A DNA stretch of 64,000 nucleotides from Streptomyces virus Karimac (lineage: Duplodnaviria > Heunggongvirae > Uroviricota > Caudoviricetes): the IMG/VR virus record IMGVR_UViG_2974575442_000001. One strand, written 5' to 3'. A model generated the notes under the pieces. That model did not search any database and was not told where the DNA came from. It worked only from the letters and a program-made list of their open reading frames with translations. Shown one piece after another: positions 1 to 64,000 of the stretch. The position numbers and the translations under genes are program-made. Within the stretch, counting starts at the first letter, position 1; every line of letters starts with the position of its first letter.

Positions 1-381
1 CTTAATTCTTCATTCGTCGCTGACCTGATGGAGGAGACTGACGAAGAGGGTTCAATCACTGAGAAGACGTACAAGCTAACCCGTCGTGGTTCTGGTACTG
101 ACTCAACTTACTCCCTTCGTGAAGTAAAGAACGACACGACTTTCGACTCAATCGACTTCGATAAGCTAGAGCTTTTCGATATTGAGTCTCAGGTTCTTCG
201 TAGCATTCCTTACGAGACTGACTACGAGCACCGAGTATTCAGCCAGGAGCAGTTCTACACTCAGTCTCCTGGTGACTGGAAGCGAATTTTCGCTAACGAC
301 GATGACGACAATGCTCAGCCTGCAACTGCTTCAACACAGAAGGCTGACGATGCCGCTACCTCAATTGAGGTTGGTTGGTAA
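1..381 (+). CDS. hypothetical protein, C-terminal part (frame open to window start)
   Basis: No stop between nt 1 and ATG at 28 in the same frame; acidic C-terminus; no recognisable motif. Confidence 0.35.
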   Translation, partial: LNSSFVADLMEETDEEGSITEKTYKLTRRGSGTDSTYSLREVKNDTTFDSIDFDKLELFDIESQVLRSIPYETDYEHRVFSQEQFYTQSPGDWKRIFANDDDDNAQPATASTQKADDAATSIEVGW

Positions 382-474
382 CAGATTTGCGAGTGGCCCC
401 CGAAAGGGGGCCTTCTTGCTTGACAGCTCTGATCAGGGCTGATAGTGTAGACCTACACAACAAGAAAGGTAACC

Positions 475-3400
475 ATGAACATTACTGAGCTTCACCTTCA
501 TGATTACTACTCAGCCCTTGATGGATTGAATTCCCCCGATGAGTACATGGCTCGGGCAAAGGAGCTGGGAATGACACATCTTTCTCAGACTAACCACGGA
601 ACACTGGCAGGGCATCGAGACTTCCAGCGCGCGGCGAAGGATGCAGGCATTGTGCCTATCCTTGGCGTAGAGGCTTATATCTCTGAAACTGGTCGATTCG
701 ATAAGACTGCCAAGAACAAGCGAACAGACGGTACCAGCGTCTACAATCACCTCATCATCCTTTCTCAGAATGAGACGGGACTCAAGACCCTACAGACCAT
801 TAACGAAATTGCGTGGCGCGAAGGATACTACTACAAGCCGCGTATCGACATGGAGGTTCTTGAGGAGCACAATGACGGGCTGATCGTTCTGTCCGGATGT
901 CTCAATGGTCTCATCTGCAAGGCGCTCGAAGCTGGCAACGCCGAAAAGGCAATCAAGATCGCACAGCGATTCAAGAGCATCTTTGGTGAGCGATTCTTCA
1001 TTGAGGTTCAGGCTCACAATCCTCTGGAAATGAATCAGGGTCTTCTGCACATCGCAGACTCCCTTGACATTCGGCCGGTGGTGACGAGTGACTGTCACTA
1101 TGCTCGTAAGGAAGATCTATGGATTGAAGAGGCAATGCTGATTCTCTCCACGAATCCTAAGAGCATCAAGGACGGTGAGTTCAACATGGCCAAGTCTCAG
1201 AAGATGGAAATCATGGAGAGGTTCAACTACCTCTATCCTAACCGAACGATGACGTTTCAGGAAATTGAGATCTATCTTCGATCTGCTGAGGAACAGCGCA
1301 ACGCATTCCTTGAGCAGGGTATTGATCGAACCGACATTATCACCAACACGAATCTCGTGGCAGATATGATCGGTGACTATCCTTACCACTCTGGGCTTGA
1401 TCTTCTTCCTAAGCCTAAGAATGAAGATCCACAGGCACTTCTCGAAAAGAAGGCTCGTGCTGGTCTAAAGAATCTTGGTCTTGACGGAGACAAGAAGTAC
1501 GTTGAACGTCTCGAAGAAGAACTAAGCATCATCAAGCAGAAGGATTTCTCTGTCTACTTCATCATTGTAGGCAACATGATCAAGTGGGCTAAGGATCAGG
1601 GCATTCGTGTTGGTCCTGGCCGTGGTTCTGCCGCTGGAAGCCTTGTGTGCTACACGCTGGGAATTACAGAAGTAGATCCGATCAAATGGGGCCTGCTGTT
1701 TTTCCGATTCATTGACATCGGCCGTGATGACTGGCCTGACATCGATGTTGACTTTGCTGACCGTGATCGTGATAAGGTCAAGCAGTATCTTCGTCGTCAG
1801 TACAAGCATGTGGCTGAGATTGCTACGATTAACAAGTTCCAGGGTAAGGCTGCCGTAAAGGCTGCCGCTCGTGTATTCCGAGTCCCGGTGGGAGAGGTCA
1901 ACTCTGCTACTAAGGACGTAGATGCACCTGCCGATAAGCCTGACCTGTTCTTCGATTTGTTTAGCAAGTCAGACAAGGGAAAGAAGTTCACCGAGAAGTA
2001 CCCAGAGGTTCTTGAGCTTGCTCATCACCTCAGTGGACGTATTCAGTCAATGGGTAAGCACCCTGCCGGTATCGTAGTAGCGAAGGAAGAAATTGCTCGC
2101 TACGCTCCAATCGAAACGGCAAAGGACCCCAATGATGCGAATGCACCACGACTTCCTATCGTTGCTTATGACATGAACGAGGCGGCGGACATTGGGCTGA
2201 TTAAGCTTGACGCCCTTGGTCTAAAGACTCTGACTGTTATCGATGACACCCTTGCGATGATCAAGGATCGTACTGGTAAGGAAATTGACCTTCACAGCAT
2301 CAATCTGGAAGATCGAAGCGTGTACCAAATGCTTGCAGATGGTTACACTCTTGGCGTATTCCAGGCAGAAGGAAATACCTTCACCAAGTGGATTCTTGAG
2401 GCCGGTGCTAGTGAGTTCAATGATCTAGTTATTGGCACTTCAATCGCCCGTCCTGGTCCTCTAAACACCGTTGGTGTTAACTACAAGGCTAGGAAGAAGG
2501 GTAAGGAAAAGGTCGAGTATGATCACTTCATTATGAAGAGGCATACAGAGGAAACTCTTGGTCTCATCATTTATCAGGAGCAGGTCATGCTTGCGATGAC
2601 TGAGCTTGCCGGAATGTCAATGACAGAGGCAAACAAGGTCCGTAAGATCATCGGTAAGAAGCGTGACGCAAAGGAATTCGAGCAGTACAAGGACAAGTTC
2701 ATTGAAGGAGCCAGCACGAAGGTTCATCGAGCTGTAGCTGAGAAGCTATGGCACGACTTCGAGCAGCACGCAGGCTACTCATTTAACAAGTCTCACGCGG
2801 TTGTATACTCTATGATCACGTACTGGACTGCTTGGTTGAAGAAGCATTATCCTCTGGAGTTCATGTGCGCTCTGCTCAGGAACGAAAAGGACACAAGCAA
2901 GAAGACTTCAAAGCTGACTGACTATCTGATTGAGGCAAAGCGTCTGGGGATCAAGATCCTTCTTCCTCACGTGAACGCTTCTAAGGAGGAGTTCAGCATT
3001 GAAGAAAACGCGATCAGGTTCGGTATCACCAACGTAAAGTACATTCGTGGAAACACGGGTAAGAGGCTTCTGGAGCATGCTCCGTACGCCAACTACGCGG
3101 CACTCTACGAAAAGGTCAATGAGAAGGGCAGTGGACTAACGTCCCGAGTCCTCACAGCCTTGAACGCTATTGGTGGAGCTGCATTCGAGGACAATCCTCG
3201 TACCGGACATGAGCGCGACAACTTCTACGAATATCTGATGATTCCTGCATTCGGAACTCAGAAGGTAATTCCTAGGGTCATGAATCAGTTCAGAACTTTG
3301 GACGAATATTCTGGCACTGGAGCCTTCCCAGTTCTCGCAATGGTCAAGGACGTTCGTAGGGGCGAAGGCTGGGCGCGGGTGGAAATGGTTGATGAAACGG

Positions 3401-3795
3401 GTACGGCTGGTGTGTTCACCGATAAGGAAACTCCTATCGAAGCAGGCCAGATGTATGCTATCCTGGTATCTGACAACCGAGTCCACAGGTATGCTACGAT
3501 GGATGAGCTGATCGGCAAGATCGACACTCCGTTTGTCGAGTATCTGTATGCGAAGGACTACAGTGATATTCCTGCGGGAATGTACAAGGTTCTTAGCTTC
3601 ATGCCATACAAGACAAAGGCAGGAAAGATGATGGCCTACACCATCTTGGCAGATTCTGAAAAGGCTCTGCTTCCGGTTATGGCTTTCCCGACTACGTTCC
3701 ACAAGGCTTATGGCAAGTGCAAGCCTGGCGCAGTCATCGATCCTGTATTGAAGCAGACCCAAGAGGGCTCATTCTTCTACGACAACATTCTCTAG
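475..3795 (+). CDS. dnaE: DNA polymerase III alpha subunit (DnaE-family replicative polymerase)
   Basis: 1106 aa; N-terminal PHP-domain motif HLHDYYSALDG; conserved polymerase core block GPGRGSAAGSLVCYTLGITEVDP; purine-rich RBS before ATG 475. Confidence 0.85.
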   Translation: MNITELHLHDYYSALDGLNSPDEYMARAKELGMTHLSQTNHGTLAGHRDFQRAAKDAGIVPILGVEAYISETGRFDKTAKNKRTDGTSVYNHLIILSQNETGLKTLQTINEIAWREGYYYKPRIDMEVLEEHNDGLIVLSGCLNGLICKALEAGNAEKAIKIAQRFKSIFGERFFIEVQAHNPLEMNQGLLHIADSLDIRPVVTSDCHYARKEDLWIEEAMLILSTNPKSIKDGEFNMAKSQKMEIMERFNYLYPNRTMTFQEIEIYLRSAEEQRNAFLEQGIDRTDIITNTNLVADMIGDYPYHSGLDLLPKPKNEDPQALLEKKARAGLKNLGLDGDKKYVERLEEELSIIKQKDFSVYFIIVGNMIKWAKDQGIRVGPGRGSAAGSLVCYTLGITEVDPIKWGLLFFRFIDIGRDDWPDIDVDFADRDRDKVKQYLRRQYKHVAEIATINKFQGKAAVKAAARVFRVPVGEVNSATKDVDAPADKPDLFFDLFSKSDKGKKFTEKYPEVLELAHHLSGRIQSMGKHPAGIVVAKEEIARYAPIETAKDPNDANAPRLPIVAYDMNEAADIGLIKLDALGLKTLTVIDDTLAMIKDRTGKEIDLHSINLEDRSVYQMLADGYTLGVFQAEGNTFTKWILEAGASEFNDLVIGTSIARPGPLNTVGVNYKARKKGKEKVEYDHFIMKRHTEETLGLIIYQEQVMLAMTELAGMSMTEANKVRKIIGKKRDAKEFEQYKDKFIEGASTKVHRAVAEKLWHDFEQHAGYSFNKSHAVVYSMITYWTAWLKKHYPLEFMCALLRNEKDTSKKTSKLTDYLIEAKRLGIKILLPHVNASKEEFSIEENAIRFGITNVKYIRGNTGKRLLEHAPYANYAALYEKVNEKGSGLTSRVLTALNAIGGAAFEDNPRTGHERDNFYEYLMIPAFGTQKVIPRVMNQFRTLDEYSGTGAFPVLAMVKDVRRGEGWARVEMVDETGTAGVFTDKETPIEAGQMYAILVSDNRVHRYATMDELIGKIDTPFVEYLYAKDYSDIPAGMYKVLSFMPYKTKAGKMMAYTILADSEKALLPVMAFPTTFHKAYGKCKPGAVIDPVLKQTQEGSFFYDNIL

Positions 3796-3968
3796 GAGTA
3801 AGATGGAAGAGGCAGTGAAGGCGGAGGATCTTCTCCGCCTCCTGCTCCTTGCAAAGGGTGATATTGTAATCACCGCAGAGGAGCTGGAAAGAGCGGTTAA
3901 TGACCGCACGCGTTATTCAGTGGGTCTAAGTCATGACCCGCTCAAGAAAGAATTCACATTTCACCTGA

Positions 3969-4328
3969 TTGGAAACGATGAACGACCTGTCACTGACTGA
4001 TTACCAAGTCACTACGATGACCACCGCTATTTATCCCGGAGCTGGAAGCGGTGAGTTTGAGGCGCTGAATTACTGCCTTGTCGGCATGGCTGGCGAAGTA
4101 GGCGAGATCATGAATAAGTGGGGCAAGGTAATCCGGGACCAGAACTCAGAGCTGACTGCTGAGCAGTCAAAGGATATGGCCAAGGAAATTGGCGACGTTC
4201 TATGGTTTTCTGTCCGGGCTGTAGATGAGCTTGGCTTCTCTGTTGAGGAAATTTTAAAGCAGAATCTACAGAAGCTAAAGTCTCGGCAGGCTCGTGGGGT
4301 TCTCTCAGGTAGTGGCGACAACCGCTAA
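3969..4328 (+). CDS. MazG-like NTP pyrophosphohydrolase
   Basis: 119 aa all-alpha protein with MazG-type EVGEI...W and ELGDVLW motifs. Confidence 0.5.
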   Translation: METMNDLSLTDYQVTTMTTAIYPGAGSGEFEALNYCLVGMAGEVGEIMNKWGKVIRDQNSELTAEQSKDMAKEIGDVLWFSVRAVDELGFSVEEILKQNLQKLKSRQARGVLSGSGDNR

Positions 4329-4492
4329 GAGCTGATATACTGGCTTCATGAGCACAGAAGCATATTTCCTCCGGGGAGTCGAAGAAGAACACCTATTGGT
4401 ATTCCGAGGCGATGACCCGGAGGAAATTTTGTTTATCATCAAGCGGTTGGCCGCCTGCCGCGATAAGAAAATAAAGGCAATGGCAGAAAAAC

Positions 4493-5524
4493 TTGAAGAG
4501 GAATGGAACCAAAGAGAATATGGAAATCGAAGAGGAGATCCTAGCAAAGCTAAGCCCCAAGGTGCTGGCAAGGGCGAAGATGGGCTCAGAAGTAATTCTT
4601 CAAAAGCAGCCGACTCCAAGCACCGGACTTAATGCCGCATTGCGTGGTGGTATCGGCTACGGCCGTCAGACGCTAATCTGGGGCAGTAAGTCAGCCGGTA
4701 AGTCAACGTTCTGCCTAGGAACACTTGGTCTAGCGCAGGCTGCTGGCAAGAAGGTAGCGTTTATCGATTCAGAGCAGTCATTCGACCCTTCCTGGGCAGA
4801 AAGACTGGGAGTCGATACAAGAAAGCTGATCTACACAGACGTTAAGACGATTGAGGATATGGTCGGAGCCGGTGTCGAATTCATGAAGGCTGGCATCGAT
4901 GTAGTGACAGTAGACTCAATTTCAGCACTTCTTTCTTCTGCATACTTTGAGAAGGACAAGAAGGGTGACGAACTAAAGGATCTTAGCGGAACTAAGCAGA
5001 TTGGTTCTGAGGCTCGTGAGCTTGCCAATGGCGTTAAGATGCTTAACTACGCCAACAAGAATACAGCACTCCTGTTGATCTCACAGGTTCGTAACAAGAT
5101 TACGACTTATGGAGCTATGCATCAGGCGACTGGTGGACACGCTGTTGACTTCTTTAGCAGCACCGTCATTAAGCTTTGGTCATCTGCTCGTGAGGCTGAT
5201 CAGATTCAGGGAGAGGTTTACAATGGAGACATGATCCTTAAGGAGCCTATTGGTCGTGAGGTTACTTGGAGTATTGACAAGAATAAGCTAGGTCCACCAA
5301 ACAAGACTGGAAGTTACAATCTATTCTACGATGGTTCCTTCATCGGAATCGACAATCTTGGCGAAGCAATCGATCTCGCAATCGCTCTGGGAATTGTAGA
5401 AAAGAAGGGCAACTGGCTTTACTACCAGGACATTAAGGAAAACGGCAAGGCCGGATTCACGGCTGTCCTACGTGCAAGTGAGGAGCTATCCACCAAGCTG
5501 ATTGGGGAGGTGGAAAGTGCATAA
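4493..5524 (+). CDS. RecA-superfamily recombinase (RadA/Sak4/UvsX-like)
   Basis: Walker A GSKSAGKST; Walker B-like VVTVDSIS; start uncertain (alternative ATG near 4520). Confidence 0.6.
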   Translation: MKRNGTKENMEIEEEILAKLSPKVLARAKMGSEVILQKQPTPSTGLNAALRGGIGYGRQTLIWGSKSAGKSTFCLGTLGLAQAAGKKVAFIDSEQSFDPSWAERLGVDTRKLIYTDVKTIEDMVGAGVEFMKAGIDVVTVDSISALLSSAYFEKDKKGDELKDLSGTKQIGSEARELANGVKMLNYANKNTALLLISQVRNKITTYGAMHQATGGHAVDFFSSTVIKLWSSAREADQIQGEVYNGDMILKEPIGREVTWSIDKNKLGPPNKTGSYNLFYDGSFIGIDNLGEAIDLAIALGIVEKKGNWLYYQDIKENGKAGFTAVLRASEELSTKLIGEVESA

Positions 5525-6735
5525 TCCTTTCGAAGAAAACCCGGCGCAAGAGAAGCCAATTCAACCAGGCATCCTGATTGATGGAAGCTTCTCTTGTATG
5601 ACCTGTGGTGAAGTAGTTGATGAAGCGGAGTATTTGCCAGTCGATAAGATTCTCGGCTGGCTCTGCTCAGAAGGGCATAAGTCCTTGATTGAGAACTTTA
5701 ATCTAGGAGCGTAATGACAGAGCTAAACGAAATCAAGAGAGACGGCGGAAAGGCTCAAAAGAATTCCGGCCGTGGAAAGATTCAAAAGGGTGACGCGAAG
5801 CTAGGTCCATTCTGTTATGACATCAAGGAGTACGCTAATTCCTTTAGTGTCTCTAAGGATGTCTGGGGGAAGGTTTGCACAGATGCCTTCCGATCTGGTA
5901 GGATGGTACCGGCACTCAAGCTAGTTCTAGGAGCTGGCGACGAAAAGACCCGAGTGTGGGTTATTGGAGACAACATGTTCCATGAGATGCTAGAAGCCTG
6001 GGAGGAAAAATATGGTGAATCTGACGAGGATTGAGTTCATCCGTCGTGATAATGGCGGCTGGATGGTTTATGAGAAGTTTGAAGATGGAGCCGAACAGGG
6101 TGGCCCGGTGGGTTACGAAGAGGCTCGTCAGCTTCTTGCAGCCGCTTTTGGCGAAGATGAACATGGACCATTCACAATGGACCTAGTAAAGGAATCAAAT
6201 GAAGCTAATAATCACGGTTCCTGAGCAAGTATTCGAATACGACATTCCAGATTATGTAGCTGAGCGCTATCGAGAAATGATGGCCGAACCCCATGAAGAA
6301 TGGGAAGAGACAGACTTCTGGGATACTTGGTCATCTGATACGTGGCCAGAGACATATTTGGAGGTAGTTGATGACGACTGAGGAAAATCCTCTAGTCCTC
6401 ATTTCAAGAATTTCAGAGTTCCAAGAAGTTCATGAATTCATGGACGACGAAGATCTTGACAGAGCGCTTCACTATGTGATCAAGTTGATGATGAAGCCGG
6501 ACGTAAAAAACCCGGTGGCAGCACAGCAGCTCATCATTCAGCTACAAGCATATGCAGCTAAGTTCGCCATGATGGCCACGATCTATTCAACAATCAAGAA
6601 GGATCGTGGCGGAACAACAAATGGAATGAAGAAGAACATCTACTACACAGCGGCAGCCGAACTAGACAAGGTTGTCCAGTCCTTGAAGTATTCATTCAAG
6701 ACTCAAGTATGATACAATGATATTCGCGAAGAGAA

Positions 6736-7518
6736 ATGGATACTATGTCTACAGGACTAATTAAAACAGTACGGCTAGGAAAGAAGCTGTCTTTCGACAC
6801 TAAGAAGTTTCTTTCTATCGTTGAGCAGGCTTATGTCAACTCACGGCCGAAGAGTAAGTATTCCAAGAAGGTTTCCTTTTCTCCATCTTCTGTAGGCTAT
6901 GGTGCCGGTACTTGTCCAAGGTATTGGTACCTAGCCTTTACAGGTGGAGAATTTGAGAACACCTTCGACGGACTAAGTGTCGCCAATATGGCTAATGGTA
7001 CAGCAGCTCATGATCGAATCGAAAAGCTATTTGCTGATGCTGGTGTACTAGAAGAAGCAGAGCGTGAAATCACACATCAGAATCCCCCAATCAGGGGATT
7101 TGTTGATGTTATCGTGAACTTTGAAGGAAAGCGTGTGGTTGGTGAGTTCAAGACAACTCGCCAGGAATCTTACGTTCATCGTGAGTCAACTGGAACAGCC
7201 ATCGATTACCACAAGGTTCAGGTCCTTATTTATATGCGTGTCCTCGGTCTAGACGAGGGATTTGTTCTTTACGAGAACAAGAACACGCAGGAACTCTTCC
7301 TTGTCCCTGTCATCATGGATGAGACGAATTCAGAATATACGGACTACATCTTCAACTGGATGAACGAAGTTCGAAAGCTGTGGGAAGAAGACAAGCTTCC
7401 GACACGACCATTCAGTCAGAAGAATAAGGCATGCAAGTCATGCGCGCTATTCAATCTGTGTTGGAACGAATCTCCAGAGGGCGACATTACTAAAGCACCA
7501 TTGGAGGTGAAGAAGTAA
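6736..7518 (+). CDS. Cas4-like PD-(D/E)XK exonuclease with Fe-S cysteines
   Basis: N-terminal Cys (GTCPRYWYL); nuclease core VDVIVNFE...GEFKT; C-terminal CKSCALFNLC cysteine cluster. Confidence 0.6.
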   Translation: MDTMSTGLIKTVRLGKKLSFDTKKFLSIVEQAYVNSRPKSKYSKKVSFSPSSVGYGAGTCPRYWYLAFTGGEFENTFDGLSVANMANGTAAHDRIEKLFADAGVLEEAEREITHQNPPIRGFVDVIVNFEGKRVVGEFKTTRQESYVHRESTGTAIDYHKVQVLIYMRVLGLDEGFVLYENKNTQELFLVPVIMDETNSEYTDYIFNWMNEVRKLWEEDKLPTRPFSQKNKACKSCALFNLCWNESPEGDITKAPLEVKK

Positions 7519-7800
7519 TTGATTTGCGCCTATGGAGAATGCGGCAACATGTTTGAGCCCAAGACTCATAATCAGAAGTTTTGTAGCTCAGCATGTTGCC
7601 GTAAGGCGACCAACGCACGAATTATGGAAAAGTATTATGCCAGACGTGATCGCAAGAGAGGGAAAGTGCGAACATGTTCTGAGTGCCCGACCGTTCTTTC
7701 AAGATATAATGGCTCAGAAAAGTGCGAAAGTTGCCAGGGAAAAACGCGGCGGGATGAGAGAGCCGAACTTTTGGAGTTGATTGGTAGTGCCTCTTTCTGA
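7519..7800 (+). CDS. zinc-ribbon protein
   Basis: 93 aa with several CxxC pairs. Confidence 0.35.
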   Translation: MICAYGECGNMFEPKTHNQKFCSSACCRKATNARIMEKYYARRDRKRGKVRTCSECPTVLSRYNGSEKCESCQGKTRRDERAELLELIGSASF

Positions 7801-7828
7801 CCTTCACAAGACGAAGGCTCAGAAGGTA

Positions 7829-8356
7829 ATGGGTATCGACTGCTCAACTAAGTCTATTGCATTCACAATCTTCGACGGAGAGAACTTCTACAGATGTGGA
7901 GAGGTTAACTTCACAGGTTCAACAGTTTTTGAGAGAACTTATGACGCTCACGTAAAGACTTTAGCACTATTCGAAGAGTTCACTCCTGACTTTGTGGCAA
8001 TCGAAGCGGCGATTATGGTTCGAAGCACATCAGTAGCTATCAAGATGGCTTATGTGTTTGGTGCAGTAATCGCAGCTTTGCTCAAGAATGGAGCGACAGT
8101 AATTGAAGTTCCTCCTATGAGCTGGCAGTCATTTATTGGAAACAAGATTTTGACTAAGGCTGAGAAGGATGCGATTAAGGCTGAGTTCCCTGGGAAGTCT
8201 GCAAGTTGGTATCAGAATAAGGGCAGACAGATCAGGAAGCAGCGAACCATCACCTTTGCCAAGGATAAATTTGGCATTGAGCTGACAAGCGATAACGTGG
8301 CTGACTCACTGGGAATTGGCTGGTGGGCAGTACAGAACAAAACTAGAAGGAGCTAA
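7829..8356 (+). CDS. RuvC-like Holliday junction resolvase
   Basis: N-terminal MGIDCSTKS catalytic-Asp motif typical of RuvC/A22-type resolvases; alternative upstream start at 7781. Confidence 0.55.
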   Translation: MGIDCSTKSIAFTIFDGENFYRCGEVNFTGSTVFERTYDAHVKTLALFEEFTPDFVAIEAAIMVRSTSVAIKMAYVFGAVIAALLKNGATVIEVPPMSWQSFIGNKILTKAEKDAIKAEFPGKSASWYQNKGRQIRKQRTITFAKDKFGIELTSDNVADSLGIGWWAVQNKTRRS

Positions 8357-8357
8357 C

Positions 8358-8822
8358 ATGATAGTAGCGGGAACTGGACATCGAGATCTGAGGGACCGTG
8401 ACTGGATTGCTGGCCAAATGGAGAAGGCCCTCATTGATATGGGGGCCTCTCTTGTTTACGTCGGCATGGCCTCTGGAGCTGATCTCCTAATGGCGAAAAT
8501 CTCTTGGGGTCTAGGTATTCCATTCATTGCTGCAAAGCCCTGGAGGGGCCACAAGCCTCGCCTGGCAGATGAATATGACTATGGTCGAGCCCTGCACTAC
8601 GCAGAAGAGGTTGTCAATGTTACCAACTATGACAGCTATCCTGGTGCATGGGTGTACGAGGAGCGAAACCGATACATGGTTGACAACGGTGATGCCTATC
8701 TGGCAGTATTGGAAGCCGGTAGGACTGGCGGAACGTACAATTGTGTTAAGTACGCATCTCGCAAGGGGAAGCCAGGAATTGTCATTGATCCACTTATGAG
8801 GGAGGTGACGAAGCTTGGCTAA
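8358..8822 (+). CDS. SLOG/DprA-like Rossmann-fold nucleotide-binding protein (YspA/DUF1273-like)
   Basis: GTGHRDL and GMASGADL motifs; RBS gaaggag before ATG 8358. Confidence 0.45.
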   Translation: MIVAGTGHRDLRDRDWIAGQMEKALIDMGASLVYVGMASGADLLMAKISWGLGIPFIAAKPWRGHKPRLADEYDYGRALHYAEEVVNVTNYDSYPGAWVYEERNRYMVDNGDAYLAVLEAGRTGGTYNCVKYASRKGKPGIVIDPLMREVTKLG

Positions 8823-8960
8823 GCTATATGAGAGCAAGGCGTGGTTGCAGGAGAGATACCGAACAATGAATGCGGCTCAAATCGCAAAGATTTGTGGAGT
8901 TTCTGAAATGACGATCACTCGATGGCTCGGAAAACACAATATTCCAATCAGGAGGAGCCG

Positions 8961-9752
8961 ATGAGATATAATTCTCGTCAAGAAGTCGAACGTGCTGGAG
9001 AGCGCGGCGCAAAGAGTGAGACAGATGAGTATGGCACTCGTTACTGGATGCTAGATAGCTTCTGGATGTATGCAGAGGACGACGATTACGCCATGACTCC
9101 GCATTTTGCTGCGGGCCGGTGCTATTGGGAATCCTGGGTTACTGCATACATTTCACAAAGAGTAGAACCAGACGCAGTATTCGTGGACGTTGGTGCCAAT
9201 CTCGGCTACTACTCCTTGTGGGCCGCTACACATGGATGCAACGTATTTGCTTTTGAGCCAAATCAAGATTTGTGGATGAGGCTTTACCACGCAAAGAGAC
9301 TGAATGGTGCAAAGATCTACCAGGGCCATGTGGCTCTTGGAGATAGCTGGGAACCAACGGAAAGAATTCTTTACATTCCAGAGGGTCATTCTGGCGGAGC
9401 AAATATGTATGGAGCTTCTGGCAACTATACAATGCAGCACATGTACGTCCAGAGTTTTGACAATGCGGTTCCGATTCCACGAGATTATGATGGAACCATT
9501 TACGTAAAGATTGATGCAGAAGGTGCGGAGCCAGAGATTTTCGCTGGTATGAAGTGGTGCTGGAAGCAGAGATCAATGGTTCTATTCATGGAGTGGGACA
9601 TCAGCAGATACGATAAGTCATTTGGCGAGAAGCTTCTTGACAGTGGTAAGGTTAGCCTGATAGAGTACGATGGTACAGCCAGGGAGCTGGATCTTGATGG
9701 CCTACTTAGCCTAAAGGAACTACGAATGATTGTGGTGGAAAACAACAAGTGA
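8961..9752 (+). CDS. FkbM-family SAM-dependent methyltransferase
   Basis: VDVGANLGYYS SAM-binding motif; RBS aggagg 6 nt before ATG 8961. Confidence 0.55.
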   Translation: MRYNSRQEVERAGERGAKSETDEYGTRYWMLDSFWMYAEDDDYAMTPHFAAGRCYWESWVTAYISQRVEPDAVFVDVGANLGYYSLWAATHGCNVFAFEPNQDLWMRLYHAKRLNGAKIYQGHVALGDSWEPTERILYIPEGHSGGANMYGASGNYTMQHMYVQSFDNAVPIPRDYDGTIYVKIDAEGAEPEIFAGMKWCWKQRSMVLFMEWDISRYDKSFGEKLLDSGKVSLIEYDGTARELDLDGLLSLKELRMIVVENNK

Positions 9753-10372
9753 TTAAGATCGGAATGACCGGTGCTCAGGGCACTGGAAAGACATCAATGG
9801 CTCAGGCCATGATAAACAGCCCGGCGTTCAAGGATTTCGTCCTTGTTCCATCAACAGCTAGACAGATCAAGGACTATGGTTACCCAATTAATCGGGAAGC
9901 AACAGAGCTAAGTCAACTCCTTGTTCCAGCTCTTAGAATGGTTGATGAATGGGAAACCATGAACAGCCCACAGAATACTCTGTACAAGCAGGGAATCATC
10001 TCTGACAGAACTCTGATCGACTCACTAGCCTACACCTATTACCAAAATGAGCATGTCTGGGAGAATGGTGCACTAGTCGAGAATGTTACCAGACGATTGA
10101 CAGAGATGCACATGCAGTCTTACCATTTCGTACTATATTTCCCGGTGTATTGGGAGGCAGAGGACGATGGTGTAAGGGATGCTGACGAATCATATAGAAC
10201 GAGAATCGATGACTATGTGATTCAAGCGCTAGAAATGCTAAACGTTCCCTATCTGACAGTTCCAGATGTTTCACCAGAAGAACGAGTTGAATGGTTCATC
10301 AGTGAGATTCAGGAACTATACGCAGAAGCAGAGAGGCAGTATCTACGCCGTTTCGGCAACGATCTGCTATAA
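9749..10372 (+). CDS. P-loop ATPase (NadR C-terminal domain-like)
   Basis: Walker A GAQGTGKTS; start overlaps previous stop (ATGA). Confidence 0.45.
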   Translation: MIKIGMTGAQGTGKTSMAQAMINSPAFKDFVLVPSTARQIKDYGYPINREATELSQLLVPALRMVDEWETMNSPQNTLYKQGIISDRTLIDSLAYTYYQNEHVWENGALVENVTRRLTEMHMQSYHFVLYFPVYWEAEDDGVRDADESYRTRIDDYVIQALEMLNVPYLTVPDVSPEERVEWFISEIQELYAEAERQYLRRFGNDLL

Positions 10373-10706
10373 TAATCTTGAAAGCGAGGAGATATGGGAA
10401 CACCTACTAGAAGACGTTCCAAGGCTAAGAACCCTGACGCATGGTGGCAGCAAGCTTACCTTGGAATTGATCATATCGTTCCCGCGTACGAATTCGAACT
10501 TGATGGAGAAATGATTCTGCCAAAGGCGCTCATCAAGTTCAAGAACACGCGAGGCACTTATAAGTTTCGATGCGTTGCCACAAACATAAAGACTGGAAAG
10601 ACCTGGATTGACTGCATTAATGCGGACACTGGTGAATGGAAGTCTTTCTATGTGGAGCGACTAAAGGGACTGGTAAAGCCTAAGCGTTCACGCAGAAGGA
10701 GAAAGG

Positions 10707-11231
10707 TTGCCTAAAGAGCTAGAGCAGATCGACAGAATTGAGCGAATGAATGATGTCGTGACTGCATATCTTAAGGGCGACAATCCTACTCAGATTGCCA
10801 AGATCACTGGGCTTAAGCGCGCAGAAGTGCTTGAATATATTGAAGAGTGGCGCGTAGTCGCTCAGAACAACAAGACTATTCAAGCACGAGCGACTGAGGC
10901 ATTGACCTCAATGGATGAGCATTATAATATGATCATCCGTGAACTGTGGGAAACGATGGAGCAGGCCGACTTGAATAACGATTTCAAGCTAAAGGCCACA
11001 GTTCTAAAGTCTCTCGCAGACGTTGAAGGCAAGAGAGTTGACCTCTTGCAGAAGGCAGGACTTCTCGATAATCAGCAAATTGGTGATGAAGTAATCGAGA
11101 TGGAGAAGAAGCACGAAATCCTTATTGGAATTCTGCGAGAAGTAACCTCCGACTGTCCTCACTGTAAGGTAGAGGTCGCCAGAAGACTTTCCAGCGTAAC
11201 GGGCAAGACAGAAACAATTGTCGTCCCCTGA
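10707..11231 (+). CDS. putative terminase small subunit / HTH DNA-binding protein
   Basis: 174 aa with HTH-like segment (NPTQIAKITGLKRAEVLEYI); lies immediately upstream of the large terminase. Confidence 0.35.
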   Translation: MPKELEQIDRIERMNDVVTAYLKGDNPTQIAKITGLKRAEVLEYIEEWRVVAQNNKTIQARATEALTSMDEHYNMIIRELWETMEQADLNNDFKLKATVLKSLADVEGKRVDLLQKAGLLDNQQIGDEVIEMEKKHEILIGILREVTSDCPHCKVEVARRLSSVTGKTETIVVP

Positions 11232-11289
11232 TCAATAATCCTATATCCTTTCATGATATACTATTCAATATGAAAGGATATAGGATTTT

Positions 11290-13113
11290 TTGATGTCAAC
11301 AGACTTTACCGAGTTCTTCAATGCTCTATCAGACGAAGACTTTGAAGAGATTCCAGTTGATATTGAGACATTCGTTCAGAGTCCCGACTATTTGGGAATG
11401 CCTCATCTGTCCGAATATCAGTATCAGCTTATTCGTGCCTCCAGTCAGATCTATAAGGAGAGCACGCTTTACAACATTTACGAGGCACAAAAGGCCCGGC
11501 AGAGATGGCAGGAGACCTGTAACGAAGTAATCGCCTGTCTTGGAAAGGGTAGTGGTAAGGACTTCACATCAACCATTGCCTGCGCCTATATCGTGTATCT
11601 CTTGCTATGCCTGCGTAATCCAGCAAAGTATTTTGGAAAGCCTGCTGGAGACTCCATTGACATTCTCAACATTGCTATCAACGCAGCACAGGCCAACAAC
11701 GTCTTCTTCAAGGGCTTCAAGAGCCGTATCGAGGGCTCCCCCTGGTTTGTAGGAAAGTTCACGACTAAGGCGGGCCACATCGCATTTGATAAAAACGTGA
11801 ACGTCTACTCAGGCCACTCAGAGCGTGAAGCCTGGGAGGGCTACAACCTGATCTACTGCGTCCTTGACGAGATCTCAGGTTTTGCGCTAGACTCTACATC
11901 AGGAAACGAACAGGCAAAGACTGCTGATGCTGTCTACAAGATGTATCGAGCATCTGTGGACTCTCGATTCCCTGCCGAAGGAAAGGTAGTTCTTCTATCA
12001 TTCCCAAGATTCAAGAACGACTTCATTTCCCAGAGATATGAAGCTGTTGTTGCTGAAAAGCAGGTTATCGAAAGACAGCACACCTTCAAGCTAGATCCAG
12101 ACCTCCCAGATGAAATTGAGGAAAACAAGTTCTCAATTAAGTGGGAAGAGGATCACATTGTTTCTTATAACATTCCACGTGTATATGCGTTGAAGCGTCC
12201 TACATGGGAAGTAAATCCAACGCGTAGAATTGAAGATTTTACCACCGCGTTCTTTACTGATCCTGTTGATGCATTGTCTCGTTTTGCATGCATGCCGCCT
12301 GACGCAATTGACGCCTTCTTCAAGGATAAGGAGAAGGTCGAAGCGGCATTCTGTCGTCCAAATCCAATTGATGAAGATGGCACCTACAGCCCTGACTTTG
12401 TTCCAAAGGAAGGTGTGCGATACTATGTTCACGTTGACCTTGCACAGAAGCACGACCGGTGTGCAGTGGCTCTTGCGCATGTGGAGAAGTTTGTCCAAAA
12501 GAAGATCGGTGGTCAACTAAACGAAGTATTGCCATTTGTTGTGGTTGATGCTGTAAGATGGTGGACACCGAAGCCAGGACAAGACATTGACTTTGCTGAT
12601 GTTCGAGAGTACATTACTGGATTGAAGCGAAGAGGATTTGATCTAAGACTTGTAACCTTTGACCGATGGAACTCTAATGACCAGATGAAATATCTGCGAG
12701 GAGTTGGAATTAATTCAGAGGTGCTTTCTGTAGCAAAGAAGCATTACGAAGACTTGAGTTGGGTCGTATATGATCAAAGACTCATCGGTCCTGATGCTGG
12801 CGTTCTTCGCAGAGAGCTGCTACAGTTGAGAATCATGCCGAACGACAAGGTTGATCACCCAAGAACTGGCTCAAAGGACTTGGCTGACGCAACTTGTGGC
12901 GCGGTGCACAATGCGATCACACACACGCCTCGTGAAGAGAATGCTGTTATTGAGGTCCAGACCTATGAGACTCTTCGACGTGCAGAAGTTCAGGCTCGTC
13001 AGGAAGAGGTTGACAGCCAGCGAGAACGTGATAATGTGATTATAGCTCCTCGTGAGAGGCGTGAGATGCCTGATGACATTCAGGAATATCTCACGAGGCT
13101 AGAAATTATCTAA
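11290..13113 (+). CDS. terminase large subunit
   Basis: 607 aa; ATPase Walker A LGKGSGKD and Walker B VLDEISG; C-terminal RNaseH-like acidic residues; followed by HNH nuclease. Confidence 0.65.
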   Translation: MMSTDFTEFFNALSDEDFEEIPVDIETFVQSPDYLGMPHLSEYQYQLIRASSQIYKESTLYNIYEAQKARQRWQETCNEVIACLGKGSGKDFTSTIACAYIVYLLLCLRNPAKYFGKPAGDSIDILNIAINAAQANNVFFKGFKSRIEGSPWFVGKFTTKAGHIAFDKNVNVYSGHSEREAWEGYNLIYCVLDEISGFALDSTSGNEQAKTADAVYKMYRASVDSRFPAEGKVVLLSFPRFKNDFISQRYEAVVAEKQVIERQHTFKLDPDLPDEIEENKFSIKWEEDHIVSYNIPRVYALKRPTWEVNPTRRIEDFTTAFFTDPVDALSRFACMPPDAIDAFFKDKEKVEAAFCRPNPIDEDGTYSPDFVPKEGVRYYVHVDLAQKHDRCAVALAHVEKFVQKKIGGQLNEVLPFVVVDAVRWWTPKPGQDIDFADVREYITGLKRRGFDLRLVTFDRWNSNDQMKYLRGVGINSEVLSVAKKHYEDLSWVVYDQRLIGPDAGVLRRELLQLRIMPNDKVDHPRTGSKDLADATCGAVHNAITHTPREENAVIEVQTYETLRRAEVQARQEEVDSQRERDNVIIAPRERREMPDDIQEYLTRLEII

Positions 13114-13126
13114 GGAAGGTCATGCC

Positions 13127-13654
13127 ATGCCTGCTTTAAAGCAGAACCGTAAGGAAATTGTCAAGACTCTCCTAGTTCGTGATGGTAACCTTTGTAGTCA
13201 CCCCGATTGCGGGTTACCATTCACCAAGGAGAAGCCTGCTACTATTGACCACTGGTTACCTTTGAGTGCTGGTGGAACATGGGAACTAACTAACCTAGTT
13301 CTTATGCACCAGAAGTGTAACGCAGCTAAGGGAGACAAGATCCCCCTTGACGACGGTACGCTTCCTGTGGTACAAAAGAAGCAGAGGGTTGACCGCGCAG
13401 TTAAGCGGGCTGCTCGTCCAGTAGTTTGTGAGCGTTGTCAGTCTGGTAGGCTGCTCGGTCCAGACGAAGAGTGTGAGCAGTGTGGAAGCGGTCCTATGCC
13501 GCCAACATACCCTCAATGGTCTAAGATGAAGCCAAACGAGTGTACGCACGAAGGCATCTGGTGGTGCTGGTGCTGCATGTCTGGTATCATCGAAAGACAA
13601 CCAGCAAGCAAGTACGTCTTTAATGGCGGTGAGCCAGGCATAGACCTGGCGTGA
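13127..13654 (+). CDS. HNH endonuclease
   Basis: HWLPLSAGG...LMHQKCNAAKG HNH motif plus Cys-rich C-terminus. Confidence 0.65.
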   Translation: MPALKQNRKEIVKTLLVRDGNLCSHPDCGLPFTKEKPATIDHWLPLSAGGTWELTNLVLMHQKCNAAKGDKIPLDDGTLPVVQKKQRVDRAVKRAARPVVCERCQSGRLLGPDEECEQCGSGPMPPTYPQWSKMKPNECTHEGIWWCWCCMSGIIERQPASKYVFNGGEPGIDLA

Positions 13655-13663
13655 AAGGATTAA

Positions 13664-14284
13664 ATGTCTACTACTACAGCAATGTTGCTCATCGTTGATC
13701 GATCTGGTAGCATGTCTAGTATCCAGATGGAAGCTGAGCAAGCGCTGAATGACTTCCTGACTAAGCAGAAGGCTGTTGACGGCCGATGTGGAGTCAAGGT
13801 TGTTCAGTTTGATGGTGAAGTAGAAGATCTATTTGGTCCAGTTGCTCTAGCTCAAGCTCCTGAGATTAAGATCGTTCCTCGTGGAATGACTGCACTACTT
13901 GACGCAATCGGCAAGTCTGTGACAGAATTCAGGGAGACGATGGATCATATGCCGGTGGATAAGCGACTCGTCGTTATTCTCACCGATGGTCTTGAGAATG
14001 TGTCTCAGGAGTGGAAGCTAGATGCAGTTAATAAGCTGATTAGCGAGTCAAGGGAGCTGGGCTACGAGTTCATCTTCCTTGCCGCTAACCAGGATGCAAT
14101 TGCAACTGGCGCTCAGATGGGTATTCCAACAGCTTCAAGTTTGACCTTTGCGGCTAGTCCGGCTGGTGTACGTGGCATGGGAATGACTATGGACATGTAC
14201 GTCACCAACTATCGTGAAGGTAAGGCAGCAGAATTCACTGATCAGGATCGGGCCACAGCGTCCGGTTTGACAGACGAAGACTGA
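13664..14284 (+). CDS. von Willebrand factor A domain protein
   Basis: MIDAS motif DRSGSMS near N-terminus; vWA-like length. Confidence 0.55.
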   Translation: MSTTTAMLLIVDRSGSMSSIQMEAEQALNDFLTKQKAVDGRCGVKVVQFDGEVEDLFGPVALAQAPEIKIVPRGMTALLDAIGKSVTEFRETMDHMPVDKRLVVILTDGLENVSQEWKLDAVNKLISESRELGYEFIFLAANQDAIATGAQMGIPTASSLTFAASPAGVRGMGMTMDMYVTNYREGKAAEFTDQDRATASGLTDED

Positions 14285-14304
14285 TCTGTTAGAGTAGTAA
14301 ATGT

Positions 14305-14368
14305 GGGTCGAAGGGCTCGGTCGGTTATCTTACATTGGAAATAGAAAGGTCATTAAATTGGCCACCCG
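14305..14368 (+). ncRNA. Y-RNA-like element (degenerate copy), 5' motif GGGTCGAAGGG...TCGGTTATCTTACA
   Basis: Aligns closely with the 22370 locus (GGGCCGAATGGAATCGGTTATCTTACAC...); terminal helix not convincingly found. Confidence 0.3.
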
Positions 14369-14392
14369 ACTCCCAACACTTATCCACATAAT

Positions 14393-14466
14393 GCGGATGT
14401 AGTTTAATGGTAAAACCCCTGCCTTCCAAGCAGACGACGGGAGTTCGATTCTCCTCATCCGCTCCA
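14393..14466 (+). tRNA. tRNA-Gly (anticodon TCC)
   Basis: Cloverleaf by hand: acceptor gcggatg/catccgc, T-arm gggagttcgattctcc, anticodon loop ctTCCaa, CCA encoded. Confidence 0.8.
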
Positions 14467-14595
14467 TAGACCCGGATTCGCCTCTGTCATCTTTTGTGAT
14501 ATGCTACCGGCGAGATGTAGTCTAGAATGCATCTCGGTATCTGACCCGGATATGTTAAGAGAGCGCCAGGCTCTACAACTGGCAGGGTAACACAT

Positions 14596-14667
14596 TCCCC
14601 ATTGGTGTAACCGGCAACACAGCAGACTCTGACTCTGTCGTTCCTAGTTCGAATCTAGGGTGGGGAG
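14596..14667 (+). tRNA. tRNA-Gln (anticodon CTG)
   Basis: Acceptor tccccat/gtgggga, D stem gtgt/acac, anticodon loop ctCTGac, T-arm cctagttcgaatctagg. Confidence 0.6.
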
Positions 14668-14791
14668 CTGGTCCGACTTTACGATATCGGCGGAAATAAT
14701 CGAATCGGAACGCACGCAATAACCTAGGTAAAGGTGCGGAATGAGGAGAGGAAATATGCGGGAAGCGATGGGTAAAACCTCCTCGGACCGA
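14668..14791 (+). ncRNA. Y-RNA-like ncRNA with CTGGTCCGA 5' motif
   Basis: 5' CTGGTCCGA is identical to the conserved 5' end of metazoan Y RNAs; pairs with 3' TCGGACCG to close a ~124-nt RNA; contains AATCGAATCGG motif shared with other loci. Confidence 0.45.
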
Positions 14792-14899
14792 CAATTTGTG
14801 GCCTAGTTGCAGGCCAGAATAGAATAGTGGATCTCCCTGGGTTAGGCGCTTACGCCGTCCACTGTTTGAATTCAAAGGGGTCACGCCCAAGCAACTTAT

Positions 14900-14971
14900 G
14901 CGCCCTTAGTGTAATGGCTTTGCACACGAGCTTCCAAACCTCTTAGAGTGGGTTCGATTCCTACAGGGCGT
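14900..14971 (+). tRNA. tRNA-Trp (anticodon CCA)
   Basis: Acceptor gcgccct/agggcgt, anticodon loop ttCCAaa (one C-C mismatch in stem), T-arm gtgggttcgattcctac. Confidence 0.5.
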
Positions 14972-14985
14972 GCTTGTATAATAGA

Positions 14986-15016
14986 AAACCCCGGTGCTCA
15001 ATGTGCCGGGGTTTAG
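14986..15016 (+). terminator. hairpin ccccggtg...caccgggg followed by ttta
   Basis: 8-bp GC-rich stem after the tRNA cluster; overlaps the annotated GTG start of ORF 14994. Confidence 0.4.
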
Positions 15017-15476
15017 CATTGGAGTAATATGGGATACTACACTTCGATATGAACTAGAGATCGTAAGAGACAGCGAAAGAGCCAAGGATCTCATAGACTC
15101 TGCTGATAGCGTTACAATCCCTGGAAGCTACGATCTGAATCTATCTAGACTGCTCAACGGCAACTATGATACGATGAAGTGGTACGACTGGGAAAGTGAC
15201 ATGGCAAGTCTGTCAAAGGATTGGCCAAACGTCCTCTTTGCTCTAAGCGGAGAAGGCGAGGAGCCCGGTGATCTTTGGAAGGCTTGGGTGCGAAACGGCA
15301 AGGTCATCAAGGTACAGGGTAAGATTGTTTACGATGTACCAGACATTGACAAAGTGCTTCCAGTCAACGATACTGTAGAAGAGAAGTACAGAGCACAGAA
15401 GAAGGCAGAGCTTCAAGCCACAATCAAGGATCTTGAGAATAGGCTAGCGGAGCTTAAGGGACTATCTAAGGATTAA
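14994..15476 (+). CDS. hypothetical protein (start uncertain)
   Basis: ORF with GTG start inside a hairpin; no in-frame ATG until late; coiled-coil C-terminus. Confidence 0.35.
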   Translation: MLNVPGFSIGVIWDTTLRYELEIVRDSERAKDLIDSADSVTIPGSYDLNLSRLLNGNYDTMKWYDWESDMASLSKDWPNVLFALSGEGEEPGDLWKAWVRNGKVIKVQGKIVYDVPDIDKVLPVNDTVEEKYRAQKKAELQATIKDLENRLAELKGLSKD

Positions 15477-15477
15477 G

Positions 15478-15645
15478 ATGGCACTCGTTGGAAACAGCAA
15501 TACTTGTTGGTTTCAGCGGTGTGGCAACAAGCCAATCCATCGAATTAGGTACTACAACAAAACTGTAATGGTTTGCAACAAGCACAAGAATCTCGATGGT
15601 GCAGGCTGTGCGCCTAGTCGCAGAAGGCCAAAAGGTTCAGCTTGA
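15478..15645 (+). CDS. small Cys-rich protein (55 aa)
   Basis: ATG directly after the previous stop; CxxxxC...C..H pattern; below ORF-track size cutoff. Confidence 0.25.
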   Translation: MALVGNSNTCWFQRCGNKPIHRIRYYNKTVMVCNKHKNLDGAGCAPSRRRPKGSA

Positions 15646-15701
15646 CAGACGCTACAGGGTCTGTTAGTATTAAGTACAACGCAGCAAGCAGTTGCTGCTA
15701 T

Positions 15702-15773
15702 CTGGCACGGGGAAGATGGTAATCCATTCGCTTTGGAAGCGTAAGAAACCCGGTTCGATTCCGGGGTGCCAGA
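15702..15773 (+). tRNA. tRNA, probable Pro (anticodon TGG), atypical
   Basis: Acceptor ctggcac/gtgccag, T-arm cccggttcgattccggg, anticodon loop ttTGGaa with one T-T mismatch in stem. Confidence 0.45.
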
Positions 15774-15796
15774 CTCGGACTGCAAAAGCAGTCTAT

Positions 15797-15871
15797 CGGG
15801 ATGTAGCTCAGCTTGGTCAGAGCGCGCCGTTTGGGGCGGTGAAGTCGCAGGTTCGAATCCTGTCATCCCGA
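15797..15871 (+). tRNA. tRNA-Pro (anticodon TGG)
   Basis: Acceptor cgggatg/catcccg, D stem gctc/gagc, anticodon loop ttTGGgg (G37), T-arm gcaggttcgaatcctgt. Confidence 0.7.
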
Positions 15872-15877
15872 CAATTT

Positions 15878-15943
15878 GGGTCGAATGGGTAACGGTTATC
15901 ACTCAATGGATAATAGGTTCGATTCCTATCGCTGGGTTCGCCC
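15878..15943 (+). ncRNA. Y-RNA-like ncRNA (best-supported copy)
   Basis: 5' GGGTCGAATGGGTAACGGTTATCACTCAATGG resembles human Y1/Y4 5' regions (GGTCCGA[AT]GGTAGTG[AG]GTTATC...); terminal helix GGG[T]CGAA/TTCGCCC with a single bulged nucleotide; internal T-arm-like hairpin taggttcgattccta. Confidence 0.55.
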
Positions 15944-16034
15944 GGTAGATACAAGTCATCTCAGATTGTGTGTGGTAGGATGACATTAAGGACTACACAC
16001 TCTCCGTTCCCGCCTTATACCTAAAGGACTTATT

Positions 16035-16556
16035 ATGACGGTACTTCTTAGGACTATCCACGGAAGCCATCTGTATGGCCTCGCTCACGCAAACAGCGAT
16101 AAGGACATTTACGAAGTAATTGCAACCAATCGCACGAAGCGTAAGCGAAACATTAAGCAAACCATTGCGAATGGTGTTGACAAGACGACGGTAGATATGT
16201 CAACATTTATGAAGATGGTTGATGATTGCGTACCTCAAGCACTTGAAGCGCTATGGACGCCGGTCGCTGAGATCGATAAGATCCACGAATTCCGGACACA
16301 ATATCGAGTGAATCGCGCCAAGATGAAAGATGTGTACGTACGAACTGCCCTTAACTTCGCTAAGGGTGATGGGGTAAAGCAGAAGAAGCACGCAGTGCGA
16401 TTGCTGTTGAACCTTGGTCACACTTTGGAGTTTGGAAAGTTCAATCCTCGATTGGGTGCAATGGATAAGATCATTATCAATGCATCTGTCGGAGACGCGG
16501 GAAAGTATGATGCCGTGTTCGACGCTCTAATTGATGAGGTCGGCCGGTGGATATAA
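16035..16556 (+). CDS. minimal nucleotidyltransferase (Pol-beta superfamily)
   Basis: HGSHLYGLAHANSDKD matches the hG[GS]x9-13Dh[DE] NTase signature; sits inside the tRNA cluster. Confidence 0.45.
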   Translation: MTVLLRTIHGSHLYGLAHANSDKDIYEVIATNRTKRKRNIKQTIANGVDKTTVDMSTFMKMVDDCVPQALEALWTPVAEIDKIHEFRTQYRVNRAKMKDVYVRTALNFAKGDGVKQKKHAVRLLLNLGHTLEFGKFNPRLGAMDKIIINASVGDAGKYDAVFDALIDEVGRWI

Positions 16557-16565
16557 TCCCACCAC

Positions 16566-16642
16566 TGGGGCGTATACCCTCTGTCTGATAAACAGTTGAA
16601 AGGTTAAGTGGTCACATGTGGGTTCAACTCCCACCGTCCCAA
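16566..16642 (+). tRNA. tRNA-like element, possible Ile (GAT), non-canonical D region
   Basis: Acceptor tggggcg/cgtccca and T-arm gtgggttcaactcccac are good; anticodon hairpin ctgt-ctGATaa-acag; no regular D arm. Confidence 0.35.
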
Positions 16643-16682
16643 CTGGTCTCCTTGGTGAGACAAGTAACAGAAAAACTAAATC

Positions 16683-18494
16683 ATGGTGGATTTCGACAAG
16701 AAGCATTCTAAAGAACTTGTGAAACTCCCTGACTCAGACCTAGAGCATAGCTCTAGGTCTTTTAGGCTTTCCAGTCAGGGTGCTATTAGGCATGTCTCAG
16801 GTGGGGCACGCCTAAGTATGAAGAATCTGATTGACTGGTTGACTGTTGCAGACTACAAGATTGAGATTGCTAAGGCTCGTCATGAAGGCAATCATGAGAA
16901 GGCTCGCAAGCTGCGAATGGAACAACAGAAGCACGCACAACCACGCAGGAAGAGATTCTACATTTGCCTGGCGGCTACTCTAGCCATCACAGCATGGCTT
17001 ACAAGTGCATTCGGTGCAGTGACATTTGGCGCGGTGGCGGTGAGCCTCTTGATCCTCTTTGCCATAGTAGGAGTAACTAACAAGACTTACATCTTTGGCG
17101 AAGAGGTAGAAGATCAGGAAGAGGACGTTATGGCTCCATTCCCAATTGCTGACGCTCGTAATAGAGAAGAAGCAATTGAATGTCTACGCAGAGCCCTTCT
17201 TGCAGAGGGAATCACACCAAGGAATATCCTTGAACCAACTCGCTACAACTGGGGTTGGGAGTTTCCAGTCATTCTTCGTAAGGGAACCCCTGACGATGTA
17301 ATGGCCAAGACAAAGGATATGGAAACCTTGATGAGACTTCCTGCTGATGGAATGCTTGTCGCGGCCACTAGATTCAGAGCCGAAGTAATCATTCGTCTAA
17401 TGCAGTCTGACCCATTTGCTGATATGACTGGGCTAGGAAGGGCTGAGCCTCTTTCCCGTTCTATCAAGAACAAGTACAAGGTTGCACAGCGAATGGATGG
17501 ACAGTTCCTTGAGCTTTCTTTGCTAAGAAATCACGCAGTCATCATCGCCGCGCCTGGTGGTGGTAAGTCTATGTTCATGAGAACACTAGCAGACATCACT
17601 ACTAGTTGCAGAGATTGTGTGACTTGGGACATTGATCCCGGTGGAAATGGTCTTGAAGTATTCGGAGACGCTATTGCACGTAGAGGTAGAACAGAAGCTG
17701 AAATTGAAGAAATGCTAACCGAGGCTCTGGAGTATACCAAGATTCGTGCAAAGAAGCTGACCAAGCTTCGCATGGGTGACAATTGGCAGCCAACCAGAGA
17801 ACATCCAGCAGTTGTCATTTTCATTGATGAGTTCATTCAGCTTAGCAAGAAGTGTAAGGATTTGGCCGTAGACATTATTCGCAATGGTCGAAAGTCAGCA
17901 ATCACAGTCATTCTAGCTGCACAGCAGGCAACCAAGGATCAGCTTGGAGCGGCTATTGCAGACGCTGTATCAATTAAGGTAATGTTTGCCTCCCGTCACG
18001 CCGACATCCCTTTGGTATTTGGAGAGGGAGCCATCAGCCAAGGTTGGAGGCCAGATAAGCTTCACCCTGCATCTGGAGAAGATCCAGAAGACGCGGGTAA
18101 ATGTTACATTATGGGCGGTGGCTCAAGAGAGCCATATCTCTACAAGGCATTCCCAATTGATCCAGAAGAAGCTATTGAAATCGGTGACGAACGAGCCGGT
18201 GAAGGAATTGTTGAACTAGATAAGGACACTTATCTAGACGTAACAGTCACAGATGTAACAGACAGGCGACTGCTCGAAGACATCGTAGACATCTTTGAGA
18301 ACTTTGATGAGCATGACTGGCTCCCTGCCAGCATCTTGACCAAGGAACTCCGAGGTTACGGACACACCTTGACAGCTCGTCAGCTACATGAGATTCTAGG
18401 TAACACCGGTCGGGAGAGCCGAGTATGGGAAGGCTCTAAGTACAAGGTTGCCGGTTATTTCAGAAAGAACATCGAGAAGCAACTGGAGCAGTAA
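16683..18494 (+). CDS. FtsK/SpoIIIE/TraG-like membrane-anchored P-loop ATPase
   Basis: Two N-terminal hydrophobic helices; Walker A AAPGGGKSMF; Walker B VVIFIDEF. Confidence 0.5.
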   Translation: MVDFDKKHSKELVKLPDSDLEHSSRSFRLSSQGAIRHVSGGARLSMKNLIDWLTVADYKIEIAKARHEGNHEKARKLRMEQQKHAQPRRKRFYICLAATLAITAWLTSAFGAVTFGAVAVSLLILFAIVGVTNKTYIFGEEVEDQEEDVMAPFPIADARNREEAIECLRRALLAEGITPRNILEPTRYNWGWEFPVILRKGTPDDVMAKTKDMETLMRLPADGMLVAATRFRAEVIIRLMQSDPFADMTGLGRAEPLSRSIKNKYKVAQRMDGQFLELSLLRNHAVIIAAPGGGKSMFMRTLADITTSCRDCVTWDIDPGGNGLEVFGDAIARRGRTEAEIEEMLTEALEYTKIRAKKLTKLRMGDNWQPTREHPAVVIFIDEFIQLSKKCKDLAVDIIRNGRKSAITVILAAQQATKDQLGAAIADAVSIKVMFASRHADIPLVFGEGAISQGWRPDKLHPASGEDPEDAGKCYIMGGGSREPYLYKAFPIDPEEAIEIGDERAGEGIVELDKDTYLDVTVTDVTDRRLLEDIVDIFENFDEHDWLPASILTKELRGYGHTLTARQLHEILGNTGRESRVWEGSKYKVAGYFRKNIEKQLEQ

Positions 18495-18709
18495 TGGAAC
18501 TATTGATGGTTGGCCCGGTGTTCCTGTGGGTTCTGGTCACTCTCTATCTTGTAAAGAAGAAGGGTAGGCAGTGGCCAGATCTCTTTTGGGGAATTCTTGG
18601 CGGGCTCATCGTTGCCAAGCTATTTCCAGAGACTCCGAACACGATTTTCAATCTGTTCTCAGGAGCATGGGATGGCATCGTGAGCATCTTCCAGAGCGTC
18701 AGCGGTTGA
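18494..18709 (+). CDS. small membrane protein
   Basis: 71 aa, two hydrophobic helices; ATGA overlap with upstream gene. Confidence 0.35.
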   Translation: MELLMVGPVFLWVLVTLYLVKKKGRQWPDLFWGILGGLIVAKLFPETPNTIFNLFSGAWDGIVSIFQSVSG

Positions 18710-18757
18710 CAGACCAACTGATGAGCTGTAAGCTGTAGCTAAAGGTCTTCGGACCGA

Positions 18758-18831
18758 GCGCCTGTAGCATATGTGGTTGATGCGCCAGTCTTATAAACTG
18801 GAGAAAGCGGGTTCAAATCCCGCCAGGCGTA
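18758..18831 (+). tRNA. tRNA-Ile (anticodon TAT)
   Basis: Acceptor gcgcctg/caggcgt, D stem gcat/atgc, anticodon stem ccagt/actgg with loop ctTATaa, T-arm gcgggttcaaatcccgc. Confidence 0.6.
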
Positions 18832-18857
18832 CTTTGTAATCAACCGAAGGGATCGAA

Positions 18858-19031
18858 ATGGCTCTATCAAAGCTATTTCCTGTGGGGACTCGGGTAAAGG
18901 TTACTCGTGGCTCCTATAAGAACAAGTATGGTCACGTTCGTCTCGTGGGTAATGATCACAAGATCGTCATCCTTGAGAATGGTGGAACACCGCTGTATGG
19001 TGTGAGTGATGAGATGGTTCAAAGGGCCTGA
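18858..19031 (+). CDS. small KOW/SH3-like protein (family member)
   Basis: 57 aa; GTRVKVTRGSYKNKYGHV...IVILENGG pattern shared with at least 8 other small ORFs. Confidence 0.35.
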   Translation: MALSKLFPVGTRVKVTRGSYKNKYGHVRLVGNDHKIVILENGGTPLYGVSDEMVQRA

Positions 19032-19039
19032 TGGCCTAA

Positions 19040-19113
19040 GCTCCTGTGGCCCAAAGGCAGAGGCGAACGGCTTAAACCCGTTTCAAGTGTCGGTTCGAGT
19101 CCGACTGGGAGCA
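19040..19113 (+). tRNA. class-I tRNA with Leu anticodon TAA (short variable arm, A73)
   Basis: Acceptor gctcctg/tgggagc, perfect anticodon stem aacgg/ccgtt with loop ctTAAac, 6-nt variable region, T-arm gtcggttcgagtccgac. Confidence 0.55.
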
Positions 19114-19114
19114 C

Positions 19115-19429
19115 ATGATGACACTGAATGAACTGATGAAGTGCAGGCGTTGCCACCGACATGAGCCCTTGTGGTCACATGCTCTTGGAACCTTTTGCAC
19201 AGAATGTGCGCATCTGGCAGACAAGATCATGGATGATGATTGCAAGATTCTTGCGTTTCTTGCTTATGAAGTCCATGAGTTTGCTGAGGGAGATGCTGTC
19301 TGGGATCTTGAAACTGGAGATCATGGATACTTCTTCACGGAGGGATTGCAGTGCCATCATGTTCTGATCGATGGCGAAATCCGTCAATTCAACAAGATGA
19401 ACATCTATCTCTCAAACCTGGAGGTTTGA
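19115..19429 (+). CDS. Cys/His-rich putative zinc-binding protein
   Basis: CRRCHRH...CTEC motifs; ATG directly after the tRNA. Confidence 0.4.
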   Translation: MMTLNELMKCRRCHRHEPLWSHALGTFCTECAHLADKIMDDDCKILAFLAYEVHEFAEGDAVWDLETGDHGYFFTEGLQCHHVLIDGEIRQFNKMNIYLSNLEV

Positions 19430-19608
19430 TGGACAACAAGGATAAGCTTGAAGTTGGCACCAAGGTCATCGTTGGATCTGACAAGAAGAAGGGTGAGATC
19501 TGGGATCTCGGAACGAATCCTACTCTTGTTAAGGTTCTGATGAAGGAGGGCGCTTGGGAGGGGCAGGTTATGCTTGTCGTTCTTAAGCAGGTCAAGCTTG
19601 ACAAGTGA
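19429..19608 (+). CDS. small KOW/SH3-like protein
   Basis: MDNKDKLEVGTKVIVGSDKKKGEI... family pattern; RBS ggagg. Confidence 0.35.
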   Translation: MDNKDKLEVGTKVIVGSDKKKGEIWDLGTNPTLVKVLMKEGAWEGQVMLVVLKQVKLDK

Positions 19609-19636
19609 GTATGGGGCCTGATACACTCAGGCTATT

Positions 19637-19721
19637 GGAAGGTAAGCGATTGGTTAGCGGGCGTCTTGGAAAGGCGCTAAGGGTGTCAAAGCCCGGCAGG
19701 GTTCAATTCCCTGGCCTTCCG
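19637..19721 (+). tRNA. tRNA-Ser (anticodon GGA), class II
   Basis: Acceptor ggaaggt/gccttcc, anticodon stem gcgtc/ggcgc with loop ttGGAaa, long variable stem-loop gggtgtcaaagccc, T-arm cagggttcaattccctg. Confidence 0.7.
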
Positions 19722-19732
19722 CTGGAGGTAAA

Positions 19733-19957
19733 ATGATACTGTGTGGAACTAGAGTACGAGTAAAGCACGGCAATCCGAAGATCCTTCCTGAGTATTACGG
19801 GAAGGAAGGCACAGTTCATCTTCGCAGTAGAATGCTCAAGATGGCTGGTGCTGGTGAATATGAAATTCGATTCTTCGACAGATCACTCAACGACAAGATC
19901 TTTGGCGTTATGGGTGGATTCAATGAGAAGGATCTTGAAGTTGTCAGCGATCACTGA
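19733..19957 (+). CDS. hypothetical protein
   Basis: 74 aa ORF between tRNAs; RBS ggaggtaaa. Confidence 0.35.
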   Translation: MILCGTRVRVKHGNPKILPEYYGKEGTVHLRSRMLKMAGAGEYEIRFFDRSLNDKIFGVMGGFNEKDLEVVSDH

Positions 19958-19966
19958 CAGCTTTAT

Positions 19967-20054
19967 GGAGGCGTTAACGTTGGCAGTGTGGAAGGTCTTT
20001 GAACGGCCTACGATGTAGGGATACGTCGCGAGAGTTCGAATCTCTCCGCCTCCG
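19967..20054 (+). tRNA. tRNA-Ser (anticodon TGA), class II
   Basis: Acceptor ggaggcg/cgcctcc, anticodon stem aggtc/ggcct with loop ttTGAac, long variable arm, T-arm gagagttcgaatctctc. Confidence 0.65.
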
Positions 20055-20058
20055 CTTG

Positions 20059-20088
20059 GTCCGGTACATTATATGTGCCGGACTTTTT
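20059..20088 (+). terminator. rho-independent terminator
   Basis: 11-bp stem gtccggtacat/atgtgccggac, 3-nt loop, then TTTTT. Confidence 0.7.
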
Positions 20089-20433
20089 CATAGGAGCATT
20101 ATGCTAAGAAAAGGAAAGAAGCAGAAGGACTGCTATCACGTCAATGTGAGATCAATTCACGGAGACGAGATTATCCACAGTGGATACAAGCGGGCCTACT
20201 GCTATGACTGCGAACGATATCTACCAACATTGCCACCGAAAGGGCGAAATGGCTAAGTCAAAGAAGGAACTGGAAGCTCAGCTAAAGGCTTTCCAGAAGG
20301 AAGTTTCAAAGTATGAGGGCCTTCGAGACAAGGCACTAAAGGATGGAAACAAGAAGAAGGCGGCCGATTATGCAATGGCTGTAGCCGGACTCAAGAACTC
20401 CATCAAGGAAATCGGAACACAACTAAGGAACAT

Positions 20434-20826
20434 GTGAACGCTGTACTCATTGGCGTTCTACTGCATTTTATTGGAGACTATCTAATTCAGACGGATTGGA
20501 TGGCCCAATTGAAGACAAAGAGATGGGCACCGGCCATTCTTCATGGCGTCACCTATGGTGCTCCATTTCTTTTTGTCACGCAGTCATGGCTAGCTCTACT
20601 AGTCATCATTGGAACGCACATCGTAATTGATCATTATCGCTTGGCTCGTCATGTAGTCTGGGCAAAGAACCAATTGGCTCCGCGCGAGTTTAGATACTCC
20701 TGGGCCGAAGGCAGCAAGACAGGGTACAGAGATGACGCACCTGTGTGGCTTACCACATGGCTGATGATCATCGCTGACAACACTATTCATGTTGCCATCA
20801 ATACACTAGCCATCCTCTACCTATGA
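20434..20826 (+). CDS. membrane protein
   Basis: 130 aa, 3-4 hydrophobic helices. Confidence 0.4.
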   Translation: MNAVLIGVLLHFIGDYLIQTDWMAQLKTKRWAPAILHGVTYGAPFLFVTQSWLALLVIIGTHIVIDHYRLARHVVWAKNQLAPREFRYSWAEGSKTGYRDDAPVWLTTWLMIIADNTIHVAINTLAILYL

Positions 20827-20835
20827 GGGTGGCTT

Positions 20836-20978
20836 TTGTCATGTCACGACTGTCATGACATCGAGGTGACATGTCACGGTGACAGTGACACGTCTGTCAC
20901 GGCCTCTGTCACGCTGTCACGAATTTTGTAATGTCACGGTGTCACCTGTTGTCATCTGTCATTTTGTCATTTGTCACG
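20836..20978. repeat. iteron-like array: about 15 copies of TGTCA[CT](G) in both orientations
   Basis: tgtcatgtcacg, tgtcatgacatcg, gtgacatgtcacggtgacagtgacacgtctgtcacgg, ctgtcacgctgtcacg, tgtcacggtgtcacc, tgttgtcatctgtcattttgtcatttgtcacgg within ~140 nt. Confidence 0.7.
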
Positions 20979-21049
20979 GCGCGGCGGGCCGGTGCCGAGG
21001 GGTTACGTCTTTGCGGTTCTCCATATATCTAAGAGATGCAAGGAGGGAG

Positions 21050-21078
21050 TTGACAGAACGAAACAGACCTGTTAAGGT
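21050..21078 (+). promoter_or_regulatory. sigma70-like promoter candidate (TTGACA-17-TAAGGT) downstream of the iteron array
   Basis: Perfect -35 hexamer; weak -10; alternative TATACT at 21084. Confidence 0.35.
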
Positions 21079-21117
21079 AAATTATACTGGGAAGAGAAAA
21101 GAAAAAGAGTAACTGAA

Positions 21118-21135
21118 ATCGATACGGGTATCGAT
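21118..21135. promoter_or_regulatory. perfect palindromic operator-like site ATCGATAC-GG-GTATCGAT
   Basis: 8-2-8 inverted repeat in AT-rich leader of gene 21163. Confidence 0.5.
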
Positions 21136-21162
21136 ACAAGATATTAATATAGGATAGTATAT

Positions 21163-21417
21163 ATGAGACTGTTCGAACTACACAGAGACATCGACTCATC
21201 AGGAGTCAGCGGCACTGGCATTGTTGCTCAGGGAGTACAGTTTGACAACGGCCAGTGTGCCATGTCATGGTTGTCTCAGTGGACCTCAGTCGCCTTGTAT
21301 CCAGACATTGAAACGCTGGAAGCGATTCATGGACACAACGGCAACACTCGTGTAGTATGGCTAGAAGATGATGACGATTACTGGGCGGGCTATCAGTCAG
21401 CTCCAGTTGGATCTTAA
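21163..21417 (+). CDS. hypothetical protein
   Basis: 84 aa; first gene after the regulatory hub. Confidence 0.4.
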   Translation: MRLFELHRDIDSSGVSGTGIVAQGVQFDNGQCAMSWLSQWTSVALYPDIETLEAIHGHNGNTRVVWLEDDDDYWAGYQSAPVGS

Positions 21418-21657
21418 GGACTCAGATGTTCAACGGTTTCACGGCCTTCCTTGACACGATGAACAAGAGTATGGCACAGTGGGAAGCAGAGCAAGAGAAG
21501 ATCCGAGAAGCATTCGCTGAGGGTGTTACTGTAGAGTTTGAAGACGGTGAAGTGCGAGAGTACGGGCCGTTTGACAAGCCCTCACCTTGATGCTACTGTA
21601 GTTATAGGTGGTCAGTCGTAAGGAAGACAAATTCCGAATCGGCCCGCCACCGTTTGG

Positions 21658-21732
21658 CCTCTGGGACTGCTAGGTTGTGGTCACTGCCCTGTCAAGGCAG
21701 ACATCAGGCGGGTTCGATTCCCGTAGGGGTCG
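21658..21732 (+). tRNA. tRNA-like element with anticodon arm (GTC) and T arm but no pairing acceptor stem
   Basis: Perfect anticodon arm ctgcc-ctGTCaa-ggcag and T-arm gcgggttcgattcccgt; 5' and 3' ends cannot pair; upstream TTCCGAATCGG motif. Confidence 0.3.
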
Positions 21733-22175
21733 CTTTCAGAATAAAACGAACGAGCGAGGTTAAATGACCAAGCGAGAAGCTGCTGTTGTTGCAGTGTTTA
21801 CAGGAATCCTCATTGGTGACTTCTCAGATATGCATGAGTATATCGAGGAGCTTGCTGGCCGTCCGGTTTGGACACATGAGCTGGCGTCAGAGGAATTTGC
21901 CGCTGAGCTAAAGGAACTAGCTCGTCCCGACTTCATGGAAATTGAGGTTGTGTAATGGCGGATAAGCTATGGGAAGTCTTTGGTAATTACACCAAGGACG
22001 GTCGTAAGCAAGATTTCAATAACGTCTACTCAGCAGCAAATGCTTCACGTGCTGAGTAGAAGGCCAAGGCTGATTACACTAGCTACATTGCTGCCAAGTA
22101 TGAGAAGGGTAGCTTCGGTAAGCTTGTGATCACTAAGGTTGTTGAATACAAGTAATGGTTGCCCTGCGGGGCTAG

Positions 22176-22246
22176 CCCGGCGTAGTGTAATGGAAACACG
22201 ATACGTTGTCAGCGTATTATCGAGGGTTCGATTCCCTTCGTCGGGA
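22176..22246 (+). tRNA. tRNA-Asp (anticodon GTC)
   Basis: Acceptor cccggcg/cgtcggg, D stem gtgt/acac, anticodon stem atacg/cgtat with loop ttGTCag, T-arm gagggttcgattccctt. Confidence 0.75.
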
Positions 22247-22320
22247 CTTTTGGGTCGAATGACTATCGGTTATCTGTCTATGAAACAGACTGAAACACGG
22301 TTCGAATCCGTGGATTGCTT
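22247..22320 (+). ncRNA. Y-RNA-like / tRNA-like hybrid element upstream of Ro60 gene
   Basis: 5' TTTTGGGTCGAATGACTATCGGTTATC (Y-RNA motif), then tRNA-like anticodon hairpin (gtct-atGAAac-agac) and perfect T-arm cacggttcgaatccgtg; no pairing acceptor. Confidence 0.4.
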
Positions 22321-22369
22321 TGGCGCTAGGTTTACGGTCGATGTCAACAACTTACCCATACAATTTTAT

Positions 22370-22437
22370 ATCGGGCCGAATGGAATCGGTTATCTTACAC
22401 TGCAAATATAAGGTCGATTCCTACCAACTTGCCCGAT
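22370..22437 (+). ncRNA. Y-RNA-like ncRNA with bulged-C terminal helix
   Basis: 5' ATCGGGC[C]GAA pairs with 3' TTGCCCGAT giving the canonical Y-RNA helix with a bulged C; interior GAATGGAATCGGTTATCTTACAC...aggtcgattcct T-arm-like hairpin; ~30 nt upstream of the gene preceding Ro60. Confidence 0.55.
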
Positions 22438-22465
22438 CTTTTCATTTCTACGAAAGGATCGAAGG

Positions 22466-22801
22466 TTGGACACCGAAGCGCGCATTGCACGTTTCAAGGA
22501 GCTATGGTCTTCTGGCGATAGCTATTGGGCAGAAGACATTGTTGACGAGATTAACGAGTCTCTTGCCGAAGATGAGTTCAAGCTAAGGCATGTAGATACC
22601 ATCGAAGAGGCAGAGTCCCGGTGGATGGATCACATGCTAGACATCGTTGAGATTGACGAAGGTGTCTTTGTTGGAGTACGCTGGGAAAGCGGCAAGACAG
22701 AGATGCAAGAAAACATGTACGAAGACGATTCTGTCTATCTGCTTGAGCGAGTAGAGAAGGTCGTCACCACAATTGAGTGGAACGACGTCAAGTCTCTCTG
22801 A
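22466..22801 (+). CDS. acidic hypothetical protein, upstream partner of Ro60 gene
   Basis: 111 aa, TTG start, highly acidic; immediately upstream of the TROVE gene. Confidence 0.4.
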   Translation: MDTEARIARFKELWSSGDSYWAEDIVDEINESLAEDEFKLRHVDTIEEAESRWMDHMLDIVEIDEGVFVGVRWESGKTEMQENMYEDDSVYLLERVEKVVTTIEWNDVKSL

Positions 22802-22837
22802 AAACTAAATGCCCTTAAAGGGCCGGAAAGGAAAGAA

Positions 22838-24466
22838 ATGTCCAACGCACTAACTAATGCCGCAAAGGCAACCAACAAGACTTCTCAGTCAATGAAGGCT
22901 AAGGCTGGACAGGTTAAGAACAACGCTGGTGGATTCGTCTTCCAGGTTTCTGATCAGTCTCGTCTTGAGCGCTTCCTGATTCTGGGAACTGATGGAGGAA
23001 CGTATTACGTCTCTGAGGTTAACCACACCCAGAGCAACGTAGAATTCCTCAATGAGTTCATTGCTCGTGACGAAGCCTCTGTACTGAACACAATCGTTGA
23101 TGTATCTGTCAATGGTCGTGCGTACAAGCAGAGTCCAGCCCTGTTCGCTCTAGCCTCTGTCATTGTCAACGGCAAGGATAAGCAGGCGGTCAAGGCTGTA
23201 TTCAACAAGGTCGTAAGGACTGCTACTCACCTCTACGAGGTGGTTAACTACCTTAACGAGCTTGGCGGATGGGGTCGCGCAAAGCGTGAAATCGTAGCTA
23301 GCTGGTTCGATAAGGATGCTGATAAGCTTGCTTATCAGGCAGTCAAGTATCGTTCCCGTAAGTTCGGTGGAAACACCTGGACGCTGCGAGACGTAATGCG
23401 AAAGGCTCACCCACAGAACGTTAACACGTCTGTTGCTGATTTTGTCCTAGGCAAGGAGCACGCGGCTGTAGATGACCTTCGGGTTATTGAGGGCTTCAAG
23501 CTTATGCAGAAGGCGGAGTCTGTAGAGAGTGTTCACGCAGTTCTGCGGGACTACGAGATGCTTTCTTGGGAGACAATTCCAACACAGTTCCTCACGGATG
23601 CTAGTGTTTGGAAGCGACTCTTCGCAAATGGTCAGCTTCGTGGTCAGGCTGCTGTTCGAAACATCACTCGCCTCGCGCGTATTGGTGCTTTCAAGGACAT
23701 GCAGTTTGCTGCGAGCTTCGCTGGTCAGCTAACGAATGAGGAACTGATTCGTCAGTCTCGACTGCACCCAATTAACTTCCTTAACGCTGCCGTTGTTTAC
23801 GCAGAAGGCCAGGTGGATCGAAAGAACTACTATGGCGGACGCGTAAAGAACTGGGAGACTGAGGCCGTTATTGTCGATGCAATCGATGAGGCGTTCCACA
23901 AGTCATTCAAGACCATTGAGCCAGCCGGTAAGAGGACGATGCTAGCCATCGACTGTTCCGGATCAATGAGTGCTATGGCTATGGGTCTCGACCTAAGCTG
24001 TGCACAGGTTGCTGGTGCTATGGCGATGACCATTGCGCGTACAGAGCCAGCTCACATTCTTCGCGGCTTCTCTAGCGTGGGGTACAACTGGCGTGACAGC
24101 GGTATGACCGAACTCAAGATTACTGGTCGCAGCTCTCTTGCTCAGGCAATGAGTGCAATGCGTGCGGTAAACTGGGGCGGTACAGACTGCTCACTGCCAA
24201 TGACGTGGGCTCTTGAGAACGGTGTGGAAGTTGACACCTTTGTCGTTATCACTGATAACGAGACATGGGCTGGCAAGATTCACCCATTCCAGGCTCTAAA
24301 GAAGTACCGTAAGGACACTGGCATTGATGCCCGACTTGCTGTTCTAGGAGTTGCTTCAACGCCATTTACTATCGCTGACCCAAGTGATAGCGGAATGATG
24401 GACTTCGTTGGCTTCGATAGCAACGCTCCACGTGTTCTGGCCGACTTCTCCGCAGGTCGAATCTGA
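22838..24466 (+). CDS. rsr: Ro60-like protein (TROVE domain plus C-terminal vWA/MIDAS); Rsr orthologue
   Basis: 542 aa; C-terminal MIDAS LAIDCSGSMS...GGTDCSLPM...VVITDNETW as in Ro60 vWA domain; N-terminal region of Ro60-like length and composition; Y-RNA-like genes nearby. Confidence 0.6.
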   Translation: MSNALTNAAKATNKTSQSMKAKAGQVKNNAGGFVFQVSDQSRLERFLILGTDGGTYYVSEVNHTQSNVEFLNEFIARDEASVLNTIVDVSVNGRAYKQSPALFALASVIVNGKDKQAVKAVFNKVVRTATHLYEVVNYLNELGGWGRAKREIVASWFDKDADKLAYQAVKYRSRKFGGNTWTLRDVMRKAHPQNVNTSVADFVLGKEHAAVDDLRVIEGFKLMQKAESVESVHAVLRDYEMLSWETIPTQFLTDASVWKRLFANGQLRGQAAVRNITRLARIGAFKDMQFAASFAGQLTNEELIRQSRLHPINFLNAAVVYAEGQVDRKNYYGGRVKNWETEAVIVDAIDEAFHKSFKTIEPAGKRTMLAIDCSGSMSAMAMGLDLSCAQVAGAMAMTIARTEPAHILRGFSSVGYNWRDSGMTELKITGRSSLAQAMSAMRAVNWGGTDCSLPMTWALENGVEVDTFVVITDNETWAGKIHPFQALKKYRKDTGIDARLAVLGVASTPFTIADPSDSGMMDFVGFDSNAPRVLADFSAGRI

Positions 24467-25418
24467 GCAAGGACCCCTCTCCTGAGGGGTTTTTTGCTAT
24501 ACTGGATAGATGATAAGTAAAGAAGAACGACAAGAACTAAAGCTTGCAAGATCAAAGGCAGAACTTGTAAGAACCGTAGCGAGCATGTTTCAGATGATTA
24601 TCTCTTCTGCCACTCTAGTGATTCTGGTGTATGTGAACTTCTTACGTTGACAAGCTGCTGCGGATGCGATAGCTTAGAGACATGAACGAGGACGAGCCAG
24701 GAGTAACACTCTCCAGCCTGTTCCGCATGATCTTTAGAAGGTCTACTAAGGAACGCCCGGCGATAGAAGAGTCTACTTGTGGTCATTGTAAGACTAAGTA
24801 CAATGTCAACGTAGGGCATATGTGTCCCTATATCAAAGAACTCTACTCCAAACTGGGGGAAAAGTGAGTTACGAAACTCGCACCTATCGATTCACCGGTT
24901 CAATGAAGCTTGCCGACGAGATCGTTATGCTTGCGATCAAGTACGGTCTTCGAGTGAGCAAGCGTACAAACAGCGGACTCATTAAGAAGTCTCATTTCCT
25001 TGAGATTTTTGGTGACACTCCTGCTTTTGGTCGGTTTGAATCAGCGAAGGACAGCACTCAGCGGAGGCTTAAGTGACATTTGAACAGAGCTTCAAGAAGG
25101 CATTCAAGGAAACTCGAAAGATTGGCATTACTGCTAAGATGCAGGTTCAGGAGTGTTGCCGAGGATGCATCAACAAGGAAAAGCTGGGCATGAATTCTGA
25201 TTCAGATCCATATGTTTACACATATGCTGGTCAGGGTTCACGACTTCGGTTTGATGGAGACTCAGTTGTTTATGCAGACAGCCGATCTCCTGTGCCTCAC
25301 ATCTATGTTTACCACGGAAATGGCGGCGGCGAGAAGTTCGCAGATGTTGCCAAGTCACTTGGTCTTGATGTAGAGTGGGATGGAAGCCAGTGGTCAGCTA
25401 TCGTAGTAAAGGTACCCA

Positions 25419-25736
25419 ATGAAAGAATGTCCAATCTGCGGTAAAGACAAAGAGCTTGATGAGTTTGGAAGGCAGATCACAAATCCTTCCAAGTTCTACA
25501 AGTGGTGCCGAGACTGTAGGCTATCGATGGCCAGACGGAAGAAAAACAACTTTGACGAGGGTCGTGCACTCAGATCAAAGACTGTTCAGCTTAGAAGGCT
25601 GACTGACGCTCAAGTAACTGAGGTCCGCCTTCTGGCAGAATGGAATACTCCGTACACCGAGATTGCTCAACAGTATGGCGTCTCCGCAACTACAATTTCA
25701 AAGGTCGTAAACAGAGGATATGCAAACGTTTACTGA
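25419..25736 (+). CDS. zinc-ribbon plus HTH protein
   Basis: CPICGKD...CRDCR zinc ribbon and HTH-like YTEIAQQYGVSATTISKVV. Confidence 0.4.
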   Translation: MKECPICGKDKELDEFGRQITNPSKFYKWCRDCRLSMARRKKNNFDEGRALRSKTVQLRRLTDAQVTEVRLLAEWNTPYTEIAQQYGVSATTISKVVNRGYANVY

Positions 25737-25959
25737 CATGACTGGTCGCTCACTCAATGTGGGCGATAAAGTCATTTTTGCGAGGCCACAAGGTGGTAAC
25801 TCCAAAGGCGGCTTCCTAGACTCAGGAGTCATCACTAAGATCAATCCAGAGACTAATTACGTTTCCATTCGGGTTGACAAGGAGCCTGAGAACAAGTACG
25901 CTAAAAGAACAGTTGGTACTCCGTACCACATGAAAAAGTTCTATAAGCTGGAGGACTGA
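25720..25959 (+). CDS. small KOW/SH3-like protein
   Basis: SLNVGDKVIFARPQGGNSKGGFLDSGVITKI family pattern. Confidence 0.35.
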   Translation: MQTFTDMTGRSLNVGDKVIFARPQGGNSKGGFLDSGVITKINPETNYVSIRVDKEPENKYAKRTVGTPYHMKKFYKLED

Positions 25960-26347
25960 TGTCTAATAGCTGGTTTCATGCCGTTAGTAGTTCCCGAAAG
26001 TGGGGCGGCAAGCCAGAAGACTACCTAGCTATCCATGAGTGGATTGATGGATCAAAGGCTCATTTCGGTGACGCTCGTCACCGCGCCTTGCGTCATCACA
26101 CCGAAGGATGCTGGGAGGCTGAACGAGTCTTCGGACCGACTCTCACGGTAATGAAGAAAAACGGTATGGGTTCCCATCAGGTTCCTGTTAGAGAAATTGC
26201 AGAGCAGCACGTTTTCGAGGATCTAGGGCGAATTCCTAGTCTCGCTGACTGGCTTGAGTGCATGACTCTCAAGACTTGGATGGGTGGAAAGATCAAGAAA
26301 TTCCTAGGACGCGAGGACGTTCTAAACAACGTTGTTAAGGATGCTAA

Positions 26348-26887
26348 GTGACAGACAGAACAGATAAGTTCACAGGACGCCCGGTGACAGGTGATCGTCC
26401 TGAAAATACCTCTATGGTAGAGCAAGCCAATACACAGCTCTTTATTGATGCAATGGATGAACTACTTGCGCATCCTCTCGTAAAGGCTGTACGATGGACG
26501 CAGTACACCCCAGGATTCAATGATGGTGAGCCATGTACCTTTGATGGCCATACACCAGAAGTCTGCCTAACTGGCCTTGAACTAGGCGAAGAAGGCATTG
26601 AGACCGAACGTGATCACTATGAAGATGGTGATGAAGTCTGGCTAGGCGAGTATGACATGTATGAGTATCCTCGCAAGGAAAACGGTCAGATCGACTGGGA
26701 CCAGCCTAAGATCTACAAGGTTGGTGGGGTTGACACAACTGAGATCAATGAGCTACTATCAAAGTTCGCAGGGTGTGTTGAAGGTGGTCGTCACGATGTC
26801 TGGATGAACAGGACATTTGGTGATCCGGCAGAAGTCATTGCCACACCAGAGGGCTTTGAGGTAAGCTTCTACGACTGCGGTTACTGA
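26348..26887 (+). CDS. hypothetical protein
   Basis: 179 aa acidic protein; overlapping start/stop with neighbours. Confidence 0.35.
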   Translation: MTDRTDKFTGRPVTGDRPENTSMVEQANTQLFIDAMDELLAHPLVKAVRWTQYTPGFNDGEPCTFDGHTPEVCLTGLELGEEGIETERDHYEDGDEVWLGEYDMYEYPRKENGQIDWDQPKIYKVGGVDTTEINELLSKFAGCVEGGRHDVWMNRTFGDPAEVIATPEGFEVSFYDCGY

Positions 26888-27409
26888 GGAGTTACATGCC
26901 AATTGACAAGATCGACGCTGAACGTATCCTGGATGTTCTAACCAGTCATGTTGACGGAGACTGGAACGATGGTCTAGAGTGTTACGTAAGCGCAAGCCAC
27001 GATGGTGAAACCTTGAAGGTCACTGTTACTGACGACGAAGAGAAGAAGAAGATCTTCTACCTCACAGTCGAAAGCGACTAAGCCTCTTTCATAATCATTA
27101 GTCATATATAATGGCTAATGAAAGAGAGGTGAATCATGGCTTACTACCAGATTTCTCAGTTCTACTACAACTCAGAGACCAACAACATCATTGTGCAGTT
27201 TGCTCTAGTTGGAGATCCGCCAGAGTACGAAACAACTGCTGGAGACCTTCCATATGATGTTTACGAGGCAGAAATCTTCCTTGATGCTGGTCAGAACAAG
27301 GTGGGACAGTACATTCCGGGTTCAGCAGATGGTACGATCACTCCGCAGACTCTAGGTCGCGACATTGGTCAGTCTCCATCAGAGATCCCAGATACTCCAC
27401 TACCTTGAG

Positions 27410-27438
27410 TTGACAGAGCTTGAGGACTACGATAGACT
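27410..27438 (+). promoter_or_regulatory. promoter TTGACA-17-TAGACT
   Basis: Consensus -35 and TAGACT -10 with 17-nt spacer, 45 nt upstream of tRNA-Glu. Confidence 0.6.
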
Positions 27439-27482
27439 AGCTATACAGCGCAGGACGGAGCGCAGCAACTAAATCCGTTCAC

Positions 27483-27558
27483 GCCCCGGTAGGATAGTCC
27501 GGTCCAATCCGCCAGACTCTCAATCTGGAGAACACGGGTTCAAATCCCGTTCGGGGTA
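27483..27558 (+). tRNA. tRNA-Glu (anticodon CTC)
   Basis: Acceptor gccccgg/tcggggt, D stem ggat/atcc, anticodon stem ccaga/tctgg with loop ctCTCaa, T-arm acgggttcaaatcccgt. Confidence 0.75.
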
Positions 27559-27559
27559 C

Positions 27560-27808
27560 GTGCCAGCAAAGATACCAACCCAAATAGAAGCAAGAATAGT
27601 AGTGGCTATACTCTGTGGAGTCATCGGCGCACTACTCTCAAGCTTCCTCTTAATGGGTTGCATCGCTGAGGGCAATGAAACAAGCAAGATGAAAGCTTGT
27701 GTAAGCAAGGAAATGGAGTGGGTGAACGCGCCCGGTGGCCCGGAGTGCAGAAAGCCACTTGACAGAACAGTAGAACCAAGCTACAGTAGTACAAGTAAGC
27801 CAGAGTGA
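27560..27808 (+). CDS. small membrane/secreted protein
   Basis: 82 aa, N-terminal hydrophobic helix, GTG start directly after the tRNA. Confidence 0.35.
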   Translation: MPAKIPTQIEARIVVAILCGVIGALLSSFLLMGCIAEGNETSKMKACVSKEMEWVNAPGGPECRKPLDRTVEPSYSSTSKPE

Positions 27809-27812
27809 ACAT

Positions 27813-27887
27813 GCCCCGTTGGTCTAGTGGTTTAGGATACCGGACTTTCAATCCGTGTGAACGTCGGTTCGAATCCGACACGGGGTA
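27813..27887 (+). tRNA. tRNA-Glu (anticodon TTC)
   Basis: Acceptor gccccgt/acggggt, anticodon loop ctTTCaa, T-arm gtcggttcgaatccgac. Confidence 0.65.
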
Positions 27888-27945
27888 CGTGGGCCGTGAC
27901 GCAACAAACTCATTTAGAGAAAATCCTATGACGTACGCATAGGAA

Positions 27946-28018
27946 CACGGCTTATGCGGGTGTCGTCTAGCGGCAAAGGCTCCTGCCTTACAAGCAGGTA
28001 ATCGGAGGTTCGAGTCCT
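27946..28018 (+). tRNA. tRNA-Val (anticodon TAC)
   Basis: Acceptor gcgggtg/cacccgt, anticodon stem cctgc/gcagg with loop ctTACaa, T-arm ggaggttcgagtcctct. Confidence 0.7.
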
Positions 28019-28089
28019 CTCACCCGTACGTAATCTATCTGAATAGCACTTAGTAGATACGTCTACGCAATAGGTGCTATTCAATCTAT

Positions 28090-28167
28090 GGGTCTGACAG
28101 GTGTGACGTTACTGAAAGCCGACAATGGAACGGTAACGGATAGTGGGTTCGACTCCCACCAGATCCA
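28090..28167 (+). ncRNA. Y-RNA-like / tRNA-like element (GGGTCTGACAGG 5' motif)
   Basis: 5' GGGTCTGA pairs with 3' CAGATCC; perfect T-arm gtgggttcgactcccac; no canonical anticodon or D arms. Confidence 0.35.
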
Positions 28168-28187
28168 CTTGATGATAATTCATCTAT

Positions 28188-28261
28188 GCGCTCGTAGCCC
28201 AACGGCAGGAGGCACAAGGCTTAGACCCTTGGTAGTGTCGGTTCGAATCCGACCGGGCGTA
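28188..28261 (+). tRNA. class-I tRNA with Leu anticodon TAG (short variable arm, A73)
   Basis: Acceptor gcgctcg/cgggcgt, perfect anticodon stem caagg/ccttg with loop ctTAGac, 5-nt variable region, T-arm gtcggttcgaatccgac. Confidence 0.55.
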
Positions 28262-28273
28262 CGCATAATTGAT

Positions 28274-28354
28274 GGGCTCGTGGTGGAATGGTATACACGC
28301 TAGTCTTAGGAACTAGTGCCGAAAGGATTGTGAGTTCGAGTCTCACCGGGCCTA
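28274..28354 (+). tRNA. tRNA-Leu (anticodon TAG), class II
   Basis: Acceptor gggctcg/cgggcct, anticodon stem ctagt/actag with loop ctTAGga (G37), 13-nt variable arm, T-arm gtgagttcgagtctcac. Confidence 0.7.
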
Positions 28355-28408
28355 CTTTGAGAATACTCGCGATATTCTCAAATGCATATCAGGTCGCTCC
28401 TGATATGA

Positions 28409-28528
28409 GGAGTGTAGTTTAATTGGCAAAACCGCGAAATGCAATGTCGAAAGGGAAGTGCTGCTACGGCGGGTCTTACCTTAGTAGATATCAGAGTAGC
28501 AGTTGCGGGTTCGAGTCCCGTCACTCCG
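28409..28528 (+). ncRNA. unresolved ~120-nt tRNA-like RNA (acceptor-like stem ggagtg/cactcc plus T arm)
   Basis: T-arm gcgggttcgagtcccgt and terminal 6-bp stem enclose ~107 nt including 8-bp stem gctgctac/gtagcagt; too long for a tRNA and too short for tmRNA. Confidence 0.25.
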
Positions 28529-28668
28529 CTAGCCTGAGATGACGATCCGATGTAGGTCCCCTAGGGCTTGCGCAGGCCCGAAGGGCATTCGGGAAAGGTG
28601 CCTAGCTAGGTCCGTCTACCAATAAGGTGAGAGTTTTTCACGGCTTTTCTCATAATTAAACCGTGTTT

Positions 28669-28740
28669 GGTCCTTTGGCAGAGATGGTAATGCGCCGGTC
28701 TGAAAAGCCGGATATCTCAGTTCGATTCTGAGGGGGACCA
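28669..28740 (+). tRNA. tRNA-Phe (anticodon GAA)
   Basis: Acceptor ggtcctt/ggggacc, anticodon stem ccggt/gccgg with loop ctGAAaa, T-arm ctcagttcgattctgag. Confidence 0.75.
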
Positions 28741-28741
28741 C

Positions 28742-28819
28742 AATGACTTATGGGAGTTGAGAGGCATCACATGCCCGACTGTAATCGGGTGATCGCAGGT
28801 TCGAATCCTGCCCCTATGG
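28742..28819 (+). tRNA. tRNA-like element without pairing acceptor stem
   Basis: Perfect T-arm gcaggttcgaatcctgc; extended hairpin atcac-atg-cccga-ctgtaa-tcggg-gtgat; 3' ccctatg has no 5' partner. Confidence 0.25.
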
Positions 28820-28826
28820 TCAGCAA

Positions 28827-28897
28827 TCCGCAGTGGTGAAATGGTATCATGCGACCTTGCCAAGGTTGTGGCGCGAGTTCGATTCTCGTCTGCGGGA
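28827..28897 (+). tRNA. tRNA-Gly (anticodon GCC)
   Basis: Acceptor tccgcag/ctgcggg, D stem gtga/tcat, anticodon loop ttGCCaa, T-arm gcgagttcgattctcgt. Confidence 0.7.
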
Positions 28898-28902
28898 CTC
28901 TT

Positions 28903-28975
28903 GCCCCGGTAGCGTAGTGGATAACGCGGCTGTCTTCTAAACAGTTATAGGCAGGTTCGATTCCTGTCCGGGGTA
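28903..28975 (+). tRNA. tRNA-Arg (anticodon TCT)
   Basis: Acceptor gccccgg/ccggggt, D stem gcgt/acgc, anticodon stem gctgt/acagt with loop ctTCTaa, T-arm gcaggttcgattcctgt. Confidence 0.75.
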
Positions 28976-29498
28976 CTTTCTACATTGGAGGCGACGTGCC
29001 TGTAACGATGACTGAGCTTTTTCTGGCCGGTGTGATTGAGCATCATGGCGTAGAGTCAAACGGCGAAGCTCTAGTGAAGATTAATTGGGATGTTCTTCGC
29101 GAATACAACTATGATCTCTATGTTCACATGAAGGCGGCGGAGATTGACGCCGACCTAGATGGTGATACAATGGAGCCATGAATACATACGAAGTAGCTGT
29201 CAGCCTATTGGTTACAGTGGAAGCACCCGATGAGTCAGATGCAAGAGAAGCAGTCCGCGATGCATTTGATGTTGGCGAGTTCTGCGGACTAGATGTTAAA
29301 GACGTAGAGGTTGAGATCCTTGAGTCTTGATTTCAATACGATCTCTAACATGGTTCAAGATGTAGAGTTCCTGCTTAAGTGTACATTCTGTCCAGAACCA
29401 GCAACTACAGAGTTGACAGTAGAGGTTGGACCTGATACAGTAGTACCAATGCCAAGCTGCGAAGCCTGTAAGGTTGCAGAGGCAGAATGAGGCCGGAA

Positions 29499-29577
29499 GG
29501 CCAATGGGCGATTAGTGTTAGTGGAAGCACGTCTGTTTTGCAAGCAGATAGGAGGGGTTCGAGTCCCCTATTGTCCA
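29499..29577 (+). tRNA. tRNA-like element with 9-nt anticodon-position loop
   Basis: Acceptor ggccaat/attgtcc (one mismatch), T-arm aggggttcgagtcccct, hairpin gtctg-ttttgcaag-cagat. Confidence 0.3.
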
Positions 29578-29602
29578 CAACTCCTGCGCAGGAGGTGATA
29601 GA

Positions 29603-29680
29603 ATGCGAAACGAAGGCAGTATCCTATGGACGATTGTCGCAATTCTAGCGATTATCGCTCTAGTGATCTTTATTTTCTAA
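29603..29680 (+). CDS. 25-aa hydrophobic micropeptide (MRNEGSILWTIVAILAIIALVIFIF)
   Basis: Perfect SD aggagg 6 nt upstream of ATG; single predicted TM helix; preceded by small hairpin. Confidence 0.35.
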   Translation: MRNEGSILWTIVAILAIIALVIFIF

Positions 29681-29687
29681 GATTTTA

Positions 29688-29740
29688 GGCTGGCCGATAC
29701 GAACCCCATCGTATCCTCGCCCGAGGGTTAGGGACCAGCG
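29688..29740 (+). ncRNA. Y-RNA-like stem module (GGCTGGCCGA ... GGGACCAGC) upstream of tRNA-Lys
   Basis: 5' GGCTGGCC resembles Y-RNA 5' end GGCUGGUCCGA; pairs with 3' GG[A]CCAGC giving a bulged helix; two internal hairpins (gatacga/tcgtatc; cctcg/cgagg). Confidence 0.4.
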
Positions 29741-29743
29741 CTT

Positions 29744-29818
29744 GCTCCAGTCGCACAATCTGGTCGTGCAACGGACTCTTAATCCGTGTGGATGTCGGTT
29801 CAAATCCGACCTGGAGTA
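29744..29818 (+). tRNA. tRNA-Lys (anticodon CTT)
   Basis: Acceptor gctccag/ctggagt, D stem gcac/gtgc, anticodon stem acgga/tccgt with loop ctCTTaa, T-arm gtcggttcaaatccgac. Confidence 0.75.
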
Positions 29819-29874
29819 CATAAACCACCCTAGTCCTTGTGGCTAGGGTTTCTTCATATGTTACAATAGTTGGT

Positions 29875-30426
29875 ATGACTACACCAAAGAAGTACACACC
29901 AAAGCCCGGTGACATTGGGCTCACTCGTATTGGTGGTCTCACAGGAGTCCTAGTAGGTCTAGGTCAATTCATCATAAGAGACGCAAGCCGATACACCCAT
30001 GTGTTTGTTGTTTTGAACGACACAGAAGTCATCGAAGCTATGCCAGGCGGAGCGATCATCAGTCCGCTATCTAAGTATGAAGGAACTACCAAGTACGGCA
30101 GTCCGCTCGCTACCTACCTTGACATCAAGTTGACAGCAGAGCAGCGAGCACGTATCGTAGAGGAAGCTAGACAGCTCGAAGGAACACCCTACAGCTTCCT
30201 TGACTATGCTGCGCTAGCACTTGAACGATTTGGTTTTAAGTGGAAGTGGCTAGAGAACTATGTTGCTTCTACTAAGCACATGATCTGCTCCCAGCTAGCA
30301 GATGAAGTTTACAAGAGAGCTGGCGTCCATCTGTTCGAAGATGGTAGACTACCACAGAAGGTCACTCCGGGTGATCTTACCTACGTTGGAATGGACCAGC
30401 GATATGAAGAAGTGCCTGGGCTGTAA
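29875..30426 (+). CDS. papain-fold (NlpC/P60-like, permuted) peptidase/amidase
   Basis: Conserved Cys (HMICSQLADEVY) and His context; alternative GTG start at 29839. Confidence 0.4.
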   Translation: MTTPKKYTPKPGDIGLTRIGGLTGVLVGLGQFIIRDASRYTHVFVVLNDTEVIEAMPGGAIISPLSKYEGTTKYGSPLATYLDIKLTAEQRARIVEEARQLEGTPYSFLDYAALALERFGFKWKWLENYVASTKHMICSQLADEVYKRAGVHLFEDGRLPQKVTPGDLTYVGMDQRYEEVPGL

Positions 30427-30629
30427 CAAAAATAAGCCTGCTAACGACTTCGGAACGACCGGTAACGCAAGAGCCTTGTGCTCCAAGTGCAGATCTGGTA
30501 CAGTAGTAAGAACGAACAAGGGTACAGGTCGAAAGACTGCCGATGGCGTCTGGATTGGAAACATCTTCGCAGGCATTGCAGATTTCCTCGGAAGTCTGGT
30601 AGACTAAGTACAACGCCCGAAAGGGCTAT

Positions 30630-30705
30630 TCCGGTGGGGCAACTTTTGGCAGTTGCAACGAGCTGTTAACTCGTCACCCAGCAGGTTCGATTCCTGCCAC
30701 CGGAG
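30630..30705 (+). tRNA. tRNA-Asn (anticodon GTT)
   Basis: Acceptor tccggtg/caccgga, D stem gcaa/ttgc, anticodon stem acgag/ctcgt with loop ctGTTaa, T-arm gcaggttcgattcctgc. Confidence 0.8.
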
Positions 30706-30837
30706 CTGGCCGCCAAAGCTTGGAGAGATAGCTACTCTGGGCAAGGATATGCATGGATGGTAGCGTAAGTATTCTAGAACAGGCTTACGTAAGAGTAGAT
30801 GCGAAACAGGGAGATAAGCCCTGCACCGGCCAACCAC

Positions 30838-30866
30838 TTGACACACTAGCTATCACGCACTAGGAT
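30838..30866 (+). promoter_or_regulatory. promoter TTGACA-17-TAGGAT
   Basis: Consensus -35, 17-nt spacer, TAGGAT -10; 7 nt upstream of small ORF ATG 30873. Confidence 0.55.
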
Positions 30867-31466
30867 GGAAGCATGGAAAACATCGAGTGCTGGTTGATCA
30901 CTGAGTCAGTAGGTCTTCTTCACGGAACTTACAAGAACGAACTTGTGGTCAGGCACAACAGACTGTGGGTCTGGTACAAGAGCGATTCTGGTACCGAGTG
31001 GACCTTGCAAAATCCGAACATGATTGTTGTTGACGAGGAGCTGTGAATGCCCTAGATGAATATCTAGGATGCACCAGAGAAACAAAGAGATTCGATGTGA
31101 CTCTTAAGGTTGCAGCCTGGGACAGCAAAAATCACAAGGGTCCTCAGCCTGGTGCAAAAGGGAAGTGCTTCGAGCAGCGAAAGATTGATGGAGATTGGTA
31201 TTACTACATCAGGTTTCCTGGCTGGAAGGAATTTCATATCGCACTGGCAACCCAGGTGACAAAGTAACTTAGCTCACGGCACGTAGATTCTAAGATCGAA
31301 GGGGTTTTACGTCTTTTCAAATCCCGGCGTCGAAGATGAAGAACAGTTTAGCGGCTGTACTTGTACAAGAGGAAGACGTTGAGTACAATCGTGCTAGAGT
31401 AAAAGAAGCTGACGGACAGCTTAGAGCAAGAGACCTCGCTCAAAGAGGGAATGCTGCATCCGACTA

Positions 31467-31539
31467 TGGCCTATAGCTTAATTGGCAGAGCGGTTGGTTG
31501 TTACCCAATCTGGTGCAGGTTCGAGTCCTGCTAGGTCAG
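31467..31539 (+). tRNA. tRNA, probable second Asn (anticodon GTT)
   Basis: Acceptor tggccta/taggtca (one G-T), anticodon stem gttgg/ccaat with loop ttGTTac, T-arm gcaggttcgagtcctgc. Confidence 0.5.
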
Positions 31540-31568
31540 CTCCACAAAACAGCTAACAAAGGATATAA

Positions 31569-32435
31569 ATGGGTTACCTCATTTTCGCGGTGATCTTCAC
31601 CGTAATCACCCTCGGTGGTATTGGCCTCTTCCTCTTCACAAAGGATAAGCTGGCACTAGCCGTGGGAGCTGTTGGTGGCACAGTGCTGATTGCTGGATCA
31701 TTCCTATGGTCCATCACCAGCGTAGATAGCCGTAGCGTTGGTATCCAGACGTCATTTAATCGATACCAGGGAACGCTTAAGAGTGGTTTCCAGCTTACGG
31801 CTCCGTGGTCAGAGCATGAGGACTTTACTACACGAATTCAGTACCTCGACCTTGATGGTGAGAAGTGGGCCGATGGCGCACCGGTTACTTTTGAGGGCGG
31901 CGGTCGTGGTGTTGTCTTTGCTACTCCTCGTTGGAAGATTGACGAGGCTTCTGCTGGTAAGCTTTGGAACAAGTACAAGACTTTCGACAACGTTCGGGAT
32001 CAGCTTGTTCGTTCCTCAGTGAAGGATTCATTCCGAGCTGTGCTTACTGCCTACACTCCGAATGAGGCTCGTGAGAATATTCGCGAGATTACTCGTGAGG
32101 TAGAAGCGGATCTGGCTGCGACCCTTACTGATGATGGTATCAAGATCGACTCCATCAGCATTAAGGACATCAAGCTTGACGACCGTACACAGGCTTCTCT
32201 TGACAAGATCGTCCAGGCTAACAACGACATTGAGCGCGCTAAGGCTGAGCAGGAGCGTGCCAAGATCGATGCCGAGACGCTTAAGATCAAGGAGAAGGCT
32301 GGTAACCTTACTCAGGGTGGTCTGGCCGATAAGTGCCTGACTGTCATGGATAAGTGGGATGTCAAGAAGAACGGTCCGGCACCTGCTGCGGGCTTCTGCA
32401 ATGGGCTGCTTCCGTTCACTGTCACCAACAAGTAA
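31569..32435 (+). CDS. SPFH/band-7 (prohibitin/stomatin-like) membrane protein
   Basis: N-terminal TM helices then SPFH-like core and coiled-coil C-terminus (AKAEQERAKIDAETLKIKE). Confidence 0.55.
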   Translation: MGYLIFAVIFTVITLGGIGLFLFTKDKLALAVGAVGGTVLIAGSFLWSITSVDSRSVGIQTSFNRYQGTLKSGFQLTAPWSEHEDFTTRIQYLDLDGEKWADGAPVTFEGGGRGVVFATPRWKIDEASAGKLWNKYKTFDNVRDQLVRSSVKDSFRAVLTAYTPNEARENIREITREVEADLAATLTDDGIKIDSISIKDIKLDDRTQASLDKIVQANNDIERAKAEQERAKIDAETLKIKEKAGNLTQGGLADKCLTVMDKWDVKKNGPAPAAGFCNGLLPFTVTNK

Positions 32436-32475
32436 GAATCATCGCAGTGAGATAATTTCAATCTGCTCTCGTCAT

Positions 32476-32499
32476 GCCGGTCCTTCGGGACCGGCTTTT
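32476..32499 (+). terminator. rho-independent terminator
   Basis: 8-bp stem gccggtcc/ggaccggc, ttcg loop, TTTT run. Confidence 0.75.
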
Positions 32500-32527
32500 G
32501 GCGGTTAGAGGCCCGGTGGGAACGAGG

Positions 32528-32556
32528 TTGACACCACTCCTTGCCTCTAGTACAGT
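32528..32556 (+). promoter_or_regulatory. promoter TTGACA-17-TACAGT
   Basis: Consensus -35; 17-nt spacer; upstream of small ORF 32617. Confidence 0.5.
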
Positions 32557-33193
32557 AGTAACAAGCGAGCAAGCAGAAAGTGTGGTATCCTTTAATACAC
32601 AATTAAAGGAGCCGTTATGCTTAAGTTCGCTAAGAATCTAAAGCCTGGTGACATCACATCATATGGACGTGTGGTCGCCAATCAGGTACTATGGACTAAC
32701 AACACTGTTCAGCTTACGATAGCAGAACAGAGCGAGAACGTGTACATTCGAAAGTATAAGATCGTTCGGACTAACAAAGGATAAGAATTGAGCATCGAAG
32801 ACGACATTGCCAAGGAAATTGCAGGCGAAGCTGAGGCTGAGGCTGCTACCGGCAAGTCTTGGAAGCGTATTGCCGCTGAGGCAGCCTGGAAGTTTTCCAA
32901 GGAAAAGGGTTATCCTGCTTTCCGCGCTGGTGTAAAGTATCTTTACGCACATGGTAAGGATCTCAAGAACAAGCCAATGAAGACTGGCGAGAAGAAGGCT
33001 TCCGCTCTGCGCGTTGGCGATGTAACCGTTCTTGGTCAGGTTTCAGAGGCCAAGCGAGACCCGATTGAGAAGAATGTGTATCAGATCTCATTCATCTCTT
33101 CAACTGGAATCAAGATCGAGAAGGTTCCAGCGAATAAGAAGTTTGGCGTTGTAGAGCGCCGACAGGTCAAGTGATCATCGGCCTTCGGGCCTA

Positions 33194-33265
33194 GTCTCCA
33201 TAGTTTAATGGACAGAACGGTTGCCTCCTAAGCAACAGATTCCGGTTCGAATCCGGGTGGGGACA
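33194..33265 (+). tRNA. tRNA-Arg (anticodon CCT)
   Basis: Acceptor gtctcca/tggggac, anticodon stem gttgc/gcaac with loop ctCCTaa, T-arm tccggttcgaatccggg. Confidence 0.7.
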
Positions 33266-33267
33266 CG

Positions 33268-33296
33268 TTGACAGATTGGCCCGGTGAGGGTAGAGT
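33268..33296 (+). promoter_or_regulatory. promoter TTGACA-17-TAGAGT
   Basis: Directly after tRNA-Arg; drives small ORF 33348. Confidence 0.55.
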
Positions 33297-33508
33297 AGTT
33301 AACAGATCGACAGTGAGCGTCTTGGAGTACACTACACTGGAGGTCAAATGAAGGTCTGGATCGTAACGACGGACATCTGCTGCTGCGGCGAAGAAATCTT
33401 GGAAGTCTTTTCAACCGAAGAGAAGGCCAAGGAGTTCGTTGACAGCGGAGAGAAGTTCAAGTACGCTGAGATCACAGAATGGGAAGCGAAGTAAGGCCGA
33501 AAGGCCCT

Positions 33509-33581
33509 GGGGTTGTAGCTCAATTGGAAGAGCATCTGCATGGCATGCAGAAGGTTGTGGGTTCGAGTCCCATCTTCTCCA
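33509..33581 (+). tRNA. tRNA-Ala (anticodon GGC), weak acceptor stem
   Basis: G3-T70 wobble present, D stem gctc/gagc, anticodon stem tctgc/gcaga with loop atGGCat, T-arm gtgggttcgagtcccat; two T-T mismatches in acceptor. Confidence 0.5.
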
Positions 33582-33831
33582 CTCTTTTAATGGTTCTTCA
33601 CAGAGGTGATAGTAACCATGCGGGTCAGCTCTAGCAGGCTGATATTGGGTGCAAGGTAATAGCCCGTATAAACCCCTTGCAACTCACAGACTACATGTGC
33701 TAGCATGGTGAGTATGGCGGTGAAGGGTTAGTCACCCTGACCTAGCTTTTATATCGAGGCCCTAAGCCTCAAGCCTAGCCTAATAGGAACAACCGCTGAT
33801 GAAGTTGGCACTCATTGGTGAGGTTGTGTAA

Positions 33832-33904
33832 GCTCCGGTAGCTCAGTTGGTAGAGCAGTTGACTCTTAATCATCAGGTCCACGGTTCGAGTCCGTGTCGG
33901 AGTA
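33832..33904 (+). tRNA. tRNA-Lys (anticodon CTT)
   Basis: Strong similarity to E. coli tRNA-Lys backbone (gctcagttggtagagcagttgact...); loop ctCTTaa. Confidence 0.65.
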
Positions 33905-34029
33905 CAAAGCGATTATGCATGATCGCTCAATCGTATTGGGGTTCGATTCCCTCTGGTGAAACAATACGGTGTAATTGAGTAGGAAAAGGCGGCACCATTA
34001 TGCGGTGCGCTGTCTAGCCTCTCTCTTAT

Positions 34030-34103
34030 GATCCAGTCGCACAATTGGCCGTGCAATGGGCTCTTAACCCTTGCGGATGTGAGTTCGAGTCTCACCTGGA
34101 TCA
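34030..34103 (+). tRNA. tRNA-Lys (anticodon CTT), paralogue of 29744
   Basis: Acceptor gatccag/ctggatc, D stem gcac/gtgc, loop ctCTTaa, T-arm gtgagttcgagtctcac. Confidence 0.6.
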
Positions 34104-34466
34104 CGTTTGGAAGCAGGCAAGCACACGCCCCACGACTAGCCCAGAAGCCTGTGTAAGCTAGTCCGGCATAGAAGCGGCGCAGACAAGGGAAGGGCCGCCA
34201 GGTGGGAGTACCGCTACAGTGTGGCGATTGTAGTAGGCACAAGGGATGAGACCACCAGCCAACATTAATTCAATTCTCTGGGGAGCTATGGCTAACAACA
34301 AGGTATGGAAGGTCGGGGACAAGGTAAAGTCCAACGACAACAAGTACAGTGGCAAGGTTGTTGAGATTGTCAACGAGACACATGTAAATGTTGACGTTGA
34401 TGGATATGGCAAGATGCAGTTCCGCAACAGGGAGCTAAAGCGCCAGTACGGCGGCTGAGGCCCCAT

Positions 34467-34541
34467 GATTCCTTAGCTCAGTTGGTAGAGCACCAGACTT
34501 TTAATCTGTTGTGGTCCTCGGTTCGAGTCCGAGAGGAATCA
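34467..34541 (+). tRNA. tRNA-Lys (anticodon TTT)
   Basis: Acceptor gattcct/aggaatc, D stem gctc/gagc, loop ctTTTaa, T-arm ctcggttcgagtccgag. Confidence 0.75.
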
Positions 34542-34726
34542 CGTGAAAAATGGTGAGATAGTCAAGATAACGGACGGCCCAAATAAGGGTAAGTCGGGCA
34601 TAATAGAAGGTAAGGCTGGTAAGACGTACATTGTCAGAACAAACAGTGGTACATTCTATGTTCACGAGAACCACGTAAAACGAGCTTGACAGCAACACCA
34701 TCTAGGAGTAGAGTTACTTCTAGCTT

Positions 34727-34799
34727 CCCTCTGTGGCGCAACGGATAGCGCAGCGGTCTTCGAAGTCGTTGGTTGGGGGTTCGAATCCCTCCAGAGGGG
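34727..34799 (+). tRNA. tRNA, probable Arg (anticodon TCG)
   Basis: Perfect acceptor ccctctg/cagaggg and D stem gcgc/gcgc; anticodon loop ctTCGaa with wobble-rich stem. Confidence 0.5.
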
Positions 34800-34903
34800 C
34801 TTGACATAGCCAGACTGGCATGTCACACTGTTAACAGGACACAGCGGACAAGGCTTAGGCGGATGAAACAAGCCGGTGGGATGCGAGTGGCTGACCAGTC
34901 CTG

Positions 34904-34933
34904 TTGACACAAGCGGGGAACATTGAGTATGCT
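34904..34933 (+). promoter_or_regulatory. promoter TTGACA-18-TATGCT embedded inside a terminator hairpin
   Basis: -35/-10 lie between the two arms of inverted repeat gcggggaac (34913-21) / gttccccgc (34962-70), which is followed by TTTT. Confidence 0.5.
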
Positions 34934-35003
34934 AACCTCATAGAGGAACGACGACTAACAAGTTCCCCGCTTTTATAATATCCAATGCTATTCAAGGAGC
35001 AAC

Positions 35004-35798
35004 ATGGGAATCTTTTCCCGCAAGGTCAAGCCTGCTTTCGTTCCGGCTCAGAACCTTTCAGCTAAGAAGACTGTAAATCTTACTCCGATTGTTTCTGGTC
35101 AGCCTGCTGCGAATGTCAGCCTGATCAAGCAGAACGGTGTCTCCTTCGAGAAGAAGGTTGAAAGCGCTGTTAAGCTCCAGAAGGATGCTGGCGTTGCAAA
35201 CCGATTCGACGTAATCGGTCTTATCGATGAGTCCTACTCTATGGACTACCTGTTCGCCAACGGAACTGTTCAGACGATCTCAGAGCGTGTCCTTGCTTGG
35301 ACTGCTGGTGTTGATGCTGACGGAATGGCTCCGGTGGGCGGATTTGCCAACGGTTTCCAGTGGCATGGTGAGATCGACCTTACCAATGTCATGGGCTGTG
35401 CCTCTGGCTGGGGTTGCTGGGGTGGAACTGATCTAGCGGCTGGTCTTCGAGAGGCTTTCGAGGTCGCTAAGGGTGCTGACAACCCTGTTTATCTGTTCAT
35501 TGTCACCGATGGTGCTCCGAATGACCGACAGGCTGTCATTGACCTTATCGCTCAGATGAGCGAGTATCCGATCTTCATCAAGATTGTCCTTGTTGGTGAT
35601 GACCCGCAGGGCAAGAAGTTCGTTGAGTACCTTGACGATCTTGAGAAGCACGAGCCTGGTCGTCGTCTCTTCGACAACACTGACGCTCAGCACATCCGTG
35701 ACGCCTCTCGTGTCAGCGATGACGATTTCAACAAGGCGATGACGGAGGAAGTTCCTTCTGCGATTGACGCAATGCGTCAGGTTGGTCTGGTCGTCTGA
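35004..35798 (+). CDS. von Willebrand factor A domain protein
   Basis: MIDAS DESYSMD; vWA-like length and spacing of conserved Thr/Asp (IVTDGAPND). Confidence 0.55.
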   Translation: MGIFSRKVKPAFVPAQNLSAKKTVNLTPIVSGQPAANVSLIKQNGVSFEKKVESAVKLQKDAGVANRFDVIGLIDESYSMDYLFANGTVQTISERVLAWTAGVDADGMAPVGGFANGFQWHGEIDLTNVMGCASGWGCWGGTDLAAGLREAFEVAKGADNPVYLFIVTDGAPNDRQAVIDLIAQMSEYPIFIKIVLVGDDPQGKKFVEYLDDLEKHEPGRRLFDNTDAQHIRDASRVSDDDFNKAMTEEVPSAIDAMRQVGLVV

Positions 35799-35799
35799 T

Positions 35800-35828
35800 T
35801 TGACAAGCGCTGCTTGATCCTGTAGAGT
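35800..35828 (+). promoter_or_regulatory. promoter TTGACA-17-TAGAGT
   Basis: Immediately after the vWA gene stop; drives the tRNA-Met pair. Confidence 0.55.
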
Positions 35829-35856
35829 AATTACTACAGAGGCCCGAAAGGGCAAT

Positions 35857-35928
35857 GGCTCGGTAGTGAAACGGCTATCACGCTTCGCTCATAACGAAGT
35901 ATTTCGGGTTCGAGTCCCGGCTGAGCTA
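35857..35928 (+). tRNA. tRNA-Met elongator-type (anticodon CAT)
   Basis: Acceptor ggctcgg/ctgagct, D stem gtga/tcac, anticodon stem cttcg/cgaag with loop ctCATaa, T-arm tcgggttcgagtcccgg. Confidence 0.7.
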
Positions 35929-35931
35929 CAA

Positions 35932-36000
35932 AGCGGATTAGTGAAACGGTATCACGCGAGGCTCATAATCTCGTATTCCTGTTCGAATCAGGGTCCGCCC
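35932..36000 (+). tRNA. second CAT-anticodon tRNA (Ile-lysidine or initiator-like; unpaired 1:72)
   Basis: Paralogue of the previous tRNA; loop ctCATaa; A1xC72 mismatch and short T stem. Confidence 0.45.
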
Positions 36001-36567
36001 CCACTTAACCTGGAGATGACATGGCTTGCTTCGAAGTTGATGAAGAAGTTGTTGCAAATAAGGCAGCAGAGATGCTACGATACTTCAAGAGTGACGAAGC
36101 CAAGAGGAAGATGCTAGAAATAGCACGAGAGCTTCCTGACATCGCCAAGGTTGATTACATTTCACTTATGTCAAAGTGATAGTGAAAGGAAGCATCATAC
36201 CGATGCGATACGACTAAACTCCTTCTACCGTCAAAAGTAGAAGGAGGTGCAAATGCCAGGACCAATGAGTCGCCCCGATGGTGTTCGAGAGAATGCCGAA
36301 CAGCGCAAGGAGCGCGGGCGAAAGATTATTGCCGGTAAGCCTGTTAAGACAGGCAAGACAGCTAAGAGGTGAACTTGGCTAAGAGAGAGCAAGTTGGAAC
36401 AGCCTTCTCTCTCGAAGAGAAGAAGTCTACGCAAGAGCGGCTAGAAAAGCTCTTGAAGAGTCGGAAGGCAAAGGGTAGACTGGAAGTAGTTCACAAGACG
36501 CAAGGAAAGACCAAGCATCGCTGGGAATTCTGGTACGTCGAAGATTGAAAACGGCCTTCGGGCCTAA

Positions 36568-36650
36568 GCATGAGCGGCGAAGTTGGAGAGACGCGACGGT
36601 CTGTAAAACCGTTCCCTCTGGGTGAGTCAGTTCGAATCTGACCTCATGCA
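36568..36650 (+). tRNA. tRNA-Tyr (anticodon GTA), class II
   Basis: Perfect acceptor gcatgag/ctcatgc, anticodon stem acggt/accgt with loop ctGTAaa, variable stem ccc/ggg, T-arm gtcagttcgaatctgac. Confidence 0.75.
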
Positions 36651-36839
36651 CGCAACAGGCAAAGTCATACCTTAACTAGCTAGGGGTCCTGGAGAAAAGT
36701 GACTAGCTGAGCGGGAAGTGATTCCCCTTCTGGGCTGACAACCGCGACTGTCAATCCGTGCGCGGCACACGGAAAAGCTATCGAGTTTACCCATCAGGGC
36801 GACGGTCCAAAATGCGTAATCAGATAGCATGCCCCATCT

Positions 36840-36911
36840 GCATGTAAGCCAGGGATAAGCTAGGCGGGCCTGTAAAGCCCTACCTCGTTGGTTCGAATCC
36901 AACTACATGCA
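36840..36911 (+). tRNA. class-I tRNA with Tyr anticodon GTA (short variable arm)
   Basis: Perfect acceptor gcatgta/tacatgc, loop ctGTAaa on 4-bp stem, T-arm gttggttcgaatccaac. Confidence 0.45.
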
Positions 36912-36913
36912 CT

Positions 36914-36986
36914 GTGACGTAAGCCGAGCGGCTAAGGCACTTGGTTGTGACCCAAGGTTTGGCGGGTTCGACTCCCGTACGTCACC
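36914..36986 (+). tRNA. tRNA-His (anticodon GTG), no encoded G-1
   Basis: Perfect acceptor gtgacgt/acgtcac, discriminator C, anticodon stem cttgg/ccaag with loop ttGTGac, T-arm gcgggttcgactcccgt. Confidence 0.7.
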
Positions 36987-37018
36987 CTCTACAACGTCCC
37001 TCTAACATTGGAAAATAC

Positions 37019-37396
37019 ATGGAAGACAAGTGGGGCAAGCAGGGTTTTCTCAATCCCGTAGACAGCCGTGATGACGGTTGGTACAAGTTCGCTACTGAGT
37101 TCACCAAGGACGAACGAAAGATCGTCGTGAACACTCAGTTCACAATCTCAGACTGTTCAAACAAGGCTTATCTAGAGTTTGATGTTCGATACCTTTACTT
37201 TGGAACCGACGCTCTTGATGAGATCGCTGAGCGACAGAAGGAACTAAACGCCCGGCGAAAGAAGGTCAAGGAACTTCGTGATGCTGTAGCTGAATGGGCA
37301 GAAGGAACCCTCGCTATTTATGACAAATACGAGGATGCCCTAAAGAGCATCAAGAAGGAAGCCAAGAAGAATGCAAAGAAGAAGGGTAATAAGTAG
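37019..37396 (+). CDS. hypothetical protein
   Basis: ATG 37019 after tRNA-His; Lys-rich C-terminus. Confidence 0.4.
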   Translation: MEDKWGKQGFLNPVDSRDDGWYKFATEFTKDERKIVVNTQFTISDCSNKAYLEFDVRYLYFGTDALDEIAERQKELNARRKKVKELRDAVAEWAEGTLAIYDKYEDALKSIKKEAKKNAKKKGNK

Positions 37397-37703
37397 TCTT
37401 GCGATCTTGCTACTGACTGTAGTAGGATGTAGTCATGAGAATTCAGATCTCTCAACCAGAGATAAGGCTTTTGTCAAGACTGTGAGACAAGAGATCACAG
37501 CGGCAGAAGACAAGTCTGATGGTCAATTGATTGAGTCTGCCAAGGCTGTCTGCAATGTGGCGAAGGATGAACACAACTTCCTTGCTGTAGTTAGCAGAAC
37601 TCGCCCGGCGCTAGGATTTACACCTAGTGATACCTCATACTATGTAGGTGCATCAATAGCTGCTTACTGCCCTGAAAATCTAGATATCATTCCTGGAGCG
37701 TAA
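37371..37703 (+). CDS. lipoprotein
   Basis: Signal peptide with lipobox LTVVGCS. Confidence 0.45.
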   Translation: MQRRRVISSLAILLLTVVGCSHENSDLSTRDKAFVKTVRQEITAAEDKSDGQLIESAKAVCNVAKDEHNFLAVVSRTRPALGFTPSDTSYYVGASIAAYCPENLDIIPGA

Positions 37704-37978
37704 GATGCAGATCGGTTTTGAATACATTGAGGGCAGCGGTCCATTCACAGTTGTTGGATATATCGGAGACAGCTTCAATCCTTTGAAGCAGCCATTCGAA
37801 CTTCACTATCACGATGGATTCGCAGAGCTAATTGTCATCACTGATGACTTTGTAGTTCGTGCCACTGGAGAATACAATAGAGGCATCGGCGTTCTCAATG
37901 CTGGAGAAACTGGTCAGCTAATTTTCAATCTCGTTCATCAGCTTGACAACGGGGACTAACTGCTGTAATGTAGTTAAT

Positions 37979-38055
37979 GGCGCTGTTGCAGATGGTTTTT
38001 CTGCCGATAGTCTGCAAAACTACTCGTCTAGAGGGTTCGATTCCCTCCAGTGCCT
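37979..38055 (+). tRNA. tRNA-Cys (anticodon GCA)
   Basis: Acceptor ggcgctg/cagtgcc, D stem gcag/ctgc, anticodon loop ctGCAaa on 4-bp stem, T-arm gagggttcgattccctc. Confidence 0.55.
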
Positions 38056-38057
38056 CT

Positions 38058-38132
38058 GCCGGATTAGCTCATTTGGTGTAGAGCGTCTGTCTTGTAAACA
38101 GAAGGTGGTCGGTTCGAAACCGACATCCGGCT
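38058..38132 (+). tRNA. tRNA-Thr (anticodon TGT)
   Basis: Perfect acceptor gccggat/atccggc, D stem gctc/gagc, anticodon stem tctgt/acaga with loop ctTGTaa, T-arm gtcggttcgaaaccgac. Confidence 0.8.
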
Positions 38133-38223
38133 CAATGAAGGACCATCCTGGGGAGAATGCAACCGAACCAGGCAATGGGAATTCAGGACGGTCTAGTAGC
38201 TAGTTGCAGGTGAACGGCCTTTA

Positions 38224-38295
38224 GCCCCCATAGTGCTAGTGGTAACACATATCCTTGGTACGGATATATCGTCAGTTCGATTCTGACTGGGGGAT
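38224..38295 (+). tRNA. tRNA-Thr (anticodon GGT)
   Basis: Anticodon stem tatcc/ggata with loop ttGGTac, T-arm gtcagttcgattctgac; G1xA72 mismatch. Confidence 0.6.
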
Positions 38296-38418
38296 CTGGA
38301 AAGGATGTGTTTGAATGAACACTCTTAAGCTAAGGGCAAAGGCACTCTATCTAAAGGCCAAGCCTTATCTTCCACTAGCTCTAGCCTGGTGGAATTCACG
38401 CAAGAAGAAGGCGAAGTA

Positions 38419-38491
38419 AGCCTTCCCTCTCTCTATAGGCTAATTGGATAAACCAAGGTGCTACGAACGCCTAATTGTCGGTTCGAGTCCG
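38419..38491 (+). tRNA. tRNA-Arg (anticodon ACG)
   Basis: Perfect acceptor ctctcta/tagagag, anticodon stem aggtg/cgcct with loop ctACGaa, T-arm gtcggttcgagtccggc. Confidence 0.7.
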
Positions 38492-38493
38492 GC

Positions 38494-38520
38494 TAGAGAG
38501 ACTGGCCCCGATCATTTAGA
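38494..38520 (+). terminator. rho-independent terminator
   Basis: 10-bp stem ggccccgatc/gatcggggcc, loop attta, then TT. Confidence 0.7.
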
Positions 38521-38700
38521 TCGGGGCCTTAATTCATGTTAGGGATGATTTAACATGTGTGAAATCGAACGGTGGGAAAGCGAAGGAGGGAAGACAACCA
38601 AGATTCCTTGCATTTTCCACGGAAGAGAATATAAACAACATGACTTCTACTATGGCAATCAATGCCGTAGGTGTGGAGTCTGGAAAGATGAGGAACAAGA

Positions 38701-39258
38701 TTGAAGATCTTTTATGACACCGAGTTCTATGAGACTGGACCGGATGAGCCTGTTAGGTTCATCAGTCTAGGAGCAGTGAGAGATGATGGTGAGCGACTGT
38801 ACTTGATCACCAACAACCTCTACGTGCTCAACAGAGCAAATGAGAATCCGTGGCTGAGGGAGAACGTCATCAGCCATTTGCCAGTTAAGCAGAACGACGA
38901 CGGAAGCCTCTCCTGGGATACTCAGCATCCCGACTACGCCAGGGTTCTGCCCAACGAGGCGATTGCTGGATTGTGGAGAGATTTCGTTCTGGACTACGAT
39001 CCGGCGTATGAGTTTGACAAGCCTGAGCTGTGGGCATACTATGGTGCCTATGACCACGTAGTTGTGAGCCAACTCTTTGGCCGCATGATTGACTTGCCAG
39101 ATGGCATGCCAATGTATACGATGGACATCAAGCAGCGTTGGCACAATGAAGGAAAACCTCCGCTACCAGAGCAAGAAGGTAGCGAGCACAACGCGCTTGC
39201 GGATGCTCTATGGAATCAGATAGCATATAACTATCTGGACGCTTACGGCGAAAGGTAA
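38701..39258 (+). CDS. DEDD-family (DnaQ-like) 3'-5' exonuclease
   Basis: Exo I motif FYDTEFYETG, Exo II YGAYDHVVV, Exo III HNALADAL; TTG start overlapping upstream stop. Confidence 0.55.
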   Translation: MKIFYDTEFYETGPDEPVRFISLGAVRDDGERLYLITNNLYVLNRANENPWLRENVISHLPVKQNDDGSLSWDTQHPDYARVLPNEAIAGLWRDFVLDYDPAYEFDKPELWAYYGAYDHVVVSQLFGRMIDLPDGMPMYTMDIKQRWHNEGKPPLPEQEGSEHNALADALWNQIAYNYLDAYGER

Positions 39259-39677
39259 GTAATGGGAGATCGCACCAACGTTGGTGTAGTTATGCGTGAT
39301 AGCACTGGCCGTGAAAAGCTGGGGATTCTGTGGGTTTACTCACACTGGGGTCTGCCTGGCATCACAGCATCTATCGCAAAGGCTCTTGACAACGCTAAGG
39401 GTCGATGGGATGATGATATGTATGGACAGCGAATTTTCGTTCAGTCCATCATGGAGGCCGGTGGTATGGAGGCTGACTCAGAGCTAGGTGGTGGACTAAG
39501 CTTTAACTTTATCGCTGACAATGAGCATAAGCTTTGGGTAGCAGACTTCTACGATCAGAGTATGTATCTGTTCCCTGAGTACAAGGGAGACCTTGACACA
39601 CCGGAGCCTCTTGTAGTAACATCATTTCAGAACTTCGTCACTAAGTATCTTAAGTGACGTAAGCCCTTCGGGGCCTA

Positions 39678-39954
39678 GGGGATGCCTTGGTTTCGACTGG
39701 GGTGGATGACTTTAGTTTGCAGCCAGACATTGAGGAGATGTCTTTAAAAAGCCTCAAACCTATAAATGCCAACTCTAACGTTGCGTCTGCCTACGCCCTA
39801 GCGGCGTGATGGCCGGGCGGCAACTGCCTAGGAACAGAAAGTTGCGAATGTTTGGCCCGGTGGGGATAAACACATGCACTACCTGCTTGACACATGGCTG
39901 TGTATAGACTACTGTTTGAAGCATCAGGACGCGGGTTCGACTCCCGCCATCTCC
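39678..39954 (+). ncRNA. ssrA: tmRNA (SsrA), tag peptide (A)ANSNVASAYALAA
   Basis: 5' GGGGATGCCTTGGTTTCGACTGGGGT and 3' GGACGCGGGTTCGACTCCCGCCATCTCCAC align with E. coli ssrA ends; acceptor with G3-U70; tag ORF GCC AAC TCT AAC GTT GCG TCT GCC TAC GCC CTA GCG GCG TGA at 39767-39808. Confidence 0.8.
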
Positions 39955-39968
39955 ACTTAAGGATCAAC

Positions 39969-40283
39969 ATGAGGTTGACAGCACGGTCTACTATGGTAGA
40001 CTTCGAACTGACAGAGCAAGATGCTCGAACGATCCAGAAGCGTATGAAGACTGGTCCTGTGACTCTCAAGGTTACTAGAGTTCAGATCAGCTATACCTAT
40101 GGAATCGTCGCAGTCGGTCTTGACAGGAATCCTGGACCTCACTACACTGTAAGTGTGTCAGGTTACAGAATGAAAGCTGGCATGAAGCAGAGAGAGTCTG
40201 TTTCTATTCACAGTTATCTTCGACCTGAGATGCCTGACTGGCTAGAGCAAATGGTTGTTGACAACGCTCCCAACTGGTACTAG
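39969..40283 (+). CDS. hypothetical protein
   Basis: ATG 39969 with RBS aagga just after the tmRNA; longer ORF-track start 39894 would overlap the tmRNA. Confidence 0.4.
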   Translation: MRLTARSTMVDFELTEQDARTIQKRMKTGPVTLKVTRVQISYTYGIVAVGLDRNPGPHYTVSVSGYRMKAGMKQRESVSIHSYLRPEMPDWLEQMVVDNAPNWY

Positions 40284-40568
40284 GATGTAAACATGCCGAA
40301 CTGGATGAGACTTCCCACAACGCGCAAGGACGTGTCCCTCGGATACCGAGTTGGTTCAGCTTTTGAGAACGGCTATGGTGACGAAGGGCCTCTTGCCAAG
40401 GGGATCGTAATTGGCGGATGTGTATTTCTGCCGCTTCTGATTGTAATTGCCGCTTTTGGCGGTGCAGCTTACGGACTCTGGGAGCTTGCCACATGGCTCT
40501 GGACTATGATAGCCTGATGAAGAAGTGGATGGACGCCATCCGCAAGATCGAGAAACGTAAGGACTGAC

Positions 40569-40973
40569 ATGCGTACCAAAACAGTTACAAAGCTGGTGCG
40601 TAATCTAACGCAAAAAGAATACAGTCAGTGCAAGTCTCTGAACTTCCGCTACGATGGCTGTATGATGTATGATCTACCCTGGGCCAAGAAGACTTATCCA
40701 AAGCAGGCCAAGGTGGTTATGATCAGGGATGCTGAGACTGACATGCTTATTGCTTGGTGTCTAGCGTATCCCAACAAGACAGAAGACAACTTCATCACTC
40801 AGTATTACACTCGTGTGAAGTTTCGTGGGATGGGCTATGGAAGCCGTCTGATCTATCACGTCAGAAAGTTTGCTCCGAGTCCAGTTGTAATGCCACACGA
40901 TGAAAAGAGTCGTGTATTCTTCCGTAAGCACGAAGATCACATCACGGTCCGTGCTTCTCACTCACTTTACTGA
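40569..40973 (+). CDS. GNAT-family N-acetyltransferase
   Basis: Acetyl-CoA-binding motif RGMGYGSRL. Confidence 0.5.
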   Translation: MRTKTVTKLVRNLTQKEYSQCKSLNFRYDGCMMYDLPWAKKTYPKQAKVVMIRDAETDMLIAWCLAYPNKTEDNFITQYYTRVKFRGMGYGSRLIYHVRKFAPSPVVMPHDEKSRVFFRKHEDHITVRASHSLY

Positions 40974-41464
40974 AAGGCCCAAAATGGCTAAGCGTGTTAA
41001 GGCTCTTGAGCTTCGTTCCACCGACCGTGCCAACTTCTTCAACCTTTACGTTTCTGGTACGTGGAAGGGTCTCGTTGAGACCAGCAAGGTCGGTCGTAAG
41101 ACCAACTACCGTGTCCACGGCGCTAAGCGTAACTTCGAGGACTTCACTGGCACCAAGAAGGACTTCGAGACTTTCGCTAAGGAGCGCTTCTCTAGCTGAG
41201 AGGTAAACGATGTTTGACAGGATTGTAAGGAGTTGGGAATACTCCTGCTACGCCTGTCCGGTAATTGTAGATGGCTTCCTGTTCAACGGGGAGCCTTTCT
41301 ATTTCCGCCTTCGTCATGGTGTTGCTAGGCTTGTTCTGGAGGACACAAAGCGGGCGGCGGTCATGGATGCAGTTGACGGTCTAGACGGCACATGTAACGA
41401 TGAACAATTCAAGCGAATGTTCAATCGCCTCTACCTTGAAATCGTAACGGGCTGAAAGGCCCTA

Positions 41465-41534
41465 TGTCACATAGCTTAATGGGCAAAGCAGTCTTAGGCC
41501 AAAGACGATGTTGGTTCGAGTCCAACTGTGACAG
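41465..41534 (+). tRNA. tRNA with non-canonical (6- or 8-nt) anticodon loop
   Basis: Perfect acceptor tgtcaca/tgtgaca and T-arm gttggttcgagtccaac; anticodon hairpin gtctt-aggcca-aagac. Confidence 0.4.
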
Positions 41535-41559
41535 CAATATCAATTAGACTTCATAATCT

Positions 41560-41613
41560 TCCTCCTGTTATACTGTAACTGCCTAATTCATCAGAGGCAG
41601 GAGGATTGATTAT
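41560..41613 (+). promoter_or_regulatory. 5' leader hairpin sequestering the SD of gene 41614
   Basis: tcctcctg ... caggagga inverted repeat places the aggagg RBS in a stem; TTATACT -10-like box in loop. Confidence 0.4.
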
Positions 41614-42054
41614 ATGGATTTTGTAGAACATCTGGGCTACCAATACCTCACTGACCTTCTGACGGAAATCCGCGTAGGCCAGCAGGGATTGGAGGAAAGA
41701 ATGGCAGACCTAACAACTGAGGTTGCAAACCTCCGTGAGGCAGTAAGCGGTGTTAGCGCACGTGTAGATGCTCTTGTTGGACCACTAACGGACGCCGTTA
41801 GAGAGGCACAGGATGCACTAGCAACCGAGCGTCAGGCAGCAGCAGATCTTGCAGCAGCCGAGGATGCTGAGGACGTAGCGCAGAACCAGGCTCTAGCAGA
41901 CGCTCAGGCGGCTACAGATGCCGCTCTAGCAAATGCATCAAGCGCAGCAGATGAGATCAGTGCAGAAACAGCACGTCTAAATTCTATCGCGCAGCCAGAG
42001 CAGCCAAGCGAGCCAACGCCAGAAGAACCATCTGGTCCAGTAGTAGAAGGCTAA
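41614..42054 (+). CDS. Ala/Glu-rich coiled-coil protein
   Basis: 146 aa, low-complexity alpha-helical Ala/Asp/Glu composition. Confidence 0.4.
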   Translation: MDFVEHLGYQYLTDLLTEIRVGQQGLEERMADLTTEVANLREAVSGVSARVDALVGPLTDAVREAQDALATERQAAADLAAAEDAEDVAQNQALADAQAATDAALANASSAADEISAETARLNSIAQPEQPSEPTPEEPSGPVVEG

Positions 42055-42065
42055 CAAAAAAGGAG

Positions 42066-42095
42066 TTGACAGCCCCTATAGGTCTCTAGTAGACT
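42066..42095 (+). promoter_or_regulatory. promoter TTGACA-18-TAGACT driving a small RNA
   Basis: Same -10 hexamer as the 27410 promoter; no ORF downstream before 42311. Confidence 0.5.
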
Positions 42096-42101
42096 AGCTG
42101 T

Positions 42102-42239
42102 CATAAGCATGGCCCCAAAGAGATACTAGCGGTCTACGGTAGCGCTGCCGCCCGTTAGACTCCATTCGGGTACCGCGTCTATGCAACCGACGGGTTGAGC
42201 CCATAGACATTGGGGAGGGTTCGAATCCCTCTGGGGTCC
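42102..42239 (+). ncRNA. ~130-nt promoter-driven RNA ending in a tRNA-like T-arm/acceptor minihelix
   Basis: 3' module gagccca-tagacattgg-gagggttcgaatccctc-tggggtc (G3:U70-like); distal 5' ggcccca can also pair with the 3' end; internal hairpins. Confidence 0.4.
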
Positions 42240-42274
42240 ACTATGATTATCAACTATGACCCTGGTTAAGTAGC

Positions 42275-42303
42275 TTGACAGGCTACACAACAACAACTAG
42301 GAT
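42275..42303 (+). promoter_or_regulatory. promoter TTGACA-17-TAGGAT
   Basis: 8 nt upstream of ATG 42311. Confidence 0.55.
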
Positions 42304-43234
42304 GTGATGTATGGCTACCATCAAGGAACGCGGCACCGACAAGTGGAACATGAGTAAGGCGACTCGTCGCAGCGCTCGTAACTTTGTCGAGACCGAAAAG
42401 GTTGGTAAGGCTAAGAAGAAGAACACTCGCAAGTGGTGCAAGGGCAAGGAAGGACGTAAGCACGTTCTCGCCCTCTACAACAAGTACACTTGGAGCCACA
42501 GCCGCAAGTGTGTCAATTGCGGTAAGGAGCTGTGGGGTCCTCTTAAGCGCGAGGACTTTGATTTCGTAGAGAAGCGCTGGGAAGATTTTCACTGATGCAA
42601 CTCAAGATGTACGCTATTGCCTGTGATCAAGCAGAAGCTATCAAAAACTGCTTCACAGGCAAGTACACTAATCAACCATTTTGGCCAGAGCATAGAACTC
42701 TGGTTCCATATCTAGAAAGAGCCAGGGAGGAAAACCCTGGCCTTCCACTAAAGATCTTTGTTATTAAGGTGAGTGGATAAAATTGGCCGGAAACAAGAAC
42801 AGCCGTAAGAAGTGGCTCTGCCTTGACTGTGGTGTTGACACTGGCAAGATTGGTGAGCACTTCTTTCTGATCAACGAGGTTTGGTCCTTGACGGATCTTG
42901 GACACAAGGGTATGCTCTGTATTGAGCACGTTGAGAAGCGCATCGGCAGGCGTCTTGTTCCGGCCGATTTTGCTTCTGTGTGGATCAATGGACCGCGCGG
43001 CGGAATGAAGAGTCAGCGCCTCGCCAATCGATTGGGATATAAATGAAGCCAATGCGTGTTAAGGTTGGCGATACTGTCTGTGATTGCAGGTACCTTCACC
43101 AAAAGGTGTTGAAGATCTGGCCAGATGGTGATACAGTAACTCTAGAAGACGGGGCAAGCTGCTCCATACGTCACTGCCTCGATGAGGCAAATCACGAATG
43201 GCAACACCCCGAAGAAGGCTAATCAGGAGGGCCG

Positions 43235-44311
43235 ATGAAGTTCACCAAGATTTTCTCTCAGGAGCTTCTTGACGAGATGATCTCTGAGGGTTATGTCCGG
43301 GCGCAAACTCATCCGGTTCTGCCTCTCAAGATTCTCAACTACTCTGAGAAGACTCAGTTCGCCGGAAAGTGGAACGAGTGCACGCTTAACTGCCGTGGTA
43401 CGATCGTTGACTTTGACGGCAACCTGATTGCTCGTCCTTTCATGAAGTTCTTCAACCTTGGCGACTCTCAGTCTGCACAGCTTGACTGGGATGCACCTGT
43501 TGAGGTTACTGACAAGAAGGACGGCTCTATGGGAGTTCTTTACTCTTATGGAGGTGAGTGGGCTATTGCTACGCGAGGCTCATTCATGTCAGATCAGGCA
43601 ATTCACGCTACTCGTGTTCTGAACGAGCGCTACAGCCACATTCAGTTTGTCTCAGACTGCACATTCATCTTTGAGATCGTTTACCCTGACAACAGGATCG
43701 TTCTGGACTACGGTTCAATGGATGACCTGATTATGCTAGGGGCGGTTCACAAGGAGCATGGGTACGTCTGTGGTCCGCTGGAGGCGCAGGCAATTGTAAA
43801 TTGGGACGGGCCGGTGACGGAGGTCTTCAATTACAGGTCTTTGCGTGAGGCTGCTGTAGCAGATTACCGTAAGAACGCAGAGGGATTTGTCGTGCGTTCT
43901 GGTGCAAAGATGGTCAAGATCAAGCAGGCGGATTACGTTGAGCTGCACCGCATGATCTCAATGCTTTCTGAGCGCTCTGTGTGGTCTCAGCTTTCTCAGG
44001 GGTACTCTATCCTTGAGATCTGTGAGGCTCTGCCAGATGAGTTCCACCAGTTCGTCAAGGACGTGGGCGGGAAGCTTCTGGAGCAGTACCAGGAAATTGA
44101 GATTAAGGTTCGTGGCATCTTCCACAACCTTCTTTCTTCAATGGACGAGGGCTTCACACGTCGAGACTTCGCGATGGCTGCAAATCGGATTGATGGCTAC
44201 CGATCTCACATGTTTAACCTGCTTGACGGGAAGAGCATCGATGAGCTAATCTGGAAGCAGATCAAGCCGGAGGCCAAGCGAGAGGACGTACACCCTACCA
44301 ATGCGGGCTAA
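43235..44311 (+). CDS. ATP-dependent RNA ligase (Rnl-family)
   Basis: Nucleotidyltransferase motif I TDKKDGSMG (KxDG); size and downstream motifs as in phage RNA ligases; RBS aggagg. Confidence 0.65.
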   Translation: MKFTKIFSQELLDEMISEGYVRAQTHPVLPLKILNYSEKTQFAGKWNECTLNCRGTIVDFDGNLIARPFMKFFNLGDSQSAQLDWDAPVEVTDKKDGSMGVLYSYGGEWAIATRGSFMSDQAIHATRVLNERYSHIQFVSDCTFIFEIVYPDNRIVLDYGSMDDLIMLGAVHKEHGYVCGPLEAQAIVNWDGPVTEVFNYRSLREAAVADYRKNAEGFVVRSGAKMVKIKQADYVELHRMISMLSERSVWSQLSQGYSILEICEALPDEFHQFVKDVGGKLLEQYQEIEIKVRGIFHNLLSSMDEGFTRRDFAMAANRIDGYRSHMFNLLDGKSIDELIWKQIKPEAKREDVHPTNAG

Positions 44312-45119
44312 CGAGGAATGGCGCAAAGATCCTCGCCGTAGGTTTCTGGCCGGGCACCTTTGTAAAAAGCGTGCCCGGCTGTACCTTATGATGATCGAAG
44401 ATCTTGAGCGCGCACAGAGAAGTCTCCGTATGATTCAGGAGACTGGACTAGAGATTCCGGGACCACTCAACGGATATCGAGCAATGAGTTTTGCTTCTGA
44501 TATTGAGGACGCCCGGCGCAAGTATGACCACTATAACAACCCAACTAAAACCCTAATCGGCAATATGGCTGCATTTGGGGAGGGAGCAGAATGACCGAGT
44601 TTATTGCCAAGCACCCTGTTGCTTACGCCGTGGCCTTCTTTGTATTGGGATTCATCATCGGATGAGTAACTACGCCAGAGAAAAGGCCCAAAGGGCAGTC
44701 AAGCAGAGTAAGTGCGTAACCCTTAACTCCTTTGTCGGATGTGGCAAAGATGTCGATATAGATAAGGACTTCCGTGACTCTAACTCTCGAAGCGAGTACC
44801 GAATCTCAGGTCTCTGTCAGTCTTGTCAAGACAAGCTGTACTCCGACTAACGGATTCAAGTGTACCGAATGTGGTTATGAGTTTCCGTATCATGCGGACA
44901 ATTGCTCATATCACCCAAGCAATCTAGGTAAGTAATGATCTGGCTAGGAATTTTGATAGGTGTGGTGGCCGGTGTGGTGCTAGGTTTCATCATCGGCTGC
45001 CTCGCTCTGTTCTGGGGTTTGGTAGAGGGGTTGACAGACATCGATGGACCGCCTAAGCTAGGACTCATCGAAGACTGGAAGAACCGACGAGCTTACAAGA
45101 AGGAACAGAAAGGCAAGTA

Positions 45120-46010
45120 ATGCAGCTTCTCATTCTCCGGGGAATTCCCGGTTGTGGTAAGAGCACCTGGGCACATGAGGTATGGCTCAAGGAAAACCCG
45201 AATGGTGTTCGCGTCAATCGTGACGACATTCGTATGCAGCTCTTTGGCCGGGAGACCGGAGTAGACGAGGAGCTTGTTACTCGAATTGAGCACGGAATGG
45301 TCGATGGCGCTCTGTCAAAGGGCTACTCCGTGGTTGTCGATGACACGAACATCCGACACAAGTACATCAAGGAATTCGTCAAGATCGGTCAGCGTCACGG
45401 CGCTAGTGTTTCAGTTAAGCAGTTTGACGTTTCTCTGGAGACGGCAATTCAGCGAAACACTGTGCGTGCTGCGCTCGGTGGTCGAGACGTTCCTGAGTCT
45501 GTCATTCGTAAGATGCATCAGTCCATGAAGTCTAGTGGAGTTTTCACTGACTTCCACACAAGCGTTACGGCCGTTCGTCCTTATGAGCGTCCCGAAGGTG
45601 CAGAGAAGGTTTACCTCTTTGACATCGACGGAACCCTTGCTGAGATGAACGAGCGTGATCCTTTCTACTGGAAGGGTGTTGGCGACGATGATCCGCGACG
45701 ACAGGTGATTCTTACTGCTCAGGCTCACGCGAAGGCGGGATACAAGATCATCGTTATGAGCGGACGAGACGGCTCATGTCGCAATGAAACAATCGCTTGG
45801 CTGGATCTGTACGACATTCCTTTCTCAGAATTGCACATGCGTGCTGAGGGAGACATGCGCAAGGACTCTATTGTCAAGCAAGAGCTGTTCGATGAGCACA
45901 TTCGTGACATCTACGATGTTGTGGCTGTGTACGATGATCGTCAGCAGGTTGTTGACATGTGGCGTGCGATGGGCATAGACTGTTTCCAGGTAGCACCCGG
46001 AAACTTCTGA
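45120..46010 (+). CDS. polynucleotide kinase-phosphatase (T4 Pnkp-like)
   Basis: N-terminal P-loop GIPGCGKST kinase and C-terminal HAD phosphatase motif LFDIDGTLA. Confidence 0.7.
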   Translation: MQLLILRGIPGCGKSTWAHEVWLKENPNGVRVNRDDIRMQLFGRETGVDEELVTRIEHGMVDGALSKGYSVVVDDTNIRHKYIKEFVKIGQRHGASVSVKQFDVSLETAIQRNTVRAALGGRDVPESVIRKMHQSMKSSGVFTDFHTSVTAVRPYERPEGAEKVYLFDIDGTLAEMNERDPFYWKGVGDDDPRRQVILTAQAHAKAGYKIIVMSGRDGSCRNETIAWLDLYDIPFSELHMRAEGDMRKDSIVKQELFDEHIRDIYDVVAVYDDRQQVVDMWRAMGIDCFQVAPGNF

Positions 46011-46325
46011 CAGAAGGGGGCTTCGGCCCCCTTCTTCTATTTGGAGAGAAATGTTCCCAAACCCAGAAAAGTTTGCAAACATCGTTGCATGGCGCGCAAG
46101 CATGACAGAATGGCGTGTCATTGGCGTTATGTACAATGGTCAGGAGACTATTAAGTCTGGCTTCAAGAGCGAAGCACTTGCGCAAGCCTGGCTGAACGTG
46201 TACCTTGAGAGGTACGTCAAGGAGCACATGTTTCCTCAAGATCTCGATGGCTTCGAGTTCGAGTACCTTGACAGCACCAACTGAGCACGATAGAGTAGTA
46301 CCAACAACAACGACGAAGGGTCGAA

Positions 46326-46691
46326 ATGAACAAGCTGACTAACCTCGCTGTCTCATCCGTTGTCGTCGGTGGCCTCGCCTTTGGTCTCGTAGGCTGTAAG
46401 GACAAGGCTCCGAGTGACTTTCAGAAGCGGTGCGACAAGGTTCACGGCAAGGTAATGCGTGAAGACGACTTCGACACTCTTGGTATGGCTCCGATGGCTT
46501 TCGAGGCTGGCAAGTCTAAGCCTAAGAAGTCAAAGAAGTCTAGCCGAAGCTCTGGCCTTGGTAGCCTCTTTGACAAGGATGACAAGAAGAAGGACAAGAA
46601 GTCAAAGAAGTCTGGCAAGAAGTCCAAGAAGCACGATGACAACGAGTGGATTTGCGTCAAGGACGGCCAGGAACTTTTCGATGAGGACTGA
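46326..46691 (+). CDS. lipoprotein with polybasic Lys-rich tail
   Basis: Signal peptide plus lipobox GLVGCKD; KKDKKSKKSGKKSKK repeat. Confidence 0.45.
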   Translation: MNKLTNLAVSSVVVGGLAFGLVGCKDKAPSDFQKRCDKVHGKVMREDDFDTLGMAPMAFEAGKSKPKKSKKSSRSSGLGSLFDKDDKKKDKKSKKSGKKSKKHDDNEWICVKDGQELFDED

Positions 46692-46864
46692 TCTTGGTGG
46701 CATATAAGAAGGGCGACAAAGTAGAATTTACCAGAGGTCGCCTAGATGGTAAAAAGGGTAAGGTTTCATTCGTCACTGCTCATGGCAAGTTGCTTGTTGA
46801 CTTGAATGAGGGTGGAGATGTATACTGTAACCCAGAAGATGTTAAGCCTGCGTAAGCAGGCCCA

Positions 46865-46946
46865 GCGCTCATGGTGGAATGGCAGACACACTAGACTGAG
46901 ACTCTAGGTCCGTAAGGGCGTCCGGGTTCGAGTCCCGGTGGGCGCA
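46865..46946 (+). tRNA. tRNA-Leu (anticodon GAG), class II
   Basis: Acceptor gcgctca/tgggcgc, anticodon stem ctaga/tctag with loop ctGAGac, 14-nt variable arm, T-arm ccgggttcgagtcccgg. Confidence 0.7.
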
Positions 46947-47395
46947 CATGGCATATCTAAGAGTTGGTGGCTGGGCAATGGTTGTAGAAGACCATTGGAT
47001 TGGTCGTGAAAACTATAAAAACAGATATGGTCGAGTGGTCATGATGACGCGGAGCAAGATTGTCATTGACTTCCCTGGCCTCAAGCAATTCGAAGATGTT
47101 CCGAGGAAGAAGATCGTGGCTTATCAGCCACCTAATCAGGAGATCATGTGAACAAGGAACTCAAGAACATTGTTGACACCGGCAAGAAGCTTGGCAATAT
47201 GACTCTTGATGTCATCGAGCTTTTGCTTGTTGCTCGCAAGGCTGACATGGCTCAGCGAAAGGCGGCCGAAGCCTATATCTCTATGTTTGAGGAGCAGCGA
47301 GGCAAGGTCAAGACTGAGCAGGATTGGAAGATCCTCTACAACGGCGTCAAGAAGCGTCTGACGGTTTGAAAAATGGGAGTGGCAACACTCCACCC

Positions 47396-47466
47396 GCCCG
47401 CTTAGTTCAATGGAAGAACACCTGCTCGACACGCAGGATACGGGAGTTCAATTCTCTCAGTGGGCA
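47396..47466 (+). tRNA. tRNA-Val (anticodon GAC), C33 unusual
   Basis: Acceptor gcccgct/agtgggc, D stem gttc/gaac, anticodon stem cctgc/gcagg with loop tcGACac, T-arm gggagttcaattctctc. Confidence 0.5.
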
Positions 47467-47528
47467 CTCCATCGACCGAAGGGTTTCAAGTGAATCTCAT
47501 TCGAGCCGAGCGCCTTGCGCGCGATCTT

Positions 47529-47927
47529 ATGTGGGAGTACGATCTCTTTAGCAGAGGTTGGGACTTTGGTTGGAATCGGATGGTTAAGACATACGGCACC
47601 ACTTACCACATTCAGAAGATGATTAAGCTGTCAAAGACCTGCACTCCGAATCTCACGGAAGATCAGGTTGACAACGTAATTCGTCATGAAATTGCACACG
47701 CTCTGGTTGGGCCGGGGCATGGTCACAATGCTATTTGGCGAGCCAAGGCAATTGAGATTGGTTGCACGGGTAACACCTGTGAAAACTACACTCCTGCTAC
47801 GCCTAAGTGGAAGGCTGTTTGTCCTGTTGGACATACTGCTGGAACACGGTATCGTCGCCCGGCGCGAGGAAGGGTCCTTGTTTGCGCCACCCATAACAAG
47901 CGAGTAGATTGGATTGCAAATGCCTAG
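47529..47927 (+). CDS. SprT-like zinc metalloprotease
   Basis: HExxH motif HEIAHALVGPGHGH plus downstream Cys cluster. Confidence 0.5.
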   Translation: MWEYDLFSRGWDFGWNRMVKTYGTTYHIQKMIKLSKTCTPNLTEDQVDNVIRHEIAHALVGPGHGHNAIWRAKAIEIGCTGNTCENYTPATPKWKAVCPVGHTAGTRYRRPARGRVLVCATHNKRVDWIANA

Positions 47928-48592
47928 TCTTATTGACATTACGGCAGCCAGCATTGCTTTGATTCATCCTGGTGCACCATACGAGTGGATCGAGAAGGCA
48001 GCCAAGGAAATGATTTGGTTCTCTTCTCAGAATCCGAATCCGTCCATTGAGCAGATGGATGCCCTGAATGAGCGCATCAACAAGATGTGCACCACTGGGG
48101 AATGGTGACATGGACAGAAATGAAGTAAAGGTCGCTCTGATTATTGCATCAGTGTTCATTGCGCTGTTTGCATCAATCGCTGTCAGCGTCAACTACAATG
48201 ACTACCTAAAGAATCAGACTGCTCAGAAGTGTATTGCTTCTGGCAAGATCTGGGGCGAGGGAGCCTGTGTTGACAACGTGAGCGATCTCAAGTATATTGA
48301 TAATGACTGAACGACACAACGTTAGGAATAACATGCACTCTTCACGTCATCCTCTGGCCGGTCAGACCGTGACTGTTAAGTCTGGTCCGTACGCTGGTCA
48401 GGAGTACCGAATCGAAGACTGGCTGGATCGAGTTTTCGGAATGTCCTGGATGGATGCCGCTGGCAATCCGACTGCGCTTAAGTACGCAATGTCAGGGCAG
48501 CCAATGAACGATGAGGTTCTTTACGGCAAGGTCGGCGCTTTTGGCGAAGCCATTAACGTCACTTATCTCTGATCAAAGGCCGTAAGGCCGAT

Positions 48593-48666
48593 GGCCCTGT
48601 AGCAGAATGGCATATGCGGCGGTCTCAAACACCGCGTCAATGTGGGTTCGAGTCCCATCAGGGCTA
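48593..48666 (+). tRNA. class-I tRNA with Leu anticodon CAA (short variable arm, A73)
   Basis: Acceptor ggccctg/cagggct, perfect anticodon stem gcggt/accgc with loop ctCAAac, 6-nt variable, T-arm gtgggttcgagtcccat. Confidence 0.55.
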
Positions 48667-48901
48667 CATGGATTATACAATTGGTAAGGCACCAGAGGGC
48701 TATGAATGGTCCCTTGAATCTGCGGACGGAGATCCGCTGTTCATGAATCGTAAAGGCAAGACTTGGGGAATCCTTGTAACAAAGGACGGCAAGTTTGTCG
48801 AAAGGCGAGGAGTCTTTGTTCCAGCCGACAAGGAAGGCGATACGCAATTCTTTATCAAGGCAATGGAAGAAAGTCTTCGTCAGTCTCTTAAGTGAGACAT
48901 T

Positions 48902-48992
48902 GGAAGTGTGGCTGAGTCCGGTTTAAGGCGCATCACTGCTAATGATGTGAGTGAATTAAGTAGCTCCGCAGGTTCGAATCCTGTCACTTCCG
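48902..48992 (+). tRNA. tRNA-Ser (anticodon GCT), class II
   Basis: Perfect acceptor ggaagtg/cacttcc, anticodon stem catca/tgatg with loop ctGCTaa, long variable arm, T-arm gcaggttcgaatcctgt. Confidence 0.75.
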
Positions 48993-48997
48993 CTTAC

Positions 48998-49026
48998 AGA
49001 GGGAGGACTTTGTCTTCCCTCTTTTT
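48998..49026 (+). terminator. rho-independent terminator
   Basis: 10-bp stem agagggagga/tcttccctct, loop ctttg, then TTTT. Confidence 0.7.
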
Positions 49027-51077
49027 GTTGCCACAAGCGAACCGATCTGCTAAGATCTTAGTAGGAGGCAAGATGTTTTACATTAACTGCTCTCGATGTG
49101 GTGCCCACTACAGCGATGATGACTACATGGAAAATGGAGTTTGTGGGCCATGCATCCTTGTAGAAATTACCGAGGAGTTGGGACTATATGAGTCAAAGAA
49201 CGAAGTGGATTAAGCCAGGTTCAAGAGTTATGGATCGGGCTTACATGTATGACAAGAGTGGCAATGTCCACACTGGTGAAGCCCTATTGCTAGCGCTACT
49301 CCTGCATGCCAAAGGAAAGACAAAGCGCGGCGAGAAGGAGCTTCTAGAAGTAAGCAAGATTATGAAGGACCCGAATCTACCAAAGGATAAGAAGTGATTC
49401 AGAGTAAGCTTCCTGAACTTGTTACTCGCTACGAGTGGCACTACATTGACATGGAAGAGTTTATCCAGGAGCTTTGGGGTCAAAAGTGGGAAGGCGGTGC
49501 TGCAATGGGTTTTCCTGCGCAGGACACCTACCACGACTTTGAAGTGACCGGTGGATATATTGGCGAAGGTATTGATTCAGAGGGTAATACTCTCACCACC
49601 CGATGGATGGATGAAGAGTATACCTACGATCAGGCCAAGGAGCTGATCGAAAAGTTCAAGGTTGACGGCATGCCTCGCGAGGAGTATGCTAATCCTGGAG
49701 CTGAACTTCTGCTCAACTGGCTGGCATTCGAAGGCCACATTCCCACTGGAAACTACCGTATTATCGTTTGGTGGTGACAATGTTTAACCCGAAGCGTGAA
49801 GTGTACTACACCATTGATGCATTCGATCTGAACGAACTGGTCGAAGGTGAATTTGGTTTCGCATGGGATTTCGTAGCTGCGGAAGAGTGCAGCAATGACA
49901 GTGCTCATGTCATTCATCCTGACCTTGATGGTCTTGCTGAGGACGATGAGATTCAGTATGTCCCCGCTCGAAACATCGTTGGTGAACTTGTCAAGCGAGA
50001 GATTCTTCCTTCTGGCAAGTATCTGATCGAGGTGTGCTGGTAATGGGATGGGCCGGTGGAACGCAGTTCTTTGACGGTCCTCTAGATCTCATGCTAGAGT
50101 ATGTACCAGAAGACAAGCGCAAGGAAGTCATTGAGAAGCTGTATCGAACCATCCGCGATGGTGACTGGGATACAGTAGATGAGTCCGCTTACTTCAACTT
50201 GCTTGTCAAGTATGACATTGACGGGTATGGTGAGTTGAAGAACGATCCTGACTACCTTGAGGAATTGAGTGAGGACGAGGCAGCGGAACTTAGGTAAGTG
50301 CAAGTGTGGTCGGAATAAGCTGACCGGCCACCTTCGTACCTATAATGGTTACGATAAGAATCTCTGCCCGCAGTGCAATGCAGAAAGAATCATTTATGAA
50401 ATCACGGGTCGGTCTACTGCTGACCATCTTGATAGCAGTTGGAGCGCTGGGGAATCTGGCGCTGATGATAGCACTGAATGAAGCAGAGCATGAGTTCGTT
50501 AAGGAAGTAAATGAGATACAGTGATCTCCGGGTGGATATGGCGATAAAGCATCGTGCCACCGGACGCACAGCAATTGTTGCTAAGGTCGAGAAGGGTAAG
50601 TTCCAGATCGTAGATAGCAACGGACATCCTGAAACACTAGACCGGTATTACGCCGGGGAATGGGAAAAGAGATAATGGGTTTTTGGTCCGCAGTTAAGGA
50701 CATTAAGACCATTGTGGCTCTAGAAGAGGCTGCAAAGCGTAGCGATAGCGCTGCTCGATACCTACGGAATGTTCAGGAATGGGATTGCTTCGAAGATCTC
50801 GTTCTGGAGTGGAAGCGATACTTCGAGATCGCCGCTCGTAAGGCAAAGGTCAAGCCCGAAGATCTTAAGTTTGGTGGTAAGATCTTCGATGAGGCGATGA
50901 ACCTTACGGGCAAGACTCCGCCTGCAAAGCGAAGCGGCGGCAATGCTACTGCTCGTGCAAAGAAGCTTTGTGATAGATATGGCCGTGGTGACGGTCCTTC
51001 TTTCGGTGCTGCAATGGCCGAAGGTCTGCACCTTGCTCAGGGTGGACGAAGCAACTACAGGGTCTGAAAGGTAACAA

Positions 51078-51446
51078 ATGGCTAACAGTGAATCGACCGG
51101 TCTTTCTAAGAAGGATCGGTCATTCCTGTCTCTGGCAATGGAACTCAGTTCTAACAGTAACATGAAGCAGAAGCACGGCGCTGTCATTGTTAGGTCTGGC
51201 AGGGTTCTGTCCCGAGGCTGGAATACATTGAAGAACGATCCTAGCAATGTGAGCGACGAGCACATTGAGCGCTTCTGCTCTGTGCATGCCGAAGCAATGG
51301 CCATTGCCCGGTGCAAGAAGGCCGCTGGAGCAATTATTTATATCGCTCGCAACAAGGAAGGCCAGCCGGTTTTCTCAAAGCCGTGTGACGCCTGTGACAA
51401 GGCGATCAAGCTTGCTGGTATTAAGCGTGTTGTGTACACATGTTGA
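51078..51446 (+). CDS. CDA-fold zinc-dependent deaminase (dCMP/cytidine or TadA-like)
   Basis: HAE...PCxxC zinc motifs (CSVHAEAMAI; PCDACDKAIK). Confidence 0.5.
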   Translation: MANSESTGLSKKDRSFLSLAMELSSNSNMKQKHGAVIVRSGRVLSRGWNTLKNDPSNVSDEHIERFCSVHAEAMAIARCKKAAGAIIYIARNKEGQPVFSKPCDACDKAIKLAGIKRVVYTC

Positions 51447-51500
51447 CGAAGTGATCAGCCCTGTGTTAATGTTGTACTAACAACGAACGAAAGGAACGAC

Positions 51501-52271
51501 ATGGCAAAGATCATGATCGCTGGTGACTGGCATGGCGACACACTTCATGCTCGTAAGACTGTCCGACGTGCGGATGCCATGAACGTCCGTAAGATCATGC
51601 AGGTAGGTGACTTCGGTTACTGGGAGCATGAGGCAGATGGATTCAACTACCTTGACGCTCTGAATGAGGAGTGCCGTAAGTACGGCATCAAGGTGTATTT
51701 CGTCGCTGGTAACCACGAGAATTGGGATCGGCTCGACTGGCTTGAGAAGAACAATCCCAAGACTTACAATGGTTTGACAATCATCCGTAGTCACATTCGT
51801 TATACCGGTCGTGTTAACCGGTGGCGATTTGATGACAGGTGGTTCCAGGCTGTTGGTGGTGCCGTTTCAATTGACAAGAATCGGCGTAAGCTTGGAAAGA
51901 CTTGGTGGGCTCAGGAGGCTGTTCCTGAGCGAGTGGTTAAGAATCTTGAGATTCACGGGAAGCAGTCTGATATTCTCCTGACTCATGACTCTCCCACTCA
52001 TGCACCATTCGGTTTCCGGTTGAAGGACGATCCTGACTCAACGGCTCACCGTCAGCTTATGGACAGGGTTGGTCGAGTGGTCCGACCTACATTGTGGTTT
52101 CATGGGCACTATCACACGTGGATGGAGAATTATCCATTCGCTCATCAGCTTGGAGAGGCTGGCGTTTACGGCCTTGAGATGAACGGGATGTTCTACAACT
52201 ACTGTGTTCTTGACACCGACACAATGGCAGTTCAGACTGCAACTGGAAAGGTCAACGAGCTACCGTCTTGA
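51501..52271 (+). CDS. calcineurin-like metallophosphoesterase
   Basis: Motifs GDWHGD, GDFGYW, GNHEN, THDSP, GHYH. Confidence 0.6.
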   Translation: MAKIMIAGDWHGDTLHARKTVRRADAMNVRKIMQVGDFGYWEHEADGFNYLDALNEECRKYGIKVYFVAGNHENWDRLDWLEKNNPKTYNGLTIIRSHIRYTGRVNRWRFDDRWFQAVGGAVSIDKNRRKLGKTWWAQEAVPERVVKNLEIHGKQSDILLTHDSPTHAPFGFRLKDDPDSTAHRQLMDRVGRVVRPTLWFHGHYHTWMENYPFAHQLGEAGVYGLEMNGMFYNYCVLDTDTMAVQTATGKVNELPS

Positions 52272-52956
52272 TCCGCCTTATAAACAAGTCTGTGCTATTC
52301 TTTTAGAGAATTCTTCAAGAATGCGCAGACTTGAAGACAAGGAGGTGAAAGTAAAAGATGGCAGATAACAAGGATTACCAGTACAAGTCTTCACAGGACG
52401 TAGTTGCACCACATCTTGACCCACTAGCGGACGAGGATGCAAAGCGTGCTGAGGAAGCCGGTGTAAAGGACTCCGCATACGTTGACTACGAAGAGGCTCT
52501 AAAGAACTACGAATCCCGTCCAGACGTTGAGACCCTAGCGGCTCGTCGTGCTCGTGAGGGTGGTTGGAAGTTTGAAGATGCTGCATTCCGTCGTTCCGCA
52601 AAGGACGACGAACTAACCGGTGGTGGTGTTGTAACCACTGATCAGGCAACTGATAAGAAGGCAGAGCAGAAGTCAGACTCTACCTCTACCGCTCGTAAGT
52701 CAAGCAAGTAATCAGACTTTGTAGTACAATTGAACAGGAGGGAATGTTTCCTTCCTGTTCTTTTGTATCTCACAAACAAATAAGCACTAACTAAGGAAAA
52801 ACATGTCTGTTGTTCTGGATTACAATTCAGCCGATAAGTTCGTCACTGAGCAGCGCAAGCTGAGCAATGATGTTCGATGGGAAGGCTGGACACTAGTATT
52901 CTTCCGCAAGAGTCGTAAGAATCTCGGTTGGAACAAGCGCGAGGGCGCTTACCGTA

Positions 52957-53337
52957 ATGGCAACTGGGGCTTTGAGACTCGCATTGCGGTGGACAATGAT
53001 GGGAAGTGGAGGGTACCTTCTCGCAATGTCCGGAATTCTTGAACAGAGGGGCATAAGTCCGGATGAAGTACAGTGGGAAGACTTGGCTCTATGTCGTGGT
53101 CTTCCCACTTCCTTCTTCTTCGAGACTTACGAAGAGGATAAAATCTCTGCCCGATACGTAGATGAAATGTGCCTTCGCTGTCCAGTCATGAAGCAATGTG
53201 CAATGGCAGCCAAGGAGAACTCAGGCTTCGGAGTTTGGGGCGGCGTTTATTGGAACGCTGCCAGAGTAGACAAGTATCGTAATGCTCATAAGACTCCGGA
53301 AACATGGGAGAGGATCAAAGAGAGGTTGAGCGAGTGA
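52957..53337 (+). CDS. WhiB-like (Wbl) Fe-S transcription regulator
   Basis: Four Cys (C..C..CRCPVMKQC) and G[VI]WGG signature (GVWGGV); start likely downstream of 52957. Confidence 0.5.
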   Translation: MATGALRLALRWTMMGSGGYLLAMSGILEQRGISPDEVQWEDLALCRGLPTSFFFETYEEDKISARYVDEMCLRCPVMKQCAMAAKENSGFGVWGGVYWNAARVDKYRNAHKTPETWERIKERLSE

Positions 53338-54015
53338 GCGTGGAGAATGCCTTTGCGCTCATGGCCGTAGACAACGCCAGGAAGGCGTTCAGGGAATTCA
53401 GGTTTGAGTCTGGCACAGGATTTACATGTGACCTTGTTCAATACCCTGCAACGCAGCATGACGTTCCTAACTTCGCTCTGAGAGCCTACAGCAGTACCTT
53501 TGATCATCTTTCTGAACACAACAGGATGTTGATCACCGAGCAGATCAGCGACCTGATTAAAAAGATCCGTTCTCTTGGTGTAAACTGTATTTTGGAGGTT
53601 CATGATGCACCGGGAAAGCCAAGTGGTTCTGGTAGTCAGTGAAGGTGTTTACGGAATAATCACCGAAGTGCATAGCTATATGTGCAAGGTGCAGTATTCT
53701 GTGGATGGAATTGAGTTCCATGAATATTTTGAGAACGATGACCTTGAGGTCATTGGAGAGATTGGATATGAAGAGGAGTGAGCGAACTGGTTTGTCAGAT
53801 CTGTGACAAGCAGAGAAATTCACTGGTGAATTACAAGTCACGGCTGAATCCAGATATGGATTTCGTGGTTTGCTCCGAATGCGCGGCAAACGAACGAGAG
53901 CCTAGATGGCTTATAATTCTGATGGCTCGTTCAGGCACCGACGTAAGCAGATGGCGTGATAATAGGCTTTACGTCGGCGGAGACATCACCGAAGAACATT
54001 TGAATTAAGCCATCA

Positions 54016-54071
54016 GGCCGGGTATACTAGCCAAGACTAGGGAACTAAGGGGTTCGAATCCCTACCGGCCA
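54016..54071 (+). tRNA. truncated 56-nt tRNA-like element (acceptor, one hairpin, T arm)
   Basis: Acceptor ggccgg/ccggcc, hairpin ctag-ccaaga-ctag, T-arm agggg-ttcgaat-ccct. Confidence 0.3.
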
Positions 54072-55995
54072 CAATGAATCCCCTCGACAGGAGGAGAATG
54101 CATTTCGATAATGAGGTAGCAGTATCTATATATATCGAAGATCTGACCAGAGACATCTGGAGGGTCATTCGATTGGTCCTTGCACATGAGGCCACACAGG
54201 AAGACATCAGAGGCGCTGAGGAAAATGCGAAATACCTACGCCTCTACTTGTCCAGCTATGATTCCAGAAGATACAGTTACCTTCCCGATAGCACGGTATG
54301 GCTTGCCAATGAAGTGGCCGATGCCGTTGATGATTTGATTGATTGACTTTTAACTCATCAATGATTACAATTTGCATATGTCCAAGATATCAGCAGTTCT
54401 AGTTAAAGCTTACGCTCATCCCCTCGTGATCATCGAGGTGATTATTGCTGTTGGTCTTTTGGTCTCCGGATTGTATACGATGAGTTGGTTGTATCAGCCT
54501 AGTTCCACAACACCTTTGGGGCAGGCAATTGATTCAACCTACGTGAGAATGATTATTGGCGCTTTTTATGCATCCTCTTCTGTGGCTATTATGGCCGGTG
54601 CGAAGAGGGGAAATGTATCAATAGAGTCAACTGGTCTATTCATGGCTTCACTGAGCTACGCCTTTATGACCTTGCTCAGATGGCTTACAATTGGTTTCGT
54701 ACCTTTGACTTGGGTATTCAGCCTGACTCTTATGCTCATCGTGGCATTCCTATACTTTAGGATAAGGTTGCTGAGATGATGCCCGAGATGACTACGGCTT
54801 GGATTGCCCTATTGGGAACAGTGCTGGGTGGGGTTGGACTAAAGTTTGTCGAACACTGGCTCAGCCGTAGCAAGGTTCGGGACGATACTGCCGCTCAGCT
54901 CAGAAACGAATTGAGAACTGAAATTCAAGGGCTCAAGCAAGAGCTGAACAATGTTGAAGCCGACCTAGACAAGTGGCGCGGAAAGTATTACGAATTGATG
55001 GACAACTTCATCAAGGTAAAGAGTGAACTAGAAGCGGCCATGAGGCAGCTACAAAACAATCAACCCCCTGGCCCATAAGCTAGGGGCGTTGTGCTAAGTA
55101 AGGAGCAATATGCAAACAGTTGCGGAACGTCCGCTGAATAAGACAGAAGATCGTTGTGACAAGTGCAGCGCTCAGGCATTTGTAATTGCAGAGAAGGAAG
55201 ATCTAGTTCTTCTGTTCTGCGGGCATCATGGCAAGCAGTACAAGCAATCACTTGAAGTAAAGGGATGGAGTCTACTAGACTTCACAGACGAGATCGGATG
55301 ATCAATGGGTTACATCGAAGTATGGGTAGATGAAGAGGAATTCGAAGACGGCTTCCTTGACGCACTACGTGACGGCGAGTATGATGAACATGTAAGGCAA
55401 AGGGCGGAGGCGATTGGTCTCGACTTCTCCATTGCTCAGAAGTTTCACGAGTTGCTGCATCCGCAGGGCACGTTGACAATCGAGCGGTGCAGAGAGTATC
55501 CTTGTAACGAAGCCACTTGATTGGAGCACCATGAATCTTGAAGTAGGAACGCTTGTCGTTCTCACGAATGACCCCGACGCTGGATCTGGCTGGGAAGGAA
55601 TTACCTGTGAGGTTGTTGAGCCCGATGAATTCAGAAATGGATACGTGTGGGTCAAGCCTCTGAGTGATCGGCCTGACGGGTTCAAGCAGTCCGCCTTCTT
55701 CTGGAAGCGTGCTCGAATGCGGCTTAGTGAGACAGCAAACCCTGAGAATGTTGAAGAATCAATGCCTGTCGGTACGAGGGTTATGATTGTCAACTCTTAC
55801 GAGGAGCTGCACAAGAATCCTTATCTTGAGAAGTGGCAGGGTCTTACTGGAAAGACAACTGGTAAGCCTTTCCGTGGCAAGGTTCGGATCAAGCTTGATG
55901 GGCCTCGGCCTGATGGAATCAGTATTGATTCCAATGATTTCTTCTGGAGCCTTGAAGGTCTTATGACTGATTGATCCAGTGCCCTTCGGGGCTAT

Positions 55996-56075
55996 TCCCC
56001 AGTTGCTCTGTTTGGCAGGGGCCGCCTGACTTTGAATCAGGATTAGCGACGTAGGTTCGAATCCTACCTGGGGAG
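55996..56075 (+). tRNA. tRNA-Gln (anticodon TTG), slightly expanded
   Basis: Perfect acceptor tccccag/ctgggga, anticodon stem cctga/tcagg with loop ctTTGaa, T-arm gtaggttcgaatcctac. Confidence 0.55.
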
Positions 56076-57715
56076 CTTTCTATTTGGAGGGCTAATGAAA
56101 TTCGATAGATATCGATTCTCATGGGGAACTGAGGGTGAAATCACCATTCAGATCTTTGCTGGTAAAACACTGTTAAGCTCATTCACAATTGATGACACTG
56201 ATTCTGATAAGTTCATCAAAGACCTGGCGAAAGCTCGTCAGGAAGCCAAGAGAGCAAAGAGGAAGCGATGACAGCACAGTTCAGCTTCAATGATCCAAAG
56301 GGCAAGCCAGTCAACAAAGTTGACTTCGTAAAGGTGAAGGGCGCTCCACGAGCGCTAAAGAAGTGGAACAACGTCGTCTGTATGGTGATGAGTATTCCTC
56401 TTCCTGACGGCACAGTTCTTCTTTCTATTGAGAAGAATCGCCCGAAGGATTATGACCAGCGCATTGTCTACATTCCAACTCGTTACCTGCACCTTGAGCA
56501 GAAGAGGACTTGATTTGAAAGACATGGCTGGCAACACACTCTATGGTAACAGCATAGTAGAGTTGTACCACGATGGGCCGTGGAACGGCTTTCGAGCGAA
56601 AGTATCAAGTAGACGTGGGGAAAACCTCGTCTGGCTTTCTCCATTGAGCCCTAGGCCCGATGGAAACGGCATGAACAAGTTCGTCTGGCCACTGGACAGC
56701 TTGACGGTGGTCAGCTAATCAACTACTATGGAAGTAGTTGAAAGGAAGAAATGGACGAATACAGACTTACTGTGGAAGGGGCAGTTCTAGACTCAGACAA
56801 GGCAGCAATCGCTAGTCTTAATAAGGGTTTCGGACTGCTTCTTTCCATTTTGACAGAGCAGATCGAAGATCCTGATCACTACACTCAGCAAGCATTCATT
56901 GTGTCAGCTCAGCTTCATGACGCTGTTGCTATGTATCTTGAGAGACATGGTGAATGGTGACTGAGCTGAGTCAAGAGCTTAAGAAGCTTTTCGATGAAAA
57001 GCAATATCGCTGGAGAGTGAACGGAAGGCTTAAGAAGCCAACACTCCGTGACCTTGAAGACGCTCTTGAGAAGATCAAAGATAAACTCAAGGATGAGCCG
57101 GTGGGCACATGGGTTTATGTTGGTCGCCTCATTGTCGTAAAGGATGCGGAGGGCAAGCTAGACGTTTATGTGCATCACGGAACAATTGAAGAAGAAGATG
57201 CGGGTTCTGATCAACAGACTCCGTAAGGCCATTTACGAAGGAATCAAATGAACCAGTACGAATTCCCATACACCAGCCACTTTACTGCAAACAGCAGCGT
57301 AATTGAGGGCGTATACTACAATGAGAGCGAGCAGAAGCTTGCCGTTCTTTTCAACCGTGGTGATGTCCAGGTCTACAGCGGAGTGGCAAAGGATGAATTT
57401 GACCGTCTTCACTCTGCTCTGAGTGTCGGGGTTTACTACAATCGATACATCAAGGGCCAGTACAACTCACAGGGTTGGGGCGACAGGGTTAAGTTCTACA
57501 AGCTGCAAGAGAAGAAGCCGCTTGAGATGCATCCTGAGTTCAACACTGTTGAAGAGAAGTCCGGCGATGTGAATGTGACTGTTAACATTTATGTCAATGG
57601 CAATCCGGAGGACATTGCTAAGGCCGTTGAGCGTCTTGCTCCGTCATTCCGAGCAATGAGGCGATGATGTAGTATTCTGCTCTCTCATTAATGAAAGTAG
57701 TGTATAATAGACTAC

Positions 57716-58150
57716 ATGAGAGAGCAGAAGTGCATTGTTGAAGAATGCGAGACGACAGGCAAACTCACACGAAAGATGTGTGGGAAGCATTACGCCCGGT
57801 GGCTTAGAAATGGCAAGACAGATGCAATGCCTAGAGTCGGGCGAAAGACCTGGAGCTATATTAATGATGATGGATATGTTTGCATAACACTTCCTGATGG
57901 AAGAAGAATGCGTGAACACAGATACATCATGGAGCAGCATCTAGGCCGAAGACTTCTAGACTCAGAAACCGTTCATCATAAAAATGGAGACAGAGCGGAC
58001 AACAGGCTTGAGAATCTTGAGCTGTGGAGTTCTTCTCAGCCTCCAGGACAAAGAATTTATGATAAGGTCTCTTGGGCTCTAGAACTAATTAAACAATATC
58101 CAGAGGTGGCAAGAGAGATTGAGCGCGAGAGAAATCAAGAGTCTGGATGA
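57716..58150 (+). CDS. HNH homing-type endonuclease
   Basis: HHKNGDRADNRLENLEL HNH motif plus N-terminal zinc ribbon. Confidence 0.6.
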   Translation: MREQKCIVEECETTGKLTRKMCGKHYARWLRNGKTDAMPRVGRKTWSYINDDGYVCITLPDGRRMREHRYIMEQHLGRRLLDSETVHHKNGDRADNRLENLELWSSSQPPGQRIYDKVSWALELIKQYPEVAREIERERNQESG

Positions 58151-58433
58151 ACTAGACTCTGTGCTTGCCAGTAGCAAGAGGGTCCTTGTTGATTTCCATG
58201 CTATTGGATGGTGTGTTCCTTGCCGACGACTAGCACCACACATTGATTCATTGATCAATAAGGTCGAAGATGTTGTCTTTGTAAAAGTTGACATCGATGA
58301 AGTTGATGGTGCCAAGGATCGGTTCGAGATCATGTCAGTACCAACTCTCCATTTGTTTGAAGATGGAGAGTTTTCAAAGAATGTTATTGGTCGGACATCC
58401 GTTCAGATCAAAACGGAACTGGCCGCTGAGTAA
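58119..58433 (+). CDS. thioredoxin
   Basis: Active site GWCVPCR (WCxxC) and thioredoxin-like length. Confidence 0.55.
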   Translation: MSAREIKSLDELDSVLASSKRVLVDFHAIGWCVPCRRLAPHIDSLINKVEDVVFVKVDIDEVDGAKDRFEIMSVPTLHLFEDGEFSKNVIGRTSVQIKTELAAE

Positions 58434-58822
58434 TCAGCGGCCTTTGCCGTACCTTGACAGATAATCTCCACGGGAGTATCGTTTAACCATGAACGTTTAC
58501 ATAGCACAGACTATTGGTTTGATTCTTGGTGTTGTCGGAGTGATCATAGGTCACTACTCATATGAGTTGACAAACCACATATTCGATCGAAGGGGATGAT
58601 CACATGACTTGTGCTGCGTGTGGTGGGGAATGCGACGAAACTATCTGTTTCGAAACGTTTGGCGACAAGATGAAGAGGCTTTTCTTCTGTAGCATCGCTC
58701 ATCGGGCCGCCTGGTTCTTCGGGACGATGGTATGATTAGGCTTTTAATTATAGGAGGGGTCGTAGTATGGCTCCTTCTTATTCTTTTTATTTGTAGGTGG
58801 TTCTACGTGATCAGCGAGAGGC

Positions 58823-59311
58823 GTGAAGGTGAGAGTAAGTCCGATCGTGAAGTTCGTTGGTGAGGATTACTACCTTTCCAACTTCTATTCAGCTCCAGTA
58901 AAACTGGGCAATCTTACATTCAAGACTAATGAAGCTGCCTTTCAGGCTTCAAAGTATCGGGCAATGACAGGAACGCAGCAAGAGCAGTACGCATACATTG
59001 CCGCTATTCTTGCCTGCGAGAAGCCTGGTGAGACTAAGAGTCTTGGTAAGAAGGTAGATATCGACCTTGACAAGTGGGAGCAAATCAAGGTACGTTGTAT
59101 GAGAGACATCGTACGAGCAAAGTTTGATCAGAATGTAGATCTAAAGGTCAAGCTCATGTCAACAGGTGCAGCTCTGCTTGTTGAAGGTAATGACTGGGGA
59201 GATACATTCTGGGGCCGGTGCGATGGTAAGGGTGGTAATGTCCTTGGCTCTATACTAATGGAACTAAGAGGCTTCTACTACTGGTCAGATATGGATTCAA
59301 TTGGCTTCTGA
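58823..59311 (+). CDS. NADAR-family protein (YbiA/DUF1768-like)
   Basis: N-terminal FVGEDYYLSNFYSAPV...FKTNEAAFQASKY matches the NADAR signature. Confidence 0.6.
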   Translation: MKVRVSPIVKFVGEDYYLSNFYSAPVKLGNLTFKTNEAAFQASKYRAMTGTQQEQYAYIAAILACEKPGETKSLGKKVDIDLDKWEQIKVRCMRDIVRAKFDQNVDLKVKLMSTGAALLVEGNDWGDTFWGRCDGKGGNVLGSILMELRGFYYWSDMDSIGF

Positions 59312-60781
59312 GAGGTGCACATGGCACTGATGACTGATCTCGCTCGAATGACTGATGCAGAGATCTCAAATAAGTTCAAGGGTCTTGTCGAAGGCTACGC
59401 TAAGGATCTTGCTAAGAGCAACAAGAGCAAGGGTGATCCTGGCACTGCTTCTATCGCCTCTGTGCGAGTCGGTAAGATTAAAAGAAAGAAGGGTCAGCTA
59501 GTTCCCTCACAGATCCTTCTTGCAATGCGTGCGGCCATCTGGAAGATGGGATGGGCACAGGGTGTTCTTCGTGACGAAGAGGGAAGGCTTTGTCTTCGTG
59601 GCGCAATGGTATGGCTCTATCGTAAGGGCTATTTCCACCAGGAAGATGGCGACATTGCTGCTCAGTGGCTTCACGACGAAGTTCGCAGGAAGAATGGCGA
59701 TGCGCAGAAGTACAACTTCATTTACTGGAACAACGATCCTCGCAGGACTCTTGCAGAGATTCTAAAGATTCTGGAGGACGCTGGTAATCGTGCCAAGCTG
59801 GCAGGAGAGTGACTGGGAGCTAGCTGGATATCTTTCAGAAGAAGACTTTCAGCTAGCTCAGGTACAATGGGAAAGAGTGGCTGAGGAGTTCTCACAGCTA
59901 CGACAGCGAATGCAGGAAATAGGCCCGGTGGCTGAGGCGGCTGGTAATTCTTTCAATGCATTCAGAGAGGCACAGGGCATGGCAGTGGACATTCGACACA
60001 ACGAATACCCAATGCGTGATGGCTATGGAACCTATTGGTATGATCCGAGCGGATTTCATGGTGACCACGAAGAGAACTGCTTTATCTGTGGTGAGTTCAC
60101 TAACAGAGTAGACATTGATTTCCACGGATACTTCTGCAACTCAGACGAGTGCAACGAGGTTATTCGTAAGGATCTCGAACGTCTGAACGGTGGACCAGAG
60201 CAGACTGATTGACAAATCCATATGTTCTGATCTAGCATAAGAACATTATGAGATATACAATCGTAAAGGAGTCTCTTAAAAGAGGCAGGGTGGTGGAAGG
60301 CTACAACTACTGCATCCTTGACACCAAGGTTGATAAGGTAGTCTTCCGTCACTCATCCGAATTCAAAGCTGAGTTCATCAAGGACTCTTTCAATGAAGCA
60401 AATGTAAGTAGCCGATTCGAATACGAATTGTCAGGCAACGAAAGCATTGAAGATCTAGATGATTCAGCATTTCAAGGGGAATGAATGCTGGAGAAATTGG
60501 CCTGGCGATATTTGGCCCGGCGCATGGAGTCCCATCGTAAAGCAGGTAGACACCATGAAGCAGACCATATAAGAGCAGCCCTTGCTACTAGACCACAAAA
60601 GCAATGCGCACTCTGCTGCATATTGGAGAATACAGACTGGCTTGCATGGGCAGTAAGGTTTGACCCAACGTCCGATATGGACAAGGACAGTGAGCTGTAT
60701 GCAGGTATTATTGCAGATGAATCCCGGTTTGGCGATGTGGTTCGGAGAGCTGGATTGGACTGACTGGGAATGGGAAGAAGA

Positions 60782-60815
60782 AGAGGACCGGCTTAGTGCT
60801 GGTCCTTTTCCGTTT
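60782..60815 (+). terminator. rho-independent terminator closing the plus-strand block
   Basis: Stem aggaccgg/ctggtcct, loop cttagtg, then ttttccgtttt. Confidence 0.6.
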
Positions 60816-60841
60816 TCAGCAGGCAATTCGGATTTGGTGGA

Positions 60842-61810
60842 TTTTTAGTCAGAGTTCGATTTTTTAGTCATGAATCAGTTGGCCAGATTTTTAGTCAGAA
60901 AAAGCCCGGTGGCTAGAGTTCCCCCATACATATAAGACTCATAAGACATAACCACATAAGACAGATAAGACAAGACAGAGCAGACAGAAGACGCTGTATG
61001 GCTTTGTAATAAAGAGGGCATAGTCAGAGACACCAATCATTTAAAGCATTGTGAGAAGCGAACGTAGGCATGTCAGCAGCCTTGATAGAAGACTGATTGA
61101 TGGCTTCGTGTCAGCCTTGAAATCATCAAAGTATCTTGACATCGAGACATAGTTATCCACAACCTGTGTACTTACCTGTGGATAACTTTCTGAGATTGTT
61201 GACTATCTTGATATAGAGATACTTGTTGAAAGATAGTGTGTAATGGTGCAGGAAATCGAAGGCGGATCGTAAGCCATATCTTCATTTCTAAGGTCAGAAG
61301 GGGGTTCCAGCCTTAGATTCACAGCCAATATATGCAGCCAGCCTAATAAAGTATCGATTCAAGGGCTCAGCGGGCCTCTTAAAACCAGCAAAAATAGCCC
61401 CAAAACCTATGAAAACTGCCAATAATCGGCCTAAAACCTGCGAAAACACGGCATTTCTGCACATTTTTGGATGCATTCGTAAAGGGCATGCCAGATAGAC
61501 CTTAGAATCATAGCTATGCATGCCTATTTTGCCTTAGATTCGTAAGTCAGCCCTAGTAGACAGCCAGATTATGCAGCCATGACTATACAGCCTGGATAGT
61601 CAGCCAAGACAGATTGATTGTGCTATGTCTTATATGTAGAATTGACCCGGTGGAGTATTGGTTGATTCTCTATGTCTTATATAGTACAAGGACACCTACT
61701 GCCACCGGCCAATCATCCTTGTATATCCTATGTCTTATATCGTAAAACAGAAGAAGCCTCCCAATAAAGACGGGAGGCTTTGTTTCATGTCTTATATAAG
61801 ACAGACCGAA
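60842..61810. repeat. non-coding repeat hub: 3x TTTTTAGTCA, 4x ATAAGACA, 4x ATGTCTTATAT, 16-bp palindrome TGTCTTATATAAGACA, CAGCCA/CCTTAGATTC repeats
   Basis: Core TGTCTTAT and its reverse complement occur at least 8 times; bidirectional terminator aagcctccc/gggaggctt at 61754-61780; no ORF over 60 aa. Confidence 0.65.
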
Positions 61811-62153
61811 CTAACTGTCTTGAATTTGAAATTGAAAATCATCCGGGGAATTTCGGCCCATTCGTAAATGCGCTTCAAGATCTTCCGGGAATTTTAGTCC
61901 CTATCGTAAAGGGCGAAAAATCGGACATGAAGGACAAATGACTAATCGACCATGTAGTCATGGGAGTTAGTTAGGATAAGCAACGAACCGGGGCGGCTAG
62001 CACTTCGTGCCATAGGATAAAATTGAAAGGTCCCTGGGTTGCAGCCGACCATCTGCTATTTAATCCCTCGCCCGAGATGGACTGATAGGGAACCCAGGAA
62101 CACACCTTATGACCTCACTACAATAGTGTAACAAGGCCATCGCTCTGTGTCAA

Positions 62154-62396
62154 TCACCACTGCAACTCGTCAGTGACGTTGTAGTGCGAGACGAACGGCA
62201 CCACCCAACGAGAGTTCAGAAGCTTGCCCTTCTCCTCCCACAGGGTGAGAGTGCCAGTCTTGACATCGAACTCGATGCCATTGTCCATGATGCCTGTGAA
62301 TTCCAGCTCCCTTCGGATACCCTCTTCGAGAACGATCACGGTCACAGTGCGAGTCATGTTCTGTCCCTTCGTTGATACTAGTCTAACAGAGTACAA
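62154..62396 (-). CDS. hypothetical protein
   Basis: 80-aa minus-strand ORF; first gene of the minus-strand block. Confidence 0.4.
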   Translation of the reverse strand: MYSVRLVSTKGQNMTRTVTVIVLEEGIRRELEFTGIMDNGIEFDVKTGTLTLWEEKGKLLNSRWVVPFVSHYNVTDELQW

Positions 62397-62457
62397 GGGA
62401 CATGTCTACCACCGGGCCAAAATGACCGGGGCGGTCAGGCCCCGAAGGGCCTAGCCT

Positions 62458-62760
62458 TTAGAAGTCGGTTTCGTCGTTGTACAGATCCTCTTCGATCTCG
62501 CTCAGAGCCTCACCCAGCCAAAAAGCCTTTTCCTTACGACGGATCTCACGACGGTGCCATTTCCCATTGTCCAGCTCATCCATGTAGCGGTGAGCGAGGA
62601 TACGGCTACCACCCATGACGCCAGACTTTCCAGAGCTGGAGTGACAGCAGTAGCCACCACACGTCCGACGCCCGGTGCCGGGGATCGGGATTCCCTTGCT
62701 CATGTTGGCACGCTCCTTTTCGAGAATGTAGGAGTAGTATCCGTTGAGATCCGTTGCCAT
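62458..62760 (-). CDS. hypothetical Cys-rich protein
   Basis: 100 aa; CGGYCCH motif; RBS aaggagga upstream on minus strand. Confidence 0.4.
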   Translation of the reverse strand: MATDLNGYYSYILEKERANMSKGIPIPGTGRRTCGGYCCHSSSGKSGVMGGSRILAHRYMDELDNGKWHRREIRRKEKAFWLGEALSEIEEDLYNDETDF

Positions 62761-62824
62761 GCTCCTCCTTCGAACTGTTGCCAGTCTACACTAGTAGTCT
62801 CAGGATGTCCAGAGACCGGGGCGG

Positions 62825-62850
62825 CCAAAAGCCCCCGCCGAAGCGGGGGC
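62825..62850 (-). terminator. rho-independent terminator (minus strand; palindromic hairpin)
   Basis: gcccccgc-cgaa-gcgggggc hairpin followed on minus strand by TTTTGG. Confidence 0.6.
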
Positions 62851-62857
62851 CGTTGAC

Positions 62858-63898
62858 TCAGGCAGCCAGACTCAGCACTGCCTTACGGATCTTGTTCTTC
62901 TCAGCGTTGATCACCGGGTCGAAACCACTCGCCGCAGCGAACAGATTGTCAACCTCACCCTTACGCGGCATCCGGTACCAGTCCAGACGCTCAGTCAGCG
63001 CGTTCAGCGCACCGGCCATCGTGCCAGCCAGAGACTGAGTGGTCTTGGGGCCGTCGCCCGTGTCGGTGAAGATTCCCATCAGCAGATCACGCTTGCCGTC
63101 CCACTTGACCTGAGAACCCTTGACGTTCTCAGTCGGACGGTCACCGTAGATCGTCTTGATCAGTTCATCGAACTGATTCTTCGTGCACTCCGTGCGGAAC
63201 AGTTCGTTCATCTCGCGCTCGAACTCATCCGCGTAGGCGAAGGTGATGTTCAGTGCCTCACGCGCGGCAGCCATGCGACCCTCGATGGTCTGAGTGTGGC
63301 GCATCTTGAACGTCTGCTTCACACCGTTACGGAGTGCGAAGTTCAGCGTGTTCTGACACACGACACGAACCGGAGTGACGCTCGCCTGCACCGCGAGAGA
63401 ACCGTCATGGGAGGTGTTGACCAGCAGATACATGTTGGTCACGTCGGAGTCACCGACCAGAACCTCTCGGCCGATACGCAGAGATCCGAAGACCTGCGTA
63501 CCATCCTTGATAGAACCGGCAGTCTCCCACGTTCCACCACCCGCAAGGATGCCGTCACCGAAGGCGAACAGCTCCTCATTCTGCACCACCTTATAGCGAG
63601 CGGCCACGATGCCAAGGGAGTCGTCCAGCCCATCGAACGGGTTGGTACGGATCACCTCGAACATGTCCTTAGACACGCGACCCTTACGCTCCAGAAGTTC
63701 CAGCCGCACGTTCCAGTTGGACAGGTGTGCGAGCCGAAGCATCTCGGAAGTGGTGAGTTCACCTTCGAAGACAGTTCCGAGGTTGTGCCACGCGGGCTCC
63801 AGACGAGAAGCGAACGCGACCTGACCACGGGAACCGATTTCGAGACCGTGCATTTTTGCTCCAATGATTGGCGGATTTACTACTAGCTTACCTTGCAC
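62858..63898 (-). CDS. putative structural (major capsid-like) protein
   Basis: 346 aa; composition and size like HK97-fold capsid proteins; assignment tentative. Confidence 0.3.
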   Translation of the reverse strand: MQGKLVVNPPIIGAKMHGLEIGSRGQVAFASRLEPAWHNLGTVFEGELTTSEMLRLAHLSNWNVRLELLERKGRVSKDMFEVIRTNPFDGLDDSLGIVAARYKVVQNEELFAFGDGILAGGGTWETAGSIKDGTQVFGSLRIGREVLVGDSDVTNMYLLVNTSHDGSLAVQASVTPVRVVCQNTLNFALRNGVKQTFKMRHTQTIEGRMAAAREALNITFAYADEFEREMNELFRTECTKNQFDELIKTIYGDRPTENVKGSQVKWDGKRDLLMGIFTDTGDGPKTTQSLAGTMAGALNALTERLDWYRMPRKGEVDNLFAAASGFDPVINAEKNKIRKAVLSLAA

Positions 63899-64000
63899 GG
63901 GGACTACTTGTCAAAGTAGTCAGAGAACACCCTGTGGAGTTGATCAAGCAACAGATCATCCAAGGCTTCGGGCTTTCGCCTTCCCCCTTGCTGATAGCTC

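What the first reader, a model, noticed from the sequence alone, without database searches (positions are those of the whole stretch)
22247..24466. Phage-encoded Ro60 (TROVE-vWA) protein with two Y-RNA-like genes immediately upstream
ORF 22838-24466 has the length and C-terminal MIDAS motif (AIDCSGSMS ... TDNETW) expected of Ro60/Rsr. Two short RNAs sit 0.4-0.6 kb upstream (22247-22320 and 22370-22437). Both begin with GGG(T/C)CGAATGG...ATCGGTTATC, which closely resembles the 5' Ro-binding region of human Y1/Y4 RNA (GGUCCGA(A/U)GGUAGUG(A/G)GUUAUC). The 22370 copy closes with helix ATCGGGC[C]GAA / TTGCCCGAT carrying the hallmark bulged C. Each also holds a T-arm-like hairpin, as bacterial YrlA-type Y RNAs do. 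Ro60 plus Y RNA is known in bacteria and a few mycobacteriophages. A multi-copy Y-RNA family embedded in a tRNA island is unusual and may tether host exoribonucleases.
Basis: partly seen in the sequence, partly recalled or inferred. Interest (0 to 1): 0.85.

Follow-up and report, generated by a model that had tools for sequence, protein, structure and literature searches.

The report
Phage Ro60 with four Y RNAs
A Streptomyces phage encodes a Ro60 RNA-binding ring protein and four unannotated small Y-type partner RNAs scattered among its tRNA genes; this is a new example of a known bacterial and phage RNA quality-control system.

Summary
The window is Streptomyces phage Karimac. ORF 22838-24466 is a genuine Ro60/Rsr orthologue (TROVE, Ro60-type vWA, MIDAS) and GenBank already annotates it as one. 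Both upstream RNAs are real Y-RNA-family genes, but two details need correcting. The first spans 22248-22361, not 22247-22320. Only the first carries a T arm.

A covariance model built from short phage homologues finds exactly four copies in the whole 132-kb genome, all on the + strand. They are A 14301-14389, B 15874-16026, Y1 and Y2. The Ro-binding stem, with its invariant bulged C, covaries strongly: 88% of cells paired against 67% in shuffles, and 14 of 17 pairs show compensatory changes.

The same model hits 108 sites upstream of rsr in 80 bacterial loci, and 108 sites upstream of Ro60 in 47 of 60 viral contigs. Multi-copy Y RNAs next to Ro60 are therefore the norm.

Three of the four copies abut tRNAs. 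A starts at a conserved promoter. B carries a covarying pseudoknot and sits before an RlaP-like RNA-repair nucleotidyltransferase.

None reaches an Rfam threshold, and none is annotated. Expression and Ro60 binding are untested.

Verdict: new members of a known kind, of moderate interest.

The parts
14267..14295 (+). Sigma-70-like promoter (TTGACA, 17 nt, TG-n-TAGAGT) ending 5 nt before Y-like RNA A
   Evidence: scores it 10 of 12 with an extended -10. The same TTGACA-N17-TGnTAAAGT-agtaa-AUGUGGG arrangement is conserved in 9 of 9 related phages.
14301..14389 (+). Y-like RNA A, a short YrlB-like form. Stem I is 14302-14308 / 14382-14388, the bulged C is 14309, UUAUC is 14325-14329 and an internal hairpin is 14348-14363. 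It ends 3 nt before tRNA-Gly (14393).
   Evidence: R1 gives 63.3 bits (this sequence was in the seed). Eight orthologues keep stem I and stem II, with compensatory changes in stem II. It abuts the tRNA.
15642..15670 (+). Promoter-like site ahead of tRNA-Pro, tRNA-Pro, RNA B and gp109
   Evidence: TTGACA, 17 nt, TAGTAT, preceded by TG.
15874..16026 (+). Y-like RNA B, a long form. Stem I is 15875-15881 / 16019-16025, the bulged C is 15882, and stem II is 15887-15895 / 16004-16011. The hairpin after UUAUC is 15897-15912, the T arm 15913-15929 and the AS-like hairpin 15931-15946. An H-type pseudoknot pairs 15955-15961 with 15978-84, and 15968-15976 with 15992-16000. B starts 1 nt after tRNA-Pro, and its 3' strand overlaps the Shine-Dalgarno sequence of gp109.
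   Evidence: R1 gives 22.1 bits, E = 0.002, and B was not in the seed. It is conserved and unannotated in 83 phage records. In 8 orthologues 96% of cells pair, against 38-53% when partners are slid. Compensatory changes occur in the T arm, both pseudoknot helices and stem II. The AS hairpin covaries.
16035..16556 (+). gp109, a 173-aa nucleotidyltransferase of the RlaP (RNA-repair Pol-beta) family, immediately downstream of B
   Evidence: Pfam PF10127 RlaP scores 24.3 bits against a cut-off of 23, E = 2.9e-5, on the N-terminal half only. PHROG 388 nucleotidyltransferase scores 1.8e-21.
22176..22247 (+). tRNA-Asp(GTC), which directly precedes Y1 and has no encoded CCA
   Evidence: The sequence reads ...CGUCGGGA CUUUUGGGUCGAA.
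22248..22361 (+). Y-like RNA Y1, with a reduced YrlA-like tRNA module. Stem I is 22250-22255 / 22354-22358, the bulged C is 22256, and stem II is 22261-22269 / 22336-22345. UUAUC is 22270-22274, the V hairpin 22273-22289 and the T arm 22296-22312.
   Evidence: R1 gives 38.2 bits, E = 1e-7, and Y1 was not in the seed. RNAalifold on 8 orthologues recovers stem I, stem II, the T arm (3 pairs with compensatory changes) and a post-T hairpin.
22369..22438 (+). Y-like RNA Y2, a short YrlB-like form. Stem I is 22370-22376 / 22431-22437, the bulged C is 22377, G22378 and A22379 pair with U22430 and U22429, and stem II is 22382-22389 / 22413-22421. A U-rich tail CUUUUCAUUUCU follows.
   Evidence: R1 gives 68 bits (in the seed). 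The fold z-score is -2.6. Rfam sbRNA gives 33.9 bits and Y_RNA 19.2 bits, the latter aligned end to end.
22466..22801 (+). gp129, a 111-aa protein of unknown function lying between the Y RNAs and Ro60
   Evidence: No Pfam hit. PHROG 13073, unknown function. Homologues occur only in Boydwoodruffvirinae phages and in none of the 80 bacterial rsr loci.
22838..24466 (+). Ro60/Rsr orthologue (gp130), with TROVE and Ro60-type vWA domains and a MIDAS motif
   Evidence: GenBank annotates it as 'Ro-like RNA binding protein'.
24476..24495 (+). Intrinsic-terminator-like hairpin plus T6, 10 nt after the Ro60 stop codon. It is the probable end of the tRNA-Asp/Y1/Y2/gp129/Ro60 transcription unit.
43235..44311 (+). 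gp204, a T4 Rnl1-type RNA ligase. It is listed as RNA-repair context and is not shown to act with Ro60.
   Evidence: Pfam RNA_lig_T4_1 scores 2.7e-14. PHROG 562 scores 7e-82.

Best explanation
Karimac carries a Ro60-Y RNA ribonucleoprotein system: one Ro60/Rsr gene and four Y-RNA-family genes (A, B, Y1, Y2).

Shown: all four RNAs share one covarying module. It consists of a closing stem, an invariant bulged C followed by GAA, a second stem, then UUAUC. The same module sits upstream of rsr in bacteria and upstream of Ro60 in other phages.

Inferred biogenesis: the RNAs are transcribed within tRNA polycistrons. A begins at a conserved promoter. Y1 and Y2 lie in a tRNA-Asp/Y1/Y2/gp129/Ro60 unit that ends at a terminator. 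tRNA-processing enzymes cut them free: RNase P at the 5' end of the downstream tRNA, and RNase Z or equivalent 3' trimming of the upstream tRNA.

Inferred function: Ro60 binds the bulged-C stem on its outer surface. Each RNA's variable module recruits a partner. The modules are a T-arm tRNA mimic in Y1, a T arm plus pseudoknot in B, and simple hairpins in A and Y2. The partner is most probably host PNPase, as in the D. radiodurans, Salmonella and Thermus phage phiLo complexes. The resulting machine would clear structured, misfolded or cleaved RNAs during infection. It would act alongside the phage's own tRNA set, tmRNA, RlaP-like nucleotidyltransferase and Rnl1-type ligase.

The stated confidence applies to the identity of the system (Y-RNA-family genes partnering the phage Ro60). 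I put the PNPase-tethering step alone at about 0.4.
For: Protein. TROVE and vWA_Ro60 hits. Rsr 2nvo at E = 4e-99 over the full length. MIDAS residues D372, S374, S376, T449 and D473, and the KYxxR motif with a downstream H, are invariant across 8 phage Ro60s.

RNA module.
- 12 seed sequences: 89.7% of cells paired, against 68.8% shuffled and 33-45% slid.
- 42 phage hits: 88.1% against 66.9%, with 174 compensatory cells against 48.5, and 14 of 17 pairs changed on both sides.
- C9 is invariant, and G10 pairs with U or C in 42 of 42.

Specificity. There are four hits in the window and none in the remaining 68 kb of the genome, with filters off.

Association with Ro60.
- Bacteria: 108 of 109 hits are on the rsr strand, nearly all of them within about 700 nt upstream.
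- Viral contigs: 108 of 108 hits are upstream of Ro60 on the same strand, in 47 of 60 contigs.
- R1 hits enclose Rfam YrlA matches in phage ET08, a published YrlA host, and in Boopy.

Biogenesis.
- 19 of 44 and 39 of 108 phage copies abut a tRNA or tmRNA within 10 nt or less.
- The promoter before A is conserved in 9 of 9 phages.
- A terminator-like site follows Ro60.

Function by analogy. Rsr-Y RNA-PNPase complexes are described in PMC4201824. phiLo Ro60-Yrl-PNPase complexes are described in PMC12135203.

RNA-repair neighbours. gp109 matches RlaP and gp204 matches Rnl1.
Against: There are no expression, end-mapping or binding data for any of the four RNAs.

None reaches an Rfam gathering score. 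YrlA gives no hit at all on Karimac. Y_RNA scores 19.2 and sbRNA 33.9, both against 38.

Y1 is no more stable than shuffled sequence (z = -0.73), and its stem I is only 5+2 bp.

A and B lie 8.4 and 6.8 kb from Ro60. That is further than any copy seen in 60 viral contigs, where the maximum was 5.1 kb.

Y1 lacks the D arm that defines YrlA. Its V hairpin is thermodynamically marginal.

B overlaps the ribosome-binding site of gp109, so it could act in cis.

The phage encodes no PNPase, and the partner is unknown. E-values from R1 are rough because calibration was short.
Confidence: 0.75

Rival explanations
1. The RNP serves tRNA repair or quality control rather than bulk decay. Ro60 with tRNA-like Y RNAs would capture damaged or misprocessed tRNAs, for example those cut by host anticodon nucleases. 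It would hand them to the phage RlaP-like nucleotidyltransferase and Rnl1 ligase, or control access to them.
For: B sits directly upstream of an RlaP-family gene in 83 phage records. An Rnl1-type ligase, 45 tRNAs and a tmRNA lie in the same island. In Salmonella, rsr and yrlBA are co-operonic with rtcBA, and that operon responds to damaged tRNAs (PMC7790460). RlaP restores damaged tRNA 3' ends (PMC12776372). Comparative genomics places TROVE proteins in RNA-repair systems of jumbo phages (PMC7824862).
Against: The RlaP match is marginal and covers only the N-terminal half (24.3 bits against 23). gp109 has no PDB relative by sequence. Naboo keeps the RlaP gene without B. Rnl1 lies 19 kb from Ro60. 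No polynucleotide kinase/phosphatase was looked for. No biochemical link between Ro60 and RlaP or Rnl1 is known.
Confidence: 0.25
2. B, and possibly A, acts mainly in cis. B would be a structured 5' leader that controls translation or stability of the gp109 mRNA. A would be a leader or processing element of the tRNA-Gly/Gln/Trp transcript. Neither would be a free, trans-acting Y RNA.
For: The 3' strand of B's stem I (ACCUAAA, 16019-16025) overlaps the AAAGGA Shine-Dalgarno sequence at 16023-16028, 7 nt before the gp109 AUG. B always lies between tRNA-Pro and gp109 in BE1 and BE2 phages. A lies at the very 5' end of a promoter-defined transcript.
Against: Both carry the full Ro-binding module, with the invariant bulged C and GNCGAA, and A scores 63 bits. 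Naboo expresses gp109 behind a different sequence. Related phages carry the same module in many contexts unconnected with gp109. The two roles are not mutually exclusive.
Confidence: 0.12
3. The elements are decayed tRNA genes or generic spacer hairpins of tRNA operons, with no relation to Ro60.
For: They lie in a tRNA island. Two carry T arms. In other phage records, annotators have called overlapping sequence tRNA: Mildred21 tRNA-Ser, Boopy tRNA-Ile and tRNA-Leu, and Trina tRNA-OTHER.
Against: The conserved part is not tRNA-like. It is the bulged-C stem with GNCGAA and UUAUC. It covaries. It is found on the same strand upstream of rsr/Ro60 in 80 bacterial and 47 viral loci, many of them without tRNAs. 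ARAGORN and the Rfam tRNA model do not call any of the four Karimac loci.
Confidence: 0.04

Closest known systems
Bacterial Rsr with YrlA/YrlB (S. Typhimurium, M. smegmatis; Chen et al. 2014, PMC4201824)
   Same: Ro60 orthologue with two or more Y RNAs encoded upstream on the same strand. GNCGAAN0-1G lies near the 5' end, and YUAY begins the variable module. One RNA carries a T arm and one is a simple long hairpin. In M. smegmatis both RNAs are cut from one precursor, and RNase P acts on YrlA. The phage-derived model hits the equivalent position in 80 bacterial rsr loci.
   Different: Karimac Y1 has no D arm and only a weak AS stem. It does not match Rfam YrlA even at E <= 10. Both strands of the Ro-binding helix are conserved, as in Deinococcus and animals, whereas PMC4201824 reports that only the 5' strand is recognisable in Salmonella and M. 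smegmatis. Two of the four copies lie 6.8-8.4 kb from the protein gene, among tRNAs.
Mycobacteriophage (Bxz1/ET08-type) Ro60 with YrlA-like RNAs
   Same: A large actinophage with a tRNA island, a tmRNA and a Ro60 that is 40% identical. Several Y-like RNAs lie just upstream: three R1 hits in ET08, one of which encloses an Rfam YrlA match.
   Different: The ET08 copies are all within about 450 nt of Ro60, and one has a YrlA-type tRNA domain. The Karimac copies are dispersed, have reduced tRNA mimicry, and include a form with a pseudoknot.
Thermus phage phiLo phiRo60 with Yrl1/Yrl2 (PMC12135203)
   Same: A phage Ro60 with two Y-like RNAs identified upstream through the CGAA motif and a stem-bulge-stem fold. 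Binding to Ro60 and ternary complexes with host PNPase were shown in vitro. This is the best experimental precedent for the mechanism proposed here.
   Different: Different phage lineage and host. phiLo has two RNAs next to the gene, and no embedding in a tRNA island has been described.
D. radiodurans Rsr-Yrn1-PNPase (RYPER)
   Same: The Y RNA has a bulged helix conserved on both strands plus a T-arm-like element, and it acts as gate and tether. The Karimac protein's closest solved relative is this Rsr (2nvo, E = 4e-99).
   Different: It is a cellular, stress-induced system. Whether Karimac Ro60 engages Streptomyces PNPase is unknown.
Animal Y RNAs and nematode stem-bulge RNAs (Rfam RF00019, RF01656)
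   Same: Y2 aligns end to end with both models. Shared features are the lower stem, the bulged C in GNCCGA, GGUUAU, ACUUG on the 3' strand and a terminal U tract.
   Different: Both scores fall below the gathering threshold (19.2 and 33.9 against 38). Transcription and 3'-end formation differ, and the loop modules are unrelated.

Membership tests
Ro60/Rsr (TROVE-vWA ring protein) | TROVE domain above the Pfam gathering score | tested here: met
   PF05731 scores 120.4 bits against a cut-off of 23, E = 1.5e-34, over residues 26-330.
Ro60/Rsr (TROVE-vWA ring protein) | C-terminal Ro60-type vWA domain with MIDAS residues (DxSxS, T, D) | tested here: met
   PF25045 scores 200.7 bits. D372-C-S374-G-S376, T449 and D473 are invariant in 8 phage Ro60s.
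Ro60/Rsr (TROVE-vWA ring protein) | Full-length collinearity with solved Ro60/Rsr structures | tested here: met
   2nvo at E = 4e-99 (query 16-541 against chain 17-533). Human and Xenopus Ro60 at E = 5e-84 and 6e-83.
Ro60/Rsr (TROVE-vWA ring protein) | Ring fold that binds Y RNA on its outer surface and RNA 3' ends in its central hole | not tested
KYxxR and the downstream H align with the animal protein. Their role in RNA binding is recalled from the literature, not tested.
Y RNA (Ro60-associated ncRNA class) | Physically bound and stabilised by Ro60 | not testable with these tools
   This needs RIP, gel-shift assays, or Northern blots in a Ro60 deletion.
Y RNA (Ro60-associated ncRNA class) | 5' and 3' ends form a long stem containing a conserved helix with a bulged C | tested here: met
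   All four Karimac RNAs have it. Covariation: 88-90% of cells paired against 67-69% shuffled. The C is invariant, and the next G is paired in 42 of 42.
Y RNA (Ro60-associated ncRNA class) | GNCGAAN0-1G motif near the 5' end (bacterial Y RNAs, PMC4201824) | tested here: met
   GUCGAAGG at 14307, GUCGAAUG at 15880, GUCGAAUG at 22254 and GCCGAAUG at 22375.
Y RNA (Ro60-associated ncRNA class) | Encoded close to Ro60 and on the same strand | tested here: inconclusive
   Y1 and Y2 lie 0.4-0.6 kb upstream on the same strand, so they meet the criterion. A and B are on the same strand but 8.4 and 6.8 kb upstream. That exceeds the maximum of 5.1 kb seen in 60 viral contigs.
Y RNA (Ro60-associated ncRNA class) | Homology to the RNAs found upstream of bacterial rsr | tested here: met
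   The phage-only model R1 gives 109 hits in 80 bacterial rsr loci. Of these, 108 are on the rsr strand, nearly all just upstream.
YrlA (Rfam RF02553; tRNA-mimic Y RNA) | Score at or above the Rfam gathering threshold (69 bits) | tested here: not met
   No YrlA match on Y1 or Y2 at E <= 10, or on A or B at E <= 1. Controls: Boopy 52.1 bits and ET08 37.4 bits.
YrlA (Rfam RF02553; tRNA-mimic Y RNA) | Conserved T arm | tested here: met
   Y1: CACGG-UUCGAAU-CCGUG, with 3 pairs compensated among 8 orthologues. B: AUAGG-UUCGAUU-CCUAU, with A-U changed to C-G in 2 of 8. A and Y2 have none.
YrlA (Rfam RF02553; tRNA-mimic Y RNA) | Conserved D arm 3' of the AS stem-loop | tested here: not met
   In Y1 the post-T hairpin runs straight into the 3' strand of stem II. 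In B that position holds a pseudoknot, and the only D-like pairing (AGAU/AUCU) is not conserved. Microbacterium phage Cece copy 3 shows the full V-T-AS-D order.
YrlA (Rfam RF02553; tRNA-mimic Y RNA) | YUAY opening the variable module | tested here: met
   UUAUC follows stem II in all four RNAs. UUA is invariant in the 12-sequence seed.
Animal Y RNA / nematode sbRNA (RF00019, RF01656) | Score at or above the gathering threshold (38 bits each) | tested here: not met
   Y2 scores 19.2 bits on Y_RNA and 33.9 bits on sbRNA. Both alignments are end to end and keep the bulged-C helix.
RlaP (PF10127) for the neighbour gene gp109 | Pfam score above the gathering threshold | tested here: met
   24.3 bits against 23, E = 2.9e-5, matching profile positions 19-120 of 249 only. 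The match is marginal, and no solved relative was found by sequence.

The most novel reading that the evidence does not exclude
Actinophage Y RNAs would be a diversified gene family woven into tRNA polycistrons. Examples are tmRNA-Y-tRNA-Y-tRNA-Y-tRNA in Gordonia phage Boopy, and promoter-Y-tRNA and tRNA-Y in Karimac. Their ends would be made by RNase P and RNase Z, so that Y RNA output is tied to tRNA output. Paralogues with different effector modules (T-arm mimic, pseudoknot, plain hairpin) would direct one phage Ro60 to different partners. B would link Ro60 to a phage tRNA-repair pathway (RlaP-like nucleotidyltransferase plus Rnl1 ligase) that counters host anticodon nucleases.
Probability: 0.25. 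Interest if true: 0.7.

Novelty: new member of a known kind. Interest (0 to 1): 0.45.

Why it matters
The finding adds a large, well-sampled phage group to the systems in which Ro60-Y RNA biology can be studied. That group is the Stanwilliamsviridae, with more than 100 sequenced Streptomyces phages.

It supplies a covariance model that recovers Y-like RNAs which Rfam thresholds and genome annotation miss, and which annotators sometimes call tRNAs.

It suggests a concrete biogenesis route through tRNA-processing enzymes. It also suggests a testable link between Ro60 and phage RNA-repair genes.

It does not change the known picture that phages can carry Ro60 with Y RNAs.

Tried and rejected
- Rfam at gathering thresholds gave only tRNAs and the tmRNA over the whole window.
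- Rfam YrlA gave nothing on the Karimac loci even at lax E-values.
Covariation was needed.
- A D arm in B (AGAU/AUCU) was considered and rejected because it is not conserved. The overlapping pseudoknot helix is conserved and compensated.
- B as an obligatory leader of gp109 was weakened, because Naboo has gp109 without B.
- gp129 was explored as a possible conserved partner. It has no Pfam hit, belongs to a PHROG of unknown function, and is absent from the bacterial rsr loci and from the phage loci outside Boydwoodruffvirinae that were held at that point.
- A PDB sequence search for gp109 found nothing.
- The supplementary tables of Chen et al. 2014 (the phage list) and the 2020 Annual Review were not available. 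I therefore could not check whether any Streptomyces phage Y RNA was already listed. Full-text searches found no paper linking Streptomyces phages to Y RNAs.
- One script mis-read multi-record files and was rerun.
- The GNCGAA-like motif in the Ro60 5' leader was not pursued, because it overlaps a Shine-Dalgarno-like GAAAGG.


Full report
Identity of the window. The 3-kb stretch around the finding is 100% identical to Streptomyces phage Karimac (MH590599; window position = record position minus 58074). Karimac is a 131.9-kb member of the Stanwilliamsviridae. The window covers its tRNA island, with 44 tRNA calls and a tmRNA. In GenBank the ORF is already gp130, 'Ro-like RNA binding protein'. 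The 218 nt between tRNA-Asp and gp129 carry no annotation.

The protein. ORF 22838-24466 (542 aa) matches Pfam TROVE (120 bits) and the Ro60-specific vWA domain (201 bits). It aligns over its full length with D. radiodurans Rsr (2nvo, E = 4e-99) and with human and Xenopus Ro60.

The second, 22369-22438, is as described. It has a 7-bp closing stem, a bulged C, G-U and A-U pairs, a second 8-bp stem and then UUAUC. It folds better than shuffles (z = -2.6). The first was cut short. The partner of its 5' strand, UUGGGU[C]GA, is UUACCCA at 22352-22358, so the gene is 22248-22361. Only the first RNA has a T arm (22296-22312). The GGUCGAUUCC of the second RNA is simply the 3' strand of its stem II.

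More copies. Scanning for GNCGAAN0-1G followed by GGUUAUC revealed two further sites. I built a covariance model (R1) from 12 short homologues. They came from Streptomyces, Gordonia, Mycobacterium and Microbacterium phages. With filters off, the window gives exactly four hits, all on the + strand:
- Y2: 68 bits.
- A, 14301-14389: 63 bits.
- Y1: 38 bits, E = 1e-7, not in the seed.
- B, 15874-16026: 22 bits, E = 0.002, not in the seed.
The next best hit scores 11 bits. The remaining 68 kb of the genome has none.

Is the structure real? On the seed alignment, 89.7% of cells pair, against 68.8% in shuffles and 33-45% when partners are slid. On 42 hits from 16 phage loci, 88.1% pair against 66.9%. 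There are 174 compensatory cells against 48.5 expected, and 14 of 17 pairs change on both sides. The bulged C is invariant. The G after it pairs with U or C in 42 of 42. The following A-U pair holds in only 9 of 42. Alignments within each orthologue group agree. In Y1, stems I and II and the T arm show compensatory changes. In A, stem II covaries.

B folds into six parts:
- stem I;
- stem II;
- an invariant hairpin after UUAUC;
- a T arm;
- a strongly covarying AS-like hairpin;
- an H-type pseudoknot.
Both pseudoknot helices carry compensatory changes. B pairs at 96%, against 38-53% when slid. B is conserved and unannotated in 83 phage records.

Family membership. R1 was built from phage sequences only. 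It gives 109 hits in 80 bacterial rsr loci, and 108 of them lie on the rsr strand. Nearly all are within about 700 nt upstream, with one to five per locus. This is where the experimentally validated YrlA and YrlB of M. smegmatis and Salmonella lie (PMC4201824). In phages ET08 and Boopy, R1 hits enclose sub-threshold Rfam YrlA matches. ET08 is one of the published YrlA hosts.

The Karimac RNAs therefore belong to the bacterial Y RNA family in the broad sense. They do not qualify as Rfam YrlA. No match appears even at lax E-values. Y1 has no D arm and only a 3-bp AS stem. In B a pseudoknot replaces the D arm.

Y2 aligns end to end with the nematode sbRNA model (33.9 bits) and the vertebrate Y_RNA model (19.2 bits). 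Both have a gathering score of 38. The alignment includes the bulged C, GGUUAU, ACUUG and the U tail.

How unusual is multi-copy? It is not unusual. In 60 Ro60-encoding viral contigs from IMG/VR, 47 have one to four R1 hits at E <= 1e-3. All 108 hits lie upstream of Ro60 on the same strand. The median distance is 695 nt and the maximum 5.1 kb. There are none in the 10 kb downstream. Rhodococcus phage Trina has eight or more copies and Gordonia phage Boopy seven. What sets Karimac apart is that A and B lie 8.4 and 6.8 kb from Ro60.

Context and likely biogenesis. Three of the four Karimac RNAs touch a tRNA. A ends 3 nt before tRNA-Gly, B starts 1 nt after tRNA-Pro, and Y1 starts right after tRNA-Asp. 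Y2 follows Y1 by 7 nt. Across GenBank phages, 19 of 44 copies abut a tRNA or tmRNA within 6 nt. In viral contigs, 39 of 108 do so within 10 nt. Boopy shows tmRNA-Y-tRNA-Y-tRNA-Y-tRNA-Y-tRNA with spacers of 1-6 nt.

A consensus-like extended -10 promoter ends 5 nt before A in all nine phages examined, so A probably begins a primary transcript. A terminator-like hairpin follows the Ro60 stop codon. I infer co-transcription with tRNAs and release by RNase P and tRNA 3'-end enzymes. This is consistent with RNase P acting on M. smegmatis YrlA (PMC4201824). None of it is shown.

Neighbours. gp109, immediately after B, matches the RlaP family of RNA-repair nucleotidyltransferases, but only marginally (24.3 bits against 23). 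RlaP enzymes add one or two nucleotides to damaged RNA 3' ends and help to restore cleaved tRNAs (PMC12776372). gp204 is a T4 Rnl1-type RNA ligase. The 3' strand of B's stem I overlaps the gp109 Shine-Dalgarno sequence, which allows a cis role. Against that, Naboo keeps gp109 without B. gp129, between Y2 and Ro60, is specific to this lineage and of unknown function.

Mechanism. The best-supported reading is a Ro60-Y RNA RNP. Ro60 binds the bulged-C stem. The variable modules act as gate and tether, most probably to host PNPase. That is the arrangement in D. radiodurans and Salmonella (PMC4201824), and it was reconstituted for Thermus phage phiLo (PMC12135203). The complex would clear structured or damaged RNA during infection. 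The main rival is a role in tRNA repair or quality control together with RlaP and Rnl1. A minor rival is cis regulation by B. Binding, expression and partners are all untested.

Verdict. Phage Ro60 with upstream Y RNAs has been known since 2014 and has been biochemically characterised. These are therefore new, previously unannotated members of a known kind, with some variant features: a reduced tRNA mimic, a pseudoknot form, and dispersal within tRNA polycistrons. Interest is moderate.

Noticed in passing
L008 1084-1155 (Mildred21); L014 4498-4565 and 4684-4772 (Boopy); L013 1631-1839 (Trina): GenBank tRNA features overlap Y-like RNAs found by model R1: tRNA-Ser(tga), tRNA-Ile, tRNA-Leu and a pseudo 'tRNA-OTHER'. 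They are probably mis-called tRNA-like modules. ARAGORN here does not reproduce the Mildred21, Boopy tRNA-Ile or Trina calls.
   Followed up: partly
window 22811-22837; L007 1943; L010 1902; L011 1921; L017 1925: A GNCGAA-like motif sits within about 25 nt upstream of the Ro60 start codon in several distant phages: GGGUCGAAAG, GGGCCGAAAGG and GAGCCGAAUGG. Karimac has a hairpin at 22811-22823 followed by GGGCCGGAAAGG. It could be an autoregulatory Ro60 site or simply part of the Shine-Dalgarno sequence.
   Followed up: no
window 28748-28821 and 41465-41535: ARAGORN calls two tRNAs of undetermined identity with two-base 'anticodons' (gt, gc). GenBank lists the second as tRNA-OTHER.
   Followed up: no
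window 28408-28529 and 36840-36911: The Rfam tRNA model gives weak hits (33.1 and 35.3 bits) that ARAGORN does not call. The first is 122 nt long, which suggests an insertion or intron-like interruption.
   Followed up: no
L018 7175-7321 (NootNoot): BE2-type phages carry an extra Y-like RNA directly after tRNA-Ile (32 bits). It has no counterpart in Karimac, where a small ORF follows tRNA-Ile.
   Followed up: partly
L014 3947-5065 (Gordonia phage Boopy): There is a strict alternation tmRNA-Y-tRNA(Arg)-Y-tRNA(Gln)-Y-tRNA(Ile)-Y-tRNA(Met), with spacers of 1-6 nt. Three more Y-like RNAs lie upstream of Ro60.
   Followed up: partly
window 14267-14295, 15346-15374 and 15642-15670: Near-consensus TTGACA-N17 promoters recur in front of tRNA clusters. 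There are seven promoter-like sites in 2.3 kb, against 2.7 expected.
   Followed up: partly
window about 62850-64000; L108 and L110: Genes 1-27 of Karimac are repeated as genes 261-285, and R1 background hits are identical in L108 and L110. This indicates a long direct terminal repeat of about 11 kb whose right copy begins near the end of the window.
   Followed up: no
window 39678-39958: The phage encodes a tmRNA (94.6 bits, tag ANSNVASAYALAA) in the same island as the tRNAs, the Y RNAs and Ro60.
   Followed up: no
window 21764-21955: A small ORF two genes upstream of Y1 matches Pfam DUF7736 (76.8 bits).
   Followed up: no

Follow-up and report, generated by a model that had tools for sequence, protein, structure and literature searches.

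Does a bacteriophage that carries a tmRNA (ssrA) gene encode a complete ribosome-rescue RNA, how much of the usual tmRNA architecture does this RNA keep, and what would the phage gain from it? These questions are raised by a locus at 39678..39956 (+ strand) of a 64,000-nucleotide stretch of DNA from Streptomyces virus Karimac, referred to here as the window. Its sequence matches Streptomyces phage Karimac (NC_048724) at 100% identity.

Identity and surroundings of the gene

ARAGORN places a + strand tmRNA at 39678-39956 and reads its tag as ANSNVASAYALAA*. Rfam reports a match to RF00023 at 39678-39958 that covers the full model (positions 1-374) and, at 94.6 bits (E = 1.4e-35), lies far above the gathering score of 47. 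This is the single tmRNA match within the 64-kb window, and RF00023 alone is reported at the site; no permuted gene order was found with the models of two-piece tmRNA (RF04321 and related models), and ARAGORN reports the standard form. A complete, one-piece, phage-borne tmRNA gene of the ssrA type is thereby confirmed. The first-pass annotation had proposed a complete tmRNA gene with this tag, and Rfam and ARAGORN, the programs that it had named as a check, both match at the site it claimed. The 5' and 3' end sequences that it quoted are found as well. Its start, 39678, stands, whereas its end, 39954, is too early; the gene runs to 39955/39956, which includes the discriminator A and one C.

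The tmRNA gene of Karimac is already known. RefSeq annotates it as Karimac gene 192, at 97752-98030 of the Karimac record, equivalent to 39678..39956 of the window, so that the finding, though correct, is no novelty. Homologues are found in about 100 related Streptomyces phages. Gene 192 is the same gene as the tmRNA genes described for the Stanwilliamsviridae (actinobacteriophage clusters BE and BK; Hughes et al. 2018), and genomes of cluster BE1, published in 2018, hold one tmRNA each plus 43-48 tRNAs (PMC5764925). Public Stanwilliamsviridae records give coordinates and tag only; the pseudoknot reduction, the covariation, the mosaic nature of the tag module and the absence of SmpB were worked out here.

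The gene lies inside an island of tRNA genes, 44 of which are found by ARAGORN in the 64-kb window, and near genes for an RNA ligase, PNKP, Ro60 and an Rv2179c-like exoribonuclease. A GCCC-UUCG-GGGC hairpin (39663..39674, +) stands 6 nt after the stop of the upstream gene and 3 nt before the 5' end of the tmRNA. The same sequence, or GGUGA-CUCA-UCACC, occupies this place in all BE-type relatives inspected, and the hairpin may serve as a processing or insulating element. A promoter-like TTGACA-N18-TAACAT (39593..39622, +) is located 56 nt upstream of the tmRNA, inside the upstream ORF, and is a consensus match only, from a scan that gave 10 sites against 2.2 expected in 2.2 kb; it is conserved in Karimac-type relatives, but within coding sequence. 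An internal promoter built on the conserved TTGACA at 39887-39892 was rejected, there being no acceptable -10 at the right spacing. Downstream, the next ORF had been predicted to start at ATG 39969, and the RefSeq gene at 98043-98357 (window 39969-40283) bears this out; the longer six-frame ORF from 39894, which overlaps the tmRNA, is not the annotated gene.

The tRNA-like domain, PK1 and the tag frame

The structure of the RNA was examined in a hand-registered, N-padded alignment of 18 distinct relatives (192 columns, unchanged by MAFFT), from which the tag/helix 5 block and the variable block after PK2 had been cut out. In the structure named below, 97.5% of cells hold standard pairs, a percentage inflated by the placing of the second stems of PK1 and PK2 through best-complement search in short windows, and 26/46 pairs change on both sides, the number of pair types being free of this inflation. 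None of 500 shuffles reaches the observed values, and slid controls give 40-50% pairing. Covariation supports the acceptor stem, the T arm, helix 2, PK1 and PK2, and such extensive compensatory change argues for purifying selection on the structure. Plain MAFFT with RNAalifold on 12 full-length relatives was set aside, since it misaligned the 5' end and the variable centre and returned just 36 nested pairs. The minimum free energy (MFE) fold of the single sequence does not exceed shuffled sequences in stability (z = -1.0), as expected of a pseudoknotted RNA under a method that cannot predict pseudoknots, and no support is gained from it. Conserved throughout are G3.U70, GGUUUCGA, the AUAAAU before the resume codon and the ...ALAA end, with the tag of the BillNye lineage as the one exception found.

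In the tRNA-like domain, the 5' strand of the acceptor stem, GGGGAUG (39678..39684, +), pairs with CAUCUCC (39948-39954). G3 (39680) pairs with U70 (39952), which is the alanine identity pair and had been claimed in the first-pass annotation as part of a tRNA-like domain; together with the discriminator A39955, the stem is of the tRNA-Ala type. It is 100% paired in the 18 relatives, with two-sided changes in 3/7 pairs; positions 4-6 covary and the G.U at position 3 is invariant (18/18). The D stem is replaced by a D-loop analogue, GGUUUCGA (39689..39696, +), invariant in the aligned phage tmRNAs (12/12 and 18/18); its presence in 19 Streptomyces tmRNAs is uninformative on conservation in the host because it was part of the retrieval pattern. 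The T arm (39931..39947, +) consists of GCGGG, a loop UUCGACU of the GUUCGAnUC type and CCCGC, and is 100% paired with two-sided changes in 2/5 pairs. There is no anticodon arm, and helix 2 exits the domain where this arm would be. The 3' end (39948..39956, +) comprises the acceptor strand CAUCUCC, A39955 and C39956. CCA is not encoded: after the acceptor stem the sequence reads ACTT, that is 'AC' followed by UU, and the tmRNA genes of relatives all end in ...CCAC followed by variable bases. The mature end is probably A39955 plus a CCA added post-transcriptionally. A 'nucleotidyltransferase' of the phage (16035-16556) was considered as a CCA-adding enzyme and rejected, as it matches just the RlaP RNA-repair family (24.3 bits).

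Helix 2 begins with helix 2a, in which CUGGGGUG (39697..39704, +) pairs with AGCAUCAG (39920-39927). Two-sided changes occur in 6/8 of its pairs and 85% of cells are paired in the 18 relatives; in Karimac itself the fifth pair is a G.A mismatch. Helix 2d, GCAGCC (39719..39724, +) with GGCUGU (39896-39901), is 100% paired with one double change. The 3' strand of helix 2 (39896..39927, +) thus runs from GGCUGU through an internal part to AGCAUCAG. Pairing of GGGGUG in the 5' strand with CACCCC, as in the Peebs type, was dropped, being conserved in neither Bmoc nor Karimac. Between helix 2 and the resume codon lies PK1 (39725..39757, +), with stem 1 AGACA (39725-39729)/UGUCU (39739-39743) and stem 2 UUGAG (39730-39734)/CUCAA (39753-39757). 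Both stems are 100% paired in the 18 sequences, with the inflation noted above applying to stem 2, and show two-sided changes in 4/5 and 3/5 pairs (7/10 for the pseudoknot); six sequence variants of stem 1 are found among the relatives.

The frame-setting AUAAAU (39762..39767, +) stands directly 5' of the resume codon and is invariant in all aligned relatives. The tag reading frame (39768..39809, +; ARAGORN coding part 91-132) has no start codon: by translation it resumes at the sense codon GCC (39768-39770), encodes ANSNVASAYALAA and stops at UGA (39807-39809), and the frame, with its ...ALAA-type tag end, is conserved in relatives. GCC had been correctly recognised as the resume codon but placed at 39767, and the earlier reading of a tag ending in ...YALAA followed by TGA agrees with both ARAGORN and translation. 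The end of the frame is held in the stem-loop of helix 5 (39789..39813, +), formed by GCC (39789-39791)/GGC (39811-39813) and ACGCC (39793-39797)/GGCGU (39803-39807), with compensatory changes in RNAalifold. Two designs of helix 5 are found in the phage relatives, one with the stop in the loop (11-residue tags) and one with the stop in the 3' strand (13-residue tags).

Reduced architecture and comparison with host tmRNA

Three further pseudoknots (PK2, PK3 and PK4) are typical of the tmRNA family, though not universal. After the Karimac tag, PK2 is the one pseudoknot with support, and the usual PK3 and PK4 are missing. PK2 (39815..39845, +) is an H-type pseudoknot with stem 1 GGGC (39815-39818)/GCCU (39826-39829), stem 2 GCAACU (39820-39825)/AGUUGC (39840-39845) and the conserved AGGAACAGAA (39830-39839) as loop 3. 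Both stems are 100% paired in the 18 relatives, again with the placement of stem 2 inflating its percentage; all six pairs of stem 2 change on both sides, and a Y-R pair of stem 1 covaries (C-G in 11 sequences, U-A in 7). Aligned to the Rfam model, the phage RNA has just 2 and 9 bases for stretches of 32 and 55 model positions, and it is these essentially deleted stretches that carry the PK3 and PK4 helices. The earlier expectation that the pseudoknots could be built between 39700 and 39920 holds for PK1 and for one post-tag pseudoknot, both with covariation, and fails for the usual PK3 and PK4. Membership of the tmRNA family is not excluded by this loss, because accepted tmRNAs with reduced numbers of pseudoknots occur. 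Eleven relatives score 76.8-106.8 bits against RF00023.

The usual place of PK3 and PK4 is occupied by a lineage-specific 44-nt element (39846..39889, +), which is restricted to the Karimac, Warpy and Daubenski types and absent from the Peebs type. Its folds are candidates. One candidate is a hairpin of UGUUUG (39849-39854)/UAAACA (39867-39872) and CCC (39856-39858)/GGG (39863-39865), and this hairpin (39849-39872) is the one given by the MFE fold. The other candidate is a small pseudoknot that would add GUGGG (39860-39864)/CCUGC (39882-39886); CCUGC, UCUGC and UCCGC variants occur in the element and pairing is retained in each. A rival pairing for the element is GCCGGG (39812-39817)/CCCGGU (39856-39861).

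The phage tmRNAs measure 267-300 nt, that of Karimac ~280 nt, whereas 115 actinobacterial tmRNAs range over 363-403 nt (median 369). Judged from its sequence, the Karimac RNA is a trimmed bacterial tmRNA that keeps PK1 and one post-tag pseudoknot, with a short element replacing PK3 and PK4. Without PK3 and PK4, the RNA could be less stable or mature less well. In E. coli, mutagenesis of tmRNA has shown that tagging persists when PK2-PK4 are replaced.

The 120 actinobacterial loci retrieved for comparison did not include S. griseus. Streptomyces ssrA (RF00023) is one-piece, like that of Karimac, and shares with it the whole acceptor stem (GGGGAUG/CAUCUCC, G3.U70 included); over the stretch that starts at GGAC, takes in the T arm and the acceptor 3' strand and ends at ...CAC, 29/30 nt are identical. 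GGUUUCGAC is present in both, a motif that was part of the host retrieval pattern. Before the resume codon, AAUAAUC is found in 19/19 Streptomyces tmRNAs examined and AUAAAU in Karimac; both have an AUAA-containing stretch followed by resumption at GCC AAC.... The RNAs of the retrieved Streptomyces loci are 367-400 nt long, whereas that of Karimac, without PK3 and PK4, has ~280 nt. No similarity to the 115 actinobacterial tmRNAs was detectable by blastn outside the last ~30 nt, and since just this end matches, a recent capture from the host cannot be shown.

A gene for SmpB lies within 8 kb around ssrA in 85/120 of the actinobacterial loci. A profile of these 85 SmpBs and E. coli SmpB, which gave 85 matches in the host loci as a positive control, found no SmpB among all six-frame segments of the 131,909-bp Karimac genome (best E = 1.3). 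Without a phage SmpB, the RNA must use that of the host, and likewise the host alanyl-tRNA synthetase (AlaRS) and processing enzymes.

Proposed function and competing explanations

The explanation that fits best overall, and in which we place high confidence, is that the virulent siphovirus Karimac encodes an ssrA-type tmRNA that performs ordinary trans-translation through host factors. The transcript would either include the neighbouring small genes and tRNAs or start from the promoter-like site (39593-39622). Host RNase P would then cut its 5' end and a 3' exonuclease trim its 3' end, and the CCA that the gene lacks would be supplied by the CCA-adding enzyme of the host. Given the host-identical 7-bp acceptor stem, G3.U70, the discriminator A and the canonical T arm, host AlaRS would charge the RNA with alanine. 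Ribosomes halted on mRNAs that are broken or lack a stop codon would receive it from host SmpB and EF-Tu and would go on translating at GCC 39768, so that A-ANSNVASAYALAA is appended and the tagged proteins end in AANSNVASAYALAA. At UGA 39807 the ribosome would terminate and be released, and the ...ALAA end would mark the truncated protein for Clp-type proteases of the host. A 'peptidase / enoyl-CoA hydratase-like' protein of the phage (29875-30426) was considered as a ClpP-like protease and rejected; it matches Peptidase_C92 alone, below the cut-off, and so has no link to tag-directed proteolysis.

The likely benefit is extra ribosome-rescue capacity for a phage of ~50% GC that translates in a host some 20 GC points above it, and such capacity would also help against RNA-cleaving defences, which the phage may meet. 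Against any benefit stands the fact that hosts already own a tmRNA. Recycling of host ribosomes during infection, one of two roles suggested in the first-pass annotation, is the best supported of the proposed functions. The literature searched holds no expression, aminoacylation or tagging data for Karimac or related phage tmRNAs. The full tRNA set, RNA ligase, polynucleotide kinase/phosphatase and Ro60-like protein of the phage fit the same rescue theme.

Other phages likewise carry copies of rescue RNAs, usually beside tRNA genes. tmRNA is encoded in 402/18,146 phage genomes (about 2%), and its proposed roles are upkeep of the hijacked translation machinery or protein recycling (PMC9004378). 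The tmRNA of the marine phage Melnitz type is two-piece, circularly permuted and riboswitch-controlled (PMC9004378), whereas that of Karimac is of the standard one-piece form with just two well-supported pseudoknots. A circularly permuted tmRNA relative was also found on an unrelated 229-kb viral contig.

The second role suggested earlier was retargeted tagging, in which a different tag would let products escape degradation or would target particular host proteins. In the tag comparison with Streptomyces, also proposed there, an AN[ST] start and an ALAA end are common to both, Karimac starting with ANS...; the retrieved Streptomyces tags read AN[TS]K...FALAA (12-16 residues), and the Karimac tag differs in its middle and ends in YALAA. 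This F/Y contrast is a biased comparison, because the host search pattern required FALAA and so says nothing on how general FALAA is in Streptomyces. Tags also vary among the phages. Their homologues encode ANSNVASAYALAA, ANSNVAFALAA, ANSKFAFALAA, DNSNVAFALAA, AESNSAFALAA or ANSKNASAYALAA, and in the BillNye and Circinus lineage the tag ends in ...YALVTV, without the ALAA degron. This lineage, the apparent exchange of the tag module between subfamilies, and the differing middle and end of the Karimac tag are the points in favour of retargeting. Segment 106-141 of the Karimac RNA, which holds helix 5, is 94% identical to that of Blueeyedbeauty, a phage of the other subfamily, and the tag/helix 5 module looks as if it had been swapped in from this sister subfamily. 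The Karimac tag nevertheless keeps its C-terminal ALAA. ALAA is the key degron in recognition by ClpX, and YALAA endings are used by E. coli and mycobacteria. Moreover, a tag sequence cannot choose substrates, because tmRNA acts on any stalled ribosome. With the canonical ...YALAA degron and the host-like ANS... start both kept, retargeting is not supported for Karimac and is considered very unlikely.

A role as decoy or competitor can also be envisaged, in which the RNA would occupy stalled ribosomes or the AlaRS or SmpB of the host, with displacement or inhibition of host tmRNA, and not productive tagging, as its main purpose; a host response that depends on trans-translation might be weakened in this way. 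The tRNA-like domain copies that of the host almost exactly, and without its own SmpB the phage RNA must compete for the host protein. Mycobacteriophage DS6A has an RNA without a tag frame, and the tmRNA database paper (PMC11915505) cites a report of inhibition of endogenous tmRNA by this tag-less mini-tmRNA when expressed in E. coli. The Karimac RNA differs from it in having a canonical degron tag, and the tag frame, resume-codon context, helix 5 and ...ALAA end are conserved in about 100 phages, with variation that is synonymous and conservative. A pure decoy would not need these features, which makes this role highly improbable. Least credible of all is a non-functional relic, either a decaying captured host ssrA or an att-site fragment as in temperate phages: host tmRNAs exceed the RNA by about 90 nt and have two pseudoknots that it lacks, and many unrelated temperate phages match just the last ~30 nt of the gene, as is typical of att sites, but the gene is complete at both ends, its compensatory changes show purifying selection on structure, it has no detectable DNA similarity to host ssrA outside the T arm, which speaks against a recent capture, related phages of the family are described as virulent or lytic, and no integrase is listed in the annotated Karimac genome. 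This last point and the completeness of the gene were the grounds for rejecting an attP fragment.

As a discovery, the Karimac tmRNA carries little weight, since the gene is in the public annotation and phage tmRNAs are known, if rare. Its value is that of a well-defined natural example of a minimal tmRNA, ~280 nt long, with covariation behind two pseudoknots and without an accompanying phage SmpB. This makes it a usable case for asking how much of the pseudoknot ring a tmRNA needs. A study of Streptomyces ssrA/smpB mutants exists, in which S. coelicolor ssrA was engineered to encode an ...ALDD tag variant (PMC2635970), and the genetically tractable phage-host system offers a usable case for what a phage gains from its own ribosome-rescue RNA. 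A more speculative proposal, which we regard as unlikely, is that the reduced PK1 + PK2 tmRNAs are more than spares of the host RNA, namely phage-adapted minimal rescue RNAs that compete with host tmRNA for host SmpB. The tag/helix 5 module appears to be exchanged between phage lineages, BillNye has a non-degron tag in its place, and in TunaTartare the tmRNA gene is interrupted by an endonuclease ORF. On this view, phages would tune what becomes of rescued proteins while they infect the host.

The tmRNA gene and its record

The only tmRNA that ARAGORN calls in the window occupies 39678-39956 (+ strand) and has the tag peptide ANSNVASAYALAA*, and the Rfam model RF00023 (gathering score 47) is matched end to end (model 1-374) at 39678-39958 with 94.6 bits (E = 1.4e-35). 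Both results bear out the first-pass annotation of a complete tmRNA (ssrA) gene whose tag is of the canonical degradation type. Both end sequences quoted in that annotation are present in the window sequence. Read from the sequence, the acceptor stem consists of GGGGAUG (39678-39684) and CAUCUCC (39948-39954), the G3-U70 pair claimed for the tRNA-like domain is found as G39680 and U39952, and the discriminator is A39955. C-U-U lies directly 3' of the discriminator, and CCA is therefore not encoded. The GCC resume codon, previously put at 39767, is located at 39768-39770 (tag stop codon, 39807-39809), and the gene, previously ended at 39954, reaches 39955/39956. The start proposed for the downstream ORF, ATG 39969, is that of the annotated gene, and the longer ORF from 39894 that overlaps the tmRNA is a six-frame artefact.

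The 10 kb around the tmRNA matches Streptomyces phage Karimac (MH590599 / NC_048724, 131,909 bp) at 100% identity. The record's entry for 97752-98030, "tmRNA, gene 192", coincides exactly with the window tmRNA (record coordinate = window coordinate + 58,074). All 97 phage records returned by a 401-nt query belong to Streptomyces phages, with the tmRNA annotated in most and the note "Tag peptide: ANSNVASAYALAA*" in many; a tmRNA-only query returned 104 Streptomyces phage records. Phages of cluster BE1 contain 43-48 tRNAs and one tmRNA (Hughes et al. 2018, PMC5764925), and later genome announcements restate the tmRNA and tRNA set. The Karimac tmRNA is correctly identified but already known, since its own genome record annotates it and it has been published for the cluster. 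A literature search for papers testing the function of these phage tmRNAs found none.

A reduced architecture with two pseudoknots

In a set of 115 actinobacterial tmRNAs taken from genomes, lengths are 363-403 nt (median 369), with the Streptomyces members at 367-400 nt; the phage tmRNAs are approximately 70-100 nt shorter. In the Karimac match to RF00023, only 2 and 9 bases align to two parts of the model that are 32 and 55 positions long and contain the helices of PK3 and PK4. Peebs-type RNAs have only about 27 nt between PK2 and the 3' strand of helix 2, leaving two pseudoknots and little else. In E. coli tmRNA, replacing PK2-PK4 does not abolish tagging, and the phage reduction is therefore compatible with function.

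Relatives were sampled from Boydwoodruffvirinae (Warpy, Daubenski, Peebs, NootNoot, Tomas, Mildred21, Bmoc, Wofford, Yaboi, StarPlatinum and others) and Loccivirinae (Faust, Blueeyedbeauty, Annadreamy, Comrade, BillNye), with three metagenomic viral contigs added. ARAGORN and RF00023 both identify a tmRNA in 11 of the 12 isolate loci first collected (76.8-106.8 bits, 267-300 nt), the twelfth being TunaTartare; for tmRNAs obtained by scanning viral contigs, the calls are from ARAGORN alone. A plain MAFFT alignment was dropped, and a hand-anchored one was built because the former misregistered the 5' end and centre; running the latter through MAFFT left its 192 columns unchanged. Pairs were counted for a named structure including both pseudoknots (18 distinct sequences, 46 pairs, 828 cells). 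Standard pairs occupy 97.5% of cells, against 77.7% in shuffles and 40-50% with partners slid by 1-3 columns. Changes on both sides occur in 26 of 46 pairs, and the covariation score is 0.511 versus 0.133 in shuffles. None of 500 shuffles reached any observed measure, a count that is not a probability since the sequences are mutually related.

The acceptor stem (3 of 7 pairs changed on both sides) has G.U at position 3 in 18/18 sequences and, like helix 2d (1 of 6), the T stem (2 of 5) and all four pseudoknot stems, is paired in 100% of cells; helix 2a (6 of 8) is paired in 85%. Both-sided changes affect 4 of 5 pairs in PK1 stem 1, 3 of 5 in PK1 stem 2, 1 of 4 in PK2 stem 1 and 6 of 6 in PK2 stem 2. 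The second stems of PK1 and PK2 were placed by best-complement search in short windows. PK1 stem 1 occurs in six sequence versions, and the number of distinct pair types in the alignment is one that stem fitting would not generate. The expectation that the tmRNA pseudoknots can be built thus holds for PK1 (39725-39757) and PK2 (39815-39845), which covary across the 18 sequences, but not for PK3 and PK4, whose stretches are nearly empty in the Rfam alignment.

At 39846-39889 (+ strand), RNAs of the Karimac type carry a 44-nt element for which there are three candidate folds. One possible fold, the predicted MFE solution, is a hairpin of UGUUUG/UAAACA and CCC/GGG. Another possibility is a small H-type pseudoknot that would add GUGGG/CCUGC, a pairing kept in the natural variants CCUGC, UCUGC and UCCGC, with GCAGG on the opposite strand. 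In a third possible and competing arrangement, GCCGGG (39812-39817) would pair with CCCGGU (39856-39861).

Relation to host tmRNA and variant relatives

The 19 Streptomyces tmRNAs examined begin GGGGAUGAUCGGUUUCGAC and finish GGACGCGGGUUCGAUUCCCGCCAUCUCCAC. Karimac shares their acceptor stem exactly and agrees with them at 29 of 30 bases over the stretch that takes in GGAC, the T arm and the acceptor 3' strand. Both also have GGUUUCGAC, although this motif was in the host-fetch pattern and its host presence is not independent evidence. The contexts before the GCC AAC resume site are similar, AUAAAU in the phage and AAUAAUC in the host. Retrieved host tags read AN[TS]K[RS]DS...FALAA, in a sample biased on tag ending by the FALAA required in the genome search pattern. 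The suggestion that the phage might retarget tagging is unsupported for Karimac, whose tag keeps the ANS start and ALAA end of host tags. Outside the conserved 3' part, blastn found no similarity between phage and host tmRNA; the Karimac lineage is therefore old or has been heavily reshaped, and does not look like a recent capture.

Over 39783-39818 (RNA 106-141), which covers the 3' half of the tag and helix 5, Karimac is 94% identical to Blueeyedbeauty of Loccivirinae but only 60-66% identical to its nearest relatives in the backbone, Warpy, Peebs and Tomas. Conversely, identity to Warpy and Peebs is 88-100% in the 5' 105 nt and the 3' 65 nt, and each segment outside RNA 106-141 is only 39-78% identical to Blueeyedbeauty. 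The pattern resembles the exchange of a module between phage lineages.

The related reduced tmRNA of BillNye (locus L147 170-465; NC_042105 75347-75644), found also in Circinus, Ankus, Byblos and DekoNeimoidia, encodes a 20-residue tag, ADNIDAEYEALCAEYALVTV, ending ...YALVTV. Because this tag is without the ...ALAA degron, rescue in the BillNye lineage may proceed without degradation of the product. The TunaTartare tmRNA (locus L152 109-887; NC_070784 80158-80936), absent from its record's annotation, scores 50.5 bits with Rfam across a gap formed by an approximately 500-nt insert right after PK2. The insert contains an "endonuclease VII" ORF (L152 291-788), matches no intron family, and could be an intervening sequence or reflect a split tmRNA or a disrupted gene. 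The 229,675-bp viral contig IMGVR_UViG_3300013093_000017 has a circularly permuted two-piece-type tmRNA (locus L139 ~6937-7267; tag ASNDSIFALAA) with the Karimac-family short motifs GGTTTCGAC, ATAAATGC and GGGAACAGAA; no tRNA genes were found in the 11.6 kb retrieved from this contig.

Genomic setting and putative function

Small ORFs and 44 tRNA genes form the + strand run to which the tmRNA belongs. Its immediate upstream neighbours are a small ORF and, at 38701-39258, an Rv2179c-like 3'-5' exoribonuclease gene (Pfam 27.5 bits, cut-off 27), annotated as DnaQ-like or RNase H. The exoribonuclease gene sits 10 nt upstream of the tmRNA in Peebs, NootNoot, Daubenski and Bmoc, and one or more small ORFs intervene in Karimac and some others. 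Its product is a candidate 3'-end trimming enzyme for CCA-less tRNAs and the tmRNA. The window also holds an RNA-maintenance gene set: a Ro60 homologue (22838-24466; TROVE and vWA domains, E = 2e-59), an RlaP-like nucleotidyltransferase (16035-16556, weak match), a T4-type RNA ligase (43235-44311) and a PNKP kinase/phosphatase (45120-46010). No match to a Y-RNA family came up to the Rfam threshold. Two tRNA-like genes with a two-base "anticodon" (ARAGORN tRNA-???; 28748-28821 and 41465-41535, one labelled tRNA-OTHER in the record) and two weak Rfam-only tRNA matches (28408-28529 and 36840-36911, one 122 nt long) are unusual or degenerate tRNAs.

A GCCC-UUCG-GGGC hairpin (39663-39674, +) ends 3 nt before the tmRNA. 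All BE-type relatives inspected have a hairpin there, in one of two unrelated sequences, and a role in processing or insulation is possible. A promoter-like TTGACA-N18-TAACAT site (39593-39622, +; consensus match only) lies 56 nt upstream of the tmRNA, and further + strand sites occur at 39975-40002, 40120-40148 and 40258-40286. Around the tmRNA, such sites, counted as consensus matches only, number 10 against 2.2 expected (approximately five-fold enriched), and the window contains 76 copies of TTGACA on the + strand and 31 on the - strand, with about 16 expected. The pattern suggests many putative sigma-70-type promoters ahead of small genes and RNA genes, and we infer that the Karimac tmRNA is probably transcribed and processed.

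A profile of 85 actinobacterial SmpBs and E. coli SmpB (identical to PDB 6q98 chain 5) found no SmpB in 1,684 six-frame segments of the whole Karimac genome (best E-value 1.3); as a positive control, it gave 85 matches in host loci. No CCA-adding enzyme was evident among the Karimac genes examined. Since neither was detected in the phage, the RNA would have to depend on host factors, and SmpB, AlaRS, EF-Tu, RNase P and the CCA-adding enzyme must presumably all come from the host. The best explanation, we infer, is ordinary trans-translation using host cofactors, which would give a phage of ~50% GC extra ribosome-rescue capacity in a host ~20 GC points higher (PMC5764925). The Karimac tmRNA keeps a modest residual value as a naturally minimal example from a tractable system.

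Follow-up and report, generated by a model that had tools for sequence, protein, structure and literature searches.

The interval from 60,842 to 62,150 in the 64,000-nt stretch of Streptomyces virus Karimac DNA analyzed here (the window) is the junction of unique phage DNA with the right-hand copy of a 12.6-kb direct terminal repeat (DTR). The Karimac record (MH590599; 131,909 bp; Stanwilliamsviridae, cluster BE) matches the 1.7 kb around the interval at 100% identity. In this record, positions 1 to 12,590 are identical to positions 119,320 to 131,909, with 0 mismatches, which defines a 12,590-bp DTR at both genome ends. Window coordinates equal record coordinates minus 58,074; window base 61246 corresponds to base 1 of the virion DNA, and we infer a left end of packaged DNA between bases 61245 and 61246. 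The interval is made up of the final 404 bp of unique DNA and the initial 905 bp of the DTR. We propose, giving the idea about an even chance, that it is a concatemer-junction and terminus-processing region, a cis-acting center for recognizing and cutting head-to-tail DNA, accompanied by a separate early noncoding RNA. The recognition, cutting, and duplication of long terminal repeats are poorly understood outside T7, and the role of the corresponding untranslated region of T5 is still argued.

A genome terminus was one of the options offered by the first-pass annotation of this DNA, which had also suggested a comparison with the genome ends of related phages. The terminus option holds. The left DTR boundary, at 61246, falls inside the flagged interval, and it occupies the homologous base in 14 of the 14 other phages compared, for which 7 Karimacvirus genomes were aligned first, followed by Samistivirus and Tomasvirus. 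The left flank directly before the boundary is conserved in the three genera and reads ...TAGTGTGTAATG before the cut and G after it (also read as ...GTGTGTAATG up to the cut). At the right DTR boundary, ...GCGAAGCATGTAT is followed by C and the repeat ends in ...GCATGTAT; in both Karimacvirus and Samistivirus, the genera examined at this end, it is an invariant 29-mer (...ATTGTTACAAAGGTATGCGAAGCATGTAT). Given the conserved flanks at both boundaries, both cuts are likely to be sequence specific. The region is common to ∼85 related Streptomyces phage genomes. Ends of BE-type phages have been described as single-base read pile-ups with 2× coverage between them (BE1 phages and Coruscant; PMC5764925, PMC7650747). 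The strand switch in the interval is convergent, with both flanking gene blocks terminating inside it, and gene 258 of the plus-strand block ends at 60763. The features of the junction are collected in Table 1.

Table 1. Features of the Karimac genome junction, in window coordinates
Feature	Position	Strand	Detail or basis
Intrinsic terminator closing the plus-strand block, after gene 258	60785..60816	+	GGACCGGCTTAGTGCTGGTCC then TTTTCCGTTTT
Array of three (GA)TTTTTAGTCA motifs	60842..60897	+	3 vs 0.18 expected
IR-L: composite GCCCGGTGGC-N18-ATATAAGAC (60902-60938), then ATAAGAC(A/T) copies, four in all	60902..60972	+	
Two conserved noncoding blocks, TTTGTAATAAAGA and GAGAAGCGAACGTAGGCATG	61003..61072	.	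7 Karimacvirus genomes
Inverted DnaA-type box pair, AGTTATCCACA-N15-TGTGGATAACT	61151..61187	.	-94/-70 from cut
AT-rich spacer, ending in the conserved cut flank AGATAGTGTGTAATG	61188..61245	.	31% GC
Right-hand DTR copy	61246..64000, continues past window	.	Record self-comparison
Repeat-rich spacer by the terminus	61246..61620	.	CAGCCW, CCTTAGAWTC, A-rich AAAAC runs, TCGTAAR motifs
Four ATGTCTTATAT sites, the last a 16-bp palindrome; IR-R (61673-61711), inverted partner of IR-L	61625..61803	+	
Predicted noncoding RNA, ∼375 nt	61742..62119	-	Start ∼7 nt past the -10 hexamer, end at terminator
Bidirectional intrinsic terminator; stem 61754-61780	61744..61790	.	Top minus-strand terminator hit
Two tandem ∼42-nt units, each with a UACG-capped hairpin	61840..61915	-	Conserved in all genera
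Three-way junction at the RNA 5' end; ccctgggtt/aacccagg is helix P1	62022..62107	-	Covariation
Sigma-70/HrdB-type promoter TTGACA-17-TACACT, upstream TG (TG-n-TACACT)	62125..62153	-	10/12 matches
Gene 259 (= gene 1), first protein gene of the DTR, right limit of the noncoding stretch	62154..62357	-	GenBank

Every repeat listed by the first-pass annotation was found, within 1 to 3 bases of the coordinates given there and far over chance. Copies of TTTTTAGTCA begin at 60842, 60861, and 60888, a count that 0 of 100 shuffles reach, and ATAAGACA occurs on the plus strand at 60941, 60956, 60965, and 61796, with ATAAGACT at 60932. The four ATGTCTTATAT sites start at 61625, 61672, 61730, and 61787 (spacings of 47, 58, and 57 nt), and the 16-bp palindrome TGTCTTATATAAGACA covers 61788 to 61803. 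The 8-mer TGTCTTAT is present 9 times in the 64-kb window, where 2.0 copies are expected (0/100 shuffles); eight of the nine lie inside 60941 to 61803, and the genome-wide scan that had been suggested found just one further copy in the nonredundant genome. Two copies of CCTTAGATTC, CCTTAGAATC, ten CAGCCW motifs, and two 34-nt direct repeats (61840 to 61873 and 61882 to 61915) complete the list, and the two reported terminators are likewise in place. Small amendments were needed. The inverted repeat placed at 62030 to 62096 exists, but its distal arm is AACCCAGG (62091 to 62098; 8/9 matches) rather than aacccaggg, and the minus-strand genes, said to begin at 62396, have an ORF that can be extended to that point, but the annotated first gene occupies 62154 to 62357.

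The TGTCTTAT sites are part of a larger inverted repeat that flanks the cut, a link that the first-pass annotation did not make. A composite inverted repeat of ∼45 bp straddles the cut position, with IR-L ∼300 to 345 bp upstream and IR-R ∼430 to 465 bp downstream, and IR-L matches the reverse complement of 61673 to 61711 at 34 of 49 positions. The same architecture is found with a different core motif in the other genera: where Karimacvirus has TGTCTTATA, Samistivirus carries TGTATATAG and Tomasvirus TATAGGGG at matching offsets, and the motif is matched on the two sides within each genome. Identity between IR-L and IR-R inside one genome (30 to 39 of 48) is at least equal to the identity of IR-L between genera (25 to 29 of 45). 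In each genus, the motif copies ∼240 to 320 bp to the upstream side of the cut share one orientation and most of those ∼330 to 550 bp downstream have the opposite one, and TTTTAGTCA arrays stand at -320 to -408 from the DTR boundary in all three genera. All four ATGTCTTATAT sites are kept in 7 Karimacvirus genomes while their spacers vary, with a single substitution in one Enygma site; the two blocks at 61003 to 61072 are kept in the same manner while their flanks vary, with a few substitutions in Yaboi and KentuckyRacer. That the motif has changed in step to the left and right of the cut speaks for a single trans-acting factor, co-evolving with its sites. Repeated recognition-type motifs beside a specific cut, matched by genus, are the pattern expected of a pac- or cos-type site, and by sequence the junction would qualify as one. 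Separately, a candidate long-range RNA helix, CCGGTGG/CCACCGG, was set aside since it more plausibly belongs to the IR-L/IR-R repeat in the DNA.

Each genome has IR-L and the DnaA-type boxes once, and only at a junction do they stand opposite IR-R, with the cut in between. By analogy with T3/T7, P1 pac, and lambda cosB, this arrangement leads us to favor a role in recognizing and cutting replicated DNA. A phage DNA-binding protein would bind both copies of the composite inverted repeat, one on either side of the cut, together with the extra half-sites and the one full palindrome, and would bring the nuclease to the site at which TAGTGTGTAATG is followed by G. Most simply, this protein would be the small terminase or an accessory factor, its specificity having co-evolved with the genus-specific motif; against this reading, no annotation of a small terminase subunit was found in those parts of the Karimac record that were examined. 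The inverted DnaA-type boxes and the AT-rich 58 bp beside them, just upstream of the cut, would probably attract an architectural or DNA-opening factor, either host DnaA or a phage dimer. The DTR would then be duplicated as in T7-type phages, with the second cut at the right boundary, where ...GCGAAGCATGTAT meets C. The RNA would be read by host RNA polymerase from its conserved promoter towards the repeat end, stopping at the bidirectional terminator. The three genera supply natural "specificity swaps" of the flanking motif and point directly to sites for mutation.

Known packaging sites resemble the junction in part. T7 and T3 have site-specific ends, recognition elements in unique DNA just upstream of the DTR, and a maturation process in which promoters and transcription near the junction are implicated. 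Their concatemer junction, with pacB/pacC and short-repeat arrays by the DTR, was reportedly described by Dunn and Studier in 1983, Chung and Hinkle in 1990, and Fujisawa and Morita in 1997. Karimac is similar in its site-specific DTR ends, its putative upstream signals in unique DNA, and the short-repeat arrays adjoining them. The T7 terminal repeat, however, is 160 bp long, with signals no more than tens of base pairs from the cut, whereas the Karimac repeat spans 12.6 kb, the arrays are 300 to 550 bp from the cut, and the sites form an inverted pair. At P1 pac and lambda cos, several short recognition repeats flank or adjoin the cut and a host architectural protein helps (IHF at cosB), but those phages have headful or cohesive ends, much more compact sites, and no DnaA boxes. 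The Karimac junction shares with them short repeats of recognition type around a specific cut and differs by its DnaA-type boxes and larger span. The distance of the arrays from the cut, greater than in lambda, T3/T7, or P1, counts against the packaging reading, as do the lack of the box pair in Tomasvirus and the imperfect (8/9) agreement of the box with the Streptomyces high-affinity box.

Purely transcriptional control, in which the motifs are operators for the RNA gene and neighboring early promoters and the position at the genome end is incidental, would account for several of the same observations. One TGTCTTATAT site lies within the spacer of a promoter-like TTGATT-17-TAGAAT, the full palindrome abuts a terminator, and the sole other TTTTTAGTCA array in the genome, within the DTR at record positions 10560 to 10630, is just upstream of another early promoter. 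However, TTGATT-17-TAGAAT is not conserved (its -35 is lost in Enygma and its spacing changed in Genie2), IR-L has no gene to regulate, being downstream of and convergent with a terminator, and transcription alone would hardly account for the symmetric placement of the motifs about the cut in the three genera. We regard this explanation as improbable, ranking it just below the origin and DNA-entry readings considered next. The suggestion in the first-pass annotation of a "regulatory nexus" is borne out in part only, terminators, promoters, and repeated binding-site-like motifs all being present.

The DnaA-type boxes, which the first-pass annotation had overlooked, raise further alternatives. 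The arms of the box pair are invariant in the Karimacvirus and Samistivirus genomes examined, except that the left box of StarPlatinum is CTATCCACA; two phages have a third box, and the pair is absent in Tomasvirus (Tomas and Naboo). The window holds 4 copies of the box sequence TTATCCACA, where 0.54 would be expected, and the sequence matches the high-affinity DnaA box of Escherichia coli and Bacillus subtilis at 9 of 9 positions; it matches TTGTCCACA, the high-affinity box of Streptomyces (S. coelicolor), at 8 of 9 (PMC4285127). Between Karimac and IchabodCrane, which are 96% identical, the 15-nt loop of the pair is reverse-complemented, which suggests that the palindrome extrudes as a hairpin. 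The 58 bp from 61188 to 61245 adjoin the boxes and have a GC content well below the 49% of the genome, as would be expected of a candidate AT-rich unwinding element. The boxes, the AT-rich stretch, and the repeated sites also fit a replication origin or a T5-like DNA-entry stop.

If the region were a replication origin, DnaA would open the AT-rich 58 bp, TGTCTTATAT/ATAAGACA would be iterons for a phage initiator, and the leftward RNA would be a primer or activator transcript. Two perfect E. coli/Bacillus-type boxes adjoining a low-GC stretch, the over-representation of those boxes, repeated sites unique to the locus, a strong promoter directed towards the region, and the loop flip with the hairpin extrusion that it suggests would all suit an origin. 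Much else does not. Unlike iterons, the sites have irregular spacing and are oppositely oriented left and right of the cut; there is no initiator gene next to them, the neighbors being small genes with no assigned function; the bidirectional terminator stands between the RNA promoter and the boxes; Tomasvirus has no boxes; and the box falls one position short of the host high-affinity box (PMC4285127). Similar boxes in T5 have been argued not to be an origin (10.1101/866236). The satellites MiniFlayer and MulchRoom, whose helpers are these phages, have their own terminases and are reported to be without replication genes (PMC10690885). Neither contains any of the arrays, the boxes, or the RNA, and satellites that are said to rely on helper replication without these motifs speak against an origin; that they have their own terminase and do without the arrays tips the balance weakly, at most mildly, towards packaging. 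MulchRoom also has terminus-proximal sequence in common with its helper and not the arrays, and by this pattern the arrays may not define the cut. We consider an origin, the remaining option of the first-pass annotation, unlikely.

The closest described analogue of the Karimac junction, as judged by layout, is T5 Repeat Region 3 (iss), an untranslated region of ∼1.2 kb with direct repeats, inverted repeats, palindromes, and TTATCCACA boxes (Davison, bioRxiv 10.1101/866236). It is situated at the inner edge of the ∼10-kb terminal repeat of T5 and overruns 270 bp into unique DNA, some T5 relatives have HNH genes inserted in such regions, and its proposed role, a proposal only, is to stop DNA entry through membrane-bound DnaA (10.1101/866236). 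T5 and Karimac share an untranslated region of >1 kb that lies along the inner boundary of a 10- to 12-kb DTR and spills into unique DNA (by 404 bp in Karimac), and both have TTATCCACA boxes, HNH insertions in some relatives, and small early genes in the DTR. The box arrangement is not of the T5 type. In T5, ∼8 DnaA or DnaA-like boxes, set in large inverted repeats, are paired at 3-bp distances within the DTR, whereas Karimac has a single inverted pair with a 15-bp gap, which lies outside the DTR and 56 to 94 bp from its boundary. Moreover, the host of Karimac is an actinobacterium that prefers TTGTCCACA, the two regions lack sequence similarity, T5 has no described RNA gene, and BE phages are not known to enter in two steps. 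The junction provides a second, unrelated phage group with a T5-like layout, in a Gram-positive, high-GC host.

A T5-like entry stop in Karimac would let the DTR enter first and its early genes be expressed, with transfer pausing at the DnaA-box/repeat region until early proteins release it. The close architectural parallel with T5 Repeat Region 3 speaks for this, and so do the host-type promoters and separate terminators of the DTR genes, which very early genes would be expected to have. A single box pair compared with eight boxes in T5, its location outside the DTR, its absence from Tomasvirus, and the status of the T5 DnaA model as itself a mere proposal speak against it, and we hold an entry stop to be just as unlikely as an origin. 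Less probable again than any reading so far, in our estimation, is a variant in which a T5-like DnaA-box checkpoint at the inner DTR edge serves DNA delivery or maturation and the three-way-junction RNA described below, made from the DNA that enters first and forming a new class of phage RNA, is needed to pass the checkpoint or to process the ends. Were that true, the RNA would be the functional counterpart, in a terminal-repeat phage, of a packaging or priming RNA.

Within the DTR, the minus strand is predicted to carry a structured noncoding RNA gene, given compensatory changes, a promoter, a terminator, and the lack of a conserved ORF. The promoter, TTGACA-17-TGnTACACT, is the best promoter-like site of the region and of the whole DTR; its -35, 17-nt spacing, TG, and TAnnnT are kept in 17 sequences from the three genera while the spacer sequence drifts. 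The terminator stem pairs in every genus, as GCCTCCC/GGGAGGC, GCCTGCC/GGCAGGC, GCCACCC/GGGTGGC, or CCCGTCTCC/GGAGGCGGG. The ccctgggtt/aacccagg repeat noted in the first pass is real, and it is the closing helix of this RNA with its own promoter, which had been missed.

The three-way junction at the 5' end is under clear structural selection. In an alignment of 20 distinct sequences, standard pairs fill 99.8% of the 451 pair cells, and both sides have changed in 10 of the 23 pairs (50 cells), values that 0 of 500 shuffles reach; slid controls are ≤61% paired. These counts are confined to the three-way junction, the alignment being too gappy elsewhere in the RNA. The 29 G-U cells, an invariant U-G among them, would turn into A-C mismatches if the plus strand were the RNA; folding of the consensus likewise favors the minus strand (-35.1 vs -25.7), and the minimum-energy fold recovers the junction. 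Conserved blocks extend along the length of the RNA. After the junction come a variable hairpin, with a ∼110-nt insertion in StarPlatinum, then an invariant CUAACUAAC, the two ∼42-nt units, the palindrome (in Karimacvirus), and the terminator. The UACG-capped hairpins of the units explain both the 34-nt direct repeats and the family-wide TCGTAAA motif, which recurs in plus orientation and at comparable offsets in every genus. Some Samistivirus genomes have an altered loop in the unit and keep its stem, as CCUU-UAAGUC-AAGG.

Two other candidate products were rejected. A plus-strand small RNA running from TTGATT-17-TAGAAT (61614 to 61642) to the terminator fails on the same changes in Enygma and Genie2, and a 17-codon ORF that starts from the conserved AUGUCCGA in the RNA has no ribosome-binding site, with neither frame nor length kept between genera.

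A covariance model finds exactly one copy of the RNA per DTR and no paralogue in the genome, so that there are two copies per genome, driven by the best host-type promoter of the DTR. Run on 69 viral loci that carry the neighboring DUF945 gene, the model detects the RNA in all the BE-type loci, Mildred21 and three metagenomic contigs among them, and in none of the more distant viruses. Exact-word scans with the most conserved 16-mer of the RNA gave, among the metagenome matches listed, one true relative (a soil contig) and otherwise almost only chance matches, and none of the bacterial-genome loci listed contains the RNA. Rfam 15 contained no match to the three-way junction (58 to 64 kb at E ≤ 1; 61700 to 62170 at E ≤ 10). 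The sole Rfam matches were weak and terminator driven. In the literature, we found no description of the junction elements and no BE-phage transcriptome. The annotations of >80 deposited genomes all omit this RNA family, which has strong covariation support.

Phage phi29 offers a precedent for an RNA in this position: its pRNA is a small RNA encoded near the left genome end, with a host-type promoter directed towards that end and a three-way-junction core, and its genome ends are protein primed. The Karimac RNA is likewise encoded a few hundred base pairs from the left end, transcribed towards it, and built around a three-way junction, but the two have no sequence or model similarity and phi29 lacks such a terminal repeat. 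Rfam, which we take to include the pRNA family, has no match to the Karimac RNA. Our guess is that the Karimac RNA is an early regulatory or anti-host RNA and not part of the cutting machinery.

The remaining question concerns coding capacity. The first-pass annotation had seen no credible ORF in the interval, and 0 of 11 small ORFs there are intact in relatives; flanking gene 259, for which no Pfam family match was found, is intact in five Karimacvirus relatives. The small ORFs called in GenBank within the interval differ from genome to genome, an inconsistency that fits noncoding DNA and gives annotators a reason to drop them. An expressed ORF here in homologous phages had been named as evidence against the noncoding interpretation. 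About one-third of close relatives do have an ORF at this place, but it belongs to a ∼610-bp insertion between TTTTTAGTCA copies 2 and 3 that encodes a minus-strand endonuclease VII/HNH gene (Pfam PF02945, E = 8e-24). Its gain or loss among genomes that are >93% identical indicates that the gene is mobile rather than resident. The coming and going of this gene, together with imperfect 45-bp inverted repeats ∼730 bp apart, could also be read as signs of a mobile-element relic, with IR-L and IR-R as terminal inverted repeats or the region as a landing pad for a homing endonuclease. We judge this very improbable: no transposase is present, each member of the three genera has the region in the same position and none shows an empty site, the DTR boundary and the conserved RNA gene are inside or beside it, and the endonuclease insertion itself lies outside the inverted-repeat pair.

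Both ends of the 12,590-bp terminal repeat carry conserved sequence. Comparing positions 12560-12600 of the Karimac record (L002) with the ends of related sequences L026, L032, L039, and L040, we found an invariant 29-mer, ATTGTTACAAAGGTATGCGAAGCATGTAT, that ends the repeat on the right in Karimacvirus and Samistivirus, with the cut falling inside the near-palindrome TGTAT|CATACA. Just inside this end lies the repeat's sole plus-strand gene, which encodes an HNH endonuclease. MulchRoom, a satellite phage, has ends similar to its helper's: on the left (L290 1-45) it reads ATGGGGTAT...TTCGTAAG against the helper's GTGGGGTAT...TTCGTAAG, a likeness matched by 3 of 3,000 random 45-mers, and the right end (L290 14748-14787) finishes in CATGTAT. 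In a second satellite phage, MiniFlayer, the repeat begins immediately 3′ of GATTTTAGTCA (L289 16382-16393).

The DnaA-type box TTATCCACA occurs seven times in the nonredundant Karimac genome, versus roughly one occurrence expected from length alone. The five that lie away from the terminus all sit on the plus strand. At the terminus, the 15-nt loop of the inverted box pair (window 61162-61176) is, in Karimac, the reverse complement of that in IchabodCrane (L005). The two phages are ∼96% identical overall. This reversal suggests that a small hairpin or cruciform has been inverted repeatedly. The Karimac genome holds just one further TTTTTAGTC(A/T) array, of three copies (L002 10560-10630), which lies inside the terminal repeat (its right-hand copy falls outside the window) and just upstream of a putative gene 22 promoter.

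Features located in Karimac, in window coordinates unless marked as record coordinates
Feature	Position	Strand	Remark
TTATCCACA copy	14380-14388	+	directly upstream of tRNA-Gly (14393)
TTATCCACA copy	20171-20179	+	away from terminus
TTATCCACA copies	record 18922, 43677, 46939	+	away from terminus
tmRNA	39678-39956	+	ARAGORN, single call in 14393-56076
Promoter-like site of gene 259	62408-62380	-	-10 TAGACT; one of nine such sites
Terminator preceding that site	62445-62426	-	

The terminal-repeat genes seem to form separate early units. On the minus strand of L002 1-13000, nine promoter-like sites have TAGACT, the Streptomyces-type hexamer, at -10. Within the predicted minus-strand RNA, StarPlatinum (L037/L031) has an insertion of ∼110 nt at the equivalent of window ∼62020, between the three-way junction and the following hairpin, which marks a variable stretch of the molecule. 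The three-way-junction model also gave a weak match (18 bits; E = 0.009) on the minus strand of a partial Karimac sequence (L004 7584-7640; record ∼21584-21640), flanked by ribonucleotide reductase and LysM genes, that is probably noise. In Rfam, the proteobacterial sRNA sX6 matched weakly at window 62811-62925 (minus strand; 19.5 bits, E = 0.064), far under the gathering score and mainly through a terminator-like hairpin; this match, too, is probably due to chance.

Besides the tmRNA, ARAGORN called 44 tRNA genes within window 14393-56076, every one on the plus strand and two with an undetermined anticodon. Cluster-BE phages are known for this combination, which counts as one of their hallmarks (PMC5764925).
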